Positions 1 to 51,544 of a DNA stretch of 51,544 bases are shown piece after piece. Position 1 is the first letter of the stretch. Each line of letters begins with the position of its first letter. Under the pieces are notes generated by a model, which was not told where the DNA came from, made no database searches, and saw only the letters and a program-made list of their open reading frames with translations. The position numbers were made by a program, and so were the translations under genes. Source of the stretch: a virus. The stretch lies in IMG/VR virus record IMGVR_UViG_3300011008_000187; one strand, 5' to 3'.

Positions 1-2052
1 GAGGGCGTGCTGGGCGGCGTCGGTTCTCTGCTGTTCGGCAAGAGCACCGGCGGCGGCATCGGCTCCCTGCTGGGCATCGGCGGAGCGGCGGCGGGCGGCA
101 CAGGACGCACGGGCGGCCTGTTCAACGGGATCGCAAGTCTGTGGCGCGGCGGACAGAACCTTGCCGCGGACGCGGGCACGGTGCTGGGCATCGGCGCGGA
201 TGCGGCCTCCATGTCCGGCGGCGGCTTCTTCTCCCGCCTTATCACCGGCATCACCGGCGGGATCGCCGGGGCCGCCAATATCAACGGCATCAACAGTCGG
301 AGCGTCAGCGCCAGAAATACAGCGTGGGGCAATATCTCCGCCGCGACGCGGGGCGCAAGCAACTGGGTGAGCGGGATCGCTGCCGCCGGAGGGAACCTGC
401 GGGACACTGTTTTCGGAGCGGCGGCAAACGCACACGCAAGCTCTCTGCTCGGTCAAGGCGGCTTCGGGCAAAACCTGATTGCCAATCTGTTTGCACCGGC
501 GGAGGGACAGCAGAGCCTCGGCGGCGGTATTCGCGGATTGCTGGGCAGCATCATAAGCCCGGCAACAAACGCCATCGGCAGAACGGGCGTCGGCCAATAC
601 CTCGGCAGCGTCGGTTCCGCACTGGGTAACTTCTCCGGCAATGCCTCCGGTCTGTTCGCAACACTGACAGGCACGGGAACGCCAGCACTGGGCACAAGCC
701 TGATGGGAAATCTCGCGTCGGGTATCACCGGCACGCTTTCGAGCGGGGCGGGCCTGCTGGGGAATATATGGGGGCCTATCGCCTCCGGCTTCGGCAGTTT
801 GTTTGCGGGAGCGGCCCCGGTGATCGGCGTAATCTCCGGCATTATCGCCGTTATGAGCATCCTCGGCGACCACATGGAGGACATCCGGGGGATCATCGGC
901 AACGTCTTTGGAGAAAAGGGCCTCAAGGTCTTTGACTTCTTTGCGGAGAAGATCGGCGGGATCAAGGACTTTATCATGGGCCTGTTCGAGCCGGGAGCCA
1001 TGACGGAGCTTTTTGCGCCCCTGCAAGACGCAATCACAAATCTTTTCGGCGAGGACGCAGGAGCGGCTTTCGGCGGGATCGTCACGATACTGGAAAGCAT
1101 CATGGGCATTGTGGGCCAGATCGTGACATTTGCAACAACGGTGGTCAAGCCCATCATCGAGGAAGTGTTCAACTTCATCGTCGGGACGGTGCTGCCCATC
1201 CTGCTGCAAACTTTCGCAAATGTGGCCCCGACAATCGCAAGCATCGTGGACGGGCTGGGGTCGGCTATCATGGCCGCCATGACCTTTATCGGCGAGGCGA
1301 TCCAAACCTTGCTGCCCATTATCGAGGCCATTGTCACGGCAATCATGAATGTGGCGAGCGTGGTAATCCCGATCCTGCTTGACGTGATTAACGCCTTTGT
1401 GGAGCAGTTTACCCCCATCATTGAGGGCATCAAGACCGTGTTCAACGGCCTGATCGACTTTATCACGGGCGTGTTCTCCGGCAACTGGGAACAGGCGTGG
1501 GAGGGCGTCAAGCAGATTTTCTCCGGCGCTTTCGACGCGCTGGCCGGTCTGGTGAAAGCCCCCATTAACGCGGTTATCGCCATCATCAACGGCGTAATCA
1601 ACAACATCAACGGAATGGGTATCACGATCCCGGACTGGGTGCCCATCATCGGCGGTCAGGGCTTCACGGTAAACATTCCGACAATCCCCATGCTGGCGCG
1701 CGGCGGCTTTACCAACGGGCCGAGTATCGCAGGCGAGGCCGGACAGGAGGCAGTTATCAGTTTCCTGCCGGGCGTGCGTGCGGAGAATATCGCCACATGG
1801 ACGCAGGCCGGGCGGATGCTCGGCATGGACAGGCTGCTGGACTTCGGCGGCAACTATCGCGGGCTGGACGAGATCGACACATCGGACGGCTGGCCCGGCG
1901 GAGGCGGGGGCGTATTCTCCCCGACAATCAACATCACCATTCAGGGGAACGCGGACGAGGAAACCATGCAGCGGGCAAGCGACGAACTGGAGGCAAGGCT
2001 TGATGCGTGGTGGGAGCGGAAGCAGCGCCAGCGGGTGCGCACCGCCTATTAA
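1..2052 (+). CDS. Tail tape measure protein, C-terminal part (continues 49991..51544 across the circular junction; about 1168 aa in total)
   Basis: Frame 1 is open from base 1 to the TAA at 2050-2052. The product is Gly/Ala/Ile-rich and repetitive, typical of tape-measure proteins, and lies after the chaperone genes. Confidence 0.85.
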   Translation, partial: EGVLGGVGSLLFGKSTGGGIGSLLGIGGAAAGGTGRTGGLFNGIASLWRGGQNLAADAGTVLGIGADAASMSGGGFFSRLITGITGGIAGAANINGINSRSVSARNTAWGNISAATRGASNWVSGIAAAGGNLRDTVFGAAANAHASSLLGQGGFGQNLIANLFAPAEGQQSLGGGIRGLLGSIISPATNAIGRTGVGQYLGSVGSALGNFSGNASGLFATLTGTGTPALGTSLMGNLASGITGTLSSGAGLLGNIWGPIASGFGSLFAGAAPVIGVISGIIAVMSILGDHMEDIRGIIGNVFGEKGLKVFDFFAEKIGGIKDFIMGLFEPGAMTELFAPLQDAITNLFGEDAGAAFGGIVTILESIMGIVGQIVTFATTVVKPIIEEVFNFIVGTVLPILLQTFANVAPTIASIVDGLGSAIMAAMTFIGEAIQTLLPIIEAIVTAIMNVASVVIPILLDVINAFVEQFTPIIEGIKTVFNGLIDFITGVFSGNWEQAWEGVKQIFSGAFDALAGLVKAPINAVIAIINGVINNINGMGITIPDWVPIIGGQGFTVNIPTIPMLARGGFTNGPSIAGEAGQEAVISFLPGVRAENIATWTQAGRMLGMDRLLDFGGNYRGLDEIDTSDGWPGGGGGVFSPTINITIQGNADEETMQRASDELEARLDAWWERKQRQRVRTAY

Positions 2053-2069
2053 GACCATAGGAGGACGGT

Positions 2070-2285
2070 ATGGCATACATCACCAAGAGCGGCGATACAT
2101 GGGACGTGATCGCCAAAGAAGTGTACGGAAGTGAATACCATGCCGACGTTCTTATGGCGGCAAACCCGCAGCACATTGATACGTTCATCTTCAACGCCGG
2201 GGTGGAGCTTTCCACTCCGGCGCTTGAGGAGGAGCGGGACGGGCTGCTGCCGCCGTGGAAATACGAGGCGAATTACGATGATTGA
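2070..2285 (+). CDS. LysM-like tail protein X (P2 gpX / XkdP-like)
   Basis: 71 aa. YITKSGDTWDVIAKEVYG...ANP is a LysM-type motif. The gene sits between the tape measure and the gpD-like gene. Confidence 0.7.
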   Translation: MAYITKSGDTWDVIAKEVYGSEYHADVLMAANPQHIDTFIFNAGVELSTPALEEERDGLLPPWKYEANYDD

Positions 2286-3684
2286 AACCAGACGCATTGC
2301 GCTGGACGTGCGCTATAACAACGTCGAGTTTGCCGGGCAGGTCGGCGCGGACATCGAGAGCATGACCTACGTTGACAGCGCGGCGGACAACAGCGACAGC
2401 ATAGACATCACCCTGAACGCGCAGGATCGCAAATGGGCGAGCGCGTGGATGCCGGACAAGGGCGCGACGCTTCGGCCCCGGATCATCGGGCAAAGCTGGG
2501 AGCGAACCGGCGACAGGCGGCTGATCGCCTGCGGCCTGTTCGTGCTGGACGACATCGGCTATAACGGCTATCCGTCCACCTTGCAGGTCGGCGGCGTGAG
2601 CAAGCCGAGCGACAACGATTTTTCGGAGTACGAGCGGGAGGTTATCTGGAAAAACACCTCCATCAAACGAATTGGACAAACCATAGCGGAGCGGTACGGG
2701 CTGGGCTTTTCCTACGATGCGGACGATTACGACATCGAGTGTGATGAGCAGGACGGCACCGACAGCAGCTATTACAATACCCTGTGCAAAAACTACGGCC
2801 TGATCCTGAAAGTGTACGCGCGGCGGCTGTGGGTCTATGACAGGGAGAAATACAAGGCAAAGCGGCCCGTGCGGACGTTCTATCCAAGCGACATGAAGCG
2901 CGGGAGCTTTAACTTTTCCACCACGCTTTCCGGCACCTATACCGGCGGCTATTTCACCTATACCGACGCAGACAAGGATATAGACATCGTTTGCAGCGTC
3001 GGCGGCGGGACGCACACTAAGAACGTGAACCGGCGGGCCAGCAGCGTGTATGACGCCAGTGTGCAGCTCTGCGCCGAGATCAACAACGCCAACCACGGAA
3101 ACACGAAAGTCAAGTTTTCCGTAGATGGCGAATGGCGCGTGAGCGCCGGAAACTGCATACGGATTTCCGGCTACGGCTCGAAGATCGACGGCAAATACTT
3201 TGTGGACAAGGTTACGCACAAGATCGCCAAGGGGAGCGGCTACACGGCGGACATCGAGGCAAGCCTTGTGGAAACGCCGTTTTATTACTGGGACGTGGGC
3301 GGCAGCATCGAATACCACGAAAACGAGGACGCGGCCAGCGAGGACTATCAGGACAATTACGAGAGCACCAGCCCGGCGGCAAACGCCTCCAGCGCGGGAG
3401 CGGGAGCGGAGGCCGGGCAGAGCGTGGAGCTGTCCAACGCGCCGTTCTACTATTCCAGCACGGCGGCAAGCCCATCCTGCTACAAGAGCGGCACGTTCTA
3501 TTTCTATGACGGCATACTGATTAACGGGCGATACCGCATCACAAACAGCGAGGCCCGTTGCGGCAAGCTGCCCGTGGGCGAGAACTGCACCGGCTGGGTG
3601 CCCGCCAGCTATTGCACCGGCGGGGGCGGCGAAAGCTCCACCGGCGGCGGAGGCGGCGGCCAGAATGTAAACCTTGCCAGATAG
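2278..3684 (+). CDS. Late control D-like tail/baseplate hub protein (gpD / XkdQ-like)
   Basis: The ATG at 2278 overlaps the gpX stop. Call rests on position and size. The C-terminal Cys-rich, SH3-like extension is unassigned. Confidence 0.65.
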   Translation: MIETRRIALDVRYNNVEFAGQVGADIESMTYVDSAADNSDSIDITLNAQDRKWASAWMPDKGATLRPRIIGQSWERTGDRRLIACGLFVLDDIGYNGYPSTLQVGGVSKPSDNDFSEYEREVIWKNTSIKRIGQTIAERYGLGFSYDADDYDIECDEQDGTDSSYYNTLCKNYGLILKVYARRLWVYDREKYKAKRPVRTFYPSDMKRGSFNFSTTLSGTYTGGYFTYTDADKDIDIVCSVGGGTHTKNVNRRASSVYDASVQLCAEINNANHGNTKVKFSVDGEWRVSAGNCIRISGYGSKIDGKYFVDKVTHKIAKGSGYTADIEASLVETPFYYWDVGGSIEYHENEDAASEDYQDNYESTSPAANASSAGAGAEAGQSVELSNAPFYYSSTAASPSCYKSGTFYFYDGILINGRYRITNSEARCGKLPVGENCTGWVPASYCTGGGGESSTGGGGGGQNVNLAR

Positions 3685-3696
3685 GAGGCGGAGCGG

Positions 3697-4503
3697 GTGC
3701 CATCGACAAACAGAACGGGGCGCGTCAGCTCCATCGACTACGAGGCCGGAACGTATGAGGTGACCTATTACGACCGAGGCCAGAGCGTGACACGGCAGAT
3801 CAACGCCATGAGCAACGGCGAATACAAGATGCCGAACATAGGGCAGATCGTCAGCGTCACGCACCAGAGCAACGGGGCGGCGGCGGCCACCACCACCGGC
3901 ACGGTATGGAACAAGACCAACAAACCGGCGGAGGGCTATAAGGGCCTCTACCGCAAGGAATATGGCAGCTCCAAGGGGCAGGCATACGACCGATACGACG
4001 AGAACACCGGCGTATTCAAGAGGATCGTCAACGGCGAAATCTACGAGGAAGCGGCAGGCCCGGCGACCATATCCGGCGGCGGGCAGGTACAGCTTATGAG
4101 CCGGAAAGGGAGCGCCAGCATACAGGGTAAAACCGGCGTGGGCATCGTGTCAGAGCAGAGTTTCAGCGCGGAGGCCGGTACAATCATCAACTTCACGGCG
4201 GGCGGCGCGTTCAGCGTGTCCGCAGGGGGAGACATCACCCTGACCGTCGGCGGCACCAGCGTGACAGTCGGCGCGGGCGGCACGGTAAAGATCACCGGCG
4301 CAAGCAAGGTGGAGCTGTCCGCCCCGGAAATCGCCCTGAACGGTTCAAGCAAGATCGACCTGACGGCCCCGACGGTCAACATCACAGGATCGGGCACCGT
4401 GAACATCACCGGCGCGGACGGCAACGCGACGATTAAGGGCAAGAGCCTTGTCACGCATACGCACAGGGATAGCATGGGCGGCAGCACATCAGCGCCGACG
4501 TAA
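3697..4503 (+). CDS. Baseplate assembly protein V / central spike
   Basis: N-terminal OB-like region, then a Gly/Thr/Val beta-helix repeat (ITLTVGGTSVTVGAGGTVKITG...) and a THTH tip. Start codon is GTG. Confidence 0.75.
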   Translation: MPSTNRTGRVSSIDYEAGTYEVTYYDRGQSVTRQINAMSNGEYKMPNIGQIVSVTHQSNGAAAATTTGTVWNKTNKPAEGYKGLYRKEYGSSKGQAYDRYDENTGVFKRIVNGEIYEEAAGPATISGGGQVQLMSRKGSASIQGKTGVGIVSEQSFSAEAGTIINFTAGGAFSVSAGGDITLTVGGTSVTVGAGGTVKITGASKVELSAPEIALNGSSKIDLTAPTVNITGSGTVNITGADGNATIKGKSLVTHTHRDSMGGSTSAPT

Positions 4504-4514
4504 GGAGGCAGGCA

Positions 4515-4907
4515 ATGGTAACAGGCAGTTATATGGGCAGGGCGTTCACCGTGAGTTCGTGGCGCATCCTGACACCGAGCGACCTCAAAGGGAAAACGGG
4601 AAGCGACTGGGCGCTGCATGAGACGGTGGGACACAAGGCGCGGAGCCAATACCTTGCGCCGAAGCTCAAAAGCTATGCCCTTGACCTGCTGCTGCGTGCG
4701 CAGGATGGCGTAAGCCCGCGCAGCACACTGACACACTTTCAGCGGATGTCAGAGGCGGGCATGGCGGATTGGTTCGTGATCGGCGGCAGGCCGCTTTCCC
4801 CGTACCCGTTCAAAATCACCTCCGTTTCGGACGAGTGGAGCGCGGTGCTGAATGGCGGCGTGCTGGTGGAGTGCACGGTCAGCTTGACCATCGAGGAATA
4901 CCTGTAA
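4515..4907 (+). CDS. P2 GpU-like tail protein
   Basis: 130 aa. Pattern resembles the Phage_P2_GpU family (..HETVGHK..ALDLLLRA..VSLTIEEY). Confidence 0.5.
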   Translation: MVTGSYMGRAFTVSSWRILTPSDLKGKTGSDWALHETVGHKARSQYLAPKLKSYALDLLLRAQDGVSPRSTLTHFQRMSEAGMADWFVIGGRPLSPYPFKITSVSDEWSAVLNGGVLVECTVSLTIEEYL

Positions 4908-4919
4908 GGAGGCGAAGCC

Positions 4920-5231
4920 ATGTTATCGACTGTGCCGGTCATTGAGATCGAGGCCGGAAGCGCGACGGACAGCCGGACGGAGGAAATATACCGCAATCTG
5001 CAAGTGCTGTACGGCACCGTCGCCGGAGAACAGGCGCTTGACCGCGATTTCGGGATTGATCCCAGCATACAGGATTTCCCGTCGGAGAACGCCGAGGCGC
5101 TGCTGGCGGCGGAGTATGTGAGAAAGACGCAGCGATACGAGCCGAGGGCGCGTGTCAGCTATGTGTCTTTCGACAAGGAAGATAACCCGGTAGGACAAAT
5201 CAAGCCAAAGGTGGTGATCGAAATTGTCTAA
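4920..5231 (+). CDS. Baseplate wedge protein, GPW/gp25-like
   Basis: 103 aa, located immediately upstream of the J-like gene, with gp25-like conserved spacing (..G...DRDFGID..). Confidence 0.7.
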   Translation: MLSTVPVIEIEAGSATDSRTEEIYRNLQVLYGTVAGEQALDRDFGIDPSIQDFPSENAEALLAAEYVRKTQRYEPRARVSYVSFDKEDNPVGQIKPKVVIEIV

Positions 5232-6387
5232 CATCAGCCAACTGGCCAACGTGCCGGAAATCAGCTTCATCGAGAACATGACCTTGCAGGAGACGGAGGA
5301 GCTGGTCAAAGAAACCTATATCCGTGCGTACAAGGAAAAATTCGGCGTGGAGCCGGAGCTTGGCGACGCGGACACAAAGCCCCTGCTGATGAAAGCGTTT
5401 TCCTATCTGACCTATCAGGTCATGCAGTATATCGACGCAAAGGGCAGGGCGGAGCTGCTGAAAACCTCCACGGCGGACGCGCTGGAGGCGCTGGGCGCTC
5501 TGTTCGGATTGGAGCGGCAGGAAAGCACGCGGGCGATTGCCACGGAGCGGTTCAGCCTCGCGGAAGCGCGGGCCGACACCGTGGCCGTTCCCGCAGGCAC
5601 AAGAGTGAAAACCGCGAGCGGGCGCTACTTCAACACGCTGGACTATGCGGAGATCGCGCCGGGAGACACCTATGTGGACGTGACTGTGCAGGCGGAGGAA
5701 CCGGGGACGGAAAGCAGCGGCATCCTTACAGGCGTTATCAATCTGCTGGTCGATCCCATCCCGTATATCGCAAGCGTAGAGAACACGGGGCCGAGCACCG
5801 GCGGGCTTGACGCGGAGGACGACGACAGCCTGACGGAGCGCATCTATCTGGCCCCGTCGAAATTCTCCTGCGCTGGGCCGCGTGACGCCTACGAATACTA
5901 TGTGCGCGAGTGGCGCAGCGACGTGGCCGACGTGAAGATCACAAGCCCGTCAGCCTGTGTTATCGCCATCTACTTTACGATGGACGATCCAGATACCGGC
6001 ATCCCGCGCCTGCCGACGGACACGGAGCGGACGAGCCTTGCGGCTTATTTGAGTGGCGAGACGATCCGCCCGCTGTGCGATCAGGTGGGATGCTATGAGC
6101 CGGAGGAAGTGGATTACTCCATCAACATCACATACAAGATCGCCAGCAGCGACCAAGCCAGCGTCGGCACCATTCAGGAGAAGATCGCGGCGACGGTGGC
6201 AGACTTCAAGAAGTGGCAAAGGACGCTGGGGCGGGACATCAATCCCACGGAGCTGATTTACCGCATCCGGGCGGCGGGGGCAAAGCGCGTGACCGTGACA
6301 GCCCCGACGGACATCACCGTGACGAGCGTGCAGCTTCCGAAATGCACCGGCACGACGGTGACATACGGAGGTCTGGAAGATGATTAA
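5224..6387 (+). CDS. Baseplate J-like protein
   Basis: 387 aa. The TTG start overlaps the previous stop. Baseplate_J-like sequence and position. Confidence 0.8.
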   Translation: MSNISQLANVPEISFIENMTLQETEELVKETYIRAYKEKFGVEPELGDADTKPLLMKAFSYLTYQVMQYIDAKGRAELLKTSTADALEALGALFGLERQESTRAIATERFSLAEARADTVAVPAGTRVKTASGRYFNTLDYAEIAPGDTYVDVTVQAEEPGTESSGILTGVINLLVDPIPYIASVENTGPSTGGLDAEDDDSLTERIYLAPSKFSCAGPRDAYEYYVREWRSDVADVKITSPSACVIAIYFTMDDPDTGIPRLPTDTERTSLAAYLSGETIRPLCDQVGCYEPEEVDYSINITYKIASSDQASVGTIQEKIAATVADFKKWQRTLGRDINPTELIYRIRAAGAKRVTVTAPTDITVTSVQLPKCTGTTVTYGGLEDD

Positions 6388-7204
6388 AAGTCTGCGGGAG
6401 GCACGGATCGTTGACGGCGTGCCCCGCATCGTCGCCGGGCAGGAGTGGGTGCAGGCGCTTTCCGAGGCGCTGGGCGTCCTGCATGAAAAGACGCTGGACT
6501 TTGCGGACGCGAGCCAGATTTACACGGCGCTGGACACAGCGCCGGAGGATGTTCTGGACGCGCTGGCCGTCAACTGGAAAATCGACTGGTACGACACGGG
6601 CTATACCGTGGCGCAGAAACGCAGGATCGTCAAGACCGCCCTGACCGTGCGGCGGCTGATGGGCACCGTGCGGGCCGTCAAGCTGCAAGCGGACGCCATA
6701 TATCCGGGCACCGAAGTGGAGGAATGGTTCGACTACGGCGGCGACGCGGGCTATTTCCGCCTGTTTGTGAACATCACGGACAGTTCGGAAGAAAACCCAA
6801 TGATCGTCATGCCGCCGGAGGAAATCGAGCGGCGGCTTGTAACGGCAAAGCGGTGGAGCGCACACATGGAGAGTTTTTCTTACATGGTGCGTCACGCGCT
6901 GCTGCTGGGCGCAAAAGCGGAGCGGTGGGCCGTGTGTCCGCCCGTCTGCGGGACGATCTACTGCGGGACACATTGGGAGCCGTCCACGCTGGGGTACAGC
7001 GAGGGCGCGACAGTCCTTGCAAACGCGGGGCCGGAGGCGTTCCACGTTTCACCGGAGCTGACGGGCACGCTGCCGCAAAACGCGGTTGCGGCCTACACCG
7101 TATGCGGCGGCATGGTGAGCGGCGGCGCGACGGCGGGCTACGCCGTGGCGGGCACACCGGCGGGAGAGACGCAGGAGTGCGGCACGTTGCCGGAGGAGGC
7201 GTGA
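6380..7204 (+). CDS. Tail protein I-like (P2 gpI / XkdU-like)
   Basis: The N-terminus (..ALAVNWKIDWYD..KRRIV) is typical of the gpI family, and the gene follows J. Confidence 0.7.
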   Translation: MIKSLREARIVDGVPRIVAGQEWVQALSEALGVLHEKTLDFADASQIYTALDTAPEDVLDALAVNWKIDWYDTGYTVAQKRRIVKTALTVRRLMGTVRAVKLQADAIYPGTEVEEWFDYGGDAGYFRLFVNITDSSEENPMIVMPPEEIERRLVTAKRWSAHMESFSYMVRHALLLGAKAERWAVCPPVCGTIYCGTHWEPSTLGYSEGATVLANAGPEAFHVSPELTGTLPQNAVAAYTVCGGMVSGGATAGYAVAGTPAGETQECGTLPEEA

Positions 7205-7205
7205 C

Positions 7206-7376
7206 ATGGAAGTACAAGGACAGTATGGCAAGCGCAATCCGCTGTTCATGTATCAGGGAACGGCGGGGTACAGCGTCGAGGCGACGCTGAAAACGGGAGA
7301 GAGCGGGCAGGAACCCGCGCAGGCCCATATCGTTACATCGTCCCCCAGTGGCACCGCCCGCTGCGGGACTTTGTGA
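7206..7376 (+). CDS. Small hypothetical protein (56 aa; below the ORF-track cutoff)
   Basis: ATG at 7206 to TGA at 7376 fills the gap between I and the next gene. No strong RBS. Confidence 0.3.
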   Translation: MEVQGQYGKRNPLFMYQGTAGYSVEATLKTGESGQEPAQAHIVTSSPSGTARCGTL

Positions 7377-7406
7377 TACATCGGGAGGAAAGGAGGAAAC
7401 CGGCAT

Positions 7407-7718
7407 ATGGCTTTCTGGAAAGATACTTTCCTGAACGCCCGCCGCGCCGAACTGCTGCGGAGCGTAACGCGCTTCCAGTATCAGCGCAACGGCGGGACGT
7501 GGTACGACGGGGAGATCAACAGCAAGGAGGTCATAGGCGACAGCGTGGTGGTGTTCGTGAACGTGCCGAGCTTCGGCGTGGCGGACACGATCACCGGCGT
7601 GCGCGTCTATGACAACAACAACAATCTCGCGGGGCAGCAGAGCATCAGCCTTGTGCGCGACAGTCTGAACACGGGGCTTTTGCGCTTCACGTTCCCGCTG
7701 ATTGAACAGACCACATAA
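7407..7718 (+). CDS. Hypothetical tail-fibre-module protein
   Basis: Good RBS (GGAGGAAAGGAGG) upstream of the ATG. Lies in the fibre cluster. Confidence 0.6.
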   Translation: MAFWKDTFLNARRAELLRSVTRFQYQRNGGTWYDGEINSKEVIGDSVVVFVNVPSFGVADTITGVRVYDNNNNLAGQQSISLVRDSLNTGLLRFTFPLIEQTT

Positions 7719-7736
7719 GGGAGGAGGGAAAGACCT

Positions 7737-8171
7737 ATGTATGCACGCACCTACTGGGTGGATCACGTCACCGATCAGCACGGAGAAGTGATCCAGCAGG
7801 GCACCCTTTTGGATCAGGCCCATTTCAACAACATTGAAAAGGGCCTGTCCGATCAGTCGCTTGCGGCTGCGTTTATGCAGTTCCGCGCCATTCAGGAAAG
7901 CTACGAGCTGACGGACGAGCTGCACACCGTCACGCTGGGAACCACCGGCAGCAAGTGGCCGTTCAACAACAGGGCGGAAACCGTGGCGCTGTCGCAGCTC
8001 CGTGAGAGTGAGAACTACGGCGTGGAGGTCAATGTGCTGTCCTACAGCGGCGGCCTGCTTGGGCACGTCAAAGTCATTGACCGGGCGGCCAACGGCTTCA
8101 AGCTGCTGCACGACGGCAGCGCAACCAGCGTAAAGGTAAACGTCCGCGTGAGCGGCGGCCTTATCAATTAA
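7737..8171 (+). CDS. Tail-fibre-like protein
   Basis: The N-terminus (YWVDHV..GT.LDQAHFNNIEKG) resembles conserved tail-fibre N-termini. RBS is GGGAGGAGGG. Confidence 0.55.
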   Translation: MYARTYWVDHVTDQHGEVIQQGTLLDQAHFNNIEKGLSDQSLAAAFMQFRAIQESYELTDELHTVTLGTTGSKWPFNNRAETVALSQLRESENYGVEVNVLSYSGGLLGHVKVIDRAANGFKLLHDGSATSVKVNVRVSGGLIN

Positions 8172-8189
8172 CGAGGAGGAAAAGACAAC

Positions 8190-8519
8190 ATGAAGATTGT
8201 CGAAAGAAACGCCGGGCAGAAGATCGACTATGAGCTGCGCGGCACCCGCCTGTCCTTTGCGGACGGCGAACTGACGCTTGACCTCGCCCGCTACCAGCAG
8301 GACGATCCCGTGACGCGGGACATCATGGTGGACAGCGAGGGCTACCTGACCAACGGGCGCGGGCGCTACTATGTGGCGCAGGTCGAAATCCCCGCCAAGG
8401 AATACGAGGAAACCGAGCCGGAGAACGAGGGCGACGAAGTGGAGCGCACCGCGCTGCCGCTGGACACCGACAAGGTGACGCTGTATCTGTTCTCCGTCGA
8501 GGGCATCCTGATCCGCTGA
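8190..8519 (+). CDS. Hypothetical protein (fibre module)
   Basis: RBS GAGGAGG. The ORF is tightly packed between neighbouring genes. Confidence 0.55.
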   Translation: MKIVERNAGQKIDYELRGTRLSFADGELTLDLARYQQDDPVTRDIMVDSEGYLTNGRGRYYVAQVEIPAKEYEETEPENEGDEVERTALPLDTDKVTLYLFSVEGILIR

Positions 8520-8536
8520 AAAGGAGGAAAAAAACA

Positions 8537-9625
8537 ATGAGTTTTGAAGCTGCGGAGCTGGCCCTGAAAACCGTTTGCCCCGGCAACGTGTTTTTATATG
8601 ACGACAAGGAAATGCCGTCCACTTTCGTGTACATCCCGAAGTTCCGGCTGTGTGACGTGCTTTCCACGGAGGACACCACCATTCACCCCGCGTTCCGCGT
8701 CGGCGGCGTGGAAATCGACGGGTTCTATTTCGGGAAGTTCCAGACCCATCACTACAACAGCCGGGCCTATTCCCTCCCCGGCGAAGACCCCAGTGCCAAC
8801 GCGACGCTTGACACGTTCGTGGCCTGCGCCCGCGCCAAGGGCGGCAACTTCCACGAGATCACGAATGCGGAGTGGGCCGCCGTCGCGCTCTGGTGCCACA
8901 AGAACGGCACCGAGCCTTACGGCAACAACAACTACGGCAAGGACAGCCGCGAGACGCTTTACAAGGCGATCCCCACCACCAAGAGCAGCGGCCAGACAAA
9001 CCATGTCGCCACCGGCACCGGCCCCATCACTTGGAGCCACGACCGCACGCTGGGCGGCATTTGGGACATGAACGGCAACGTGTCCGAGTGGTGTACCGGC
9101 CTGCGTCTGGTCAAGGGCGAGGTGCAGGTGATCGTTGACAACAACGCCGCCGATCCCACCGCCGACCTGTCCGCCACGTCCGCCGCGTGGATGGCAATTA
9201 ACGCCGCCGCGACCGGCTGGGCCGATCTCTTTATCGAGCCGGACGGCTCCGGCACCACCAGCGGCAGCGTGAAGCTGGATTATGTCAGCAGCAAGTGGAA
9301 GTGGGACACCACCATTTCCTCCAGCTCCGACAGTTCGCGCAACTGCGCGTTCAAGGACATCACCGCCTCTGCCAACATTGGCGACACGGCCAAGCTGCTG
9401 CTGATGGCCCTCGCGCTGCTGCCCGACACCGCCCTGATCGGGGACAACATCGACGCCACCTATGGCGGCGATTACTTCTATGCCAACAATGAGGCAGCGG
9501 AACGGTGCCTCTGTCGCGGCGGCAACTGGCACGGCGGGGCCAACTACGGCGTTTTCTACGCGAACTTGATCATCGCCCGTTCCGACTCCGGCGCGGGCAT
9601 CGGGGGCCGCTCCGCTTCGTATTGA
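8537..9625 (+). CDS. DGR target protein 1 (FGE/C-type-lectin-fold, probable receptor-binding protein) with C-terminal VR
   Basis: The last 39 codons match the TR apart from adenine-site changes. The C-terminus CRGGNWHGGANYGVFYANL..GGRSA is typical of DGR targets. Confidence 0.9.
   Translation: MSFEAAELALKTVCPGNVFLYDDKEMPSTFVYIPKFRLCDVLSTEDTTIHPAFRVGGVEIDGFYFGKFQTHHYNSRAYSLPGEDPSANATLDTFVACARAKGGNFHEITNAEWAAVALWCHKNGTEPYGNNNYGKDSRETLYKAIPTTKSSGQTNHVATGTGPITWSHDRTLGGIWDMNGNVSEWCTGLRLVKGEVQVIVDNNAADPTADLSATSAAWMAINAAATGWADLFIEPDGSGTTSGSVKLDYVSSKWKWDTTISSSSDSSRNCAFKDITASANIGDTAKLLLMALALLPDTALIGDNIDATYGGDYFYANNEAAERCLCRGGNWHGGANYGVFYANLIIARSDSGAGIGGRSASY
9502..9617 (+). repeat. DGR variable repeat VR1
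   Basis: 116 nt aligned without gaps to TR 10174-10289. There are 12 mismatches, and all fall at TR adenines. Confidence 0.9.
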
Positions 9626-9655
9626 TCCACTGTACACTGATCCCTGACGCACTGA

Positions 9656-9677
9656 CTGTCGAGCGATAGCGAGACAG
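9656..9677 (+). promoter_or_regulatory. Post-VR1 hairpin (candidate DGR target-recognition hairpin/cruciform)
   Basis: ctgtc-gagc-gata-gcga-gacag. The same structure follows VR2 with a compensatory base-pair change. Confidence 0.6.
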
Positions 9678-9697
9678 ACGCAACAGGACAATTCCTG

Positions 9698-9723
9698 CCG
9701 CCCGCGCCGACCGGCGCGGGCGG
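9698..9723 (+). other. GC-rich 11-bp-stem hairpin between target 1 and avd
   Basis: ccgcccgcgcc gacc ggcgcgggcgg, a perfect inverted repeat with no T-run. Confidence 0.5.
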
Positions 9724-9752
9724 CGGCTGGGATCGGGAAAGGAGGGAAAGCC

Positions 9753-10139
9753 ATGCAGGGAGAGCAGAAGCCGGAGAGCAGCTATAAGCCGTTTGAGGTC
9801 AAGGAGAAAATCGGCGAAATGATCCGCTACGGCAGGCCGCTGACAAAGCAGTTCAGCCGGAAAGACCGCGACCTTGCGGACGAAATGCGGGCGTCTATGC
9901 TGCGGATGTATCACCTTGCCGTGGAGATCGAAAAGAAATACTACCGCAAGACCACCACGCAGGAGCTTGACGTTGAATTGGAATGGCTGCGGCATCTGGT
10001 GAGGATGGCGTCGGACAAGGACTATTGCGGGCCGAAATTCTCCCCGCCCCTTTCCGTTCATCAATACGAGGTGTGGTCAAGGTACAACGCGGAGATCGGC
10101 AACATGCTGGGCGGATATATCAAATCCCTCCAGCGTTAG
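9753..10139 (+). CDS. avd: DGR accessory variability determinant (Avd)
   Basis: 128 aa, basic and helical. Lies between target and TR, the canonical DGR position and size. Confidence 0.8.
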   Translation: MQGEQKPESSYKPFEVKEKIGEMIRYGRPLTKQFSRKDRDLADEMRASMLRMYHLAVEIEKKYYRKTTTQELDVELEWLRHLVRMASDKDYCGPKFSPPLSVHQYEVWSRYNAEIGNMLGGYIKSLQR

Positions 10140-10173
10140 CCGCTCTCCGCTTCCTTTTGGGAATAGGCCGACC

Positions 10174-10289
10174 ACGGTGCCTCTATCGCGGCGGCAACTG
10201 GAACAACGGGGCCAACAACGGCGTTTTCTACGCGAACTTGAACAACGCCCGTTCCAACTCCAACGCGAACATCGGGGGCCGCTCCGCTT
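10174..10289 (+). repeat. DGR template repeat (TR)
   Basis: Adenine-rich (many AAC codons) copy of VR1 and VR2. Ends in the GC-rich block atcgggggccgctccgctt that is shared by all three repeats. Confidence 0.9.
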
Positions 10290-10472
10290 TTCGTCTACAC
10301 ATTCCGTTCGGCGGAAGTCCTGCGCCTGACAAGTGGGTTATGCCTCAAGGGGCATGATCGGTGTGCAGACTAAAAGGGGCCTATTAACCGTTCCCGCGAG
10401 GGCGGGAAAAAATGTGAATTGCCGTGGAGACGGAAACGCCACACACGGCACAGGCAGGAGATTAAAAACAGC
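10174..10472 (+). ncRNA. Probable DGR RNA (TR plus structured spacer upstream of RT)
   Basis: Three hairpins lie between TR and the RT start: 10302-10316, 10340-10355 and 10391-10408. Extent is inferred from the BPP-1 paradigm. Confidence 0.4.
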
Positions 10473-11663
10473 ATGAGCGAGATCACAACGATTGTCAACG
10501 CATGGGCGGTTGTGTGTTGCTTTGGCTGGCTGATCGAGGCGTTTCGGAACGCACGCAAGGGCAAGAGATACCGGGCCGAGGTCATGGCCTTTACCGCGCA
10601 TCTGGAGGATTACCTGCTTATCATTCAGGCGGGCATGATCGCGGGAGACTATGAGCTGGGGCCATATCGCAAGCTGTGGGTATTCGTGCCGAAGAAGCGC
10701 CTCGTTATGGCGCTGCCGTTCCCGGACAGGATCGTGCAATGGAGCCTGTATCTCTATCTCAACCCGATATTCGACAGGCTGATGATCGAGGACAGCTACG
10801 CTTGCAGGAAAGAAAAAGGGAGCCACAAGGCGGCAAAGCGCCTGCAATACTGGATGCGGCAGGTGGACAGGAAGCCGGGGCCGGGATGGTACGTCCTGAA
10901 ACTGGATATATCCAAATACTTCTACCGCATCCATCATGAAAAGCTGCTGGCAATTCTGGCGCGGCGCGTGAAAGACCCGGACATGATGGCATTTCTCCGC
11001 GCTCTGGTGAACAGCCGCGTGGAGCCTTTCGGCTTACCACGCGGGAAGAAGCCGGAGGACATCACGGCGGACGAATGGCTTTACGACGTGGGTATGCCCA
11101 TCGGCAATCTCACGTCGCAGATGTTCGCCAATATCTACCTGAACGAGCTGGATCAGTTTTGCAAGCACAAGCTCAAAATCCATTATTACATCCGCTATAT
11201 GGACGACGTGATTATCATCGGCCCGGACAAGGAAACGCTGAAAGCGTGGAAAGCGAAGATCGAGGCGTTTCTGTGGGACGAGCTGGCGCTTGACCTGAAC
11301 GACAAGACCAGCATCCGGCCTATGCGTCAGGGCGTGGAGTTCGTCGGCCTGCGGATTTGGCCCACGCACATGAAGCTGCGGAAAAGCACCGTGCGGCGGA
11401 TCAAGAACGAGGTGCGCAAATTCAGTGAACGGTATGCCGCTGGAATTTACAGCCGGGAAGAATTTGACCGGCGGATCGCCAGCGTCAGGGGGATGCTGGA
11501 TCATGTGGAGAGTGCGAGCCTGCGCGGACGGCTGAACGAGATTTACCGGGCGGAGCTAAAAAAAGCAGCGGAAAGAAAACTGCGAGAGGAGGCGGAGCAT
11601 GAGCCATTTGCAGATCATCGAAAATCTGGAAATCGTGACGGAGCTGCAAGCAAAGGCGATTAA
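10473..11663 (+). CDS. DGR reverse transcriptase
   Basis: Motifs PFPDRIVQ, IGNLTSQ and YMDD. The ATG at 10473 has AGGAG 12 nt upstream; the ORF-track start at 10419 is less likely. Confidence 0.9.
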   Translation: MSEITTIVNAWAVVCCFGWLIEAFRNARKGKRYRAEVMAFTAHLEDYLLIIQAGMIAGDYELGPYRKLWVFVPKKRLVMALPFPDRIVQWSLYLYLNPIFDRLMIEDSYACRKEKGSHKAAKRLQYWMRQVDRKPGPGWYVLKLDISKYFYRIHHEKLLAILARRVKDPDMMAFLRALVNSRVEPFGLPRGKKPEDITADEWLYDVGMPIGNLTSQMFANIYLNELDQFCKHKLKIHYYIRYMDDVIIIGPDKETLKAWKAKIEAFLWDELALDLNDKTSIRPMRQGVEFVGLRIWPTHMKLRKSTVRRIKNEVRKFSERYAAGIYSREEFDRRIASVRGMLDHVESASLRGRLNEIYRAELKKAAERKLREEAEHEPFADHRKSGNRDGAASKGD

Positions 11664-11769
11664 GGCCCTTGCCACGCGGCTTGCGGAGCTGGGCGATACA
11701 GAAACCGGGCGGGACGAGATCGCGGCGGCGGATGAAGCCTTTAAGCGGATCGTCGGCACGGACATCTGA
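11599..11769 (+). CDS. Small hypothetical protein (56 aa) overlapping the RT 3' end
   Basis: ATG preceded by GAGAGGAGG. Product is helical and acidic (MSHLQIIENLEIV...). Confidence 0.4.
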   Translation: MSHLQIIENLEIVTELQAKAIKALATRLAELGDTETGRDEIAAADEAFKRIVGTDI

Positions 11770-11797
11770 ACAGCAGATACTTTGTCGGGAGGACAAA

Positions 11798-12241
11798 ATG
11801 AGCATTAAGGATATTGTGTTGAATGGGGGCGGCGTGCTGCTTGTCCTGCTGACCATCATACAGATCGCCCCCATCAAGGTAAATCCGTGGTCGGCCATTG
11901 CCCGGCTGCTGGGGAAAGCCATTAACGCCGACGTGCTGAAAAAGCTGGACGACGTGGAGAGCGAGGCCAAGGAGACGCAAAAGACCCTTGACGAGCATAT
12001 CCGAATGGACGACGAGCGGAACGCGGACAGCCACCGGCAGCGGATTTTGCAATTCAATAACGAATTGTTGAGAAATATCCCACACACGGAGGAGGATTTT
12101 ATCGAGGTGCTGGGGGAAATCGACTTCTACGAGGACTACTGCAAAACGCACCCGGAATACAAAAACAACCGTGCGATCCACGCCATTGCGCACATCGGAA
12201 AGGTGTATGACGAACGGCTGGAAAAGCACGACTTTCTGTGA
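11798..12241 (+). CDS. Membrane-anchored protein of unknown function (lysis-module neighbour)
   Basis: ATG at 11798 after GGGAGGAC. One N-terminal transmembrane helix (VLLVLLTIIQIAPI). Confidence 0.6.
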   Translation: MSIKDIVLNGGGVLLVLLTIIQIAPIKVNPWSAIARLLGKAINADVLKKLDDVESEAKETQKTLDEHIRMDDERNADSHRQRILQFNNELLRNIPHTEEDFIEVLGEIDFYEDYCKTHPEYKNNRAIHAIAHIGKVYDERLEKHDFL

Positions 12242-12252
12242 GGAGGAAAGCT

Positions 12253-12768
12253 ATGAATAACATCACTCCCATTGTCGAGGCGCTGTTTGGCCTGATTGCC
12301 GCCATCATCACGGTGCTTGTCATTCCGTACATCCGCAGCAAGACCACCGCACAGCAGCAGGCGGAGATCAACGCATGGGTGAAGATCGCCGTCAATGCCG
12401 CCGAGCAGATTTATAACGGCGTCGGGCGAGGCGCGGAAAAGAAAGCGTATGTTCTGGCGTTCCTAATGGAACACGGCATGACGCTGGACGAGGCAAAACT
12501 GGACGCCATGATCGAAGCCGCCGTGTATGATTTGAAGAACGGCCTGCTTGTGGTGGAGAGCGGCACCGTGCCCGACGCGGAAATGCCGGAGGAAACGCCC
12601 GTGCTGAATATGCGATATTACGACGGCGACGTTGACGACGATCTGCCATATGTCGGCGTGCTGAAAACCGACGAGGAAACCGGCCTCATTTACGACGAGG
12701 AGGGCGACGTGGTGGACAGGGACACGCTCGCAGGGTTCTGCGAGGGGGATGGAAAGGGGGACGACTGA
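12253..12768 (+). CDS. Holin, LL-H-like
   Basis: N-terminal transmembrane helix (ALFGLIAAIITVLVIPYI) plus a long acidic tail, directly upstream of the endolysin. RBS is AGGAGG. Confidence 0.6.
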   Translation: MNNITPIVEALFGLIAAIITVLVIPYIRSKTTAQQQAEINAWVKIAVNAAEQIYNGVGRGAEKKAYVLAFLMEHGMTLDEAKLDAMIEAAVYDLKNGLLVVESGTVPDAEMPEETPVLNMRYYDGDVDDDLPYVGVLKTDEETGLIYDEEGDVVDRDTLAGFCEGDGKGDD

Positions 12769-12770
12769 CC

Positions 12771-13592
12771 ATGAGCAACAGCAAACTGGCGACCGTCACC
12801 ATTCTTTCCCCCAATCACAGCGGGAAGCGCACGCACGCCATCGACACCATCACCGTGCATTGCATGGCGGGCAACCTGTCCGTGGAGAGCTGCGGCTATA
12901 TGTTCGCCCAGCGGAGCCGCGAGGCCAGCAGCAACTACGGCATCGGCAGCGACGGGCGGATTGCCCTGTATGTGGACGAGGCAAATCGCTCTTGGTGTAC
13001 GTCAAGCCGGGCGAATGACCAGCGGGCCGTCACCATCGAGGTTGCCAACACCGCATCGGGCGAGCCGTGGCCCATTTCCGACGCGGCCTATCAGTCCCTT
13101 ATCAATCTGCTGGTGGACATCTGCCAGCGGAACGGGATCAAGAAACTGCTGTGGAAAGCGGACAAGTCCCTGATCGGGCAGGTGGACAAGCAGAACATGA
13201 CCGCGCACCGCTGGTTCGCGGCAAAGTCCTGCCCCGGAAATATGCTGTACGAGAAGATGGGCCAGATCGCGGCGGAGGTCAACGCCCGTCTGGACGGCAC
13301 CACCGCCCCGGCGGAGCCGGAGAAGCCCGCCACCTCCAGCGCCGCGCCGAAGATGGCACCCGCCGAGAAGCGCGACACCAGCCTTTCCGGGGCCTATAAG
13401 GTCACGGCCAGCGACGGCCTGAACATGAGATACGGCCCCGGCACCAGCTATGCCATCATCCAGACCATCAAGAAAGGAACGGTAGTGCGGAATTATGGCT
13501 ACTACTCCGCCCGCAACGGCGTGAAGTGGCTGTACATTCAGGTGGGCAAGGCCGTGGGCTTTGTTCATTCCGGCTATCTGGCGAAGATATGA
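12771..13592 (+). CDS. Endolysin: N-acetylmuramoyl-L-alanine amidase (amidase_2/PGRP) with C-terminal SH3b domain
   Basis: ITVHCMAG...SSNYGIG...AHRW..KSCPG amidase_2 signature. C-terminal SH3-like YKVTASDGLNMRYGPG. Confidence 0.85.
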   Translation: MSNSKLATVTILSPNHSGKRTHAIDTITVHCMAGNLSVESCGYMFAQRSREASSNYGIGSDGRIALYVDEANRSWCTSSRANDQRAVTIEVANTASGEPWPISDAAYQSLINLLVDICQRNGIKKLLWKADKSLIGQVDKQNMTAHRWFAAKSCPGNMLYEKMGQIAAEVNARLDGTTAPAEPEKPATSSAAPKMAPAEKRDTSLSGAYKVTASDGLNMRYGPGTSYAIIQTIKKGTVVRNYGYYSARNGVKWLYIQVGKAVGFVHSGYLAKI

Positions 13593-13879
13593 AAAAGAAG
13601 CTGGATTTTTCCAAGCGCCTGATCTCCGACATCCGCGTGCTGCTGTGGATCGTGACCGTCGGCGTGCTGGCGCTGTCATTCCTGTGCATCTTCATGGGAC
13701 ACGCGGATGATCTGCCGTGGCTGTCCGTCATGGTGGGCCTGCCGTGGGCGGCGCACGGGACTGTGTGCAGTTTTTACATGGAAATGGCGAAAAGCGACCA
13801 CCGCGAGGGCGGGATCACCTTTGAGAGCGCCAAGGCAAATAATTTTTCTGAGGACGAACCGAGCGGCCCGGCGGGATAA
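13589..13879 (+). CDS. Small two-TM membrane protein (possible lysis accessory)
   Basis: The ATG overlaps the endolysin stop (ATATGA). Two hydrophobic segments. Confidence 0.55.
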   Translation: MKKKLDFSKRLISDIRVLLWIVTVGVLALSFLCIFMGHADDLPWLSVMVGLPWAAHGTVCSFYMEMAKSDHREGGITFESAKANNFSEDEPSGPAG

Positions 13880-13910
13880 CCGGCGGACATATCATAAAGC
13901 ACAAGGGCAA

Positions 13911-13950
13911 GCGCCCCGGCACCGTGAGAGAGCGGAGCCGGGGCGCTTTT
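13911..13950 (+). terminator. Rho-independent terminator of the late/lysis operon
   Basis: gcgccccggc ... gccggggcgc, a perfect 10-bp stem followed by TTTT. Confidence 0.8.
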
Positions 13951-13965
13951 GTCGTTTCTGCCAAA

Positions 13966-13994
13966 TTGACGGAGCGGGAATAATTCTGTATATT
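13966..13994 (+). promoter_or_regulatory. Sigma70-like promoter for the transposase gene
   Basis: TTGACG, 17 nt, TATATT. Confidence 0.5.
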
Positions 13995-14074
13995 ATTCTC
14001 ACATTCGAGCGGCGCGGCGGAACGGGAAACCGACACCGCCGCGCTGGGGTTAAGGCATGAAAGGAGGAATACAC

Positions 14075-15142
14075 TTGTCACGGATGCCATTTAAGCACCT
14101 GACAAAAACGGATCGCCTGCGCATAGAACGCTGGCGCAATCAGGGGATGAAGCCCAAAGATATTGCCGGGAAGCTGCGCGTGCATATCTCCACGATCTAC
14201 CGGGAATTGAAGCGCGGAGAATATGAACGCTTGAACGGGCAGACATGGGAAATGGAGACGGCATACAGCCCGGACATTGCGGAGGCCCGCTATCAAGAAA
14301 ACCTGCGGAACAAGGGGCCGGAGCTGAAAATCGGCGCAGACCATGAGCTTGCCAAGTGGATTGAAGATACCATAATAGACCGCGAGTGCAGCCCGGCGGC
14401 GGCGCTGGGGTATGCGGAGATCGACGGCAAACAGTTTTCCGTCACCCTGTCCGCGCCCACAATTTACAGCTACATTCATAAGGGCGTATTCCTCCGGCTG
14501 ACTATGGCGGATTGTCCGCGCCACGGGACGCAGAAGAACGCATACCAGCACGTCGAGAAGAAAGAACCGGCCCGCGCTCCCGCCGGGGAGAGCATCGACA
14601 ACCGCCCGGAGGAGGTCAAGGATCGCAAGGTATTTGGGCACTGGGAAATGGACACCGTTTACAGCGCAAAGAACAAAGGCCGGGCCGTCCTGCTGACCAT
14701 CACGGAGCGGAAAACGCGGAAAGAAATCATTGTGCTGTTGCCGAACCGTAAGGCGGAGACGATCACGCGGGCCGTCAATGCGCTGGAACGGAAGTATGGA
14801 GCGGTCAACTTCCGCGCCATCTTCAAGAGCATCACCGTGGACAATGGATCGGAGTTTGCGGCGGCGGAGGATTTGGAAAAGTCCTGCATCAACAAGACGC
14901 TGCCCCGCACCAAGGTCTATTATGCGCACCCTTATTCCTCGTGGGAGCGGGGCACCAACGAGAATAACAACGGCATGATCCGGCGGAAGCTGCCAAAGGG
15001 CACCGTGTTTGAGAACGTCAGCGCGGCGGACGTGGCGGCGGTGGCCGACTGGATGAACGGCTACCCGCGCCGGGTGCTGGGTTATGCGTCCTCGGAAATG
15101 GCGTATCAAGCGGAGCTGCGGGCGCTGGGGATCGCGGCATGA
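14075..15142 (+). CDS. IS30-family DDE transposase/integrase
   Basis: N-terminal HTH (IAGKLRVHISTIYRELKRG). Catalytic motifs GHWEMDTV, TVDNGSEF and ERGTNENNNGMIRR. Start is ambiguous: TTG 14075, ATG 14084 or ATG 14057. Confidence 0.85.
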   Translation: MSRMPFKHLTKTDRLRIERWRNQGMKPKDIAGKLRVHISTIYRELKRGEYERLNGQTWEMETAYSPDIAEARYQENLRNKGPELKIGADHELAKWIEDTIIDRECSPAAALGYAEIDGKQFSVTLSAPTIYSYIHKGVFLRLTMADCPRHGTQKNAYQHVEKKEPARAPAGESIDNRPEEVKDRKVFGHWEMDTVYSAKNKGRAVLLTITERKTRKEIIVLLPNRKAETITRAVNALERKYGAVNFRAIFKSITVDNGSEFAAAEDLEKSCINKTLPRTKVYYAHPYSSWERGTNENNNGMIRRKLPKGTVFENVSAADVAAVADWMNGYPRRVLGYASSEMAYQAELRALGIAA

Positions 15143-15305
15143 TAAACAGGATCGAGCGGGAATAGGCAGGAATAAGCGGGAATGAGCATTGCCGCCCGGA
15201 GCGGCGGCGGAAAGCGAGGGGGCCTATCGCCATGAGAAAAAGAATAGATGTATTGCAGGCGGGCGCAAAGCGGGATTTGCGGCGGCCTCGTCGTCGTGTT
15301 CAAAA

Positions 15306-15334
15306 TGCACAAAAATCTTTTGAAAATTTGTGCG
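15306..15334. promoter_or_regulatory. Palindromic operator-like site TGCACAAA-N13-TTTGTGCG
   Basis: Lies immediately upstream of the -35 of the early promoter. The same half-sites recur at 34444-34473. Confidence 0.45.
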
Positions 15335-15344
15335 CATTTAATAC

Positions 15345-15373
15345 TTGATTTTTCCTTGCCGAGATTTTAGAAT
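15345..15373 (+). promoter_or_regulatory. Strong sigma70-like promoter (candidate early promoter)
   Basis: TTGATT, 17 nt, TAGAAT. Confidence 0.6.
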
Positions 15374-15401
15374 AAATGCGAAAGAAGTCGAATAGACCTC
15401 T

Positions 15402-15465
15402 GACGCATGGTATAGTGTGAACCCGATGCGTCGGAAGCTAAACGCTTCCGACGCATTATTTTTTT
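15402..15465 (+). terminator. Leader terminator with possible anti-terminator alternative
   Basis: 13-bp perfect stem (15426-15438 with 15444-15456) plus TATTTTTTT. Upstream ctgacgcat (15400-15408) can pair instead with 15426-15434. Confidence 0.65.
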
Positions 15466-15495
15466 ATCCATTTTGGGAAAAGGAGGACAAACGCC

Positions 15496-15756
15496 ATGAA
15501 AGAGTATAAACACATCATGCTTGCGGAGCGGCAGCAGATCGAGGAAATGTACGGCGCGGGCATGATGCCGGTCGAGATCGCGGCCAAGATTGGCGTACAC
15601 CACGCCACCATTTACAACGAGCTGCGCCGGGGTGACACCGGCAAGATCGACAGCAACGGACGGATCGGGTACAGCGCGGAGCTGGCGCAGAGCAGAGTTT
15701 ACAACCGGCGGCGGCTGGCGCAGGCCGTGAGAAGTCAGGGAGGGATTGGAGAATGA
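15496..15756 (+). CDS. Stand-alone IS30-transposase-like N-terminal HTH protein (86 aa)
   Basis: Same pattern as the N-terminus of the 14075 transposase (KH..L...R..IE......IA.K..VH..TIY.EL.RG) but no catalytic domain. RBS is AAAGGAGG. Confidence 0.65.
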   Translation: MKEYKHIMLAERQQIEEMYGAGMMPVEIAAKIGVHHATIYNELRRGDTGKIDSNGRIGYSAELAQSRVYNRRRLAQAVRSQGGIGE

Positions 15757-16070
15757 AAAAGCGGCTGTTCCTTTTGAAAGCAATCTATTCAGCGGGGGCG
15801 ACGGCGTTCATTCTCCTGTTTTTCTTCTATATCTATCTCGCCGGGATGCTGGCCGAGGGAGAAATCAACGTCTTTGTCGCGGCGGCGGCCATCGGCGGCG
15901 TGTTCGCGGCGGGCAAGGCCATGATCCCATTTATGACTGAGCTGGAGGCCATGATCGGCGGGATGGAGAGAGCCATCAAGAGAGAAAAAGAGCGGGAGCG
16001 GGAGACGGTCTATGAGTTGCGGATCGTCAGAGACTTCCGCCCGGTAGCGAAAAGAGGTTATTCAGAATGA
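15753..16070 (+). CDS. Membrane protein, unknown function
   Basis: Two hydrophobic helices. Start overlaps the previous stop. Confidence 0.55.
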   Translation: MKKRLFLLKAIYSAGATAFILLFFFYIYLAGMLAEGEINVFVAAAAIGGVFAAGKAMIPFMTELEAMIGGMERAIKREKERERETVYELRIVRDFRPVAKRGYSE

Positions 16071-16738
16071 GACAGAAAAAGAGAAACGTAAAACAAAAGG
16101 CCGTGCGCCTGCTTGCGGCGCTGGGGCTTGCCGCCGTCGTGGTGTGTCTGCTGGCGAGCGGGAAAGCGCCCGGAACAGTGGCGGCCACGGACGAGACGGT
16201 GATCCTGCCAACGGAGCGCCCGGCGGAGGCACATACGGCAGTTGTCGAAACTGAACCGGCAGTTGATGAAACAGTTGTCGAAACAGTTGACGAAGCGGAA
16301 CCGCCTGCGCCTACGGCGGAGCCGGAAGCACCTGCGGAGACGGAGCCGCCCGCGCCGGAGCCGGACGAGGCCGAGGTTGAAATGCTGGCCTGCGCCATCT
16401 ATTGCGAAGCTGGCGGCGACGCTTGCAGCGATCAGTGCCGGTACATGGTGGGTGACGTGATGCTGAACCGCGTGGACGATCCACGTTTCCCGGACACGCT
16501 GGAGGAAGTGCTGACGCAAAAGGGACAGTATGGCCGTTTCTATTGGACGGGCATTGTATGGCCGGAGCGGGCGAGTAATCCGGGCGAAGCGGCGGCGGTT
16601 GCGCGGGCCTACGAAACGGCGCGGGCGCTGCTGTCCGGCGAGCATAGCGAGATTTACGGAGCGGGTTATATCTGGCAGGCGGAGTTTTCGCAGGGCACCG
16701 ACGTGATCTATTTGGACGGCACCTATTTTGGCAGGTGA
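16067..16738 (+). CDS. Cell wall hydrolase, SleB/CwlJ-like (Hydrolase_2), membrane-anchored
   Basis: Signal anchor, then a Pro/Glu-rich linker, then AIYCEAGG...VMLNRVDDPRFPDTLEEVLTQKGQY, typical of the SleB catalytic domain. Confidence 0.75.
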   Translation: MRQKKRNVKQKAVRLLAALGLAAVVVCLLASGKAPGTVAATDETVILPTERPAEAHTAVVETEPAVDETVVETVDEAEPPAPTAEPEAPAETEPPAPEPDEAEVEMLACAIYCEAGGDACSDQCRYMVGDVMLNRVDDPRFPDTLEEVLTQKGQYGRFYWTGIVWPERASNPGEAAAVARAYETARALLSGEHSEIYGAGYIWQAEFSQGTDVIYLDGTYFGR

Positions 16739-17007
16739 ACAGTATGGATATGGATTTGCGCAATAATGAGCGGGCAAAAGAAATGGCGCGGGAAAGGCGC
16801 TGGACAGCACCGGGGAAATCCCGCGTAGAGCATCCGAAGTATGGCAGCGTCATTGTGCCGCACTGTTCAAACCTCGCCGCCATTGAGAACGCGGCGGAGT
16901 ATTGGGGATGTGACCTTATGGAGATCATCAGCACAGCGGAGTGCTGGGCGTGCGATCAGTCCTTGCCGGTGGTAAGGCCGAAAGAGTTTTGCAAAGGGAT
17001 TAGGTGA
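16735..17007 (+). CDS. Hypothetical protein
   Basis: ORF fills the gap. Start is uncertain (GTG 16735 or ATG 16744). Confidence 0.45.
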   Translation: MNSMDMDLRNNERAKEMARERRWTAPGKSRVEHPKYGSVIVPHCSNLAAIENAAEYWGCDLMEIISTAECWACDQSLPVVRPKEFCKGIR

Positions 17008-18614
17008 AAATGGGAATGGGCAGACAGACGAGCTTTTTTGATGTGCTTTTCGTGGACAGCTTTGCGGGCGGCGGAGGTGCAAGCACCGGCATTGAAATGG
17101 CTACCGGGCACCCTGTAGATATTGCCATCAATCACGACGAAAGCGCCATTATGATGCACAAACGCAATCACCCGTACACAGAGCATTACAGGGAGGATAT
17201 ATGGCAGGTTGACCCGATCAAGGCGACGCACGGCCAGAAAGTCCGCCTCGCGTGGTTCTCACCTGACTGCAAGCATTTCAGCAGAGCAAAGGGAGCGGCC
17301 CTTGTCGATAAGCACATACGCGGCCTTGCGTGGGTAGTCCTCCGCTGGGCGGGGCTGGTACATCCTGACGTTATCATGCTGGAAAACGTGCCGGAGTTCG
17401 TGACGTGGGGGCCGGTGCGTAAGGGAAAGCCCGTCAAAAGCAAAGCAGGACAGACCTATAAAAAGTGGCACAAGCAGCTTTCCGACCTCGGCTATAAGAT
17501 TGAGAGCCGCGAGCTATGCGCGGCGGATTATGGAGCGCCGACCATCAGAACACGCTTTTGCCTGATTGCCAGACGGGACGGAAAGCCGATTGTCTGGCCG
17601 GAACGGACGCACGCCCCGGCTGGAAGCGAAGAAGTGCGGACGGGAAAATGCAGGCCGTGGAGAATGGCGGCGGAGATTATCAACTGGGGGCTGCCCTGCT
17701 ATTCCATCTTTGAGACAAAAGCAGAAATTAAGGAAAAGTTCGGCGTGAACACAGTGCGGCCATTGAAGCCAAACACGATGCGGCGGATCGCGCGGGGGCT
17801 GGATAAGTTCGTTATCAAGACGGCAAGCCCTTTCATCATGTGCAACAACGCCAACAACGTGCCGCATGGACTGGACGAGCCAATGCCGACCATAACAACG
17901 GGAAACAGAAACTTTCTTGTGGCACCGACGCTCATTCAATACCACTCCGAACAACATGAGCGGGAGGCGCGGGGTCAAATCGTCAACGAGCCGCTGCGGA
18001 CGATTGACGCCGCGAACAGGTACGGGCTGACCGTGGCATTTATGCAGAAGTATTTTTCCGGCGTGGACGGTTCAGACCTGCGGAAGCCGGTGCCGACGAT
18101 TACGGCGGTGGATCACAATTCCCTGACAGCGGTACATATAGCAAAATTCAAAGGCACGGACAAGGGGCAGAGCATCCGGGAGCCATTGCAAACTATCACG
18201 GCGAGCGCCGGAGAATTTGCCTTGATAGAGACAACAATACAAAGGTATGCGGAGCAGCAGGGGCTTAAATACTGGCCCCGCGTGCGCGAAATGCTCAATC
18301 AATACTGCGGCTATACGCTGGCGGATGATGAAATACTGCTGTTCGGAATTGCGGATAGCTGGTATTTCATTGCAGACATCGGACTGCGGATGCTCACGCC
18401 GCGCGAGCTGTACGACGCAATGGGATTTCCCCATGACTACATCATAGACCGAGACGTGACCGGGAGGCCAATCAGCCGAGCGGATCAGGTGGCCCGCTGC
18501 GGGAACGCGGTATGCCCGGCGGTGTCGGAGGCAATGGTGCGGGCGAACCTGCCGGAGTGCGCGAAGAAGAAATACGGGAGCATGGACGAGCTGCACGAGG
18601 CTATGGCGGTATAG
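17004..18614 (+). CDS. DNA (cytosine-5)-methyltransferase
   Basis: Motif I FVDSFAGGGGAS, motif IV SPDCKHFS, motif VI ENVPEF and a C-terminal GNAVCP. Confidence 0.85.
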   Translation: MKMGMGRQTSFFDVLFVDSFAGGGGASTGIEMATGHPVDIAINHDESAIMMHKRNHPYTEHYREDIWQVDPIKATHGQKVRLAWFSPDCKHFSRAKGAALVDKHIRGLAWVVLRWAGLVHPDVIMLENVPEFVTWGPVRKGKPVKSKAGQTYKKWHKQLSDLGYKIESRELCAADYGAPTIRTRFCLIARRDGKPIVWPERTHAPAGSEEVRTGKCRPWRMAAEIINWGLPCYSIFETKAEIKEKFGVNTVRPLKPNTMRRIARGLDKFVIKTASPFIMCNNANNVPHGLDEPMPTITTGNRNFLVAPTLIQYHSEQHEREARGQIVNEPLRTIDAANRYGLTVAFMQKYFSGVDGSDLRKPVPTITAVDHNSLTAVHIAKFKGTDKGQSIREPLQTITASAGEFALIETTIQRYAEQQGLKYWPRVREMLNQYCGYTLADDEILLFGIADSWYFIADIGLRMLTPRELYDAMGFPHDYIIDRDVTGRPISRADQVARCGNAVCPAVSEAMVRANLPECAKKKYGSMDELHEAMAV

Positions 18615-18623
18615 GAGAACAAA

Positions 18624-18833
18624 ATGAAAATCATTGACCTTGTGGGTAGGCTTGAAGCTCTTGAAAAACGAGCGGGCACAGAGGGATGGGGCGGCGAGTA
18701 CCGGGAAGAACTGTTCGATACGATGCTGCACTATTTCAAACTGCATCGGGGCCGCACTTCTGCGGGAGGCCTGATGGCCTTTCTAATCGAGCAATCAGAA
18801 AAATGGTTTTCGGGGAGGAATGGAAATGTCTGA
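18624..18833 (+). CDS. Hypothetical protein
   Basis: RBS TAGGAG. 69 aa. Confidence 0.5.
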   Translation: MKIIDLVGRLEALEKRAGTEGWGGEYREELFDTMLHYFKLHRGRTSAGGLMAFLIEQSEKWFSGRNGNV

Positions 18834-19023
18834 ATTGAAGCCGTGCCCGTTCTGCGGGAATGAGTGGCCGACGATCACACAGAACTATTATTCGGCGGCG
18901 TGGGAAATCCGCTGCCCGCAATGCGACATTGTTTTCCGCCTTGGAGCGGGAGAGAAAGAACGTATCAGGGAGAGGATCGTCAGTGCTTGGAACAGCAGGA
19001 GGATGGTCAATGCTGAAAAGTGA
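18820..19023 (+). CDS. lar: Lar-family restriction alleviation protein (zinc ribbon)
   Basis: LKPCPFCG ... CPQC ... AWNSRR matches the Lar pattern. Confidence 0.65.
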   Translation: MEMSELKPCPFCGNEWPTITQNYYSAAWEIRCPQCDIVFRLGAGEKERIRERIVSAWNSRRMVNAEK

Positions 19024-19324
19024 TGCTATGCAGGAGGTTTCCGAGGCGTTTGCCGCCGCCGGAGTGTCGGCGGAGCAGGCGGCGGATGCCGCGCAGGAGT
19101 TGGCGGACGCGGCGAAAAAGGCGCTGCCGGAGATAAAGCCACCAAAACAGAAGCGTGAGAAGCCCCGGCGGATCGTGGAGCGGTGCGCCTGTGCGATCTG
19201 CCACAGTAGCCGCGTCACGCTCCTGAAACGGGAGGGCGCTTACGTCTGCGGGCCGTGCTACCGCAAACTGCTGACGCTGCGGGCGCTGGAAAAGCAGCAG
19301 CAGAAAGAGCGGGCGGAGATATGA
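19010..19324 (+). CDS. Hypothetical zinc-ribbon protein
   Basis: ATG at 19010 after AGGAGGA. CACAIC...CGPC motif. Confidence 0.5.
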   Translation: MLKSDAMQEVSEAFAAAGVSAEQAADAAQELADAAKKALPEIKPPKQKREKPRRIVERCACAICHSSRVTLLKREGAYVCGPCYRKLLTLRALEKQQQKERAEI

Positions 19325-19497
19325 ACAGAGAGTTTATCACAGCACTTCGGGCGTTGGTATCTGCCGCAAACTCTCTGCGTTATAACCCGGAAATAGAGCC
19401 AAACGACGCGGCAATGTATGAGGTTTACGTTCTCAAAGTGAAAGCGTGGCTTGAAGAACACCCGGAGATCATGGGGGCGTGTGGCAATGGGATATAG
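19321..19497 (+). CDS. Hypothetical protein (58 aa)
   Basis: The ATG overlaps the previous stop (ATATGA). Confidence 0.4.
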   Translation: MNREFITALRALVSAANSLRYNPEIEPNDAAMYEVYVLKVKAWLEEHPEIMGACGNGI

Positions 19498-19571
19498 GCG
19501 CGTGGGCTACCTTGAACAGCTCTTTTATATCCTGAAATACCTCGCCACGCGGCGGAAAGGATGGGCAAAGA

Positions 19572-20354
19572 ATGGGAGACAAAACGAAAATTGAATGGGC
19601 GGAGGCGACGTGGAACCCCGTCACCGGCTGCCTGCATGGGTGCGAATACTGCTACGCCCAGCGGATCGCGGAGCGGTTCAGGGGCGGCTTTGGCGTCGGC
19701 GGCATCCACGACCTGAAAGAACCGTTACGGATCGCGTGGAGAGACAGCGACACGCGGGAGCTTGTCGAGGGCAGAAAAGAGCCGTACCCGTTCGGATTTG
19801 CGCCGACATTCCACCGCTACCGGCTGGACATTCCGGCCCGCTGGACGAAGCCGCGCACAATCTTTGTCTGCTCCATGGCTGACCTGTTCGGGCGCTGGGT
19901 GCCGACAAAGTGGATCATGGACGTGTTCGACGCTTGCAGGGCCGCGCCGCAGCACCGCTATTTATTCCTGACAAAGAACACGGACAGATACATGGAGCTG
20001 GACTATATGGCCCTGCTGCCGCACATGGAAAACTTCTGGTATGGCACCAGCGTGACGAGCAACGCGGCGGCTATTCCCTACCCCGGAAACCTTGAGGGCC
20101 GCATCAATACCTTTTGGAGCATGGAGCCATTGCTTGGCCCGGTCGATATGAGCGAAGCAAAGGGCGTGCCGGGCTGGGTGATCCTTGGGGCGGAAACGGG
20201 AAACCGGCGGGACAAGGTGAGGCCACGCAAGAATTGGATCGACAGCATTGTGACGTTTTGCGACGCGCACGGCGTTCCAGTGCTGATGAAAGACAGTCTG
20301 ATCCCCATTGTGGGAGCGGAGAATATGCGGAGGGATTTTCCGTGGGCAACATGA
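19572..20354 (+). CDS. Phage Gp37/Gp68-family protein (DUF5131, CxxxCxxC)
   Basis: The N-terminus TKIEWAEATWNPVTGCLHGCEYCYA is the family signature. Confidence 0.8.
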   Translation: MGDKTKIEWAEATWNPVTGCLHGCEYCYAQRIAERFRGGFGVGGIHDLKEPLRIAWRDSDTRELVEGRKEPYPFGFAPTFHRYRLDIPARWTKPRTIFVCSMADLFGRWVPTKWIMDVFDACRAAPQHRYLFLTKNTDRYMELDYMALLPHMENFWYGTSVTSNAAAIPYPGNLEGRINTFWSMEPLLGPVDMSEAKGVPGWVILGAETGNRRDKVRPRKNWIDSIVTFCDAHGVPVLMKDSLIPIVGAENMRRDFPWAT

Positions 20355-20950
20355 AAGACAGAATTGATTATCTGGACTATATCGAAGCACAGACAAAGAC
20401 GGACAAAGCCTTGCAGGAGCGGGAGGCGGACTGCGCCGCGCGGGAGGAAAAGTTCATGGCCGTGATGGGCAGGCACGCGCCCGGCACGTTGCTGGTATTC
20501 CTGCGGGAAAGCGGCTTCTTTGACGCGCCCGCCAGCATCAAATACCACGGAGCGCATGACGGCGGCCTGTTTGAACACTCATACGCGGTCATGACGGTGC
20601 TGGCCGATCTGACACAGCGGCTTGATCTCCATTGGGAGCGGGAGCGCAGCCCGTACATCGTCGGGATGTTCCACGATCTTTGCAAGACGGACGATTACCG
20701 GCGCGGCGTCGGCGGCAAGTGGGAGTACAACAAAGCGCCGCTGATGCCGGGGCACGGGGAAAAGTCCGTGATCCTGCTGTCGCAGTTTATCACGCTGACG
20801 GAGGAGGAAATGCTCTGCATCCGCTGGCACATGGGCGCGTTCGATGAAAAAGAGCTGTGGAACCATTACGGGCGGGCCTGCGAGAAATACCCGAATGTGC
20901 TTTACACGCATACGGCGGACATGATCGCGTCGCGGATCATGGGGGTGTAG
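20351..20950 (+). CDS. HD-domain phosphohydrolase
   Basis: H..HS ... FHDLCK ... HG...WHMG pattern. The ATG overlaps the upstream stop. Confidence 0.65.
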   Translation: MKDRIDYLDYIEAQTKTDKALQEREADCAAREEKFMAVMGRHAPGTLLVFLRESGFFDAPASIKYHGAHDGGLFEHSYAVMTVLADLTQRLDLHWERERSPYIVGMFHDLCKTDDYRRGVGGKWEYNKAPLMPGHGEKSVILLSQFITLTEEEMLCIRWHMGAFDEKELWNHYGRACEKYPNVLYTHTADMIASRIMGV

Positions 20951-20953
20951 CGG

Positions 20954-21670
20954 GTGCTGGAATTAAACCGCTGCTACAACATGGATTGCATGGAGGGTAT
21001 GGCGCAATTCCCGGACGGATTTTTCGATCTGGCCGTGGTCGATCCGCCGTATGGCGGAGCGGGCGGAGACTTCAAGCGCAGCGATAAGTCACGGTTCGGC
21101 GGGCGGTTCGATCAGTACAAGCCCGGAAATGCTGCGGGGGGGTACTCTGAAAGCGGCATTTACAGAACCGGCGGCGGATGGGCGAGGCAGTACGCCAAAA
21201 AAATCATTGGCTGGGATCATGCGCCCGGCCCGGAGTATTTCAAAGAGCTTTTCCGAGTGAGCAAGCAGCAAATCATATGGGGCGGGAATTACTTTGACCT
21301 GCCGCCAAACCGCTGCTTTATCGTCTGGAATAAAACGAACATCCCGGAAAACTTCTCAATGGCTATGGCGGAATACGCATGGTGCAGCTTCAACGACAAC
21401 GCAAAGATCGTGGCTTGCAGTTCCGCCAGAAAAGGCGAGTGCTATCACCCAACGCAAAAGCCGGTGGCGCTCTACACATGGATTTTTCAGACCTACGCCA
21501 AGGCGGGCGATAAAATCCTCGACACCCATTTGGGGAGCGGGAGCAGCCGGATTGCGGCATATGAGGCCGCGCTGGATTTCGTGGGCTTTGAGATCGACCC
21601 GGACTATTTCAAGACAGAAGAAGAACGGTTCAGGGAACACACAAGCCAAGTGAGCTTGTTCCATCTATAA
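20954..21670 (+). CDS. DNA N6-adenine/N4-cytosine methyltransferase (beta class)
   Basis: DPPYG motif, HPTQKP, and LDTHLGSGSS AdoMet motif. Confidence 0.85.
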   Translation: MLELNRCYNMDCMEGMAQFPDGFFDLAVVDPPYGGAGGDFKRSDKSRFGGRFDQYKPGNAAGGYSESGIYRTGGGWARQYAKKIIGWDHAPGPEYFKELFRVSKQQIIWGGNYFDLPPNRCFIVWNKTNIPENFSMAMAEYAWCSFNDNAKIVACSSARKGECYHPTQKPVALYTWIFQTYAKAGDKILDTHLGSGSSRIAAYEAALDFVGFEIDPDYFKTEEERFREHTSQVSLFHL

Positions 21671-21689
21671 AAATGCAGGAGGCAAGGGC

Positions 21690-22274
21690 ATGGACAACAG
21701 AGAACCGACAATCGTGAAAGTGCGAGATATGTGTATGCGCGGCGCGTTCCGGGCGTATGCACAGGGCGAGGACGTTTATCTGGAGGACACAAAAACAACC
21801 TGCGTGGTGAAGCTAAACGGAGCGGACGAGCCAGAGCCGGAGCGCCGGGAGCTGATGCCGCCGGACTTCCCCGCCCGCGCACGGGAACACGCCGCCCGGC
21901 AGCAGACGCCGCACGGCGGGAGAACGGCGCGGATGTTCGGCGCGGAGCAGAAACCGCAGCGCAGGGACTTCCGCGACGACGAGGGGCCTTACAAGGGCTT
22001 TCTCATGGTCAAGTGCGAGGAGTGCGGAGCGGTCAAGGCGTTCTGCGCGAAGCGGGAAACCTACGGCTTTAAGTGCGACGAGTGCGGGGCGCAAACGCCG
22101 CTTGAAAAGCTGCGGCCCATGTTCATGCGCTGCAAGTGCGGCAAGGAGTTCCGCTATAAAACCAACCTGACGGACAAGCGCGTGACGCATACCTGCATTT
22201 CCTGTCATGCGCCCGTGGATATGGAGCTGAACCGGCGGGAAACCGCCTATGTGACCATCGAAGAAAGGGGTTAA
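21690..22274 (+). CDS. Hypothetical multi-zinc-ribbon protein
   Basis: Several CxxC pairs (CEECG, CDECG, CKCG, CISC). RBS is GCAGGAGG. Confidence 0.55.
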   Translation: MDNREPTIVKVRDMCMRGAFRAYAQGEDVYLEDTKTTCVVKLNGADEPEPERRELMPPDFPARAREHAARQQTPHGGRTARMFGAEQKPQRRDFRDDEGPYKGFLMVKCEECGAVKAFCAKRETYGFKCDECGAQTPLEKLRPMFMRCKCGKEFRYKTNLTDKRVTHTCISCHAPVDMELNRRETAYVTIEERG

Positions 22275-22278
22275 GGAC

Positions 22279-23475
22279 ATGGCAAAGGTACGCTATACCT
22301 ATTTCGGCCTCGGCATGGCAGCGGAGGGATCGGAGAAGTTCGCGGCGGATCAGGCGGCGGCTTTTCTGGCCTACGCCGAGCGGGACAGCATCAGGAGCGT
22401 GGCGGCGGATGCACCGGCGGAGGTGCCCGTGCCGCTGACGGAGCCGGAGCGGGTGCCCGGCGGAATGGAACACGACGTTGTGGCGATCTACGACAACGCC
22501 GGTATTCCGTCCATCATGCACCGCTTCCGCAGGATCACCGACAAGGAGCTGTTCGGCGGGAGCGACAAGGTACATCCGGCCTTTATCATCGGCGGCGAGG
22601 TCTATGACGAGATTTTTATATCCGTCTATCAGAACACCATGATAAACGGCAAGCCTTACAGCCTGCCCATGGCGGAGCCGGTTTACAACATCACGCAGGA
22701 CGATTTTGCGGAAGCCTGTTTCTCCAAAGGCGAGGGCTGGCATTGCATCACCGCGCCGGAATGGGGCCTACTGGCGGACACCTGCGCCATGCTGGGCACG
22801 ATGCCGCACGGGAACACGAATTGCGGGAAGTGGCACGGAGACGACGCGGAAACGGGCGTGCTGATCGGAGGAGGCCCCAAGACGCTGACCGGGAGCGGCC
22901 CGGCGACGTGGACGCACAACCACAAGCCAACCGGCGTGCATGATCTGTGCAGCAATCTGTATGAGCATTGCCGGGGCGCACGGATCAAGGACGGCGCTTT
23001 GCAGGCGGCGGAGAACAACGACGCCGCGCTGCCGGAAACCGACCTGTCCGAGAACGGCGACGGCTGGCGGCCCATCGTGGACGACACCGGGCGGCCCCTG
23101 TTCGTCTCCGTGGACGGCGGGAAAATCACCATCACGCCGGATCAGGAGATCGAGCGGGACTATAACGGCTGCCGCTGGGCGGACGTGACCGTGGAAAGCG
23201 AGAGCGAACAGCTCAAAGAGCTTGCTTTCTTTGCCGGGGAGCCGGACGCCTATTGCTTCATGGACAGCACCGAGGGCGAGTATGTCCTCTATCGCGGCGG
23301 CAGCTGGGCCGGCGGGGCCGGCAGCGGCGTTTTCTGCGCGGCCTTGGGCAGCCCGCGCTCCTACTCCAACGCGGTCATCGGGGGCCGCTCCGCTTATTTC
23401 AGGAAGCACAGCACACTGAACCCTGACACACTGACCGTCGAGCGGGAGCGAGACGGAAAGGAGGCCGGGGCATGA
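22279..23475 (+). CDS. DGR target protein 2 (paralogue of target 1) with near-C-terminal VR2
   Basis: Central region is paralogous to 8537-9625 (HPAF..GG, ITAPEWG). The C-terminus YRGGSWAGGAGSGVFCAAL..IGGRSA aligns to the TR. Confidence 0.85.
   Translation: MAKVRYTYFGLGMAAEGSEKFAADQAAAFLAYAERDSIRSVAADAPAEVPVPLTEPERVPGGMEHDVVAIYDNAGIPSIMHRFRRITDKELFGGSDKVHPAFIIGGEVYDEIFISVYQNTMINGKPYSLPMAEPVYNITQDDFAEACFSKGEGWHCITAPEWGLLADTCAMLGTMPHGNTNCGKWHGDDAETGVLIGGGPKTLTGSGPATWTHNHKPTGVHDLCSNLYEHCRGARIKDGALQAAENNDAALPETDLSENGDGWRPIVDDTGRPLFVSVDGGKITITPDQEIERDYNGCRWADVTVESESEQLKELAFFAGEPDAYCFMDSTEGEYVLYRGGSWAGGAGSGVFCAALGSPRSYSNAVIGGRSAYFRKHSTLNPDTLTVERERDGKEAGA
23286..23395 (+). repeat. DGR variable repeat VR2 (remote)
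   Basis: 110 nt aligned without gaps to TR 10180-10289. There are 17 mismatches at TR adenines and 3 at non-adenine positions (gcc cgt in TR versus ccg cgc in VR2). Confidence 0.8.
23435..23456 (+). promoter_or_regulatory. Post-VR2 hairpin (counterpart of 9656-9677)
   Basis: ccgtc-gagc-ggga-gcga-gacgg. The T-A pair of the VR1 hairpin is replaced here by C-G. Confidence 0.6.
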
Positions 23476-24131
23476 AGCTGTCAAGATTTGCGAAGCTGGT
23501 CAAGCAGGGCGGGATCGTGTACCTGTGCCACGTCACGGGAAGCGGCATATGGCTGGGCGCACGCACGGGCTTTTACCGGGCGGACGGCCTGCCGGAAACG
23601 GTGGACGAGGCGACGATCCTCACCATTCTGGACTTCGACACCAAGACGCAGGAAAAGATCGTCGTGCGGGAGCTGGATTTTGACAGCGACAGGCAGATGT
23701 TCGGCATGAATTTGAGCGACGACGGCACGCCGGACATCGAAGCCAAAAAGATTTCCGTCGCGGCGGTTTATAAGGGCACCTTTGCCACGGCGCTGCTGTG
23801 CGACGACGGCGAGCTGGTTTTCTATGATGAAGCGCAGCTCTCCCCACTGGCCGATGTGTTCAAGGAAAGCGACTATGTGCGGACGGTGGTGCGTGTCAAC
23901 GACAGCGGCGGCAGATATGTGGTGATCCGAAACGGCTTTGAAACCGTGGCCGGGATCATGCCCATGCGCATTGTCAGCAAGGAATTTTTGGGCGATCTCT
24001 CCGATTTTCAGGCCAGATGCACAGAGCAGTATTTCCGAGAAGAAAGCCGCAAGGCGGCGCTGGCGGCTGTGCAGGCGGCGGAAAGCGGCGAGCAAACGAG
24101 CTTGGAGGATGCGCAAGGAGAAAAGACATGA
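23472..24131 (+). CDS. Hypothetical protein
   Basis: 219 aa. Start overlaps the target 2 stop. Confidence 0.55.
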   Translation: MKLSRFAKLVKQGGIVYLCHVTGSGIWLGARTGFYRADGLPETVDEATILTILDFDTKTQEKIVVRELDFDSDRQMFGMNLSDDGTPDIEAKKISVAAVYKGTFATALLCDDGELVFYDEAQLSPLADVFKESDYVRTVVRVNDSGGRYVVIRNGFETVAGIMPMRIVSKEFLGDLSDFQARCTEQYFREESRKAALAAVQAAESGEQTSLEDAQGEKT

Positions 24132-24406
24132 AACCGATAAACAATGCCCGCATAAAGCAGGCAGGAATATACCTTGCGCGAGCAAAACGGCAACAAGATA
24201 TAGCAAACAGAAATACGAACAAGCTGTTTGAATTTCTTGAAGCCTGCGGGCTGGACGATTTAGAGAAGTTCGGAACCGATGCAGAAAATTCGAGCAATCT
24301 AAAAGAGGCCATATGTTGCTATATCGACTACGGAGAATACTCGGAGGAGGGGCTTCTCGCAGAGATAGGAACAGCATTGGAAATGATGGACGAACAGAGG
24401 GCATGA
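24128..24406 (+). CDS. Hypothetical protein (92 aa)
   Basis: ATGA overlap with the previous gene. Confidence 0.5.
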   Translation: MKPINNARIKQAGIYLARAKRQQDIANRNTNKLFEFLEACGLDDLEKFGTDAENSSNLKEAICCYIDYGEYSEEGLLAEIGTALEMMDEQRA

Positions 24407-24409
24407 ACG

Positions 24410-24754
24410 ATGAAGATTGAGCGAGCTATCGAAATTCTTGATCCAGAACACCGGGAGCCTTACGACGGGCTGGAGGAGGTCAACGAAGCGTGCCGCATGG
24501 GTATGGAAGCCCTGCGGATCATGCGGGCCGTGACGGACAAGACACTGGCGCCGCTGTCCCGTTCCCTGCGGGCGGCGGAGGACATGATGCGCCGGGAAAT
24601 CTACACGCACGGACACCGCGCCGCGATCAGCACGGCGGCGGAGGTGCTGGAACGACTGGAAAAGCTGTGCCATGAGATCGCCGAGGACGCGCCCGGCGAT
24701 AACGTCCTGTACTTTGACGACGCCCGCCGGAGCGGGCTACTGGAGGATGATTGA
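24410..24754 (+). CDS. Hypothetical protein
   Basis: 114 aa, tightly packed between neighbours. Confidence 0.5.
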   Translation: MKIERAIEILDPEHREPYDGLEEVNEACRMGMEALRIMRAVTDKTLAPLSRSLRAAEDMMRREIYTHGHRAAISTAAEVLERLEKLCHEIAEDAPGDNVLYFDDARRSGLLEDD

Positions 24755-24757
24755 GCT

Positions 24758-25360
24758 ATGCAAGCTGCGCTTTTCGCCGTGCGCCCGGGGTGGTGCCGAA
24801 AGATCGCAACGAGAGAAAAGACCATCGAGGTGCGAAAAACCGCGCCGAAGCTGCCGACGCCATATAAGGGCTATTTGTACTGCACAAAGCGCCAAAAGCC
24901 TGCGCTTATCAACCTCCAAAACCTGCCGGAAACGCCGTACATCATCACAGCCGGGGATCATTCGAGGAAATACGAAGTGCCGGATATGGATTGGGCGAGA
25001 CTGTGCAACGGCAAGGTATGGGCGGAGTTCATATGTGACACAGACCTGCCACTGCTGTTTGAGTGCAGCGATCCGGCGGCGCTGGTCACGCATTACGAAG
25101 TGCCGGGCACCTGCCTTTCGGACGTGGAGATCATGGACTACCTCGGCAACGGGAAAGAGGGCCACGGCCTGCATATCTCCGAGTTGACCATCTACGACAA
25201 GCCGCGCGAGCTATCCGAGTTCCGGCGCGTGTGCGTGAACGGGCTGTACTGCGAGAGCTGCGCCATGTACAACGCGCATACAGAAATCTGCGGGAACGCG
25301 GCGCTTTATCTGCGCCGCCCGCCGCAAAGCTGGTGCTACGTCGAGGAAATACGGCCATGA
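24758..25360 (+). CDS. ASCH-domain-like protein
   Basis: The N-terminus ..FAVRPGWCRKIATREKTIEVRK resembles the ASCH beta-barrel start. Confidence 0.45.
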   Translation: MQAALFAVRPGWCRKIATREKTIEVRKTAPKLPTPYKGYLYCTKRQKPALINLQNLPETPYIITAGDHSRKYEVPDMDWARLCNGKVWAEFICDTDLPLLFECSDPAALVTHYEVPGTCLSDVEIMDYLGNGKEGHGLHISELTIYDKPRELSEFRRVCVNGLYCESCAMYNAHTEICGNAALYLRRPPQSWCYVEEIRP

Positions 25361-25557
25361 TCGAGCGGTTTTACAACAACTATACGCCGGTCTGCGACTA
25401 CTGCGGAAAGCGCCTGCCGGGAGAAATGAGCTTCCGGGACGCGCTGCGGGCCATGTGGGATGCCGGATGGGAGAGCAGAGGGCGAGACGGCGAGCGGCTT
25501 TGTGTCTGCAACGACTGTCTTTTTGAAGAAAAAGGGTACGGTAACGGGCCGCAATAG
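25357..25557 (+). CDS. Hypothetical zinc-ribbon protein (66 aa)
   Basis: CDYCG ... CVCNDC. ATGA overlap with the previous gene. Confidence 0.45.
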   Translation: MIERFYNNYTPVCDYCGKRLPGEMSFRDALRAMWDAGWESRGRDGERLCVCNDCLFEEKGYGNGPQ

Positions 25558-25765
25558 CAAAGGAAATAAGCCGGGTTCAGGGGCAAAACGCCCCTGCCCG
25601 GCGCAGCCATCGGAAAAGAAAACGCCGCCAAGCGCGGCGTATGGGCTGGTATATCACTCTTAATTTAAGGGACAAGGGAGCGGGAACCGTGCCCGCACGT
25701 CCATGAAGAAAATCTCTTTCGTTCTCTCTCGGAAAGGGAGAAAGCCGGAAAGAGATAGGGGGTTT

Positions 25766-25838
25766 GGGGGAAAGGGAAAGGTGGCTTTCTCTTTAAGCCC
25801 GCCCGGAGGCGGGCGCTCTTTGGCTTTCCCTTTCCCCC
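25766..25838. promoter_or_regulatory. Large imperfect palindrome upstream of rep (candidate origin / nick-site hairpin)
   Basis: gggggaaagggaaag ... ctttccctttccccc are 15-bp perfect arms enclosing an inner hairpin gcccgcc cgga ggcgggc. Confidence 0.5.
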
Positions 25839-25882
25839 AAGAGGTCACGAGCAGCGGCAAGGTCAATTCAGGGGGTGGAGCT

Positions 25883-26737
25883 GTGTCAACAATCTACTGG
25901 CGGGAACAGAAACATATCTGCGGGAAAGACTACGACACCGCCCCGTACATGGAGGTTGATCTCTATGCCGTCAGCCCGCAGAAGCACAGAGCATCCGCAC
26001 GGGCCAAGCGACGGGAAGCCAGCAGCCTTGCCCAGCAGCGATATAACGAGAGCCGGGCGAAACGCTATCACGTCCAGCTTGTCAACACGAATTTCCACAA
26101 GGGGGATTTTTCGTGGACGGGGACATACGACGACGATCACCTGCCTGCGCCGGGAGACAAGGAGCGGGCCGACAAGGATTTCACCAACTACATGAAGCGC
26201 GTTTACCGCTGGTGCGATAAGCACGGAACCGCCCGCCCGAAATGGGTCATGGCGACGGAGTACAGCACAGTGCAGGAGGACGGCAGCACCGTGGGCCGCC
26301 ACCATCACCACGCAATCATCGAACATACCGAGGGCTTGACACGGGATATTCTGGAGGAGCTATGGAGTGAGCGCGGGCAGCGCATCGGACTGACGCGCTG
26401 CGAATATCTGGACGTGGATCACGGAAGCGTGGAAAGCCTCGTGAAATATATCAGCAAGAACAAACGGTGCGCCCGGAGCTGGCGGCAGAGCCGGGGCCTT
26501 GAAAAACCAAAAACGCCCCGCCCGAATGATACGAAGTGGAGCCGCAAAAAGGTGGAGGAGGCCAGCACCATGTACATAGACGACGCAGCCTATTGGGAAA
26601 AGCAATATCCGGGCTACACCCTGAACCGCGTGGAAACAAAAGTCAGCGACGCGGGCCTGCGCCATACGGTTGTCATTCTCCGACGGGCGGAGGCGTGGCA
26701 CGGATCGCCGGGCAGAAAGCGAGGGCGGGCCTCATGA
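25883..26737 (+). CDS. HUH rolling-circle replication initiator (Rep)
   Basis: The three RCR motifs occur in order: FSWTGTY, RHHHHAIIE (HUH) and VKYISKN (YxxK). The GTG at 25883 follows GGGGGTGGAG; the ORF-track extension to 25703 is probably non-coding. Confidence 0.6.
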   Translation: MSTIYWREQKHICGKDYDTAPYMEVDLYAVSPQKHRASARAKRREASSLAQQRYNESRAKRYHVQLVNTNFHKGDFSWTGTYDDDHLPAPGDKERADKDFTNYMKRVYRWCDKHGTARPKWVMATEYSTVQEDGSTVGRHHHHAIIEHTEGLTRDILEELWSERGQRIGLTRCEYLDVDHGSVESLVKYISKNKRCARSWRQSRGLEKPKTPRPNDTKWSRKKVEEASTMYIDDAAYWEKQYPGYTLNRVETKVSDAGLRHTVVILRRAEAWHGSPGRKRGRAS

Positions 26738-27237
26738 GAATGGAGCTGAAAGACCTGCCGCCCCACTACCGGGCTCAGGCGGAAAAGCTGCTTGCGGAGC
26801 AGGCAAAGAAAAAGAAAAACGATCCCATGCTGGCGGCCATGCAGCAGGCAAAAGCGGCGGGCCGGGACTTTGACAGCATGGGCGAGTATGAATTTTACAT
26901 CGGGGCCGTACTGCCGAAGCTGGCGACGGGAGAAATCAAGGCGTGCGAGCAGCACCCGCGTTTCCTCCTGTTCCCTGCCGGGGAGTATGGCGGCGTAGCC
27001 CTGCATGAAATCCGTTACACGGCGGACTTCCGGCTGGACTATGCCGACGGCGCGGTGGAGATCGTGGAGGTCAAGAGCAAGTTTGTCCGAAAAATGCAGC
27101 GGGATTACCCTGTCCGGCGACGGATTTTCATTGAGCAGATCGCCCGCCCCGCCGGATGGCGCTTTCGTGAGATCATCACGGCGGACAGCCGGGACGAAAT
27201 AAAACGCTGGCGGGAGCTGGCGAGGGAGGTCAAATAG
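26734..27237 (+). CDS. DUF1064-family protein (PD-(D/E)XK-like)
   Basis: S.GEYEFY..L......I...EQHPRF.L......YTADFRL.Y.DG..EIVEVKS matches the DUF1064 pattern. Confidence 0.65.
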   Translation: MRMELKDLPPHYRAQAEKLLAEQAKKKKNDPMLAAMQQAKAAGRDFDSMGEYEFYIGAVLPKLATGEIKACEQHPRFLLFPAGEYGGVALHEIRYTADFRLDYADGAVEIVEVKSKFVRKMQRDYPVRRRIFIEQIARPAGWRFREIITADSRDEIKRWRELAREVK

Positions 27238-27238
27238 C

Positions 27239-27457
27239 ATGGACGAAAACAGGACGCCGAAGCTGTGCCCGCTTTGTCAGCGGCACCGGCGGATGCAGAC
27301 CGTGGACGGCCTGCAATTCTGGATCGAATGGGGCGAGGACGGCAAGCCGCGCCTTGTGACGGACGCGCTGACAGTCGGCGGCGTTCATACGCTGTGCGTG
27401 GAGCATTGCCCGCTTTGCGGCGAGGCGCTGGTGGTGCAGGTGGGGGCGACAGCATGA
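27239..27457 (+). CDS. Hypothetical zinc-ribbon protein
   Basis: CPLC ... CPLCG. Confidence 0.5.
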   Translation: MDENRTPKLCPLCQRHRRMQTVDGLQFWIEWGEDGKPRLVTDALTVGGVHTLCVEHCPLCGEALVVQVGATA

Positions 27458-28086
27458 GCAGAAAAGGCAGAATACCGAATTTCGGGCGCGGAAAGGCCGC
27501 GCAGAACGCACAGCGGCGCTATCTGCGGGAGCGGGAGCCGGAGACAAAGCGGATCGAAAAGAAGCGCGAGGCGACGGCGGACATAGTTTCTATGTGCATC
27601 CTTGTGGCGCTCAACAAGGATTTTGGGCTGGGTGAAGCCCGCCTCCAGCGCGTCGCGGACAGGGCCGGGGCCGTAGCGGAGCAGTTCGACCTCAACAACA
27701 AGGGCGTGGGCTGGATCAAGGCAAAGAAAAAGCTGGACGAGGATATATCCGACGTTTTCAGCGGAAATTTTGTGCTGCCCGTGATCGTCACGCCGAAGAA
27801 GCCGCGCGAATGGGCGTATTTGAGCGAGCAGCGGGACGCTGCGGACACCGTGGTGAAGTTTTACGTCAAGGCCCTGCGGGAAGTCATGGGTTTTGGGAAA
27901 GACCGCACAGCGGCCTTTGTGCGGGCCGTGGAGCGGGAATACAAGGGTTTTGGCGACTGGGCCAAGGACGGCGACTATTACGGCTATCACAAGCTGGCGC
28001 GGGACATGAGCGTGATCCTGCACACGGAAATGATGGTCGATGAAAGCGAAGCGTCGGAACCGATCTTCGGCAGGACGCTGGACTGA
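27454..28086 (+). CDS. Hypothetical protein
   Basis: 210 aa. ATGA overlap with the previous gene. Confidence 0.55.
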   Translation: MSRKGRIPNFGRGKAAQNAQRRYLREREPETKRIEKKREATADIVSMCILVALNKDFGLGEARLQRVADRAGAVAEQFDLNNKGVGWIKAKKKLDEDISDVFSGNFVLPVIVTPKKPREWAYLSEQRDAADTVVKFYVKALREVMGFGKDRTAAFVRAVEREYKGFGDWAKDGDYYGYHKLARDMSVILHTEMMVDESEASEPIFGRTLD

Positions 28087-28105
28087 TTACGCGGAGGTGT
28101 TGAGT

Positions 28106-28591
28106 ATGCGGAGAAACGGCGCAGAAAGCATTGTGCTTTATTACAGGGCCATTCCGGGCATGAAAAAGCTGCTGCGGCAGGAGCAGCAGGAGCTTGAAAG
28201 CGATTATGACAGCCTGCGCGGGACGGCCTACGACGGGATGCCGCACGGCTCGACACCGGGGAAGCCGACGGAGGAACAGGCCGTGCGCCTCTCCGAAAAG
28301 GGCACCTATGACCGCTTGCAGGAAATCAGCGTGCGGCTGGCCGTTCTGGACGCGGACGCGGCCATGATCCGCGCCTCGCTGGACGCTATGAGCGGTAAGT
28401 ACAAAAGCCTTGTTTCCATGAAGCTGCTGCGTGGGTACAGTTGGGGCAAAATATCGGTACGGTTGGGGGTGCCGGACAGCACGGCGCGGTATCAGTTCCG
28501 CATGGCCCTTGACCGGCTGGCGGAGGTGCTGGACGACGTGCCCATGGCGGACGAGCTGGAGGCCCGCGCCTCGCGTGCGCGTTCCTTATAA
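28106..28591 (+). CDS. Sigma-70 region-4 / ArpU-like transcriptional regulator (candidate late activator)
   Basis: C-terminal ..LVSMKLLRGYSWGKISVRLGVPDSTARYQFRMALDRLA is a sigma region-4-type HTH. It is the last gene of the early operon. Confidence 0.55.
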   Translation: MRRNGAESIVLYYRAIPGMKKLLRQEQQELESDYDSLRGTAYDGMPHGSTPGKPTEEQAVRLSEKGTYDRLQEISVRLAVLDADAAMIRASLDAMSGKYKSLVSMKLLRGYSWGKISVRLGVPDSTARYQFRMALDRLAEVLDDVPMADELEARASRARSL

Positions 28592-28797
28592 GCGGCGAAG
28601 AAAAAACCGCCCGCTTTGGGCGCTCCCGCAACGCGCCGGAAAAGGCCCGTTTTGGGTGCGTTTGCCCGTGTAGAATTATCACGAAAAGGGCCGGTTTCCC
28701 CGAAAGCCGCTACGCGCGGAAAAAAGCATTTCCGCGAAGCAGTAAAGGCCGCTGGAAAAACAATTTGCGAATACCTGCGGAGCGGCGCAGAAAGATA

Positions 28798-28833
28798 CCC
28801 CGGCGGGACGTAATGCCTGCCGGGGCGCTTTTT
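28798..28833. terminator. Bidirectional terminator between convergent operons
   Basis: ccccggc...gccgggg stem followed by CGCTTTTT on the plus strand. Confidence 0.65.
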
Positions 28834-28850
28834 GTGTTTTGGGTTGTGCT

Positions 28851-29168
28851 TTACTTCTCCGGCGGGAGGCCGGTCAGGGACGGCGGGAGGCCGTTTTTGT
28901 CCAGCGGGCCGTCATACTCCGTCAGGTCGATTTGGGCGACGTGCAGGCCGGTTTCCGGGACGAGCTTATAATACCGGCCCTTTTCGTAATGCTGATCCGT
29001 CACACCGTCATACCACGCCACATCCCCATGCAGTTTTGCGGCGGCGGCGATCTGGTCATAGGCTTGTTTCTCCGTCAGGCCGTCGAACAGGAGCCGGGAG
29101 CCGTCGGCAAACTCCGCCACAAGGCGATAGGGCGCGAACGCCTGCGCGTTTTGTTCTTCCATAGGCAT
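28851..29168 (-). CDS. Hypothetical protein
   Basis: 105 aa. RBS is GGAGG. Confidence 0.55.
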   Translation of the reverse strand: MPMEEQNAQAFAPYRLVAEFADGSRLLFDGLTEKQAYDQIAAAAKLHGDVAWYDGVTDQHYEKGRYYKLVPETGLHVAQIDLTEYDGPLDKNGLPPSLTGLPPEK

Positions 29169-29191
29169 TTCCTCCGTTTTGGTGTGCTGCC

Positions 29192-29231
29192 ATTATAGCA
29201 GGTCAAGCCCCGCTTGTGAACGGGGCTTTTT
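29192..29231 (-). promoter_or_regulatory. Minus-strand promoter (TTCACA-17-TGcTATAAT) overlapping a plus-oriented hairpin plus T-run
   Basis: Reverse complement of 29192-29220 gives TTCACA, 17 nt, TATAAT with an extended TG. The hairpin is gccccg/cggggc followed by TTTTT on the plus strand. Confidence 0.45.
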
Positions 29232-29236
29232 CTGCG

Positions 29237-29614
29237 TCAGGCAAACAGGGCGAATTGCTGCCAGCCTCCGCCTGCGTCCTCCGCGTAAAGCTCCACGGGA
29301 GCGGGCGCGGCGTCGGCGGGAGTGTCACGGAAATAGCCGTTTTCCGCGAGCAGGCCGGTAAAGTTGCGATCCACGCCGCCGGTGCGTTCAAGCCATTCGG
29401 CGTTAGGGATAATACCGGAAAGCACCTCCCGCGTTTCGTCGGCGGTGAACAGATACCACGTATTAACCTCGGTGGGGCTGGGATGGTTGGCGCGGGTAAT
29501 CAACAGCAGATAATCCTCTCCGTCCTTATGCCATATCTGGCGCTCGGTCGTGCGGTCAAAGCGGGCGGTTTCGCGTTCATACTCCGCGATACTGGCAAAG
29601 CCGTGAAACTGCAT
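29237..29614 (-). CDS. Hypothetical protein ending in WQQFALFA
   Basis: 125 aa. The C-terminal motif is shared with 30676..31176. Confidence 0.6.
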   Translation of the reverse strand: MQFHGFASIAEYERETARFDRTTERQIWHKDGEDYLLLITRANHPSPTEVNTWYLFTADETREVLSGIIPNAEWLERTGGVDRNFTGLLAENGYFRDTPADAAPAPVELYAEDAGGGWQQFALFA

Positions 29615-29629
29615 CTTGTGGGCCTCCTT

Positions 29630-29818
29630 TCAGGCGTTTTCATATGGGCGCGTATCTTCTATGCGATAATCTTTATCATTTGGCATGAGCTTTTCAAGCT
29701 CCGCGCGATCATCGGACGCGGCAATATCTTTCCAGCGGTATGTATGGACGGGGAAACTGTGATTGCCGAGGATGTTTGGCCGGGCAACGGCCTCTTTTCG
29801 TTGCAGGCGATAGCGCAT
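29630..29818 (-). CDS. Hypothetical protein (62 aa)
   Basis: The ATG at 29818 is preceded by GGAGG. The longer track ORF to 30001 overlaps the next gene. Confidence 0.45.
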   Translation of the reverse strand: MRYRLQRKEAVARPNILGNHSFPVHTYRWKDIAASDDRAELEKLMPNDKDYRIEDTRPYENA

Positions 29819-29912
29819 GATATAAACCTCCGTTTCGTGTGTTTTGGGCTTTTGCTCATGGGATCGGGCCGATTTGGAGCGGTGCGGCCCGTTCAGGGTG
29901 TCCGCGTGCGGG

Positions 29913-30287
29913 CTATTCTTCCGTGGTGAGCTGGATAAACGATCCTGCATACTCGCAAATGCGCGTGGGGTGCAGCCCGTCGTCAATACTGGCCCTGTCA
30001 ATGAAAGACGACATTTTGTTTGTCCAGAGGTTCAGCACGGCAAGCGCCCATTCAAGGCCCCATTCGTCCAGCCGTTCCCGGCGCGTGTAGAGCGTGGACG
30101 CGACGCACAGAGCGGTCACGGCCCTGCCGTGCGTTTTCAGACAATCGTTGAAATGCTCGCGGACTTTCGGCGTGGAAAGGTCTTTGCTTGCGGCCCGGAC
30201 TTTGTTCAGAGTGTCAAACCGGGCCTCTCGTGTCCCGTCACCATTCAGGGCCTTTATTTCCCGCGCAAGCGTGCGATCAAGTTTCAT
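29913..30287 (-). CDS. DUF3849-like protein
   Basis: ..HGRAVTALCVASTLYTRRERLDEWGLEWA.. resembles the DUF3849 core seen in Firmicutes ICEs. Recognised from memory only. Confidence 0.4.
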   Translation of the reverse strand: MKLDRTLAREIKALNGDGTREARFDTLNKVRAASKDLSTPKVREHFNDCLKTHGRAVTALCVASTLYTRRERLDEWGLEWALAVLNLWTNKMSSFIDRASIDDGLHPTRICEYAGSFIQLTTEE

Positions 30288-30302
30288 CTTGTGGGCCTCC
30301 TT

Positions 30303-30629
30303 TCAGGCAGCACCGGCGGCGCAGGCGCGGCGCAGGTCGTCATACTCCGGCGCAAGCTCAACGACGCCTCCGGCGATTTCGTTGTTGTGGTAGAGCGTGC
30401 TGGTTTCCACGTTCTCAAATACCACCGTCCAAGCAAAGGAGCGGAGCGGGAGGAGGCCGTCGCCCATGTGAGCCAGCGGATCGGAGCCGCGCCGCCAGTC
30501 AATGCAGAGCTGCCCGGTGCGCGGGTGCTTCTGGATCGTGAACACTTCCCCATGGTTGCGGGTCTTGATCTCACAGCGGCGGGGCCATTCAATCATGTGA
30601 ACGCGGATTTTGTCATTTTCGTGCAGCAT
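30303..30629 (-). CDS. Hypothetical protein
   Basis: 108 aa. Confidence 0.5.
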   Translation of the reverse strand: MLHENDKIRVHMIEWPRRCEIKTRNHGEVFTIQKHPRTGQLCIDWRRGSDPLAHMGDGLLPLRSFAWTVVFENVETSTLYHNNEIAGGVVELAPEYDDLRRACAAGAA

Positions 30630-30675
30630 TTTGGTTTCCTTTCTGCCCTCGTGACCTCCGGGGCGGGCTTTGTGT

Positions 30676-31176
30676 TCAGGCGAAAAGCGCGTATTGCATC
30701 CAGTCGGGAGCGGGAGCGGCGGCGGGCGTTTCGTCGTCCTCGTCGGTTTCGTCCGGCTGGTAAACGTCCGGGGAAAATCCCTGCTCCGCTATGTTTTTCA
30801 GCCATTGCCAGAGGAAGCCGTCAAGCTCCGTCCGCAGGCCGGGCCGGTAACGCTCGCGCCCGTCGTCGCCCGTGAGATAAACCTCCTGATACAAGCCCAT
30901 ATAGTCATTCTGGAACGTGAGCGGGTCAACGGTTCCGGCCTTGTGGTCAACGCTGATCGTCATATCGGGATCGCGCATGGCGTCGCCGTTCTGCTCGCCG
31001 TAGTGGGTGACACTGTACACCTTGCCGCCGTGGAACGTATAGCCGAGGTATTCCACGACGAGCGGCATATACCCGCCGGAGAGAAAACGCCGGGCGCGTT
31101 CCGGGCTGGCGTCCGTGGCCGCTAAAAACGGCTGGATCATGCGATAGTTGGTTGTGGCGTGTTTTGTGGGTTTCAT
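30676..31176 (-). CDS. Hypothetical protein ending in acidic linker plus WMQYALFA
   Basis: 166 aa. RBS is GGAGG. Confidence 0.6.
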   Translation of the reverse strand: MKPTKHATTNYRMIQPFLAATDASPERARRFLSGGYMPLVVEYLGYTFHGGKVYSVTHYGEQNGDAMRDPDMTISVDHKAGTVDPLTFQNDYMGLYQEVYLTGDDGRERYRPGLRTELDGFLWQWLKNIAEQGFSPDVYQPDETDEDDETPAAAPAPDWMQYALFA

Positions 31177-31196
31177 GGGATTATACCTCCGTTTCG

Positions 31197-31421
31197 TTAT
31201 CTTCTCACTACATACCCGGCCTCAAGCCATGCGCGGGCCGTCGGGCCGTCTTGCAGCGGTTCACAGGCGAAAAAGGCGATTGTTCCGGCGGGGCGCGGTT
31301 CCAGATTGGGCCGGGCGGCGGCGAACAGCTCCGCGTATGCCGTGTAAAGGAACGGAGCCTCCTCCGGCGTCAGTTCGTCCGGCTGGACGGGGCGACCGGG
31401 CCATTGATATGCTTTGCTCAT
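31197..31421 (-). CDS. Hypothetical protein (74 aa)
   Basis: RBS is CAGGAGG. Confidence 0.5.
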   Translation of the reverse strand: MSKAYQWPGRPVQPDELTPEEAPFLYTAYAELFAAARPNLEPRPAGTIAFFACEPLQDGPTARAWLEAGYVVRR

Positions 31422-31446
31422 TTCGTGATCCTCCTGTTTTGGTTTT

Positions 31447-31512
31447 GGCCTGCCATCATCGGCGGCGGGCGGCCATTCCCGCCGGACGGAGCCGGGCGGC
31501 CCCGTTTCGGCT
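31447..31512 (-). repeat. Structured intergenic repeat, copy 1
   Basis: 66 bp, differing from copy 3 at 1 position. Contains two GC-rich hairpins. Confidence 0.8.
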
Positions 31513-31514
31513 TG

Positions 31515-32432
31515 TTATGCGAGCTTCAAAACGCGGCGGGCGGCGCGTTCTGCGTTCTCGGTAAGCTGGCGCTGCCATGCCTGATTTTTTGGCGACCAGC
31601 GGAAGCCCTCGCCTTTCAGGGCCTCGCGCGTCTCCGCGTCCGGGATCGCGTCGAATACGATTTGCAGCCGGTTTAACTCCACGTTGCGGACGATCTGCCC
31701 GCCGTCAAACTCCGTCGCGCTGTCGGGCGCGTCCTGCCGGGCTTGCAGCTTGTCCAGTTCCTCCAGCCGGGCCGCCGTGCGCTTGATCCTCTCGCGGATG
31801 CTGGATAGCTCATAATCGGGATAGGGCTTGTATAGCTCCGGACGCGGTGTGTGCTCTTTTACGCTGGCGTCCAGCCGGGCGGCGGCCTCGTCGGTGACGC
31901 CGGGGCAGCCCTTGAAAGTCTTGTGCTTCCTGTAATGGGCGTTTACCTCCTTGGCGCGGGCCTGCTTCTTTTGGAGCTTTTCGAGGCGCTCCGTCAAAAT
32001 CTCGCGGGCGTGGGGATCTGTCAGGTCAACGGGGCCGGTGCCGATTTCGGTTATTCTGTCGCGGATCGCCTGAATTTCGTTGTACTCTTTCCAAAGCGCA
32101 TCCTCGCGGCCCTGCTGCTTTTCGTGCTTGCGTCCAAAGTGTTTTCCGTAGTTGCTGCCGCCGGTGATAAAGGACGAGGGACAGCTTGCCGTGTTGCGGT
32201 TGTGGGCGTTTGTCCAGTCCGCGAGGCGCTTTGCGTAGCGGTCAACGGCGGCGTCGATGCGGTCATGATAGAACGGGCTGACGCGCTTCTTGTGCTGCTC
32301 GGCAATCTCGGCGGCCCCGTCCACGGCGGCGCGGTATTCCGCCGTTGCGCTGCCGGGCTTGTAGTCGCTCATGGAATACGCCTCCAGCGCCCTGCGTGCG
32401 GTCTGTTCGTCGATTTCGTAATAGTTCGGCAT
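31515..32432 (-). CDS. DUF3560-like protein
   Basis: The C-terminus RLQIVFDAIPDAETREALKGEGFRWSPKNQAWQRQLT is typical of DUF3560 (plasmid/ICE/phage). The ATG at 32432 follows CAGGAGG. Confidence 0.55.
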   Translation of the reverse strand: MPNYYEIDEQTARRALEAYSMSDYKPGSATAEYRAAVDGAAEIAEQHKKRVSPFYHDRIDAAVDRYAKRLADWTNAHNRNTASCPSSFITGGSNYGKHFGRKHEKQQGREDALWKEYNEIQAIRDRITEIGTGPVDLTDPHAREILTERLEKLQKKQARAKEVNAHYRKHKTFKGCPGVTDEAAARLDASVKEHTPRPELYKPYPDYELSSIRERIKRTAARLEELDKLQARQDAPDSATEFDGGQIVRNVELNRLQIVFDAIPDAETREALKGEGFRWSPKNQAWQRQLTENAERAARRVLKLA

Positions 32433-32997
32433 GGTGTAAACCTCCTGTTTTGGTTTTGGTGTTTGGCCTGCCATCATCAGCGCCGGGAGGCCAGTTCCGG
32501 CGGACGGGCCGCGCGGCCCGTTTCGGCTCCGTGCGGGAGAGCGGCGCGGCGGGCGTCTCGGTGGCCTGCTCCGGCGCGGCCTGCTCCATCACGGGAGCGG
32601 GAGCGACGGCGGGCGTTTCGTCGCTTCCCTGCTCCACCGGCGCGGCGGGCGTGGTGCCCACGCTGCCGGTTTCGTCGTCGCTGCCGTCGGTGCGCCTGAC
32701 CTGCGAAACGTGGAACAGGTGCGACAGCTTTTTGTAATAATGCGGATCGTCGGGCAGCTCCTCCCCGGCGGCCTCCGCCGCTTCCCGCAGGGCCTTGGCC
32801 GGGCGCGTCGTGTATTTCCAGAGGTCAACGTGAAGCATGGCCTTTTCGCCCTTTTTCACGCTGTAGCCGCGGGCTTTCCACTCTTGGAACGTGTGCAGCG
32901 GGATCATGTGCCCGGAGGCAAGGATCGCGTTTACCTGCTCCTCGGTGTAAATGCCCTGTTCAACGGCGGCACTGCAAATGATTTCGTTGTTTGTCAT
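32263..32997 (-). CDS. ArdC-N-like (ssDNA-binding/antirestriction-type) domain protein; 3' end doubtful
   Basis: N-terminal ..IPLHTFQEWKARGYSVKKGEKA.. resembles the ArdC N-domain. The ORF has no stop before repeat copy 2 and runs 170 nt into the next gene. Confidence 0.45.
   Translation of the reverse strand: MTNNEIICSAAVEQGIYTEEQVNAILASGHMIPLHTFQEWKARGYSVKKGEKAMLHVDLWKYTTRPAKALREAAEAAGEELPDDPHYYKKLSHLFHVSQVRRTDGSDDETGSVGTTPAAPVEQGSDETPAVAPAPVMEQAAPEQATETPAAPLSRTEPKRAARPVRRNWPPGADDGRPNTKTKTGGLHHAELLRNRRTDRTQGAGGVFHERLQARQRNGGIPRRRGRGRRDCRAAQEARQPVLS
32465..32528 (-). repeat. Structured intergenic repeat, copy 2 (diverged)
   Basis: Same architecture as copies 1 and 3, with a compensatory G-C to C-G change in hairpin A. 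Confidence 0.7.
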
Positions 32998-33031
32998 GGT
33001 GATAACCTCCCGTTAAAAATTCGTTGTGTTT

Positions 33032-33097
33032 GGCCTGCCATCATCGGCGGCGGGCGGCCATTCCCGCCGGACGGGGCCGGGCGGCCCCGTTTCGGCT
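33032..33097 (-). repeat. Structured intergenic repeat, copy 3
   Basis: 66 bp, differing from copy 1 at 1 position. Confidence 0.8.
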
Positions 33098-33111
33098 GTT
33101 TGGGTTTTAGT

Positions 33112-34083
33112 TCAGGCGACGCGGATATAATAGGCGCTGCGCTTGCCGCTCCACTTGGCACCGGCGGCGCGGATCGCGTCGGCGTGCTTTTCGGTATCGC
33201 CTGCAAGCCATACCACCGGCGCGGCGGTGCCTGCGCCCTTGATAACGGCCCGCACGCCGTCCAGCTCCGTAAACCGGGCCGCTATGATCTCGGCGGCGCT
33301 TCTCATGTCCACCGGCGCGGCGGGCGTCTCGGCGGCCTGCTCCGGCGCGGCCTGCTCCGCGTGCAGCTTGTCCAGCTCGGCGCGGAGGGTGCCGATCTCG
33401 GCGGCCTGCTCGGTGATCTTGTCCAGCATTGCGGCGCGTTCGATCTCGGCGGCCTGCGCCGCGTCGCGGGCGGCGTCCAGCTCGGCGCGGATCGTTTCAA
33501 GCTCGGCGGCGTTTGTTTCGGCGGGCTTGTCCTCGGCGGCCTGCTCCGCCGTGAAAAACGCCTTGACAGCGCGGGCGGCGTCGGGCTTTGCCCGGACGGG
33601 CAGCACCATGGCGACGGCCTCCTCCCCGTCGTAAAAGACGGCGGGCGCGGCGGCGCTGTTTGCGCGGATCGTCAAGCCGGAGTAAAGCGGCGAGGTGTAA
33701 AGCTGATTGTAAAAGGCCGCAAATCCGGCGGGGCTGTAATAGCTGGAAAGCGTGCCGCCCTTGTCAACGGCAAAATCAGCCGGGCAGCGGTTCAGGGCCT
33801 CGCCCGTGCAGGCGTTCACGGTATCGCGGAAAGTTTTGATAACGTCAAAATCCGCCGGGCCTGCCTCGCGCTTTTCGCCGTTCTCAATGATCCAGTTGCC
33901 CGGATCGCATTTGGTGACGGGCTGCACCGTGGCGGCGTATTCATCCGGGCGCATACGGTACACAAAATAGCCGGTGCAGGTGTAGATCATTCCGTCCTCG
34001 TCGATCCGGCAGAAAAGCCGCCCGCCCGCGCTCTTGAGGGCCTTGCCCGCGTCGCTGCTGTAATTGCCTGTAAACTTTTTCAT
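33112..34083 (-). CDS. Hypothetical protein with central Ala/Glu coiled coil
   Basis: The ATG at 34083 follows GGGAGG. The C-terminal ..AGAKWSGKRSAYYIRV resembles the DUF3560 C-terminal module. Confidence 0.6.
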   Translation of the reverse strand: MKKFTGNYSSDAGKALKSAGGRLFCRIDEDGMIYTCTGYFVYRMRPDEYAATVQPVTKCDPGNWIIENGEKREAGPADFDVIKTFRDTVNACTGEALNRCPADFAVDKGGTLSSYYSPAGFAAFYNQLYTSPLYSGLTIRANSAAAPAVFYDGEEAVAMVLPVRAKPDAARAVKAFFTAEQAAEDKPAETNAAELETIRAELDAARDAAQAAEIERAAMLDKITEQAAEIGTLRAELDKLHAEQAAPEQAAETPAAPVDMRSAAEIIAARFTELDGVRAVIKGAGTAAPVVWLAGDTEKHADAIRAAGAKWSGKRSAYYIRVA

Positions 34084-34221
34084 GATGAAACCTCCCAAAT
34101 TTTTATTGATTTTTTCCCGCCGCCGTGTTACCATGGGAGCAAGTGAGGCGGGGCACCTGCTCCCGTTTCCTACCGTGAAATAGTCGCTTGCTGTCGAGGC
34201 GGGGCGGCTATTTCTTTTTTG

Positions 34222-34326
34222 CTATCGGGTTATGTACTCGATGCAATCGGCGATCTCCGCCGGGCTGATACCGTGCGCCTCAAGCCACTTTACCAGCCGA
34301 TTTATCAAGCGTTTGATCTTCTGCAT
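34222..34326 (-). CDS. Small HTH-like protein (34 aa), first gene of the minus operon
   Basis: MQKIKRLINRLVKWLEAHGISPAEIADCIEYITR. Strong RBS (GGAGG) 5 nt from the ATG. Below the ORF-track cutoff. Confidence 0.45.
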   Translation of the reverse strand: MQKIKRLINRLVKWLEAHGISPAEIADCIEYITR

Positions 34327-34378
34327 TATCCTCCGTTTCTCCCGTCTGTCTGACTGTTGCGTGTTTCACCGTGGCCCC

Positions 34379-34408
34379 ATAGTAACACCGTTGCGTGTCG
34401 CCTGTCAA
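34379..34408 (-). promoter_or_regulatory. Minus-strand promoter of the accessory operon
   Basis: Reverse complement gives TTGACA, 18 nt, TGtTACTAT. ACACGCAAC boxes lie in the spacer and just downstream. Confidence 0.55.
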
Positions 34409-34483
34409 GCCCCTTTTTGCATTTTTTCGCGGCTTTGTATGCTTGCACAAACACGCCACCGTGTTTTTGTGCAAGTTGCACGG

Positions 34484-34513
34484 TTGCGTGTTTCTCGCGC
34501 GATATGGTATTAT
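34484..34513 (+). promoter_or_regulatory. Plus-strand promoter of the RHH gene
   Basis: TTGCGT, 18 nt, TGgTATTAT. The -35 lies inside a GGTTGCGTGTTT box. Confidence 0.45.
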
Positions 34514-34545
34514 ATATTTACTTCCAGAGAAACGAGGGATTATAT

Positions 34546-34740
34546 ATGCCTGTATCAGAAACAAAGCGGCGGAATAATGACAAGTACAACGCGACGTGCG
34601 ATTATATCAGCATCCGCCCAAAAAAAGAGATCGGCGCGACGATCCGCGCCGCCGCCGCCGACGCCGGGCAGAGCTTGCAGGGCTATATCTTGCAGGCCGT
34701 CCGGGAACGCATGGAGCGCGACGGCGCGAAAACAGAATAA
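34546..34740 (+). CDS. Ribbon-helix-helix (Arc/CopG-like) DNA-binding protein
   Basis: 64 aa; ..ISIRPKKEIGATIRAAAADAGQSLQGYILQAVRERMERDG is an RHH pattern. Confidence 0.6.
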   Translation: MPVSETKRRNNDKYNATCDYISIRPKKEIGATIRAAAADAGQSLQGYILQAVRERMERDGAKTE

Positions 34741-34757
34741 CGCGCCCGCGCAAAATT

Positions 34758-34793
34758 GCCCGCGCAAGCTGTACGGCCTGCGCGGGCTTTTTT
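34758..34793 (+). terminator. Rho-independent terminator
   Basis: gcccgcgca ... tgcgcgggc stem followed by TTTTTT. Confidence 0.8.
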
Positions 34794-34926
34794 GTGCCTT
34801 TTTTCGGCGGCGTTTTTCGTGGCGGCGTTTTCTGTGGCCGCTGGGGGGCTGGGGGGAGATTATATATAACTATCCGGGGAATAGACCGCGCGCATAAAAC
34901 CCTTTCGCCGCGCCTCGGCAGGCCGC

Positions 34927-35036
34927 CAGCAGGCCAGCAGAGCAGGCCGCCAGCACCACCACCGGCGGCACCGGCAGAGCAGGCCAGCGGCACCACCACC
35001 GACAGCAGGCCAGCAGAGCAGGCCGCCAGCACCACC
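34927..35036. repeat. Direct repeat: perfect 34-mer twice (34927-34960, 35003-35036) with a degenerate copy between
   Basis: cagcaggccagcagagcaggccgccagcaccacc occurs twice, 76 bp apart. Confidence 0.8.
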
Positions 35037-35063
35037 GCCGACACCACCAGCAGACCAGCCCAA

Positions 35064-35205
35064 CACGCCCGCGCTCGCGCGAAATTCCAAACACGCGCCC
35101 GCCCGCGCCAGCGACGCGCCCGCGATCCAGACAACGCACGCATCCGCGCGATATTCTAAACGCGCCTGCGCCCGCGCGATCCAAAACGCGCCCGCGCCCG
35201 CGCGT
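35064..35205. repeat. Array of ACGCGCC(C/T)GCG GC-boxes separated by A-rich spacers
   Basis: ACGCGCC occurs at 35093, 35114, 35160 and 35186, and also at 34740. Spacers include gaaattccaaac, gatattctaaac and gatccaaaac. Confidence 0.65.
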
Positions 35206-35455
35206 AATAGGTTCTGCGCGTGCGCGTGCGTGTATTGCGGGTTCGGAAGCGCAAAAATTTGTTAGGTGTGAGGTGGTTTTCTCGCTTCCGGCGGGGCCGG
35301 GCCGGAAAATATAGGGGGGTCAAAAAACGCCGGAGCGGGCGAAAACGGGAGCCGAGGGACGCCGAGCGGGGCCGAAGATGGGAGCGGGAGCCGCCGGGCG
35401 GCACTGAAAATGGGAAAGCTGGGAGGAAAAGTGGGAGCAGCGGCGCGGCGGAACC

Positions 35456-35505
35456 TTGCACGCGGAGCGGGCGGCGGTGCAAACGGCGGTGCAAGTCTGG
35501 TGCAA
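35456..35505. repeat. Iteron-like GGTGCAA x3 at 11-12 bp spacing plus one inverted TTGCAC
   Basis: GGTGCAA at 35476, 35488 and 35499. TTGCAC at 35456. Confidence 0.6.
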
Positions 35506-35525
35506 GCTGCCCGGCGGCGGGCGCA

Positions 35526-35560
35526 GAAAAAGCCCCGGCGGGCGTGGTGCCTGCCGGGGC
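35526..35560 (-). terminator. Rho-independent terminator of the XRE gene
   Basis: Minus strand reads gccccggcagg...cccgccggggc followed by TTTTT. Confidence 0.7.
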
Positions 35561-35589
35561 TGCGGCGCATGGGCGGTGCGCTTTGGCTG

Positions 35590-35820
35590 TCAGTCGAATT
35601 GCAGAAACTTGTGCGGCGGAGTGTCGAGGGCTTTGCTGATCCTGAAAAGCGTGTCCATAGAAATTGCTTTGGTGATGTTCGGCGCTTCTATCTGGCCGAT
35701 GAAAGACGTGTCCACTTCCATGATCTCCGCAAGCCCCTCCTGCGTCAGTCCTTTGAGTTTCCGATAGTATGCGACCTTGAGGCCGAGCATCTTGTAGTAG
35801 TCCTTAAATTCTTCCTGCAT
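35590..35820 (-). CDS. XRE-family (Cro/CI-type) HTH transcriptional regulator
   Basis: ..LKVAYYRKLKGLTQEGLAEIMEVDTSFIGQIE is a canonical XRE HTH. Confidence 0.85.
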   Translation of the reverse strand: MQEEFKDYYKMLGLKVAYYRKLKGLTQEGLAEIMEVDTSFIGQIEAPNITKAISMDTLFRISKALDTPPHKFLQFD

Positions 35821-35854
35821 ATCCTGATCTCCTCCGCAAAATTATTATAGGCTA

Positions 35855-35883
35855 TTGCAAGGGAAATCATTATTTGGTAGAAT
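35855..35883 (+). promoter_or_regulatory. Sigma70-like promoter facing the lipoprotein gene
   Basis: TTGCAA, 17 nt, TAGAAT. A divergent TATAAT on the minus strand (35844-35849) would serve the XRE gene. Confidence 0.55.
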
Positions 35884-35947
35884 TGCAATAATTATTACCG
35901 TACAGATAATTTAGAATACCGCTGGAATAACTGTGGGAGGGCTGACC

Positions 35948-36793
35948 ATGAAAAACAGAACCGGCATTGTGATCCTGCTCGCGCTGGCCGTCGCGCTGCT
36001 GCTGGGCGGATGCTTGCAGAAGATCGAGAACCCGGCCAAGGTGCCGCGCACGAACATTGAGTTTCAGACGATGAAATATGACGGGGCGCTGTCGGAACTG
36101 GAGGCGGCGGGTTTCTCAAATATCACGGCGGAACGCAGAGAGACGGACAAGGAAGCGATTGACGGCAAGGTGTTCAGCGTTTCCGTGGGCGGAAAGACGG
36201 ATTACAAAAAGAACGCCATGTACGAAAGCAACGTGCCAGTGGTGATAACCTGCTATGCTTATGAAGCGCCGCCAGCGCCGGAGCCGGAACCGACGGAGGA
36301 ACCGGCGGCGGAGTTCGCGCCGGAGAGCTATACTGCGGACACAGCATCAATAGAACGGCTGGCGTCGGAGCTGTTCGCCTTTGATTACAGTGGCCTGACG
36401 GTGGAGTGGGACGAGTTCGACAGCGCCTTTGTCGTCTCTTTCCTGCCGGGCGCAATGCTGGACGAAACGAGTTATGTCTATCAGAGCGTCAACCGCTACA
36501 TCCACTTCTGCCAATATGCCTATCAGATCGACGGCGTGGAGCGGGTGCGCTTTGACGTGATGCTGGAGGTAGTGGATCAGTACGGGCAGACGGAGACGAT
36601 AGAGGGCGTCTCCGAGATCATGACGCGGGAAGTGTTCGAGAAATACGACTGGGGCAATCTGGCGTACATGAACATATGGGAGAGCTTTTCGGACAACTGC
36701 TATTATTTCGGCGTCAATCCCCTGCTGACGGAAAAGCTGGACACCGACAAGGTATTTTACGATCCGCTCACGCGGGATGGGAAGATCGGATAA
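35948..36793 (+). CDS. Lipoprotein (candidate lysogeny-expressed moron / superinfection exclusion)
   Basis: Signal peptide with lipobox LLLGGC, and a PASTA-like segment GALSELEAAGFSNI. Has its own promoter and terminator. Confidence 0.7.
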   Translation: MKNRTGIVILLALAVALLLGGCLQKIENPAKVPRTNIEFQTMKYDGALSELEAAGFSNITAERRETDKEAIDGKVFSVSVGGKTDYKKNAMYESNVPVVITCYAYEAPPAPEPEPTEEPAAEFAPESYTADTASIERLASELFAFDYSGLTVEWDEFDSAFVVSFLPGAMLDETSYVYQSVNRYIHFCQYAYQIDGVERVRFDVMLEVVDQYGQTETIEGVSEIMTREVFEKYDWGNLAYMNIWESFSDNCYYFGVNPLLTEKLDTDKVFYDPLTRDGKIG

Positions 36794-36813
36794 CACGCAT
36801 TTAATACACACAT

Positions 36814-36869
36814 AACACGCGCGTGCGTTGGAGCGGGAGAGTTTCAACGCGCGTGCGTGTTATTTTTTT
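36814..36869 (+). terminator. Rho-independent terminator
   Basis: aacacgcgcgtgcgttg ... caacgcgcgtgcgtgtt imperfect stem followed by ATTTTTTT. Confidence 0.65.
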
Positions 36870-36996
36870 CTCCAAAAAATTTTTTCAGAGTTAGCAGTTT
36901 TGACAGGTTTTCCGTGTTAAGGTGATAGCGTGGACAAAGTATAAAGGCTCGCGGCGGGCGCTGCGGGCTTTTCTTATGCCTGTATGGAGGTGTGAA

Positions 36997-37785
36997 ATGC
37001 CGAAGCGGAGCGAGAAGCGCGACACCGCCAAGGCTGCATACATAGCCCTGAAAAGCGAGGGGAAAAGCGTAAACCTGCGGGAGCTGGCAGAGCAACAGGG
37101 CGTAACGTATCAGCTCTTGCGGAACTGGAAAGCGGCGGACAAGTGGGACGAGGCCGTGCCGAAGCCAAAGAAGAAGCGCGGCGGCCAGCCGGGGAACACG
37201 AACAGCGCCGGACACAAGAACGCGGCGGGGAGCCATGAGGGAGCGCCGCCGGGAAACAAGAACGCGGAAAAGGACGGAGCATACAGCGCCGTCCTTTTCG
37301 ATATGCTGACGGAGCCGGAGCGGGCGGTTGCCGACGCGACACCGACGGAGAGCCGGGCCGCGCTGATCCACGAAATGAAGCTGCTGACCGTCCGCGAGCA
37401 TCGGATCATGACAAAGATCGCCATGTACGAAGCGGAGCCGGAGGACACGCTGCACCTATCCAGCGTCCTTGATATGCGCGAGCCAGCGGGACGCGGGGAC
37501 AAGAAGCAGGACGGAGCGCGGCAGCAGATGGGTATGTACACCAAGGACAGCGCCTTTAACCGCGTGATGAAATTGCAGGAGGCGCTTTACAAGGTGCAGG
37601 GGCGGATCGCCGCCATCACCAACAGCCTGCGGGCCATGGAGGAGGCCGACCGGCGCATGGAGCTGGAACGGCAGCGCCTTGAAATTCTGCGTATGCGGGC
37701 GACCGGGGCCGTGCCCGTGGGCGGGCCGGACGACGATACCGGCACAGAGTACGATCCTCTGACAGAGAGCGAGGACACGGTATGA
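36997..37785 (+). CDS. Terminase small-subunit-like protein (HTH plus GNxNA repeats)
   Basis: N-terminal HTH. GGQPGNTNSAGHKNAAG and GAPPGNKNAEKDGAYS repeats are typical of one TerS family. Confidence 0.6.
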   Translation: MPKRSEKRDTAKAAYIALKSEGKSVNLRELAEQQGVTYQLLRNWKAADKWDEAVPKPKKKRGGQPGNTNSAGHKNAAGSHEGAPPGNKNAEKDGAYSAVLFDMLTEPERAVADATPTESRAALIHEMKLLTVREHRIMTKIAMYEAEPEDTLHLSSVLDMREPAGRGDKKQDGARQQMGMYTKDSAFNRVMKLQEALYKVQGRIAAITNSLRAMEEADRRMELERQRLEILRMRATGAVPVGGPDDDTGTEYDPLTESEDTV

Positions 37786-38273
37786 CACTCTACACAAGCA
37801 AGGTGGTGGCCCAATGGCTTTGCCTATCGGAACGCCGGGTGCGGCAGCTCCGGGACGAGGGCGTGATACAGGAGGCAAGGCCGGGGCTTTACGATTTACA
37901 GCCCACCGTCGCCCGGTATATCCAATACCTCGGCGGAGCGGGAAAGGAAAACCTGAACGAAGAACGCCGGAGACTGACCGCCGCGAAGCGGGAGGCGGCG
38001 GAAATGGACAACGAGCAGCGCCGTGGCGACCTGCACAGCACGGCAGACTTTGAAAAGGGCCTCAAGACCATGCTGCTGAACGTGCGGAGCCGCTTTCTTA
38101 TTATCCCGGCGAAGCTGTCCCCGACGCTTGCCGCCGGACAGCTCACGCAGGCCAATATCTACGACCTGCTGAAACAGGCCATAGACGAGGCGCTGGAGGA
38201 AATGAGCCAGTATAACGCGGCAATGGTCGAGACGGAAAACGACGATGGACGAGAAGAAGCCGAAAGCGCATAA
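37782..38273 (+). CDS. Nu1-like terminase small subunit / DNA-packaging HTH protein
   Basis: N-terminal ..VAQWLCLSERRVRQLRDEGV..YDL...V..YI and ..RL.AAKREAAEMDN pattern, directly upstream of the GpA-type TerL. Confidence 0.55.
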   Translation: MTLYTSKVVAQWLCLSERRVRQLRDEGVIQEARPGLYDLQPTVARYIQYLGGAGKENLNEERRRLTAAKREAAEMDNEQRRGDLHSTADFEKGLKTMLLNVRSRFLIIPAKLSPTLAAGQLTQANIYDLLKQAIDEALEEMSQYNAAMVETENDDGREEAESA

Positions 38274-38415
38274 GTGCGACGGCTGCGTGTGGCGGTGCCA
38301 CACGGGATCGGACATCGTTTTTTGCCTGTTCCCGAAGTGCAGGCGGGAAGCGTACAGGCGCTATACAGGGAAGAAACGGGGTGCGAAGCGTGGAGCGGCG
38401 GAGAAAAACCATTGA
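38245..38415 (+). CDS. Small Cys-rich hypothetical protein (56 aa)
   Basis: ATG at 38245 to TGA at 38415. CDGC...C...C..C pattern. Overlaps both neighbouring genes. Confidence 0.3.
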   Translation: MDEKKPKAHKCDGCVWRCHTGSDIVFCLFPKCRREAYRRYTGKKRGAKRGAAEKNH

Positions 38416-40228
38416 GCTGCCGAAGCAAACGGCAGATATGTTCGCCCGCTGCCTCGCAGTATTGATGCCGCCGCCGGAGCTGACGCTTTCGGAGTGGGCA
38501 GACCGCTACCGGATGCTGTCGGCGGAGAGCAGCGCAGAGCCGGGCCGCTGGCATACGGACAAGGCACCGTATCAGCGGGAGATCATGGACGCCATCGGCA
38601 ATCCGCACATCCGCAAGGTTGTCATTATGTCCGCCGCGCAGATCGGGAAAACGGCCATGCTTATGAATATGCTCGGCTACTATATGCACCACTACCCCGC
38701 GCCGGTGCTGGTGATACAGCCGACGCTTGACATGGCACAGACGTTTTCCAAGGATATGCTCGCGCCGATGCTGCGGGACACGCCGGTGCTGCGCAATCTG
38801 GTGGACACCAAAAGCCGCTATTCCGGCAACACGATCCTGAAAAAGAACTTTCCCGGCGGCCACGTCTCCATCATCGGAGCGAACAGCGCGGCGGGCCTGC
38901 GTATGCGGCCCATCAAGGTGCTGCTGGCCGACGAGGTGGACGCATACCCGGCCAGCGCCGGAACAGAGGGCGATCCCCTGCTGCTGGGCCAAAAGCGACA
39001 GACGACCTTTTGGGACAAGAAAACCGTGATCGTCTCCACGCCGGGCCTGAAAGGAAGCAGCCGGATTGCCACGGAGTATGACGAAAGCACCCGCGAGGAA
39101 TGGAACGTGCCGTGCCCGAAGTGCGGACACTATCAGCCCCTCGCATGGCGCGGGATCGTCTTTGACAAAGACAATCTTTCCAAGGGCATCAAGTTCCAGT
39201 GCGAGAAGTGCGGCGAACAGTCCGGGGAATACGAGTGGAAGCGGGCAGCCCAGCGCGGGCGCTTCGTGGCCGCCAATCCGACGGCGGAAACACGGGGCTT
39301 TCACCTAAACACGCTGGCGTCGTCGTTCTGCGGCTGGAATGAGGTTGTCGAAAAGTTCCTTGTCGCCAACGAGCTTTTGAAGCTGGGCGATCCAGAGAAA
39401 ATGAAAACGTGGGTCAACACGGAGCTGGGCGAGCCGTGGGAGGAGCCGGGCAGCACGCTTGAAGAAAACGAGCTGCTTTCCCGCCGTGAAATCTACGACG
39501 CGGAGGTGCCGGACGACGTGCTGGTGCTGACCGCAGGCGTGGACGTACAGGACGACCGCTTTGAAGTGGAGGTTGTCGGCTGGGGCGTGGGTAAAGAGAG
39601 CTGGGGCATCCGCTATCAGAAAATCTTTGGGGATATGCTCAAAGAACAGGTATGGGCAGACCTCGACGCTTTCCTGCAAACACCTTTCCGCAAGGCGGAC
39701 GGCACGGTGCTGAATATCCTCGCAACGTGCATCGACAGCGGCGGCCACTACTCAACGCAGGTTTACCGCTTCACGGTGGAGCGATACGAGCGGCGCATTT
39801 GGGCCATCAAGGGAAAGGGCGGCGCGGAGGTGCCGTACATCCGTAACCCCACCACCAACAACCGCGTGAAAGCGCCGCTGTTCATCATCGGCGTGGACGC
39901 TGGCAAGGCGCTTTTGTACCAGCGCCTCAAGCACCCAACCAAGGGGCCAAACTACTGCCATTTCCCGCTGAATGAAGCGGCGGGCTATGACGAGGATTAT
40001 TTTAAGGGTCTGACGGCGGAAAAGATGGTGCAGCGTTTCAGAAAGGGCCGGGCCGTTGTGGTGTGGGAGCTGAAAGACAGCGCCCACAAGCGCAACGAAC
40101 CGCTTGACCTGCGCAACTACGCGACGGCGGCGCTGGAAATCACAAACCCGGTCTTGCAGAAGCCGGAGCCGGGAGCGGAACCGGCAAGGCGACGCGCAGG
40201 CCGTCGGCGCATATCGGAGGGCATCTAA
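38381..40228 (+). CDS. terL: Terminase large subunit, GpA (lambda) family
   Basis: LTLSEWADRYR.LS...SAEPGRW..D.APYQREIMDA and the Walker-like AAQIGKT. Start is uncertain (GTG 38381 or ATG 38438). Confidence 0.9.
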   Translation: MRSVERRRKTIELPKQTADMFARCLAVLMPPPELTLSEWADRYRMLSAESSAEPGRWHTDKAPYQREIMDAIGNPHIRKVVIMSAAQIGKTAMLMNMLGYYMHHYPAPVLVIQPTLDMAQTFSKDMLAPMLRDTPVLRNLVDTKSRYSGNTILKKNFPGGHVSIIGANSAAGLRMRPIKVLLADEVDAYPASAGTEGDPLLLGQKRQTTFWDKKTVIVSTPGLKGSSRIATEYDESTREEWNVPCPKCGHYQPLAWRGIVFDKDNLSKGIKFQCEKCGEQSGEYEWKRAAQRGRFVAANPTAETRGFHLNTLASSFCGWNEVVEKFLVANELLKLGDPEKMKTWVNTELGEPWEEPGSTLEENELLSRREIYDAEVPDDVLVLTAGVDVQDDRFEVEVVGWGVGKESWGIRYQKIFGDMLKEQVWADLDAFLQTPFRKADGTVLNILATCIDSGGHYSTQVYRFTVERYERRIWAIKGKGGAEVPYIRNPTTNNRVKAPLFIIGVDAGKALLYQRLKHPTKGPNYCHFPLNEAAGYDEDYFKGLTAEKMVQRFRKGRAVVVWELKDSAHKRNEPLDLRNYATAALEITNPVLQKPEPGAEPARRRAGRRRISEGI

Positions 40229-40465
40229 ATGGCTATTTTCAGTAAGAAACTGTGCCAAGAAAAGCTGAATACATGGCTGGCGGCGGAGGAAAGCGTCGCC
40301 ACCGGCCAGAGCTACCAGATCGGCAGCCGTATGTTGACACGGGCGGACTTGAAGCAAATCCGCGAGGAAATGGAATACTGGGCCGGAAAGCTGGCGGAAG
40401 CCGAAGCGGAAGAAAAGAGCGGCGGCAGAAATCGGCTGTGGCACGGCGTTCCCCGCGACGTGTAA
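40229..40465 (+). CDS. gpW-like head-tail joining protein
   Basis: 78 aa, between TerL and portal as in lambda. ..L..WLAAEESVATGQSYQIGSRMLTRADLKQI. Confidence 0.6.
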   Translation: MAIFSKKLCQEKLNTWLAAEESVATGQSYQIGSRMLTRADLKQIREEMEYWAGKLAEAEAEEKSGGRNRLWHGVPRDV

Positions 40466-40477
40466 GGGAGGGCGAGT

Positions 40478-42079
40478 ATGGCGAAACCGAATATCTTTGA
40501 CCGCGTGATCGCCGCCGTCTCCCCGGCGCAGGCGGTGAAGCGAGAGGCGGCCCGCAGCGCCCTGTCGTTCCTGAACAGCGGTTACGGGAACTATGGGGCC
40601 AATCAGCAGAAAAAGAGTATGCGCGGGTGGATGTATTACGGCGGCAGCGCCAAGGAGGACATCGAGGACAATATCGACGTTCTCCGGCAGCGCAGCCGCG
40701 ACGCATATATGGGCATTCCAACCGCAGCGGCAGCGCTGAAAACCATGCGCACAAACGTGATCGCCGCCGGACTGGTGCCCGCCCCGAAGCTGGACGCGGA
40801 CTATTTGAAGCTGACGCAGGAGCAGGCCGCAGACCTGCAAGCGCAGATCATCCGGGAGTTTGCGCTATGGGCCGACACGCCGGAGTGCGACGCCGACCGC
40901 ATGGATAACTTCTACCAGCTCCAACAGCTTGCCTATTTGGGCTACCTGATGAACGGAGACGCAATCGCCATGCTGCCCGTGCGCGAGCCGAGCAGAACGC
41001 AGCCCTATGGCCTGCGGGTGCGGATCGTCGAGGCGGACAGACTGTGCAGCCCCGATCTCTACGACCGGCTTTCCCCCTGCGTCGTGCGCGGGCACGAGGT
41101 ACACCAGATCGTGCAGGGCGTGGAGACGGACGCGGAGGGCATGGTGGTGGCCTACTGGATCAGCAACCGGCATCCGCTGGCAAGCACGGCAAACCTCCAG
41201 CCGGGGCAAATCGAATGGGAGCGGGTGGAAGCCTATGGCGAAAAGACCGGGCGGCGGAACGTGCTGCATATCATGAACCGCGAGCGGGCCGGACAGGTGC
41301 GCGGCGTGCCCATGCTTGCGCCGGTGCTGGAGGCGCTGAAACAGTTGGGCCGCTACACGGACGCGGAGATCACGGCGGCGGTGCTGTCCGCCTACTTTAC
41401 CGTGATCGTCAAGTCCAGCATAGCCAGCGACGGGCGGCCATTCGGTGAAATGCTGCCGCCGGAACAGCTCATTGACGGAGCGGATCAGACGAGCATTGAG
41501 CTGGGGCCGGGCGCTATCGTGTCGCTCAATCCGGGCGAGGAGGTGCAGTTCGCGGAGCCGAAGCACCCGAACACGGGTTACGACGCTTTCACCAACGCCA
41601 TGATAACGCAAATCGGCATGGCAATGGAAATCCCGCCGGAGGTCATGCAAAAGAAGTTCAGCACCAGCTACAGCGCGGCGCGTGGCGCTCTCAATGAGTT
41701 TTGGCGCACAACCGGCATGGCGCGGGAATGGTTCGCAGACGACTTTTGCAGGCCGGTATATGAGGCGTGGTTCGCGGAGGCCGTGGCCCGTGGGCGCATC
41801 AAAGCGCCGGGCTTTTTCGACGATCCCGCCAGGCGGCGGGCCTACATGGAATGTACATGGAACGGCCCGGCCCGCACCAACCTGAACCCCGTGCAGGAGG
41901 TTGACGCGGCGATCAAGCGCGTGGCGGCGGGCTTTAGCACCGCACAGGAGGAAACCGCACAAATGACCGGCGGCGATTACAGCATCAATATCCGGCAGCG
42001 CGTGGGCGAGGCCATGCAGAAAAAAGCCGTGGACGACATCATAACCCCGCAGCCGGAAACCGGCGGAGCGGGAGAATAG
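40478..42079 (+). CDS. Portal protein, lambda (gpB) family
   Basis: 533 aa. Position and lambda-portal-like sequence. Confidence 0.85.
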   Translation: MAKPNIFDRVIAAVSPAQAVKREAARSALSFLNSGYGNYGANQQKKSMRGWMYYGGSAKEDIEDNIDVLRQRSRDAYMGIPTAAAALKTMRTNVIAAGLVPAPKLDADYLKLTQEQAADLQAQIIREFALWADTPECDADRMDNFYQLQQLAYLGYLMNGDAIAMLPVREPSRTQPYGLRVRIVEADRLCSPDLYDRLSPCVVRGHEVHQIVQGVETDAEGMVVAYWISNRHPLASTANLQPGQIEWERVEAYGEKTGRRNVLHIMNRERAGQVRGVPMLAPVLEALKQLGRYTDAEITAAVLSAYFTVIVKSSIASDGRPFGEMLPPEQLIDGADQTSIELGPGAIVSLNPGEEVQFAEPKHPNTGYDAFTNAMITQIGMAMEIPPEVMQKKFSTSYSAARGALNEFWRTTGMAREWFADDFCRPVYEAWFAEAVARGRIKAPGFFDDPARRRAYMECTWNGPARTNLNPVQEVDAAIKRVAAGFSTAQEETAQMTGGDYSINIRQRVGEAMQKKAVDDIITPQPETGGAGE

Positions 42080-42088
42080 GAGGACATA

Positions 42089-43177
42089 ATGCCGAAGTTC
42101 TGGAAATTCCAAAACAGGACGGCGAACAGCGCGGAGCTGCTTTTATACGGCGACATATCGGAAACGAGCTGGTGGGGCGACGAAGTGACGCCCAAACAGT
42201 TTGCGGACGATCTCGCGGAGCTGGGGCCGGTCAGTGAAATCACCGTCAGGATCAACAGCGGCGGCGGTGACGTATTCGCGGCGCAGGCCATCGGCAATCT
42301 GCTTGAGGCCAACACAGCGGAGGTTACGGCCATCATCGACGGGCTGTGCGCCAGCGCCGCGACCATCGTTGCGTGCCATTGCAACAAGGTCATAGCTGCG
42401 GCGGACGGCACATACATGATCCACCCGGTCAAGATGGGCCTGCTGGGATATTACGAGGCCCACGATCTGCAAAGCTACGTCGGCGCTCTGAACACCATCC
42501 GGGACAACATCGTTTCTCTGTATGCCAAAAAGACGGGCAGAGAAAAAGACGAGGTTGCCGCGTGGATGGACGCGACGAGCTGGTGGACAAGCACTGAAGC
42601 CAAGGAAAACGGCTTTGTGGACGAGATCACCGGCGACGAAGGCGGAACCGTGGTGGAGAACCGCGACGGCCTGCTGTTCGTCAACAGCGTCAACATGCAC
42701 CTGCCTTTCGACAAGGCACCCACTTTCGTACAGAACAGCGTGGCAGCAGCCCCCGCCGCCAGCCGTTTTGTAAATAAAAATCCCGGCGGAGCGTCCGGGG
42801 AAAACAAGGAGGATTTCACCATGGAAATCAAGACTGTGGACGATCTGCGCAAGGCATACCCGGAGCTGGTCGCCCAAATCGAGCAGGCGGCGGCGCAGGC
42901 AGCAACGGACACGGAGCGCCAGCGCATCCGCGACATCGAGGACATGGCCCTGCCCGGCAGCGAGGACTTGACCAACGAGGCCAAGTTTGAAAAGCCGGTC
43001 AGCGCCGAGGACTACGCCAAGGCCGCCATGAAGCGGGCCAAGACGCAGGGCAGCGCGTTCCTTGAGGACATCAAGGACGACGCGAAGAACGCCGGTAAGG
43101 TCGGCGGCGATCCCGCCGACGGCAGCAACGCCGACGAGTTCATGGACGCCATTAAGAGCGTCGGCAAGAAGCAGTAA
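42089..43177 (+). CDS. ClpP/S49-type prohead protease fused to scaffold-like C-terminus
   Basis: INSGGGDVFAAQAI...GLCASAAT...MIHP is a serine protease core. The C-terminal part is a coiled, acidic region. Confidence 0.8.
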   Translation: MPKFWKFQNRTANSAELLLYGDISETSWWGDEVTPKQFADDLAELGPVSEITVRINSGGGDVFAAQAIGNLLEANTAEVTAIIDGLCASAATIVACHCNKVIAAADGTYMIHPVKMGLLGYYEAHDLQSYVGALNTIRDNIVSLYAKKTGREKDEVAAWMDATSWWTSTEAKENGFVDEITGDEGGTVVENRDGLLFVNSVNMHLPFDKAPTFVQNSVAAAPAASRFVNKNPGGASGENKEDFTMEIKTVDDLRKAYPELVAQIEQAAAQAATDTERQRIRDIEDMALPGSEDLTNEAKFEKPVSAEDYAKAAMKRAKTQGSAFLEDIKDDAKNAGKVGGDPADGSNADEFMDAIKSVGKKQ

Positions 43178-43191
43178 GGGAGGGCAAAGAC

Positions 43192-43554
43192 ATGAGCATG
43201 GATCTGGCAAAAAAGACTTTCAGCACCGCCCCGGAATATCTCATTGCGGGCGCGACCATCCCCATCACCACCGCGACCAAGGAGGCAGCCGCCGATCTGA
43301 CCAAGGGTGCGCCCGTCAAGCTCAATTCGAGCGGTAAGGCCGCCAAGATCACCGCGAGCGGCGGCAGCGTGGACACCACCGGCATCTACGGCATCGTGGC
43401 GGACGACGCCGCGAGCGGCGACGACGTGGTGATCTATCTCACGGGCGAGTTCTTCACCGACGCGCTGGTGTTGGAGGACGACGTGACCGCCGCCGACATC
43501 GAGGTGGCGCTGCGTGACATCGGCATCTTCCTCAAGGAAAGCGTAAACCCTTAA
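43192..43554 (+). CDS. Head decoration protein (gpD-like)
   Basis: 120 aa. ..GIVADDAASGDDVVIYLTGEF.. is a gpD-family pattern. Lies upstream of the gpE-type capsid gene. Confidence 0.7.
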   Translation: MSMDLAKKTFSTAPEYLIAGATIPITTATKEAAADLTKGAPVKLNSSGKAAKITASGGSVDTTGIYGIVADDAASGDDVVIYLTGEFFTDALVLEDDVTAADIEVALRDIGIFLKESVNP

Positions 43555-43559
43555 CGGGC

Positions 43560-43979
43560 TTGCTGGTTGACGCCGATATATCATCAAGCCTCAATCTCCA
43601 CGGAAAATACGTAGGAGACTTGCAGGACGGGATCGAGATTGACCGCCTTTCCATCAGCGGAAACCTCCGCTATCTCACGGACTACACGGGCTTTTCCGAT
43701 GAAGTCAGCGAGCAGGGCGGCAACTATCTGGCCCTGTGTTTCTCTGTGCCCGGAATAGACGACGCGACAATCACTGTAACTCTTGTCGGCGGGGAGCAGG
43801 AACCTGTCGCCGTCGGCACGGGCGGTATTTTCATCTTTCGCATTACCAGCACCGATCAGACTATAGCGGTGCGCGTAAGCGCCCCGTATCGCCGTGCCGT
43901 GAACAGAACGTATGACCTGCGCAGTATCACGCTGGAACACGTTTCGGAGTGCGGCACGCTCGAATGCGGCGAGCAATAG
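43560..43979 (+). CDS. Hypothetical protein between decoration and capsid genes
   Basis: TTG start with no clear RBS. 139 aa. Confidence 0.4.
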   Translation: MLVDADISSSLNLHGKYVGDLQDGIEIDRLSISGNLRYLTDYTGFSDEVSEQGGNYLALCFSVPGIDDATITVTLVGGEQEPVAVGTGGIFIFRITSTDQTIAVRVSAPYRRAVNRTYDLRSITLEHVSECGTLECGEQ

Positions 43980-44023
43980 GCCGCCGCGACACAACATGAA
44001 ACGGCAAAGGGAGGAATACCAAA

Positions 44024-45079
44024 ATGCCTAACGAAGTGAACATCTATACCCCGCGCTATCTGTCGGAGGTGGTGCGGCAGGCCCCGCCTGTCCACACCTT
44101 TTTCCGCGATCAGTTTTTCACGAACACCAAGATTTTCCCCACCGAGCGGGTTGACATCGACATCGTGAAAGGCGACCGCCGCATGGCCGCCTTTGTGCAT
44201 CCCCGCGTGGGCGGCACCCCCCTCAAGGGCACCGGCTACTCCACCGAGAGCTACAAGCCCCCGCTTATCAATCCCTACGACGTGACCACGGCGGATCAGC
44301 TCATGACCCGTCTGCCCGGCGAGGATTTGTACAGCGGCATGACGCCTGCACAGCGGGCCGCGCAGCAGCTCATGGACGAGTACAACCGCCTGAACGACGC
44401 GGCCACCCGCCGCGAGGAGTGGATGGCGGTGCAGGCCATCGTCAACGGCTCTATCCCCATCGTGGGCGAGGGCGTCAACGAGACGATCAGCTTTGGCCTG
44501 ACCAACACCGTCACCCTGACCAGCACCGCACGCTGGGGCCAGAGCGCCGCGAAAATCCTCGACAATCTGGAGGATTGGGCCGACACCGTGCTGACCAACG
44601 GCTTTGCCAACGTGGACATGTGCATCATGGGCAAGAGCGCCGTGCGTTACTTCCTCGCGGACGCCGACGTTCAGAAGCTGCTGGACAACCGCCGCGTGGA
44701 AATGGGCCTCGTCCATCCGCGCGACCTGCCCAACGGCGTGAAGTACATCGGCCACCTGAACAAGCCCAACATCGACATCTACACCTACGCCGAGGTCTAT
44801 CTGGACGACTGGACGAACCCCGGCACGCCGACCACCCAGCGCCTCATGCCGGACAACAAGGTGATCCTGATCCCCAGTAATCCCGGCTTCATGATGGCCT
44901 ACGGCATGTGTACCTACATCGAGGACGCAAGCCAGCAGTGGCAGACCGCGCCGACCGCCCGCCTGCTCCGCAGCTATGTGGAGCATCACCCCGACCGCCG
45001 CATGGTGGAGCTTCAGACCCACCCGCTGCCCATCCCCGACAAGGCGGACAGTTGGCTGGTCGCCACCGTCTGCGCTTAA
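44024..45079 (+). CDS. Major capsid protein, gpE (lambda) family
   Basis: The N-terminus ..IYTPRYLSEVVRQAPPVHTFFRDQFF is typical of the Phage_cap_E family. Confidence 0.9.
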   Translation: MPNEVNIYTPRYLSEVVRQAPPVHTFFRDQFFTNTKIFPTERVDIDIVKGDRRMAAFVHPRVGGTPLKGTGYSTESYKPPLINPYDVTTADQLMTRLPGEDLYSGMTPAQRAAQQLMDEYNRLNDAATRREEWMAVQAIVNGSIPIVGEGVNETISFGLTNTVTLTSTARWGQSAAKILDNLEDWADTVLTNGFANVDMCIMGKSAVRYFLADADVQKLLDNRRVEMGLVHPRDLPNGVKYIGHLNKPNIDIYTYAEVYLDDWTNPGTPTTQRLMPDNKVILIPSNPGFMMAYGMCTYIEDASQQWQTAPTARLLRSYVEHHPDRRMVELQTHPLPIPDKADSWLVATVCA

Positions 45080-45085
45080 ATCAGC

Positions 45086-45113
45086 AGCCCCGCCCGGTTT
45101 TCCGGGCGGGGCT
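45086..45113 (+). other. Perfect 12-bp hairpin after the capsid gene (transcript stabiliser or weak terminator)
   Basis: agccccgcccgg tttt ccgggcggggct, with no T-run. Confidence 0.5.
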
Positions 45114-45133
45114 GACCTGTACGGAGGTGCGGC

Positions 45134-45547
45134 ATGGCGCTTTTTGAACTGAACCAGAGCTACGAGAACGCGGCGGAGGAAACGTGGACGCGGCCCACAT
45201 TCAAGGATTGCGTGGCGGCGGACATCGACCTCGCTTTTTTCAACGGCGACGAACACGCGGAAACACACATCGTTGACGGGAAAGAGGCCCTTGTCATTCT
45301 GGAGGAGGACGACCTGAAACGCCATCGGGCGCACTGGGAAGCCGGAGCCAAACAGAACTTTGACACGGGGCTTTACACCGCGCACACGATCCTGTTCATC
45401 CGTGTGGCGGACTATGGCCCCAAGCCGAAAGTCGGAAAAGAGCTGATCCTTGACGCCGGAACCGACCACAAGCGCACGTTTGTCATTCGCCAGTGCGAGG
45501 AAGAAAGCGGCGTGTACCGCATGACGATGGAGAGGACGCGGCAATGA
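45134..45547 (+). CDS. Hypothetical head-tail connector-region protein
   Basis: 137 aa. Call is by position only. Confidence 0.5.
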   Translation: MALFELNQSYENAAEETWTRPTFKDCVAADIDLAFFNGDEHAETHIVDGKEALVILEEDDLKRHRAHWEAGAKQNFDTGLYTAHTILFIRVADYGPKPKVGKELILDAGTDHKRTFVIRQCEEESGVYRMTMERTRQ

Positions 45548-46260
45548 GCAAAGTCACATACGACGCGGGCAATCTCACTATCGGCATTGACGGGCTGGAC
45601 GACGTGGCGGCGGCGCTGGGAGAGCTGCGAAAGAAAACGCCTGCGGCGGCAAAGGTGGCAATCAACACCACGGCGCGGCAGGCCCGACAGCTTATGATTG
45701 CAAGCGCCCGCGCCCGGTACGCGGTCAACGAAGCCGGGCGGCGGCACCTGAAAGACCTGAAAATGACCGGCAAGGGCCATCCGGCGACAAACCGCAATCT
45801 GGAGGCCGTCCTGCATATCTCCAAGATGCGCAACGACCTCGGCTATTTCGAGCACAGGCCGACGCAGACCTACACAGGGCTGGACGTGCTGCGGTTCGCT
45901 CCCAGCGTGGTCAAGGCCCGCGTACTGCGAGAAAGCAGCTTGGAGCCATTGACCGGCACCGCCAATTTGAGCAAGGGCTTTCTGGTTGAGTTCAAGAGCG
46001 GACACGTCGGCATGGTGCAGCGCGTGATCGGCTCCTCGTCCAGCAACACCGTGACGCAGAAAAGCGGCGCTCCGCGCTGGCGCAATGCGGCGGGGAACGT
46101 GGAAAAGGTGCAGACAATGGGAAGCCCCAGCGCCACGGCCATGCACAATGTCGTTTGGCCGCAGGTGGAGCCGGAGGTTGAGGACTTGCTGCAAGCCAAT
46201 CTGCGGGCGCAGGTGGAGCGGATCATCGAGCGGGAAGCCGCAAAGCGAGGTAGGACATGA
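45544..46260 (+). CDS. Hypothetical neck/tail-completion protein
   Basis: ATGA overlap with the previous gene. Call is by position only. Confidence 0.5.
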   Translation: MSKVTYDAGNLTIGIDGLDDVAAALGELRKKTPAAAKVAINTTARQARQLMIASARARYAVNEAGRRHLKDLKMTGKGHPATNRNLEAVLHISKMRNDLGYFEHRPTQTYTGLDVLRFAPSVVKARVLRESSLEPLTGTANLSKGFLVEFKSGHVGMVQRVIGSSSSNTVTQKSGAPRWRNAAGNVEKVQTMGSPSATAMHNVVWPQVEPEVEDLLQANLRAQVERIIEREAAKRGRT

Positions 46261-46784
46261 GAAACTACACAACGATGGTGGAGGAGGCCGGGATCGGGCG
46301 CACACCGCAGCTATGCCATGACGCTTTGATCGAAATGCTCACGGAGCTGTTCCAAGGGAAGAAATACAACGGGCAGGAGGGCCGCAAGGCCCTGAAAATC
46401 TTTAAGCAGGATTTGCCCGTGCCGGAGGACAACGACGTGGACGCCGACACGGACGAGGCGTACGCCCCGTACATCGTGGCCCGCATGACCGGCGGCACAA
46501 TCAAGGACGACGACACGGCGCAATCCGTGGAGTTCAGCCTTGTGATCTGCTGCTATGACACGGGCCATGCGCGGGAGGGCTATCAGGATGTCGCCAACAT
46601 CAAGGAGGACATCGTGCAGCGGATTTGCACCAGACCGTATTTCGGCGGCGCTTTCACCGTTTTGAAGCCTATCGCGTGGGCCATGCAGCAGGACGACACC
46701 GCCCCGTACTATTTCGGCGCGGTCAATTTCACCTGCACAGCGCCCGCGCTGACACAGGACACAGAGCTAAAGGAGCTGCTATGA
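46257..46784 (+). CDS. Hypothetical neck/tail-completion protein
   Basis: 175 aa. Call is by position only. Confidence 0.5.
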   Translation: MRNYTTMVEEAGIGRTPQLCHDALIEMLTELFQGKKYNGQEGRKALKIFKQDLPVPEDNDVDADTDEAYAPYIVARMTGGTIKDDDTAQSVEFSLVICCYDTGHAREGYQDVANIKEDIVQRICTRPYFGGAFTVLKPIAWAMQQDDTAPYYFGAVNFTCTAPALTQDTELKELL

Positions 46785-47104
46785 GCAAGAAAAACGAAAT
46801 CCTGACCCCGGAGGATGAAGCCAGAACCGACGAAACCGCCAGCGCGGAGCGGGCGGCGGAGCCGGAACCGGGGAAAGAGACAAGCACGCGCGTTTACTGC
46901 GGGCCGAGCGTGCGCAATGTCGCAAGGCAGTACACCGTTTACGCCGGGGAAATCCCCGACGCGCTCCGTGAGTTTATCCGCAAGCATCCGGCGGCTGGGG
47001 GTCTGCTGGTGCCGGTGGAGAAATTTGCGGAAACCCGCAGGAAGCTGGAAGCCAAGGGCACGGCGGAGGCCGTGCTCTACAACAAGGTTAAATCCGAAAT
47101 GTAA
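46781..47104 (+). CDS. Hypothetical protein upstream of sheath
   Basis: 107 aa. ATGA overlap with the previous gene. Confidence 0.5.
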   Translation: MSKKNEILTPEDEARTDETASAERAAEPEPGKETSTRVYCGPSVRNVARQYTVYAGEIPDALREFIRKHPAAGGLLVPVEKFAETRRKLEAKGTAEAVLYNKVKSEM

Positions 47105-47119
47105 GGAGGAAAACAAGCT

Positions 47120-48586
47120 ATGTCCACTTATAAGCACGGTGTATATACCAGCGAGGTTCCGACCAGCATGGTTGCGCCCGTTTCCGGCACCGCCGGATTG
47201 ATGGTCGTGATCGGCACCGCGCCGGTGAATATGCTGGCAGACCCCAGCGCGGCGGTCAACAAGCCGCTGCTGGTCAACAACTACAAGGAGGCTGTGGAGG
47301 CCGTCGGGTACAGCGACGACTTTGCGAGCTATACGCTCTGCGAGGCCATCAGCGCCGCGTTCGGCGTCGTGGGCACCGGCCCGCTGGTGCTTATCAACGT
47401 CCTCGACCCGTCCAATGCGAGCCACAAGGCCGCTGTCGCCGAAACGACGGTGCAGGTCAACAGTCTGGTGGCGCTGGTGAACGTCAAGGGCATGATCGAC
47501 GACAACACGCTGGTGGTGAAGCTGGGCACCGGCAGCACTACGCTGACCAAGGGCACCGACTACACCACGAGCTTCAACGACGACGGCACGCTGAACATCA
47601 TCCTGACCAGCACCGGCGCGGGCGCGAGCGCGACCAGCCTCAAGGTGAGCGGCAACAGGGTTGATCCGTCGGGCGTAACCGCTGCCGACATCGTGGGCGG
47701 CGTGAACGCCAGCACCGGCGAGGAAAAGGGCCTTGAGGTCATTCGCCAGATTTACCCCAAGCTGGGCATGACCCCCGGCATCCTGCTGGCCCCTCGTTTC
47801 AGCATGGAGGCCACCGTCGCCGCCGCGTTGCAGGCCAAGACCAAGGAGATCAACGGCGTGTTCAAGTGCGTGTGCATCATCGACGTATCCAGCAAGACCG
47901 GCGGCGCTCTGAAATACTCCGACGTGAACACGCAGAAAGCCGCGCAGGCCATCAGCGACGCCAACGCCTATCCCGTATGGCCCTGCGCCGCCGTGGGCGA
48001 GGTGGTCTATTCCGGCAGCTCCCTTGCCGCCGCGCTGACCGCCTACACCGACGCGGTGAACGCAGACACCCCCAACGTCAGCCCCAGCAACAAGACAATC
48101 GCCATCAGCAAGGCTTGTCTGGCGGACGGCACGGAGGTTGTGCTGGATCAGGATCAGGCCAACACCGTCAACAGCTTCGGCGTCGCCACGTTCCTGAACA
48201 TGAACGGCTTTAGGCTGTGGGGCAACAACACCGCCGCCTATCCGGGCAACACCGATCCCAAGGATCGCTGGTTCAGCGTGCGCCGCTTCCTGAACTGGGC
48301 GGCCAACACGTTCATCCTGACCTACTTCCAGAAAGTGGACAGCCCGGCCAATCCCCGGCTGATCGAGGCCATTGTGGACAGCGAGAATGTGCGCGGCAAC
48401 GGCTTTGTGGCCCGTGGCGTCTGCGCCCGCTATGAGATCACGTTCAACGAGGACGAGAACACCACCGCCGACCTGCTCAACGGGAAGCTGACGTTCCATC
48501 AGTACATCACCCCGTACACCCCGGCGGAGGACATCGAGGACGTGATCGAGTTCGACCCGAACGCGCTGACCGCCGCGCTCACCTGA
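47120..48586 (+). CDS. Tail sheath protein
   Basis: The N-terminus MSTYKHGVYTSEVPTS...GTAPVN is a conserved sheath start. 488 aa. Confidence 0.9.
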   Translation: MSTYKHGVYTSEVPTSMVAPVSGTAGLMVVIGTAPVNMLADPSAAVNKPLLVNNYKEAVEAVGYSDDFASYTLCEAISAAFGVVGTGPLVLINVLDPSNASHKAAVAETTVQVNSLVALVNVKGMIDDNTLVVKLGTGSTTLTKGTDYTTSFNDDGTLNIILTSTGAGASATSLKVSGNRVDPSGVTAADIVGGVNASTGEEKGLEVIRQIYPKLGMTPGILLAPRFSMEATVAAALQAKTKEINGVFKCVCIIDVSSKTGGALKYSDVNTQKAAQAISDANAYPVWPCAAVGEVVYSGSSLAAALTAYTDAVNADTPNVSPSNKTIAISKACLADGTEVVLDQDQANTVNSFGVATFLNMNGFRLWGNNTAAYPGNTDPKDRWFSVRRFLNWAANTFILTYFQKVDSPANPRLIEAIVDSENVRGNGFVARGVCARYEITFNEDENTTADLLNGKLTFHQYITPYTPAEDIEDVIEFDPNALTAALT

Positions 48587-48604
48587 TAAGGGAGGGAGAA
48601 AGAC

Positions 48605-49129
48605 ATGATTTCTAACAACTACATCCCCGAAAAGATCAACGACTTCAACGCCTATGCCGACGGCAACAAGATGATTGGCGTCGGCGCGAGCGCGACGCTG
48701 CCGGAGATCAACATGAAAACCAGCACCGTTGCGGGCGTGGGGGTCAACGGAGAGATCGACAGCCCCACCATCGGGCAGTTCGAGAGCATGGAGCAGGAGG
48801 TACAGTTCAACACGCTGTACAGCAGCGCCATGGATATGATGTCCCCCATGTCCACCGTCAACCTGACGTTCCGCGCCGCGCAGCAGGTCTATGACAAGAC
48901 CGGCGGCTATGCGTTCAAGGGCCTCCGCGTGGTCGAAATGGGCCGCGTCAAGAAGTTCAACCCCGGCAAGATCGAAAAGGGAGAGAGCATGGAGGCGACG
49001 GTCACGCTGGAGCTGACCTACATCATGATCGAAGTGGACGGCCAGCAGCTTGTTGAGATCGACAAGCTGAACGGCGTTTACAAGGTCAACGGCGTGGATA
49101 TGCTGGCGGGCGTGCGCAGCCTGATCTAA
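48605..49129 (+). CDS. Tail tube protein (P2 FII-like)
   Basis: 174 aa. ..INDFNAY.DG......A.ATLPEI. is a tube-family pattern, and the gene follows the sheath. Confidence 0.85.
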   Translation: MISNNYIPEKINDFNAYADGNKMIGVGASATLPEINMKTSTVAGVGVNGEIDSPTIGQFESMEQEVQFNTLYSSAMDMMSPMSTVNLTFRAAQQVYDKTGGYAFKGLRVVEMGRVKKFNPGKIEKGESMEATVTLELTYIMIEVDGQQLVEIDKLNGVYKVNGVDMLAGVRSLI

Positions 49130-49141
49130 ACACCGCGACAG

Positions 49142-49173
49142 ATGCCCGCCCCGAAAACCGGGGCGGGCATTTT
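49142..49173 (+). terminator. Rho-independent terminator / attenuator after the tube gene
   Basis: atgcccgcccc gaaaacc ggggcgggcat followed by TTT. Confidence 0.65.
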
Positions 49174-49221
49174 GTCCTATCACCGACACACTGACACACT
49201 GAACCGAAAGGAGCCGAAATC

Positions 49222-49863
49222 ATGGCAAACGAGAAAGAAATCACCAAGGCGGCGGAAGCAGCCGAGCAGACGGAGAGCGGGAATGTGGTCAAGCTGAACA
49301 CCCCGTACAAGTTCGAGGGCAAGGAGTATTCCGAGATCGACCTCGGCGGGCTGGACAAGCTGACAATTCAGGACGCCATTGACGCCCAGCGGGAGCTTTT
49401 CAGTCAGCAGGAAGTGGCAAGCTCCATGCTCTGCGAAACGACCACGGCATTTGCCCGCACGATTGCGACCAAAGCAAGCGGCCTGCCCGTGGAGTTCTTC
49501 AAGCTGGCCCCGCGCGGCGTGAGCAAGCGCGTGGCGGCAGCGGTGCGCGGGCACCTGAACGTCGAGCAGACGACGGAAAACCATGTCGTGCGCTTTGAAA
49601 AGCCCTATTTCTACAAGGGCAAGCAGTACGAAACGGTTGACCTGTCCGGGATCGCAGACCTGAACAGCATGAACGAGAGCGAGGCGGAAAACCGCATGGC
49701 GCGGGCCGGGTTCGTTATCACGGAAAATTCGTTCAATTACCTGTACGCCTGCGTCCTTGCGAGCATGGCCTCCAATCTCCCGGAAGATTTCTATACCGGC
49801 CTGCCCCTTTGCGAGCTGGTGAAGCTGAAAAACGCGGTCAATGACGCGGGTTTTTTCGAGTAA
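49222..49863 (+). CDS. Tail assembly chaperone (two tandem gpE/G-like domains), zero-frame product
   Basis: Internal duplication (..YKFEGKEYSEIDLGGLDKL.. and ..YFYKGKQYETVDLSGIADL..). Lies directly upstream of the tape measure. Confidence 0.7.
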   Translation: MANEKEITKAAEAAEQTESGNVVKLNTPYKFEGKEYSEIDLGGLDKLTIQDAIDAQRELFSQQEVASSMLCETTTAFARTIATKASGLPVEFFKLAPRGVSKRVAAAVRGHLNVEQTTENHVVRFEKPYFYKGKQYETVDLSGIADLNSMNESEAENRMARAGFVITENSFNYLYACVLASMASNLPEDFYTGLPLCELVKLKNAVNDAGFFE

Positions 49864-50012
49864 AGGGCGGGGCTAAAGCACTCCGCAAGGCTGCAATCCG
49901 TCTGTCCAGCGTGACGCACACGGGCGTGGATTTCTACCTGAAAATGCCCGTGGGGGATTTTATAGCGTTGAATAACGAGGTGGCGGACGAATGGCGAAAA
50001 GCAAAGCATTAG
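49851..50012 (+). promoter_or_regulatory. Programmed -1 frameshift site (T_TTT_TTC) and 51-codon -1 frame extension of the chaperone
   Basis: The slippery heptamer at 49851-49857 lies 1 codon before the zero-frame TAA. The -1 frame is open to the TAG at 50010-50012 and overlaps the tape-measure start. Confidence 0.65.
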
Positions 50013-51544
50013 AACTGACAATCAAAATCAGCGGCAAGGTCGATAAGAGCCTGAGCACGGCCATTTCGCAGGCGACCGGGCAGGTGTCCGGGATCGCTAC
50101 CACGTTTAGCCACATCGGGACTGTCGGCCTTGCCGCTATGGGCGCTCTTGCCACGGGAACCGTCGCCGCGATTGCCGACTGCACCAAGGCGGCGGAGGGC
50201 TTTGAGCAGAGCATGGCCGACGTGGTGAAATACGTCGATGGTCTGGCGGACGCGAGCGGCAGGATAAGCGACGCATTAGCGCCGGAGACGGCGGGCACCA
50301 TTCTGGACGGCAACACCTACGCCGAGAACTACGCCATAATGACGGACGCGCTGCTGGATTTGAGCACGCAAATCCCCATGACGGCGGACGACCTGACGCG
50401 CCTCGCCGCTGCTGCCGGACAGTCCGGCAAGAGCCTTACCGACTTAATCCAGTACGACGAGGCCGGGAATATCACCGGCTTTTTACGCGACGTTGCCATG
50501 ATGGGCACCGCCATGGACATATCGGCGGATCAGGCGGGCGACTGGGCGGCCAAGTGGGAAAAAGCGTTCAACATGAACCATGATGAAATCATGGTGCTTG
50601 CTGACCAGATCAACTATTTGGGCGCGAACAGCGCAACGACGGCGGCAGAGATCGCGGAAGCGGTCAACGGCGCGGCCAGTCTCGGCCAGATCGCAGGCGT
50701 GGACGTGGCAACGACGGCGGCGCTGGCGGACGCAATGCTGGCGACCGGCGTAAACAGCGGGCGCGTGGCGACGGCCATCAAGCGCACATTCACCAACATG
50801 AGCAAGGGCAGCAGCGCGACCAAGGCCATGAAAGACCAATGGGAAGAACTGGGCTTCACGGCGGAGGGCGTGGCGCTTGCCATGCAGCAGGACAGCATCG
50901 GCACGCTGAACGCCGTATTTGAAGCTATCGGCAATCTGCCGGAGGAACGACAGGTAGCCGCGCTATCCACCCTGTTTGGTCAGTGGGCCATTGAGGGCAC
51001 GGCAAAGGTTGTCGGGAACATGAGCACGTTCACCGACGCGCTGGCAATGGTCAGCGATCCGGCGCTGTACGGCGGAAGCATGGAGCGGGAATTTATCATC
51101 AAGTCCAGCACCACACAGGCAATCGACACGATGATGGCAAATTCCGTGGAAGCTCTAAAAATAGATTTCGGGACTGAATTTCTGCCGGTCAAAAAAGAGT
51201 TCAGTCTTATGATGATCGATCTGATGAATACGCTCCGGGACAATATGCCGGAGCTGAAAGAGCTGGGATCGACACTGGCGGAGATCGCGGCAAAGGGCGT
51301 CGCAGCATTGTCCGAGGCTCTGCCAAAGGCGCTGCCGTATATCAAGCAGGCGCTTGACTATGTGAACGAACACGGGCCGGAGCTGGCAAGCACCATCGGG
51401 AAGATCGCGGCGGTGCTGGTGGGCATGAAGTTTGCCCCGGCCATTGAGGGCGTGCTGGGCGGCGTCGGTTCTCTGCTGTTCGGCAAGAGCACCGGCGGCG
51501 GCATCGGCTCCCTGCTGGGCATCGGCGGAGCGGCGGCGGGCGGC
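49991..51544 (+). CDS. Tail tape measure protein, N-terminal part (runs off the window end and continues at base 1)
   Basis: ATG at 49991. Contains a TP901-type tape-measure core (..LGANSATTAAEIAEAVNGAASLGQIAGV..). No stop before 51544. Confidence 0.85.
   Translation, partial: MAKSKALELTIKISGKVDKSLSTAISQATGQVSGIATTFSHIGTVGLAAMGALATGTVAAIADCTKAAEGFEQSMADVVKYVDGLADASGRISDALAPETAGTILDGNTYAENYAIMTDALLDLSTQIPMTADDLTRLAAAAGQSGKSLTDLIQYDEAGNITGFLRDVAMMGTAMDISADQAGDWAAKWEKAFNMNHDEIMVLADQINYLGANSATTAAEIAEAVNGAASLGQIAGVDVATTAALADAMLATGVNSGRVATAIKRTFTNMSKGSSATKAMKDQWEELGFTAEGVALAMQQDSIGTLNAVFEAIGNLPEERQVAALSTLFGQWAIEGTAKVVGNMSTFTDALAMVSDPALYGGSMEREFIIKSSTTQAIDTMMANSVEALKIDFGTEFLPVKKEFSLMMIDLMNTLRDNMPELKELGSTLAEIAAKGVAALSEALPKALPYIKQALDYVNEHGPELASTIGKIAAVLVGMKFAPAIEGVLGGVGSLLFGKSTGGGIGSLLGIGGAAAGG
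51446..51544 (+). repeat. 99-bp terminal redundancy (identical to 1-99); circular-assembly overlap
   Basis: Base-by-base comparison shows identity. Confidence 0.95.

Follow-up and report, generated by a model that had tools for sequence, protein, structure and literature searches.

A diversity-generating retroelement, very probably recently active and with two targets, in a contractile-tailed phage related to Clostridium phage Saumur

The window considered here is a 51,544-nt stretch of viral DNA (IMG/VR record IMGVR_UViG_3300011008_000187), which represents a complete, circular phage genome of about 51.4 kb and whose 99-nt terminal overlap indicates that it was probably obtained by metagenomic assembly. 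It harbors a target gene (T1), an accessory variability determinant gene (avd), a template repeat (TR) and a reverse transcriptase (RT) gene, preceded by P2-type baseplate genes (gpW/J/I-like) and four small ORFs and followed by a lysis cassette. T1 thus occupies the position of the tail-fibre gene of P2, and the tail of the phage is P2-like and contractile. The first-pass annotation, made from the letters of the DNA, had placed the target directly after tail-fibre-like genes; this has to be amended, as there are no recognisable tail-fibre genes among those that precede it. The four small ORFs have no annotation with PHROG profiles, and for one of them (7737-8171) the search of PDB sequences returned chance-level matches alone. 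The gpI-like protein weakly resembles pyocin Tri2 PA0619 (E 0.003). The features of the element are as follows.

8537-9625, + strand: target gene 1 (T1), predicted TaqVP-type C-type-lectin-fold variable protein of 362 aa (phmmer, AF2, Foldseek, PHROG)
9502-9617, + strand: VR1, variable repeat at the 3' end of T1
9600-9617, + strand: A-free, GC-rich 3' end of VR1 (IMH-like), 18 nt, TCGGGGGCCGCTCCGCTT, identical in TR (10272-10289) and VR2 (23378-23395)
9628-9655, + strand: array of spaced CTG motifs between VR1 and the hairpin (family alignment and column consensus)
9656-9677, + strand: putative target-recognition hairpin/cruciform after VR1, CTGTCGAGC-GATA-GCGAGACAG, with a GRNA loop (stem covariation)
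9753-10139, + strand: avd, 128 aa (Pfam, PHROG, NCBIfam)
10159-10169, + strand: upstream arm of a long-range duplex of the DGR RNA, GGGAATAGGCC, 5 nt before TR, pairing with 10378-10389
10174-10289, + strand: TR, template repeat, with 26 adenines; in the target frame, 11 AAC, 1 TAT, 1 TAC and 1 ATC codons
10290-10472, + strand: structured spacer of the DGR RNA (RNAalifold covariation)
10320-10325/10363-10368, + strand: spacer helix P1
10337-10346/10349-10358, + strand: spacer helix P2
10378-10389, + strand: downstream arm of the TR-bracketing duplex
10391-10408, + strand: spacer hairpin P4, then an A-run
10422-10426/10444-10448, + strand: spacer helix P5
10473-11663, + strand: RT of the diversity-generating retroelement (DGR), 396 aa, with PIGNLTSQ and YMDD motifs; best PDB match 8ub7
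22279-23475, + strand: target gene 2 (T2), 398 aa, phrog_2889 (E 5e-86), paralog of T1 with 33% identity
23286-23395, + strand: VR2, remote second variable repeat, 13.1 kb from TR
23435-23456, + strand: putative target-recognition hairpin after VR2, CCGTCGAGC-GGGA-GCGAGACGG, preceded by CTG motifs (about 23408-23434)

The phage probably infects gut Clostridia. A search of genome contigs with its endolysin yielded no near-identical prophage, and the best match, in Oscillospiraceae MAGs, reaches just 78%, so that the host is assigned no finer than Clostridia. Megablast of the DGR cassette and T2 against 50,697 GenBank phages gave zero matches; their relatives are found at the protein level or in metagenomes only.

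Realignment of TR with VR1 reproduced exactly the coordinates, the 116-nt gapless alignment and the 12 mismatches of the first-pass annotation. All 12 are adenines in TR, affecting 12 of its 26 adenines (hypergeometric P = 1.4e-9), and they change one TAT codon to TGT and eight AAC codons to CAC, GGC, TAC, ATC, ATC, GAC, GGC and GGC. Homology between the two repeats ends abruptly at both sides. As had been described, VR1 belongs to the C-terminal codons of T1, though it lies within the last 41 of them rather than forming the last 39. Changes of A to any nucleotide in TR give access to no stop codon, and the eleven AAC and three other A-containing codons that may be recoded in this manner correspond to about 5.5e14 possible protein variants.

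The ORF of T1 is present as described, with its variable repeat at the C-terminus. The protein matches the TaqVP sequence (PDB 5vf4) in phmmer with an E value of 9e-41 over residues 19-360, and it is a member of phrog_2889 (E 4e-105). Structure prediction, which the first-pass annotation had suggested for comparison with Mtd, TvpA and FGE-fold proteins, produced an AF2 model of good quality (pLDDT 84.7, pTM 0.89) that Foldseek aligned to 5vf4 with a TM score of 0.83 (E 1e-31), while the matches to Mtd, FGE and TvpA were weak. On the basis of sequence searches and of this model, T1 groups with TaqVP and phrog_2889 and not with Mtd. Membership in the Mtd family, which would require homology across the beta-prism, beta-sandwich and CLec domains, was considered and rejected: there is no sequence match, and the Foldseek alignment (TM 0.29, E 7e-3) covers the CLec core alone.

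Its location in the tail-fibre slot of P2-like phages suggests that T1 is most likely a receptor-binding protein. The slot that follows the gpJ/gpI-like baseplate genes and precedes the lysis genes is the canonical tail-fibre site of P2- and pyocin-type tails, the same position is found in phage Saumur and in many Clostridia prophages, and Mtd of phage BPP-1 provides a precedent; by the same analogy, diversification of T1 might allow switches of host range. A less probable reading, which nevertheless retains appreciable weight, is that the DGR is active but that T1 serves another purpose, its diversification being directed at the binding of host or environmental ligands or at a non-virion function. 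No fibre or shaft domain can be recognised in T1, which is a presumed virion protein, the ligand of TaqVP itself is not known (PMC6328139), the gene of the paralog T2 lies in a region of early, methyltransferase and replication functions, and the small ORFs upstream of T1 lend no functional context. Gene position and precedent argue for the receptor-binding role.

The sequences that might designate a repeat as a recipient are found at both targets. The 18-nt A-free segment occurs in three exact copies in the window, where 0.16 would be expected by chance, with no other matches at up to 3 mismatches. A hairpin with a GRNA loop follows every VR in the family, and its stems covary: the matched arms have a mean pairing energy of -12.7 kcal/mol, which none of 5000 permutations reached, compared with -5.4 kcal/mol for mismatched arms. 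There is no such hairpin after TR. Single-sequence DNA folding of the regions downstream of the VRs gave unremarkable z-scores, and the hairpins are thus backed by covariation, not by thermodynamic stability. They conform to the GC stem of 7-10 bp and the GRNA loop described for DGR targets, and they begin approximately 38 nt after the VR, slightly past the reported distance of 4-34 bp (Guo et al., 2011; PMC3240598).

When 50 regions downstream of VRs of the family were aligned and a column consensus was derived, the approximately 38 nt that separate each VR from its hairpin proved to be filled by three or four conserved CTG motifs with a spacing of 7-8 nt. The array is present at adjacent and remote targets alike, being non-coding after VR1 and part of the coding tail of T2, and it is found in phage Saumur but not in BIP-1, of the BPP-1 group, or after TR. 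CAGT repeats able to pair with it were looked for by inspection in the spacer of the DGR RNA, and none were seen. It is a tentative and rather doubtful proposal that the array represents an undescribed recognition determinant beyond the IMH-like end and the hairpin, for instance a site for the Avd-RT ribonucleoprotein or a host factor, and that T2, instead of serving as another receptor-binding protein, is non-structural and diversified.

The third copy of the repeat, VR2, lies outside the span 8537-11663 delimited by the first-pass annotation. Its identification of a complete DGR stands, but it recognized one target where there are two. T2 resembles T1 with a BLASTP E value of 2e-37, and methyltransferase and replication genes are its neighbours. 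It defines a conserved ortholog group, the same neighbourhood of a Zn-ribbon gene, T2 and phrog_24518 being present in L017, L026 and L098. The IMG/VR search for a close T2 sibling returned none, with identities of at most 58%; L098, with roughly 95%, came from a scan of one metagenome.

VR2 differs from the TR of the window at 17 TR adenines and at 3 non-adenine positions. At positions 10247, 10249 and 10252 of TR, it has CCG CGC where the TR and VR1 of the window both have GCC CGT, and these three bases are identical to the TR allele of the sibling genome L004. VR2 therefore carries an older TR allele, and either it has not been rewritten since the TR of the window changed or strains were mixed in the assembly. 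This would accord with the idea that VR1 alone is still serviced, VR2 being a former target or relic or the window a chimera of co-assembled strains, as would the probable metagenomic origin of the sequence, the fact that homology of VR2 to TR begins 6 nt later than that of VR1, and the remote VR of relative L034, which has decayed with 13 non-A mismatches. We nevertheless consider this unlikely. All 16 differences between VR2 of the window and VR2 of L098 are at TR-A positions (P = 3e-13), which implies that VR2 was diversified after the two lineages split. Moreover, the 18-nt 3' end of VR2 is exact, its hairpin, located in the C-terminal tail of the T2 ORF, is intact with one compensatory change relative to that of VR1 (T-A to C-G), and the ORF itself is intact and conserved. 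A delay of VR2 by one TR allele would be expected were homing simply less frequent at the remote site.

Whether the cassette is a working target-diversifying system or an intact-looking relic can be judged from its close relatives. Among five VR copies from the window and its siblings, all 25 TR-A positions are variable, as against 3 of the 85 other positions, in agreement with the adenine-confined polymorphism that the first-pass annotation had put forward as a check; the three exceptions are the TR-allelic sites. L004 and the window are 99.15% identical over 13.9 kb, and yet their VR1 sequences have 16 differences where 0.86 would be expected (P = 2e-15), VR1 of L004 being rewritten at 13 A positions. 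More generally, what distinguishes L004, L179 and the proteins P0001-P0004 from the window is almost restricted to VR1, and there to TR-A positions. In siblings, 15 of 15 and 19 of 20 mismatches between the genome's own TR and VR1 are at adenines. Three genomes have three TR alleles (GCC CGT, CCG CGC and CCG CGT), and in each of them VR1 has the allele of its own TR. The copying of TR alleles into VR1 demonstrates that information flows from TR to VR. Beyond these siblings, 80 relatives were found in IMG/VR; in approximately 65 of them the flanking sequence was sufficient and the TR/VR arrangement was that of the window, its mismatches being essentially confined to A. A remote VR2 is present in several. 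From a few assembled siblings, we infer that mutagenic retrohoming is ongoing at the population level. The opposite proposal, that the element is inactive and its TR/VR differences are frozen history, draws on the facts that activity is deduced here from assembled sequences and that, in the laboratory, prophage DGRs are often silent. It appears highly improbable given the rewritten VR1 of a nearly identical genome, the transfer of non-A changes into VR1 in three genomes, and the integrity of all ORFs, catalytic motifs and cis elements.

The trans-acting components are those of a DGR. The RT reported after TR is present as an ORF that ends at 11663, with the I/LGxxxSQ signature of DGR motif 4 and the YxDD motif. 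Its start is most likely the ATG at 10473 rather than 10419, as called in L179, and it has no extra domain. The best PDB match, 8ub7 (E 5e-50, compared with 7e-19 for a group II intron RT), was confirmed as the Bordetella phage bRT by checking its sequence against the BIP-1 genome, and tblastn with the RT recovers the DGR phages Saumur (53% identity), BalMu-1 (49%), BIP-1 (36%) and VHML (34.5%). By its database-search scores and motifs, the RT thus belongs to the DGR clade. The 128-aa Avd-like ORF noted between target and TR is Avd according to three profile libraries, namely Pfam bAvd (E 4e-20, 72.6 bits for a cut-off of 40), PHROG ‘Avd protein of DGR’ (E 1e-28) and NCBIfam DivGenRetAVD (E 3e-22, 78.9 bits, approximately 1 bit under the equivalog cut-off of 80). 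Assignment of the RT to group II, retron or DRT families was rejected on NCBIfam scores far under the cut-offs (TIGR04416, 122 vs. 300 bits; retron_St85, 50 vs. 235 bits; Drt2-5 below theirs). The notion that the RT stems from a group II intron, a retron or a defence-associated system and that the repeats reflect ordinary similarity between paralogs deserves practically no credence: generic models do match (TIGR04416 at E 3e-35 and several DRT/UG models), but with scores far short of the curated thresholds; among solved structures bRT leads by 30 orders of magnitude; Rfam detects no intron or retron RNA; the RT gene adjoins avd; and T1 and T2, whose protein sequences have only 33% identity, nevertheless have some 110 nt in common with the non-coding TR, from which they differ only at adenines.

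A structured RNA, supported by covariation, surrounds TR, and its elements agree with those reported by Handa et al. (bioRxiv 10.1101/2023.10.23.563531). The duplex formed by 10159-10169 and 10378-10389, the counterpart of their ‘stop duplex’, is present in all members of the family and shows compensatory changes (-20.3 kcal/mol on average for matched and -15.2 kcal/mol for mismatched pairs; 0 of 5000 permutations). It is slightly weaker in the window, which has an AA insertion relative to L005. In an RNAalifold analysis of 29 family members, both partners have changed without loss of pairing in 20 of the 30 pairs. No Rfam family matches the DGR RNA, the sole match near the cassette being a chance miRNA (E 0.14), and a cis-priming duplex between TR and the spacer was sought by eye, with none assigned.

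Taken together, the window very probably contains a complete and recently active DGR with two targets diversified from one template, in a contractile-tailed Clostridia phage related to Saumur. The testable defining features were all found, i.e., the RT, Avd, A-only mismatches, a lectin-fold target, an A-free end with a hairpin, and a structured RNA. In the proposed mechanism, a transcript that extends from just upstream of TR to the RT start adopts a conserved fold, which covariation demonstrates and which consists of the TR-bracketing duplex, several hairpins and a stem-loop with an A-run behind it. By homology with bRT-Avd, Avd and the RT would bind this RNA and reverse-transcribe TR with misincorporation opposite adenines. 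The cDNA would then replace the homologous VR of any gene that has the A-free GC-rich 3' end and the downstream GRNA hairpin, namely VR1 in T1 and VR2 in T2, by an integration process modelled on that of BPP-1. Recoding of the eleven AAC and three other codons is predicted to vary the ligand-binding face of the TaqVP-like fold, presumably in a receptor-binding protein at the P2-like tail-fibre position for T1, and in a conserved paralog outside the structural module for T2.

Prokaryotes and their viruses have, to our knowledge, no known natural form of targeted protein hypermutation other than DGRs, which are especially common in gut phages. The element described here is a textbook example of this well-known system, not a new kind, and it leaves the general picture unchanged. 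It is an unusually clean natural example, with a complete circular genome, identifiable cis and trans parts, and targets in different genome modules. Its allelic series of TRs, whose non-adenine changes are traceable into the VRs, constitutes direct sequence-level evidence for the direction of transfer and a relative clock, by which the adjacent VR1 has been updated and the remote VR2 lags behind. Two small matters, namely the conserved CTG array and the second, non-structural target, could be approached with an isolate, for example phage Saumur.

Compared with the prototypical mtd-avd-TR-brt system of BPP-1, the order of target, avd, TR and RT is the same, as are the presence of Avd, the adenine-specific mismatches on AAC codons, a VR whose 3' end is GC-rich and A-free and precedes a GC stem capped by a GRNA tetraloop, and the structured RNA around TR with its bracketing duplex; the RT is homologous, with 36% identity to the brt region of BIP-1 (E 6e-48) and the bRT structure as its closest solved relative. 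In contrast, the target is TaqVP-like rather than Mtd-like, a second, non-adjacent target is present, the hairpin is separated from the VR by the CTG-containing gap while that of BPP-1 follows directly, and the phage, whose contractile tail is P2-like, has a Gram-positive anaerobe as its host. With the Thermus aquaticus prophage protein TaqVP, the likeness extends to the whole-protein fold (30% identity) and to the location of the VR at the C-terminus of a C-type-lectin fold; it is drawn from the protein alone, and the host phylum is different.

There is also a close resemblance to the DGR of Clostridium phage Saumur (ON453901.1), an induced prophage of Enterocloster clostridioformis (PMC10197239). 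Over the 16.8 kb of its genome that were compared, Saumur is syntenic with the window for the tape measure, baseplate, small ORFs, target, Avd, TR, RT, lysis genes and an IS30-type transposase; its TR/VR pair of 111 nt has 14 of 14 mismatches at adenines, and its VR is followed by the same CTG motifs and a hairpin with a GGTA loop. The two differ in that their RTs are only 53% identical and that they have no similarity to each other at the nucleotide level. Finally, phage DGRs with one adjacent target and another elsewhere in the prophage, within 50 kb, have been described (Wu et al., 2018; PMC5758913), which is exactly the arrangement of T1 and T2. The system of the window differs from those in that T2, located in the early/methyltransferase region, is a member of a group of conserved orthologs, and that the lag of the remote repeat behind a change of TR allele is directly visible.

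The diversity-generating retroelement (DGR) that the first-pass annotation recognized at 8537-11663 was correctly read as such, every defining feature that could be tested being present. The template repeat (TR, 10174-10289) and the first variable repeat (VR1, 9502-9617) form a gap-free alignment of 116 nt, as had been claimed, with sharp edges of homology on both sides, and all 12 mismatches fall on an A in TR. Adenines make up 26 of the 116 nt, so that 12 randomly placed differences would all hit adenines with a probability of 1.4e-9. One mismatch turns TAT into TGT, and the other 11 change eight AAC codons to CAC, GGC, TAC, ATC, ATC, GAC, GGC and GGC, in agreement with the changes reported initially. 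TR holds 11 AAC codons together with TAT, TAC and ATC, from which ~5.5e14 protein variants are possible and no stop codon can be reached.

A third copy of the repeat, missed in the annotation, was found at 23280-23395 by a repeat search of the whole window. This second variable repeat (VR2, ~23286-23395) sits near the 3' end of a second open reading frame (ORF; 22279-23475, 398 aa) and shows 17 adenine and 3 non-adenine differences (10247, 10249, 10252) from TR, counted from 10180 onward. The adenine-free 18-nt 3' end TCGGGGGCCGCTCCGCTT is identical in TR, VR1 and VR2 and has no further match in the window, even when 3 mismatches are allowed. The element thus pairs a single template with two targets, T1 (CDS 8537-9625) and T2 (the second ORF), which lie 13 kb from each other. 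The two belong to the same PHROG (phrog_2889). Since the proteins are only 33% identical, ordinary paralogy, judged from the sequences, cannot explain the ~110-nt DNA identity of both to a non-coding template.

Four siblings were found, and in the comparison with them, a check suggested in the annotation, VR polymorphism was confined to TR-adenine positions, except at sites where TR itself is allelic. The IMG/VR contig L004 is 99.15% identical to the window over 13.9 kb, and 16 of its 118 differences lie in VR1, against 0.86 expected (P = 2e-15). Thirteen of the 16 are at TR adenines, and the other three mirror changes in the TR of L004 itself. L179, a Logan contig (SRR16606026_84789, 98% identical), has a third TR allele and the same bases in its VR1. 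In the three genomes, TR codons 10247-10252 read GCC CGT, CCG CGC and CCG CGT, and VR1 of every genome repeats the allele of its own TR, which is direct sequence evidence for template-to-target transfer at non-adenine positions. The 16 substitutions that separate VR2 of the metagenome contig L098 (~95% identical) from that of the window hit TR adenines without exception (P = 3e-13). When five VR copies are pooled, 25/25 TR-adenine positions vary, as do 3 of the 85 others, which are the TR-allelic sites. The T1-like proteins P0001-P0004 (93-96% identical to T1) differ almost only at residues encoded by AAC in TR. Three clusters of T1 homologs at 90% identity (P0053, P0112, P0095) contain hundreds to ~13,800 distinct members that come from very few contigs, a pattern that DGR hypervariation should leave in assemblies at read level.

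VR2 of the window reads CCG CGC, as do the TR of L004 and VR2 of L098; the window's own TR reads GCC CGT. Judged by the relatives, CCG CGC is the older TR state, so that VR1 would have been rewritten after the change in the window's TR, and VR2 would not. The explanation would be less frequent homing into the remote site or, alternatively, a mixture of strains in the assembly.

The ORFs claimed for the cassette are present, i.e., a 362-aa CDS (8537-9625), a 128-aa ORF (9753-10139) and a reverse transcriptase (RT) ORF ending at 11663, and so are the RT motifs PIGNLTSQ and YMDD. ATG 10473 is the most likely start of the RT (396 aa) and is also the one called in L179. Its best solved relative is chain 8ub7_A (E 5e-50), followed by a group II intron RT (7e-19). 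Two long stretches of 8ub7 have exact counterparts in Bordetella phage BIP-1 (species Rauchvirus BPP1), just downstream of the annotated VR1, and 8ub7 is therefore bRT. Among GenBank phages, tblastn with the RT identified Clostridium phage Saumur (53%), Bacillus phage BalMu-1 (49%), BIP-1 (36%) and VHML (34.5%), as well as crAss-like and Bacteroides phages. Assignment of the protein as a group II RT/maturase, a retron RT or Drt2-5 was rejected, with NCBIfam scores far under the curated cut-offs.

The identification of 9753-10139 as Avd is upheld by Pfam (bAvd, E 4e-20) and PHROG ('Avd protein of DGR', E 1e-28); the NCBIfam model DivGenRetAVD is matched with E 3e-22, one bit under its cut-off. 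Between T1 and avd, a strong GC-rich inverted repeat without a T-run (9697-9727, CTGCCGCCCGCGCCG-ACC-GGCGCGGGCGGCGG) may be a terminator or attenuator parting target expression from the DGR RNA.

In sequence, T1 matches TaqVP (5VF4), the DGR variable protein of Thermus aquaticus, over nearly its full length (E 9e-41), and an AlphaFold2 model from 63 homologs (pLDDT 84.7, pTM 0.89) superposes on TaqVP with a TM score of 0.83. This match and the predicted structure identify T1 as a TaqVP-type variable protein with a C-type-lectin fold. Mtd, TvpA and the formylglycine-generating enzyme, the comparisons named in the annotation, all match the model weakly, and homology to Mtd was rejected in view of the far stronger TaqVP match.

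The spacer between TR and the RT gene is 183 nt long and conserved in blocks, and in a common fold across 29 relatives 20 of 30 predicted pairs are kept through changes on both sides. A long-range duplex joins GGGAATAGGCC (10159-10169, ending 5 nt before TR) to GGCCTATTAACC (10378-10389). This TR-bracketing duplex is present in every relative and covaries (ACGGGTT/AATCCGT, GGGGAGCAAGCC/GGCTTGCTTCCC, GGGGGTTGTGCC/GGCGCAACTCCC), and its matched arms average -20.3 kcal/mol against -15.2 for mismatched ones (0/5000 permutations). A hairpin (10391-10408) and an A-run lie directly 3' of it. The BPP-1 DGR RNA is described as a duplex of the upstream and downstream TR flanks with an adjacent stem-loop and adenosines, an arrangement predicted in 207 other DGRs (Handa et al., bioRxiv 10.1101/2023.10.23.563531); that of the window matches this description. 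The priming nucleotide could not be assigned in the window, and Rfam holds no model for DGR RNA. The downstream arm carries an AA insertion at 10382-10389 (TATTAACC versus TATTTCC in the relative L005), so the duplex is weaker than in most relatives; L004 has the same insertion, which is therefore a feature of the lineage rather than an error of sequencing.

An alignment of 120 nt surrounding the VR 3' end covered 50 distinct VRs of the RT family, adjacent and remote, from the window and IMG/VR relatives. Downstream of all 50 lies a GC-rich inverted repeat whose 4-nt loop (GATA, GGTA, GGGA, GACA or GAGA) begins 43-49 nt past the VR end. The elements concerned are:

9656-9677, hairpin after VR1, CTGTCGAGC-GATA-GCGAGACAG
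23435-23456, hairpin after VR2, CCGTCGAGC-GGGA-GCGAGACGG
9628-9655, CTG array between VR1 and its GRNA hairpin
~23408-23434, CTG array between VR2 and its GRNA hairpin
8018-8060 of Saumur (L084), CTG array between VR and GRNA hairpin

Between the two hairpins of the window, one T-A pair is exchanged for C-G, a compensatory change. Across clades the stems diverge widely in sequence with complementarity kept, and matched arms average -12.7 kcal/mol against -5.4 for mismatched ones, a mean that none of 5000 permutations reaches. No GRNA-type hairpin was found after the window TR. A VR-downstream hairpin was shown to be required for BPP-1 retrohoming and found to be conserved in phage DGRs, where a GC stem of 7-10 bp carries a GRNA loop at a distance of 4-34 bp from VR (Guo et al., 2011; PMC3240598). 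The feature in the window is the same, but its stem begins ~38 nt from VR.

This ~38-nt gap is occupied by 3 or 4 copies of (A/C)CTG at 7-8 nt spacing. The motifs are at least 90% conserved across the RT lineage, even where RT identity falls to 53%. Saumur has them, BPP-1-group phages do not, and none follow TR. They are non-coding after VR1 but lie inside the C-terminal tail of the ORF after VR2, which argues that the array is conserved as a nucleic-acid element and not as a peptide. The parts of the DGR literature cited here contain no description of it.

The first and last 99 nt of the window are exactly the same (1-99, 51446-51544). Given this terminal direct repeat, the assembly is either circular or terminally redundant, and it represents a complete phage genome of ~51,445 bp. 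Its gene order, from PHROG and Pfam assignments, is as follows:

Terminase, portal, protease, decoration and neck genes
Tail chaperone, and a tape measure that wraps the window ends
4515-7204, P2-type baseplate (gpW/gp25, Baseplate_J, Tail_P2_I)
Four small ORFs without assigned function
T1, avd, TR and RT
Holin and endolysin
IS30-type DDE transposase
DNA methyltransferases
T2
Replication genes

T1 had been placed after tail-fibre-like genes. The baseplate context and a weak likeness of the gpI-like protein to pyocin Tri2 do put it in the tail-fibre slot of a P2/pyocin-like tail, but what lies upstream is the P2-type baseplate and the four small ORFs. This genomic position speaks for a receptor-binding role without proving it. 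T2 lies outside the structural module. Its orthologs form a conserved group, with 50-65% identity to one another versus ~30-35% to T1, and the relatives L017, L026 and L098 have a Zn-ribbon/T2/phrog_24518 neighbourhood in common.

The transposase (14057-15142; phrog_4646, E 1e-126; HTH_38 and rve) lies just after the lysis cassette and has a truncated, HTH-only paralog at 15496-15756. Because its position is kept in Saumur and many Clostridia prophages, it is probably the integration enzyme of the phage rather than an IS insertion. There are at least two DNA methyltransferases, of C5 type (17004-18614) and N6/N4 type (20954-21670); L098 lacks the segment 17013-18832, and the C5 enzyme is therefore a variable accessory gene. 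Three type II hammerhead ribozymes on the minus strand (31444-31512, 32462-32528, 33029-33097; Rfam RF02276, 49.6-50.1 bits versus a gathering threshold of 37) lie between the genes of an operon on that strand, around the primase gene (31515-32477), and match direct-repeat family D3. They possibly process a polycistronic transcript.

The element is a complete and evidently active DGR with two targets, and its carrier is a Saumur-like Clostridia phage. Its kind is well known, and its interest is modest because tens of thousands of DGRs have been catalogued (~31,000 are cited in the introduction of the Handa preprint, bioRxiv 10.1101/2023.10.23.563531). What goes beyond the ordinary is only the series of TR alleles that can be followed into the VRs, the lag of the remote target, the conservation of the non-structural T2, and the CTG array. 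The baseplate-to-transposase block is syntenic with that of Saumur, an induced Enterocloster clostridioformis prophage whose own TR/VR pair has 14/14 mismatches at adenines, and many Oscillospiraceae and Lachnospiraceae have prophages with the same block. Among IMG/VR relatives of the RT (80 kept of 237 confirmed), nearly all with enough flank share the TR/VR arrangement. Multiple targets are reported for 13% of DGRs, with an explicit description of one adjacent and one non-adjacent target in the same prophage (Wu et al., 2018; PMC5758913), the architecture found here. In contrast with the BPP-1 prototype, the DGR of the window has two targets, a TaqVP-like target instead of Mtd, and a ~38-nt gap between VR and hairpin.

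Follow-up and report, generated by a model that had tools for sequence, protein, structure and literature searches.

The locus described here raises the question of why the second variable region (VR2) of a phage DGR, situated far from the cassette, differs from the template repeat (TR) at three positions that are not adenines. In the window, by which we mean the whole stretch of 51,544 nucleotides that was analysed (IMG/VR record IMGVR_UViG_3300011008_000187), the first-pass annotation had found a second target gene with such differences, and had left it between partial homing, a decaying target and the record of an older TR sequence. Our comparison with related genomes points to the last of these: with a probability of roughly 0.8, the three non-adenine differences represent an older TR allele, VR1 having been rewritten since the TR changed and VR2 not.

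The window is the complete genome of a Lagaffe-like temperate gut myophage with one DGR (avd-TR-RT), and it closes as a circle, positions 1-99 being the same as 51446-51544 (Table 1). Target 1 is preceded by baseplate J and P2-I genes and then by three small ORFs, and gave a weak FGE-sulfatase match (22.7 bits, slightly below the 23.3-bit cut-off). Target 2 starts 10.6 kb beyond the end of the RT gene, the distance from TR to VR2 being 13.0 kb. The two target proteins share 32% identity (BLASTP, E 2e-39) in an alignment that begins at residue 68 of target 2, which confirms the earlier view of the remote gene as a paralogue of target 1.

Table 1. Features of the DGR and of its two target genes in the window
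Feature	Position	Strand	Basis
Target 1, 362 aa, cassette-adjacent DGR variable protein	8537..9625	+	ORF; phrog_2889 match 4e-105
VR1, 12 adenine and 0 non-adenine substitutions against TR, derived GCC CGT allele	9502..9617	+	Repeat and ungapped comparison
Array of four (A)CTG(A) repeats separating VR1 from hairpin (9629-32, 9636-40, 9644-47, 9651-55)	9629..9655	+	Sequence
Predicted hairpin CTGTC-GA-GC-GATA-GC-GA-GACAG, GRNA-type loop, downstream of VR1	9656..9677	+	Fold prediction
avd accessory gene, 128 aa	9753..10139	+	PF22296 bAvd recorded for identical protein
Template repeat (TR), 26 adenines, between avd and RT gene	10174..10289	+	Repeat family and ungapped comparison
GCC CGT, derived TR allele	10247..10252	+	Relatives: mostly CCG CGC, one CCG CGT
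DGR reverse transcriptase (RT), 396 aa	10473..11663	+	PF00078 RVT_1 recorded for same gene in L042 and L051
Target 2, 398 aa, remote DGR variable protein	22279..23475	+	ORF; phrog_2889 match 5e-86
N-terminal extension of target 2, absent from target 1	22279..22464	+	AlphaFold model; BLASTP alignment start
VR2, 17 adenine and 3 non-adenine substitutions against window TR, 0 non-adenine against ancestral TR allele	23286..23395	+	Ungapped comparison; relatives
CCG CGC, ancestral TR allele kept in VR2	23353..23358	+	Comparison with TR and relatives
Three (A)CTG(A) repeats (23415-19, 23423-26, 23430-34)	23415..23434	+	Sequence
Predicted hairpin CCGTC-GA-GC-GGGA-GC-GA-GACGG, GRNA loop	23435..23456	+	Fold prediction

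VR1, TR and VR2 make up one three-copy repeat family, the VR2 copy extending over 23280-23395, and a BLAST search of the VR2 region against the window returned VR1 (E 1e-38) and TR (E 3e-27). Neither the repeat search nor BLAST revealed any further TR or VR copy in the closed circle, so that a second TR serving VR2 was discarded as a candidate. Set against TR positions 10180-10289, VR2 showed exactly the counts reported earlier: the adenine changes comprise 13 A>G, 2 A>C and 2 A>T, and the non-adenine changes (10247 G>C, 10249 C>G and 10252 T>C) fall in two codons which, in the frame of target 2, read Pro-Arg where the TR has Ala-Arg. Adenines thus account for 17 of the 20 differences from the window TR and for all 17 from the ancestral TR allele. 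The first-pass annotation had allowed that the three changes might be an alignment artefact, which does not hold, the alignment being free of gaps; a compensating pair of indels is opposed both by this ungapped alignment and by the one-step intermediate CCG CGT. With its differences falling mostly at TR adenines, an RT/Avd/TR cassette in the same genome and a sole TR, VR2 is a DGR variable region.

The elements on the 3' side of VR2 were also found in place, as had been claimed. TR, VR1 and VR2 share the GC-rich 3' block CATCGGGGGCCGCTCCGCTT letter for letter, and the sequences diverge directly after it. Published work (PMC3240598) describes a GC-rich hairpin or cruciform, with a GRNA loop of 4 nt, that stands downstream of the VR but is missing after the TR, and a hairpin with such a loop is predicted downstream of both VRs of the window, with stems of 5+2 bp interrupted by tandem G-A. 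A 51-nt block at the VR2 hairpin is 84% identical to 9628-9678; relative to the VR1 hairpin, one stem pair differs in both of its bases (T-A to C-G), and a second stem pair does so in L031, an outgroup genome. Taken alone, the folding energies do not reach significance (z -0.65 and -1.06), and it is conservation and these pair changes, not energy, that argue for the predicted hairpin. The spacing between VR and hairpin, about 38 nt, is slightly outside the published range of 4-34 bp. The triple-repeat pattern of the (A)CTG(A) units occurs genome-wide only at the 9629-9655 array and at 23416, against 0.03 expected; at VR2 the repeats lie inside the target 2 CDS and encode part of its C-terminal tail. 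In the literature searched, we found no description of an (A)CTG(A) array leading into a GRNA-loop hairpin, as at both targets here.

The evidence that carries our reading comes from the TR alleles of relatives. The TR reads CCG CGC in eight strain-level relatives (L033, L052 and L054-L059; 96-99% identity to the window), as well as in the outgroups L026 (88%) and L031/L022 (65%); the intermediate CCG CGT occurs in one genome, L053, and GCC CGT only in the window (duplicate assemblies L042, L043 and L051) and its sister L044. This distribution shows that the TR changed within the phage species, from CCG CGC through CCG CGT to GCC CGT, and that the window allele is the derived one. In CCG CGC the window VR2 has the allele that the TR carries in most sister genomes and in the outgroups, which directly supports the earlier suggestion that VR2 records an older TR sequence. 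In 11 of 12 genomes VR1 has no non-adenine mismatch to its own TR. VR2 likewise matches the TR allele of its own genome in ERZ27256870 (L052/L041; CCG CGC), in SRR16606026 (L053/L061; CCG CGT) and in the sister SRR17284434 (L044; GCC CGT), and in an 85% relative from metagenome Ga0208297 (L025/L035, separate contigs taken as one genome by assumption) it has every lineage-specific TR change (TTTTCGCGCTG...AATGGCCGCACG). When window 20000-26000 was compared by megablast with the phage collection, no match was returned; in IMG/VR no relative of the target 2 protein exceeded 57% identity, an exact scan of IMG/VR for the VR2 3' flank found none, and none of the IMG/VR loci from a C5-methylase gene search spanned the cassette.

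Variation among relatives suggests that VR2 is a working target, live across these phages. Thirteen proteins from other metagenomes, in a cluster of at least 90% identity, differ almost only at residues 338-367, at TR AAC, TAC and ATC codons, so that VR2 is hypervariable at TR-adenine codons across the population. The protein P0128 shows no differences from the window target 2 outside VR2 and 12 inside; its VR2 reads Ala-Arg, the derived TR state, and its TR allele was deduced from that VR2 alone. VR2 proved as variable as VR1 across relatives, the mean pairwise difference per 110 nt being 19.2 for VR2 and 17.8 for VR1 (six VR2 DNA sequences were read, five of which were used for the pairwise comparison).

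These observations can be arranged into a simple scheme, in which one DGR would rewrite two paralogous proteins of C-type-lectin/FGE fold, one adjacent to the cassette and one 13 kb off. Following the known DGR mechanism, the TR would be transcribed, its transcript would be copied by the RT with errors opposite adenines, and the resulting cDNA would replace sequences that possess TR homology, the GC-rich 3' block and the downstream hairpin element; since VR2 has all of these, it would be a live target. In every complete homing event the non-adenine TR positions are presumably transferred without change, and each VR would therefore carry the TR allele of its last rewrite. VR1 would have last been rewritten after the TR change and VR2 before it, which would make the non-adenine differences a time-stamp, not damage or the product of a different mechanism. 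In a reconstituted DGR, programmed non-adenine TR markers were incorporated at 100% efficiency and C was preferentially misincorporated (PMC12875486), the latter fitting the A>G excess in VR2, and matching at non-adenine sites is the accepted basis for assigning a VR to a TR (PMC10907252).

The first-pass annotation had also considered that VR2 might have been homed only partially, the current TR having entered its 3' segment and the cDNA tract having ended before the codon pair. Marker coconversion in BPP-1, where 5' cDNA integration needs only short homology of 8 bp or more (PMC3240598), makes tracts below full VR length mechanistically possible, and the 43 nt on the 3' side of the codon pair, with differences at adenine sites only, are compatible with such an event. 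Against this, in four other genomes the non-adenine alleles of the genome's own TR are present in VR2 at the codon pair or on its 5' side, which argues that full-length tracts are usual at VR2; moreover, the 5' part of VR2 must still pre-date the TR change, so that partial homing would add to an older TR allele and not replace it. No sign of a recent 3'-only event was seen, nor is one needed to explain the data, and we regard partial homing as unlikely.

It could further be imagined that VR2 arrived from another genome, either by homing in trans of cDNA from the CCG CGC TR of a co-infecting or co-resident relative, or as a short patch of recombination or gene conversion copied from the VR2 of such a relative. 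DGR components do act in trans (PMC5758913; PMC10907252), most relatives have a CCG CGC TR, and several strains can be found together in gut samples; the genomes of these phages are mosaic between 16.9 and 20.9 kb, and some horizontal history may be involved. However, the gene body of target 2 differs between the window and L044 at only 6 of 1007 nt, versus about 20 in other genomes, and derived SNPs are common to the window and L044 only (22683-22984) or to the window, L044 and L045 (23519 and 23522). These SNPs indicate that the flanks of the window VR2 belong to the GCC CGT lineage on both sides, which would confine any patch to less than about 500 nt. No sampled VR2 or VR1 is identical to the window VR2, and vertical retention of an older allele requires no extra event, so we hold an origin in another genome to be quite improbable.

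The same flanks bear on whether the assembly had joined the VR2 path of one strain to the TR and VR1 of a second strain in the same sample. Hypervariable regions give rise to bubbles in an assembly graph, VRs have been described as an obstacle to assembly (PMC5883640), and the lineage SNPs closest to VR2 stand about 300 nt upstream and about 125 nt downstream, so that a short-read graph could change strain there; yet both flanks come from the same lineage, three assemblies (the window, JGI 3300011005 and ENA ERZ3810914) agree on VR1, TR and VR2, and the exact target 2 protein is present on two contigs, all of which renders such a chimera very improbable. Finally, that VR2 is a decaying or dead target, no longer homed in this lineage and gathering ordinary mutations, would suit its three non-adenine mismatches against none in VR1, and the parallel excess in the VR2 (4) over the VR1 (1) of Dulem virus 37, but is hardly credible and was contradicted here, because all three differences correspond exactly to a known TR allele as random decay would not, the reading frame is unbroken, the updated sister L044 has identical cis-elements 3' of VR2, an isogenic protein with a rewritten VR2 exists (P0128), VR2 diversity equals that of VR1, VR2 tracks the TR in four other genomes, and the orthologue group of target 2 is conserved across genera.

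We return to the probable older TR allele kept in a live target, and to the gene in which it lies. The earlier placement of target 2 among DNA-modification and replication genes was borne out by Pfam matches of its neighbours (precomputed hits to these genes in loci that belong to this phage): C5 DNA methylase, Lar, DUF5131 and an N6/N4 methylase upstream, and a REP_ORF2-G2P replication initiator downstream. This location, which the first-pass annotation called unusual, is real but not peculiar to this phage, for target 2 forms an orthologue group of its own that is remote from the cassette in every relative examined, lying 6-10 kb from the RT or outside the 10-kb flanks in 15 of 15 loci. Its placement among methylase and replication genes is conserved in Lagaffe, Dulem virus 37 and Saumur. 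By tblastn, target 1 is found at 48-59% and target 2 at 41-63% in Dulem virus 37, Lagaffe and L009, in separate orthologue groups, and target 2 also at 63% in L010, whose locus stops short of target 1. Target 2 starts 4 nt past the end of the upstream ORF, and its stop overlaps the start of the next (ATGA). Neither Pfam nor PHROGs gave a function for the flanking ORFs, and a scan for promoters and terminators around target 2 gave no convincing signal.

The target 2 protein has no Pfam match at E<=0.01, although PF03781 is recorded for many of its homologues. It is best matched, by sequence and by fold, by TaqVP of Thermus aquaticus (PDB 5VF4; phmmer E 3e-26, 27% identity; Foldseek E 3e-21, TM 0.64-0.67 over about 370 columns), beyond which Foldseek found no structural match; TaqVP belongs to a bacterial chromosomal DGR, whereas that of the window is phage-borne. 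Target 2 is accordingly modelled as a CLec/FGE-like fold with the VR as its putative C-terminal ligand-binding surface, the VR loop region (residues 336-361) having a pLDDT under 50 in the AlphaFold model. Structure prediction, which the first-pass annotation had proposed as a way of looking for a virion anchor, placed ahead of the CLec domain only a beta-hairpin with a helix (aa 1-41) and a Pro-rich linker modelled at low confidence (aa 42-62). No recognisable virion-anchoring domain was seen in either target. Target 2 thus has neither the tail-module position nor a recognisable virion-attachment domain of the kind looked for in a receptor-binding protein, a weak test given that target 1, within the tail module, is without such a domain as well.

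Target 2 could be a non-virion protein, that is, a DGR-diversified cytoplasmic binding protein made with early or lysogeny-proximal genes, a proposal we consider doubtful; such a protein could, for example, recognise a variable host or competitor-phage factor. As separate observations, the methylase, anti-restriction (Lar) and replication neighbourhood is conserved across genera, target 2 is closely packed against adjacent genes, its N-terminus is without visible hydrophobicity (by eye), and its N-terminal module is missing from the tail-module paralogue, each of which is compatible with a cytoplasmic protein.

The closest described system is Faecalibacterium phage Lagaffe (Cornuault et al. 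2018; PMC5883640), for which a second VR has already been published (PMC11792537) and both VRs are reported to vary among 18 cognate genomes. Its gene order is that of the window: baseplate J/I, three small ORFs, target 1, avd, TR and RT, followed by lysis genes, an IS30-type integrase and target 2 ahead of the replication genes, with target 1 orthologous to gp26 (53%) and target 2 to gp40 (41%). Lagaffe nevertheless has no DNA similarity to window 20000-26000 by megablast, and a conserved partner gene was dropped as a candidate, the ORFs flanking target 2 not being homologous to the neighbours of gp40. Both of its VRs differ from the TR at adenines only, so the lag behind the TR seen in the window is not visible in its VR2. 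The closest annotated orthologue of target 2 (60%) is in Dulem virus 37 (PP511443.1), an unclassified member of Caudoviricetes from lemur faeces, which has the same two-target layout with the remote target among methyltransferase, HTH and Lar genes, both targets being annotated only as 'CalU17 biosynthetic pathway protein'. One of the four non-adenine mismatches in its VR2 lies at a site where the TR has G, VR1 A and VR2 T, which suggests, from the sequence, a TR change after the last homing.

The BPP-1 DGR (Mtd; PMC3240598) resembles that of the window in its adenine-specific TR-to-VR transfer, in the VR at the 3' end of a C-type-lectin-fold protein with a GC-rich VR 3' end, and in a GC-rich hairpin, closed by a GRNA loop of 4 nt, that follows the VR but not the TR. 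It differs in having a single adjacent target and a hairpin 4 bp from the VR, where the window has (A)CTG(A) repeats filling the longer spacer, and, at target 2, the hairpin element inside the coding sequence. In the survey of Wu et al. (PMC5758913), phage DGRs that pair an adjacent target with a non-adjacent one in the prophage were common, and non-A-to-N substitutions occurred in 23% of DGRs, which those authors ascribe to RT infidelity, integration errors or independent mutation. In the window, unlike in that survey, comparison across a population would assign the non-adenine differences to a TR change and a lag at one target.

A DGR with two targets is therefore a known type, of which the window is an ordinary yet unusually well-documented case. 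Non-adenine mismatches are often read as RT infidelity or as a dying target; here they would amount to a natural marker experiment, showing that the TR evolves stepwise, that both targets receive the changed allele through complete homing, and that one DGR updates its two targets independently of each other and not at the same time. Pipelines that discard VRs with a few non-adenine mismatches would miss live targets, and such mismatches may be used to order homing events.

VR1 (9502-9617), TR (10174-10289) and VR2 (23280-23395) were joined in one three-copy repeat family of the window. An ungapped comparison of VR2 (23286-23395) with TR (10180-10289) returned the same numbers as the first-pass annotation, namely 17 differences at adenine sites (13 A>G, 2 A>C, 2 A>T) and three at other bases (10247 G>C, 10249 C>G, 10252 T>C), the latter all within two in-frame codons that read GCC CGT in TR and CCG CGC in VR2. 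Between VR1 and TR, 12 adenine sites and no other base differed; the TR homology starts 6 nt later in VR2 than in VR1. Targets 1 and 2 are, as had been proposed, paralogous (32% identity, E 2e-39), target 2 being about 65 residues longer at the N-terminus and ending in a C-terminal tail of 24 residues. The T at TR 10184, just before the 5'-most adenine (10185), lies within the VR2-TR homology only 4 nt from its 5' edge. It was unchanged in every VR1 and altered in several VR2 copies of relatives (T>G in L061, T>C in L035, an Ala codon in P0124), which could come from misextension after a mismatch or from the way in which the 5' cDNA junction is resolved.

Non-A substitutions occur in 23% of DGRs (Wu et al. 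survey, PMC5758913). The reasoning that follows has support in the literature: matching at non-A positions is standard practice for assigning VRs to TRs (PMC10907252), and a reconstituted DGR transferred non-adenine TR markers with 100% efficiency (PMC12875486). We obtained the TRs of relatives by exact-pattern scans and from contigs encoding the identical Avd or a small intermediate gene. CCG CGC was the TR allele in genomes 96-99% identical to the window (L033, L052, L054-L059), in an 88% relative (L026) and in two 65% relatives (L031, L022); GCC CGT was found in the window, its duplicate assemblies (L042, L043, L051) and the sister genome L044. Given this distribution, CCG CGC is therefore ancestral for the species, and the suggestion that VR2 records an older TR sequence is borne out. 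The window TR is derived via the one-step intermediate CCG CGT, the TR allele of L053: in L053 (TR, VR1) and L061 (VR2), Logan SRR16606026 contig 84789, TR and both VRs carry this intermediate, so that the stepwise route from CCG CGC to GCC CGT is seen in nature. VR1 has the allele of its own TR and, in 11 of 12 genomes, is free of non-A mismatches. VR2 likewise agrees with its own TR in L052/L041 (CCG CGC), L053/L061 (CCG CGT) and L044 (GCC CGT), and in an 85% relative (L025/L035) it has the non-A TR changes specific to that lineage as a whole set; against these four concordant cases, the window VR2 alone departs from its TR, and at all non-adenine positions it has the state of the ancestral TR.

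The gene body around the window VR2 differs from that of L044 at 6 of 1007 nt and from other genomes at about 20. L044 alone has the derived SNPs of the window at 22683-22984, and both L044 and L045 have those at 23519 and 23522; the 3' cis-elements of VR2 are identical in the window and L044, and the flanking gene body belongs to the GCC CGT lineage. The simplest reading of the three non-A differences is that TR mutated to GCC CGT, that VR1 was rewritten afterwards, and that the window VR2 was not; in the sister genomes represented by L044 and P0128, VR2 has been rewritten. Partial homing, of a 3' segment only, into the window VR2 is possible but adds nothing, since the 5' part of VR2 would be older than the TR change in any case. 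Less probable is a contribution from a co-resident relative that has the ancestral TR, by trans-homing or as a short gene-conversion patch, which calls for an extra event and a patch of less than about 500 nt. An assembly chimera of co-occurring strains is conceivable, as VR2 is separated from the closest diagnostic SNPs by about 300 nt and 125 nt, but three assemblies are in agreement.

The proposal of a decaying VR2 is contradicted by its diversity, its match to the ancestral TR and its rewritten state in L044 and P0128. In the target-2 protein cluster at ≥90% identity (13 members from independent metagenomes), residues 1-337 and 368-398 are almost invariant, and many states occur at residues 338, 342, 344, 345, 348, 349, 353, 355, 357, 358, 362, 364, 366 and 367, which correspond to the A-containing codons of TR; P0128 differs from the window protein at 12 residues inside VR2 and none outside. 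Among strain-level relatives, the mean pairwise DNA difference per 110 nt was 19.2 for VR2 and 17.8 for VR1; VR2 has therefore been diversified as strongly as VR1, and is not the invariant, dead target beside a varying VR1 that had been considered. Over all VRs, A>G made up 143 of 234 adenine substitutions, an excess in keeping with the preferential misincorporation of C by the RT of a reconstituted DGR in vivo (PMC12875486). Six adenine-site states (TGC GCG GCC TTG GGC AGC) are common to the window VR2 (23336-23358) and VR1 of an unrelated genome (L060), part of the pattern also being present in L044 VR2; such recurrent variants would stem either from the strong A>G bias or from selection. 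At 90% identity, certain clusters of target-2 homologues run to thousands of members (P0017, 14370; P0118, 4071; P0105, 2957), which would be expected if diversification by the DGR raises the number of distinct proteins per lineage.

VR2 also keeps its downstream hairpin, as had been noted: a 51-nt block (repeat family D15) lies downstream of both VRs and not of TR, its copies 84% identical. In it an (A)CTG(A) motif is repeated three or four times with a period of 7-8 nt, ahead of a predicted hairpin whose loop is of GRNA type (GATA at VR1, GGGA at VR2) and in which one stem pair is altered on both sides between the two copies. The downstream hairpin is a known DGR target element (PMC3240598); no description of the repeat array was found in the DGR literature searched. 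The triple-repeat array occurs only at these two places in the 51-kb genome (0.03-0.08 occurrences expected), at both targets and never after TR. A(A/T)CTG(A/G) repeated three to five times with the same period and a GRNA hairpin also follow VR1 of Dulem virus 37 (L001, after 24269), and array and hairpin recur at T2 orthologues of L013-L016 and L020, at the Saumur T2-like gene and in Bacillus phage BalMu-1; conservation of the array thus reaches from phages of Oscillospiraceae to BalMu-1. Lagaffe (L002, after 22563 and 32706) has the repeats at both VRs, but the hairpin after its VR1 has a loop other than GRNA, and downstream of its VR2 none was identified. We regard the array as a candidate element for target recognition.

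Both in sequence (3e-26) and in predicted fold (E 3e-21, TM 0.64-0.67; mean pLDDT of the model 70.6), target 2 matches TaqVP (5VF4), the DGR variable protein of Thermus aquaticus. No virion-anchoring domain was found in target 2; target 1, in the tail module, equally has none, so the absence is no argument for or against a place of target 2 in the particle. Array and hairpin are non-coding at target 1 and lie inside the CDS at target 2, where window 23396-23472 encodes the C-terminal tail (YFRKHSTLNPDTLTVERERDGKEAGA); this tail may exist only because the cis-element falls within the ORF.

The contig is a closed circle by self-comparison (bases 1-99 identical to 51446-51544), and nearly all long ORFs called are on the + strand. 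Gene assignments rest on precomputed Pfam matches of the corresponding genes from other assemblies of the phage.

Features of the window, of the target-2 model and of repeat arrays in relatives
Feature	Location	Order or context	Basis
Tape measure, P2 GpU, gp25-like, baseplate J, P2-I tail protein (in order)		upstream of target 1	Pfam
Target 1, preceded by three small ORFs	8537-9625	after P2-I tail gene	
(A)CTG(A) repeat array	9629-9655	after VR1, between VR 3' end and hairpin	
bAvd	9753-10139	after target 1, then TR	Pfam
RVT_1 (DGR RT)	10473-11663	after TR	Pfam
Holin, amidase, rve (IS30-type) integrase, HTH, cell-wall hydrolase		in order after RVT_1	Pfam
C5 DNA methylase, Lar, DUF5131, HD-like protein, N6/N4 methylase, 194-aa ORF		in order ahead of target 2	Pfam
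Target 2	22279-23475	after 194-aa ORF	
(A)CTG(A) repeat array	23415-23434	after VR2, between VR 3' end and hairpin	
Four small ORFs, then REP_ORF2-G2P replication initiator		downstream of target 2	Pfam
Beta-hairpin and helix	residues 1-41	N-terminal, pLDDT 67-84	model
Pro-rich linker	residues 42-62	low confidence	model
C-type-lectin/FGE domain		after linker	model
C-terminal tail		disordered	model
Repeat array, locus L063	1363-1400		
Repeat array, locus L064	1283-1310		

The methylase/anti-restriction block from the hydrolase gene to the N6/N4 methylase (16950-20950) is mosaic among strains 96-99% identical elsewhere (L041, L044, L052, L062), the C5 methylase being swapped for other ORFs in some, and marks a recombination hot spot immediately upstream of target 2. 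Beyond the replication genes, where relatives carry minus-strand ORFs, a 74-nt direct repeat occurs three times within 1.6 kb (31439-31512, 32457-32530, 33024-33097; two copies 96% identical). Dense short direct repeats at 34923-35231 (a 64-nt unit twice, 88% identical, then a 44-nt CGCGC-rich unit four times) could be an origin or regulatory region.

T1 and T2 form separate orthologue groups, with identities to the window of 48% and 60% in Dulem virus 37, 53% and 41% in Lagaffe, and 59% and 63% in L009; in L010, T1 is outside the locus and T2 is 63% identical. T1 adjoins avd-TR-RT in every case examined, and T2 is in every case kilobases away or has no RT in its 10-kb flanks. In Lagaffe, T2 (gp40) follows an IS30-type integrase and precedes exonuclease, Gam, ERF, SSB and replication genes; in Dulem 37 it is surrounded by methyltransferase, HTH and Lar genes; in Clostridium phage Saumur the T2-like gene lies between PAPS reductase and a replication initiator. 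For the ORFs flanking target 2 in the window, no function was assignable by Pfam/PHROGs and no homology to the Lagaffe flanking ORFs was found. Since T2 is remote across relatives, the arrangement is old and conserved, which argues for a T2 function. The two-target arrangement itself is already known: an adjacent target together with a non-adjacent one is common in prophage DGRs (PMC5758913), and a second VR in Lagaffe, variable among 18 cognate genomes, was reported in 2024 (PMC11792537). Thus, of the initial interpretation, the older TR stands and decay does not, and the location called unusual, which does lie between methylase and replication genes, is shared with relatives and published for one of them.

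In Dulem virus 37 (TR 24809-24923, VR1 24155-24269, VR2 35257-35368), whose VR2 has 4 non-A mismatches in total, one position is G in TR, A in VR1 and T in VR2; this looks like an AAC codon of an older TR that became GAC after both VRs were last written, and hence like a second case in which a TR has drifted ahead of its targets. With a TR change followed by rewriting of VR1 and not of VR2 as the simplest reading, the window provides a clean example from nature of one DGR whose two targets are updated asynchronously once the template has mutated.

Follow-up and report, generated by a model that had tools for sequence, protein, structure and literature searches.

Why would two small proteins of one phage, with bodies that are not alike, finish in almost the same eight amino acids? 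The window (the whole stretch of DNA that we analysed, 51,544 nucleotides long) comes from a tailed phage with 60% GC. It encodes a gpA-type terminase, a lambda-type portal, a ClpP-like protease, capsid protein E, a tape measure and baseplate J, together with a DGR reverse transcriptase and both C5 and N6/N4 DNA methylases. For replication and regulation it has an initiator of the Rep ORF2/G2P type and a protein like sigma-70 region 4, and the window ORFs that we scanned showed no polymerase or clamp domain. Among named phages, its nearest relative is Faecalibacterium phage FP_Toutatis, which matches part of the island described below at about 69% nucleotide identity. The source is a gut phage of the Faecalibacterium type and of the temperate type.

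The initial annotation placed the two ORFs at 29237-29614 and 30676-31176 and gave no strand for them. Both are there, on the minus strand, in a block of small minus-strand genes at 28851-34134 (the island). We refer to the first protein and its relatives as family A and to the second as family B. A protein from phrog_19458 and an ArdC-N-like ORF share the block with them, and no island protein had a match in NCBIfam. The relevant features are:

29318-29614, minus strand: folded body of the family A protein, residues 1-99 (AlphaFold2 pLDDT about 70-94)
29264-29317, minus strand: Pro/Ala/acidic linker of the family A protein, residues 100-117 (pLDDT below 50 for residues 100-125)
29240-29263, minus strand: tail WQQFALFA of the family A protein, with core QFALF, a proposed clamp-binding motif (ORF translation and motif search)
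30775-31176, minus strand: DUF6908 body of the family B protein, residues 1-134 (PF21849)
30703-30774, minus strand: acidic and Pro/Ala linker of the family B protein, residues 135-158 (pLDDT 62-73)
30679-30702, minus strand: tail WMQYALFA of the family B protein, with core QYALF, a proposed clamp-binding motif (ORF translation and motif search)
31515-32477, minus strand: phrog_19458 protein, annotated "primase" (phrog_19458, E = 3e-105)
32263-32997, minus strand: ArdC-N-like ORF (weak ArdcN match, E = 4.4e-4, plus anti-restriction PHROGs)

The family A protein has 125 amino acids and ends in ...AEDAGGGWQQFALFA; the family B protein has 166 and ends in ...AAPAPDWMQYALFA. Both are acidic (pI about 4.5). 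In BLASTP, the two align over linker and tail only (residues 97-125 of A with 149-166 of B), which bears out the earlier claim that the bodies are unalike. AlphaFold2 models the body of A as a helix with an antiparallel sheet. The body of B (about residues 1-131) is modelled with pLDDT 87-98, and its linker and tail with 62-73. The linkers of both proteins have low confidence in these models and are probably disordered. In the same island, the phrog_19458 protein has no tail (it ends in ...RRVLKLA), and the ArdC-N-like ORF has a Pro/Ala/acidic linker and no tail.

Family A had no match in Pfam, PHROG or NCBIfam and no clear fold match (the best Foldseek E was 0.1, to an Rhs immunity protein, and the best VIA Z was 5.9). 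The VIA list for family A is a mix of small inhibitor-like and immunity-like folds, and an Atlas feature search with A returned no usable match. Family B belongs to DUF6908 (PF21849), with E = 3.3e-34 and 117.8 bits against a cut-off of 27 across residues 26-134. The order of its secondary structure fits p32/Mam33/gC1qR (a helix, a seven-stranded antiparallel sheet and a helix), and its best five VIA matches are all of this type (VC0508 with Z = 7.2, the rest with Z = 5.4 to 4.9); its Foldseek matches had E = 0.12 or worse. A p32/Mam33/gC1qR-type fold for the modelled body is suggestive only. Sequence profiles of the PDB gave no relative of A or B at E ≤ 0.01, and a literature search found no paper on DUF6908. 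In Clostridia genomes, DUF6908 lies mostly within ORFs of 1241-3036 amino acids, and one protein of 3034 amino acids combines it with MutS_I, an Eco57I-type methylase and a SNF2/ResIII helicase. This domain set is the make-up of the polyvalent proteins of mobile elements.

How unusual is the shared ending? When the window is translated in all six frames, the pattern W.Q[FY]A[LIMF]F turns up just twice. We also scanned 325 stop-to-stop ORFs of at least 80 amino acids (55,778 residues) with a strict clamp-motif pattern, Q[LFYIMV][SDAEGNTK][LM]F. There were three occurrences, all in the last 8 residues of real genes: A, B and the N6/N4 DNA methylase. Residue shuffles lead us to expect 0.89 matches anywhere and 0.021 at a C-terminus, where three were observed, and 0 of 2000 shuffles gave at least two C-terminal matches. 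Thus, the two tailed proteins that had been reported are confirmed, and the total for the window is three rather than two. The additional feature is:

20954-21670, plus strand: N6/N4 DNA methyltransferase (PF01555, E = 1.2e-12), with the tail QVSLFHL at 21647-21667

The phage homologues of this methylase, from six host genera, have a Q..LF motif that lies at the C-terminus or close to it. Those from Flavobacterium, Streptococcus, Bacteroides, Staphylococcus and Lactococcus phages end in QQKLF, QLKLF, QTSLFGV, QMELFDI and QISLFDEV, respectively, and in the homologue from a Tetrasphaera phage, QAVLF is followed by further residues. Because the tail is kept across bacterial phyla, its partner should be universal in bacteria, and the sliding clamp is such a partner. 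Judging from its sequence, the methylase is a candidate for a third clamp client in the phage. By title and abstract, none of the matches in a full-text literature search is about phage methylases with clamp tails.

The initial annotation had proposed checking whether homologues of the two small proteins keep the tail. In family A they do: it is present in 17 of 17 near homologues, with Q120, L123 and F124 invariant and W118 and A122 at least 90% conserved, while the linker contains indels and differs between homologues in both length and sequence. A profile search of 1.84 billion representatives returned 55 family A proteins. Distant members of full length have the C-termini QLSLFAM, QLSLFA, QLSLFG, QLSLFSI, QMSLF, QISLF, QFSLF or QYSLFA, so that some have a plain QLSLF with no Trp; other distant tails are QLSFFSF, Q[IL]CFLF, QALFPLA and QLLLPI. 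Distant sequences without a tail are mostly fragments of 85-100 amino acids or fusions. Among the 33 tailed members, position 1 of the motif is always Q (33/33), position 2 is Y, L, F, I, A or M, position 3 is A, S, C or L, position 4 is L (28) or F (5), and position 5 is F (27) or else L or P; 0 to 3 further residues come after the motif. The Q, L and F are kept in homologues with as little as 38% identity. As for where the families occur, FP_Toutatis lacks both family A and DUF6908, and the nearest virus record (G001) lacks family A. There was no tblastn match to family A in INPHARED, and searches of IMG/VR with peptide patterns found none.

In DUF6908 the tail is the exception. Most homologues (130-145 amino acids) end right after the core, in ...WLKNIxEQGF, with neither linker nor tail, and a minority adds an acidic, Pro/Ala-rich linker plus a tail. 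From the sequences, linker and tail together form an optional module, and the tail-less majority shows modularity, not noise. The tail variants are DWQQ[FY]ALFA, QYRLF, QIALF, QLSLL, QLSLLA, QLSILAG, QALFLLA, QVLFPA, QFPFPFA and QYAIPGA. Clamp motifs include a hexapeptide class (such as QLSLPL of Hda and QLVLGL of Pol IV) and a MutL-like class as well as the pentapeptides, and comparison of the sequences supports a resemblance of the DUF6908 variants to all three classes.

We consider it probable that the tail is a portable module, in which a beta-clamp-binding motif follows a disordered linker, and that it serves for docking on the cleft of the host's DnaN. Polymerases and repair proteins bind in this hydrophobic cleft. 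QFALF, QYALF and QVSLF all have the form Q-hydrophobic-x-L-F. The motif lies at the extreme C-terminus, where the low pLDDT of linkers and tails hints indirectly at disorder, and in the family A alignment and the distant homologues a conserved motif is flanked by a variable linker. The initial annotation's suggestion of a clamp motif therefore gains support at the level of sequence, from the invariant Q, L and F, the QLSLF-type tails of distant homologues, the optional module of DUF6908 and the QVSLF of the methylase. The core Q-[FY]-A-L-F fits the clamp-motif consensus QL[SD]LF as quoted in PMC12867686. Two residues that the close clade conserves, the Trp at -2 from the Q and the Ala at position 3, lie outside the textbook consensus. 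The DinB C-termini of five unrelated low-GC Clostridia, none of them the host, have no terminal motif and are uninformative on what the host's own clients carry.

The Trp at -2 and the Ala are one reason to consider that the tail might bind a different common partner, either another hub protein of the host or an island protein that reads a hydrophobic C-terminus behind an acidic linker. The tailed small proteins all lie in one island, which would suit a complex internal to the island. However, distant family A homologues have the plain QLSLF without the Trp, the methylase keeps its tail in phages of unrelated phyla, which points to a universal bacterial partner, and no conserved candidate for an island receptor is seen across the window and two related phages (L049 and L134). 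We regard a partner other than the clamp as unlikely.

We give still less credence to the proposal that the tail is a C-terminal degron, recognised like an ssrA tag by ClpXP or a protease of that kind, and that it limits the lifetime of early proteins. A hydrophobic, Ala-ended C-terminus after a flexible linker could act in this way, and ...ALFA is loosely like the ...ALAA at the end of ssrA tags. ssrA-type recognition needs the terminal residues and the carboxylate, but the last residue of these tails is variable or missing (A, G, S, none, HL or AG), and the invariant residue is the Q, which lies 5-6 positions from the C-terminus. The tails do not have conserved terminal residues of the LAA-COOH type, and variants such as QLSILAG, QALFPLA and QVSLFHL are unlike known degrons.

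A separate candidate was mimicry of the SSB tail. The SSB tip requires the carboxylate of a terminal Phe, and the variable residue after the Phe rules this out.

If the tail is a clamp-binding motif, how did it come to be on unrelated proteins? Within the window, the tail codons of A and B differ synonymously (GCC/GCG, CTG/CTT and TTT/TTC), so the tails are not a recent DNA copy of one another. The DNA 3' of the two stop codons is also unrelated, and together these observations rule out a recent duplication of the tail. Scans for the exact tail as a DNA pattern gave 3 matches in IMG/VR, all to one spurious 37-amino-acid frame, and 24 in GTDB genomes, a number that we estimate to be near chance given the information content of the pattern; none of these 24 ends a real gene. 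These scans show only that this exact 8-mer is rare.

Related phages were more informative, and in some of them clamp-type tails are present on up to four adjacent island genes. Their tailed proteins are:

L047: family A and family B
L050: family A, family B and the methylase (its tail is identical to that of the window methylase)
L049: family A (DWEQFALF), the phrog_19458 homologue (EGWEQASIFG) and the ArdC-N-like protein (DQDQMTLY)
L134: four consecutive tailed genes, ending in ...SGNLSLF, ...DGQALFPLA, ...DGQALFPLA and ...DDGQICFLF

Thus, the two island neighbours that have no tail in the window have one in these relatives. In L049, the phrog_19458 homologue has an acidic extension or linker of 55 residues ending in ...EGWEQASIFG, and the ArdC-N-like homologue ends in ...DIDQDQMTLY. 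In L134, the phrog_19458 homologue ends in ...ADGQALFPLA and the ArdC-N-like homologue in ...DSGNLSLF. The type of tail differs by lineage: it is W.Q[FY]ALF in the lineage of the window versus DGQALFPLA or DGQICFLF in L134. As read from these sequences, unrelated bodies of one phage lineage switch tail type in concert.

The DNA indicates how this can happen. The codon sets for QFALF and QYALF are each found on both A and B bodies, and by this comparison tail alleles have been swapped between the two families. In L134, 40 nt of tail-coding sequence is continuous with a downstream intergenic repeat, and the whole is one repeated DNA unit on two genes, which implies that tails spread by recombination. 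Recent recombination, rather than independent selection, accounts for part of the identity of tails within a phage. Nevertheless, the tail codons vary synonymously while the peptide stays constant, which implies that the peptide is selected. That the tail is a functionless recombination scar, moved between genes along with neighbouring repeats, would suit the L134 unit and the swapped alleles, but it is very improbable, as the peptide is kept despite synonymous divergence, its Q, L and F are invariant down to 38% identity, the two window genes have unrelated DNA after their stop codons, and exchange accounts for the spread of the tail and not for its retention.

What might a clamp-binding tail do for this phage? 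Because we found no polymerase or clamp among the scanned ORFs and because the Rep is of the rolling-circle type, the phage DNA is probably copied by the host replisome, and it would then carry host clamps. By means of the tail, the phage's accessory proteins would dock in the hydrophobic DnaN cleft of the host and so be tethered to clamp-marked phage DNA, either newly entered or replicating. The tethered proteins would be the family A protein, the DUF6908 protein and the methylase, and in relatives also the ArdC-N-like and phrog_19458 proteins. Their work at the phage DNA could be establishment, modification or anti-defence, and competition with the host's own clamp clients could be a by-product of this or a further function. 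We infer that the partner is DnaN and that the purpose is tethering rather than inhibition; tethering seems preferable to pure inhibition because DNA-acting enzymes carry the same tail.

A broader proposal, which we put forward tentatively and think somewhat doubtful as a whole, is that the island of these Faecalibacterium-type phages encodes a set of establishment or anti-defence proteins that ride the host clamp by means of exchangeable cassettes of linker plus motif. The cassette type (W.Q[FY]ALF versus DGQALFPLA) would track the cleft of the host's DnaN, the tail type would be a determinant of host range, and the clamp would serve as a general landing pad that marks replicating phage DNA.

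If the tails do bind DnaN, then a phage with no polymerase or clamp in its scanned genes puts a methylase and at least two uncharacterised families on the clamp of its host. This would widen the idea known from Mu MuC and from T4 gp33 and gp55, which concerns transcription factors, to accessory proteins and to proteins that modify DNA. DUF6908 and the 125-amino-acid family would gain a testable place of action, and the natural peptide variants would report on the specificity of the clamp cleft in an important gut commensal. The tails also provide a case of a short linear motif that spreads from gene to gene with an intergenic repeat.

The known clamp clients with a QL[SD]LF or QLxLxL motif include Pol II, Pol IV, UmuC, MutS, MutL and Hda, and further clients are TnsE of Tn7, the transposases of IS elements, TrfA of RK2 and SocB of Caulobacter. 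Like these, the proteins described here have a short terminal peptide of the Q-x-x-L-F type on a flexible segment, with the same pentapeptide and hexapeptide variants. Unlike them, the carriers are small phage proteins and a phage methylase, the close clade has the extra Trp at -2, and binding to the clamp is proposed. Another comparison is with the polyvalent proteins of phages and conjugative elements, reportedly described by Iyer, Burroughs, Anand, de Souza and Aravind in 2017. DUF6908 resembles their domains in that it is found in the multidomain protein of 3034 amino acids, whereas the DUF6908 of the window stands alone and has a clamp-type tail.

Among phage proteins, the initial annotation had pointed to those of staphylococcal phages that target the clamp. 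Like Gp168 of phage Twort, A and B are small phage proteins that we propose are aimed at the host's beta clamp. The parallel is otherwise weak: going by the title of PMC8565349, Gp168 occupies and blocks the DNA sliding channel of the clamp, not the client cleft, and does not use a cleft-binding motif.

The published precedent for the use of host clamp motifs by a phage is MuC of phage Mu, which uses near-consensus motifs (QHDLF and QPDLF) on the E. coli clamp (PMC12867686, PNAS 2026). Overexpressed MuC is toxic because it titrates the clamp (PMC12867686). Mu, which lacks a clamp of its own, equips the small regulatory proteins MuC and Mor with such motifs to use the clamp of its host; in the window, too, small proteins have near-consensus motifs, and the scanned ORFs showed no clamp. 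MuC, however, binds DNA, activates transcription and has a motif at either terminus, whereas no domain for DNA binding or transcription is recognisable in A and B, which belong to an accessory island, and no homology was found. The gp33, gp55 and gp43 proteins of T4 bind the gp45 clamp by C-terminal hydrophobic tails and have been cited as the same strategy (PMC12867686). In T4, as we propose here, several unrelated small phage proteins (gp33 and gp55) have a common C-terminal tail that docks on a clamp; T4, in contrast, has its own clamp and a different type of tail sequence, and the clamp that we propose for the tails of this phage is that of the host.

In L134, a related phage locus with several tailed island genes, the DUF6908 gene and the phrog_19458 ("primase") gene, which both end in DGQALFPLA, share near-identical DNA over their final ~13 codons, and this identity extends downstream into a repeated intergenic element. 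The locus carries two copies of tail plus repeat:

L134 10555-10684, first copy of tail plus repeat
L134 11684-11813, second copy of tail plus repeat

The tail and the intergenic repeat in L134 behave as a single mobile cassette. The window's own island includes an ArdC-N-like ORF:

32263-32997, minus strand, ArdC-N-like ORF with a Pro/Ala/acidic linker and no tail

Its open frame continues across the intergenic hairpin repeat into the neighbouring gene, and in its homologues the linker is followed by a C-terminal DQDQMTLY (in the related locus L049) or SGNLSLF (L134). It therefore looks as if both the tail and the stop codon were lost from the window copy.

The family A domain is also fused into longer proteins of 241-417 amino acids in some profile matches (P0142, P0146, P0147, P0148 and P0160). 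One of these fusions ends in AGAKWSNKRAAFYVRVA, which matches the C-terminus of a 325-amino-acid island protein of L049 (3623-4600). DUF6908 lies inside ORFs of 1241-3036 amino acids in 7 of the 9 genomes with a match, and a Clostridia genome encodes a multidomain protein:

L135 (contig G013:C8) 5323-14427, plus strand, 3034-amino-acid protein with MutS domain I, DUF6908, an Eco57I-type methylase and a SNF2/ResIII helicase

The window's DUF6908 body (30775-31176, minus strand) was modelled as a helix, a seven-stranded sheet and a helix; its closest structural matches are p32/Mam33/gC1qR-type proteins, among them VC0508 and VC1805, both island proteins of Vibrio cholerae.

Families A and B are both absent from Faecalibacterium phage FP_Toutatis (L021), the nearest named relative. 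An 83-amino-acid ORF of this phage (1284-1535, plus strand) ends in PEGQVSFL, possibly a weak tail of the same kind.

Similar C-terminal tails were also seen on DNA-modification enzymes of other phages: two D12-class adenine methylases (NPQLTLF and EPQESLM) and a PAPS-reductase-domain protein (DDCQIGLF). The three enzymes lie at:

L003 9740-10612, plus strand
L051 18550-19611, minus strand
L020 16785-17666, minus strand

The window has a tailed methylase of its own:

20954-21670, plus strand, N6/N4 DNA methylase with C-terminus QVSLFHL

Its homologues (L067-L074), from phages infecting Bacteroidota, Bacillota and Actinomycetota, share a Q..LF motif located at the C-terminus or close to it. This methylase tail suggests that methylation may be coupled to replication via the host clamp, which would resemble eukaryotic Dnmt1 and PCNA.
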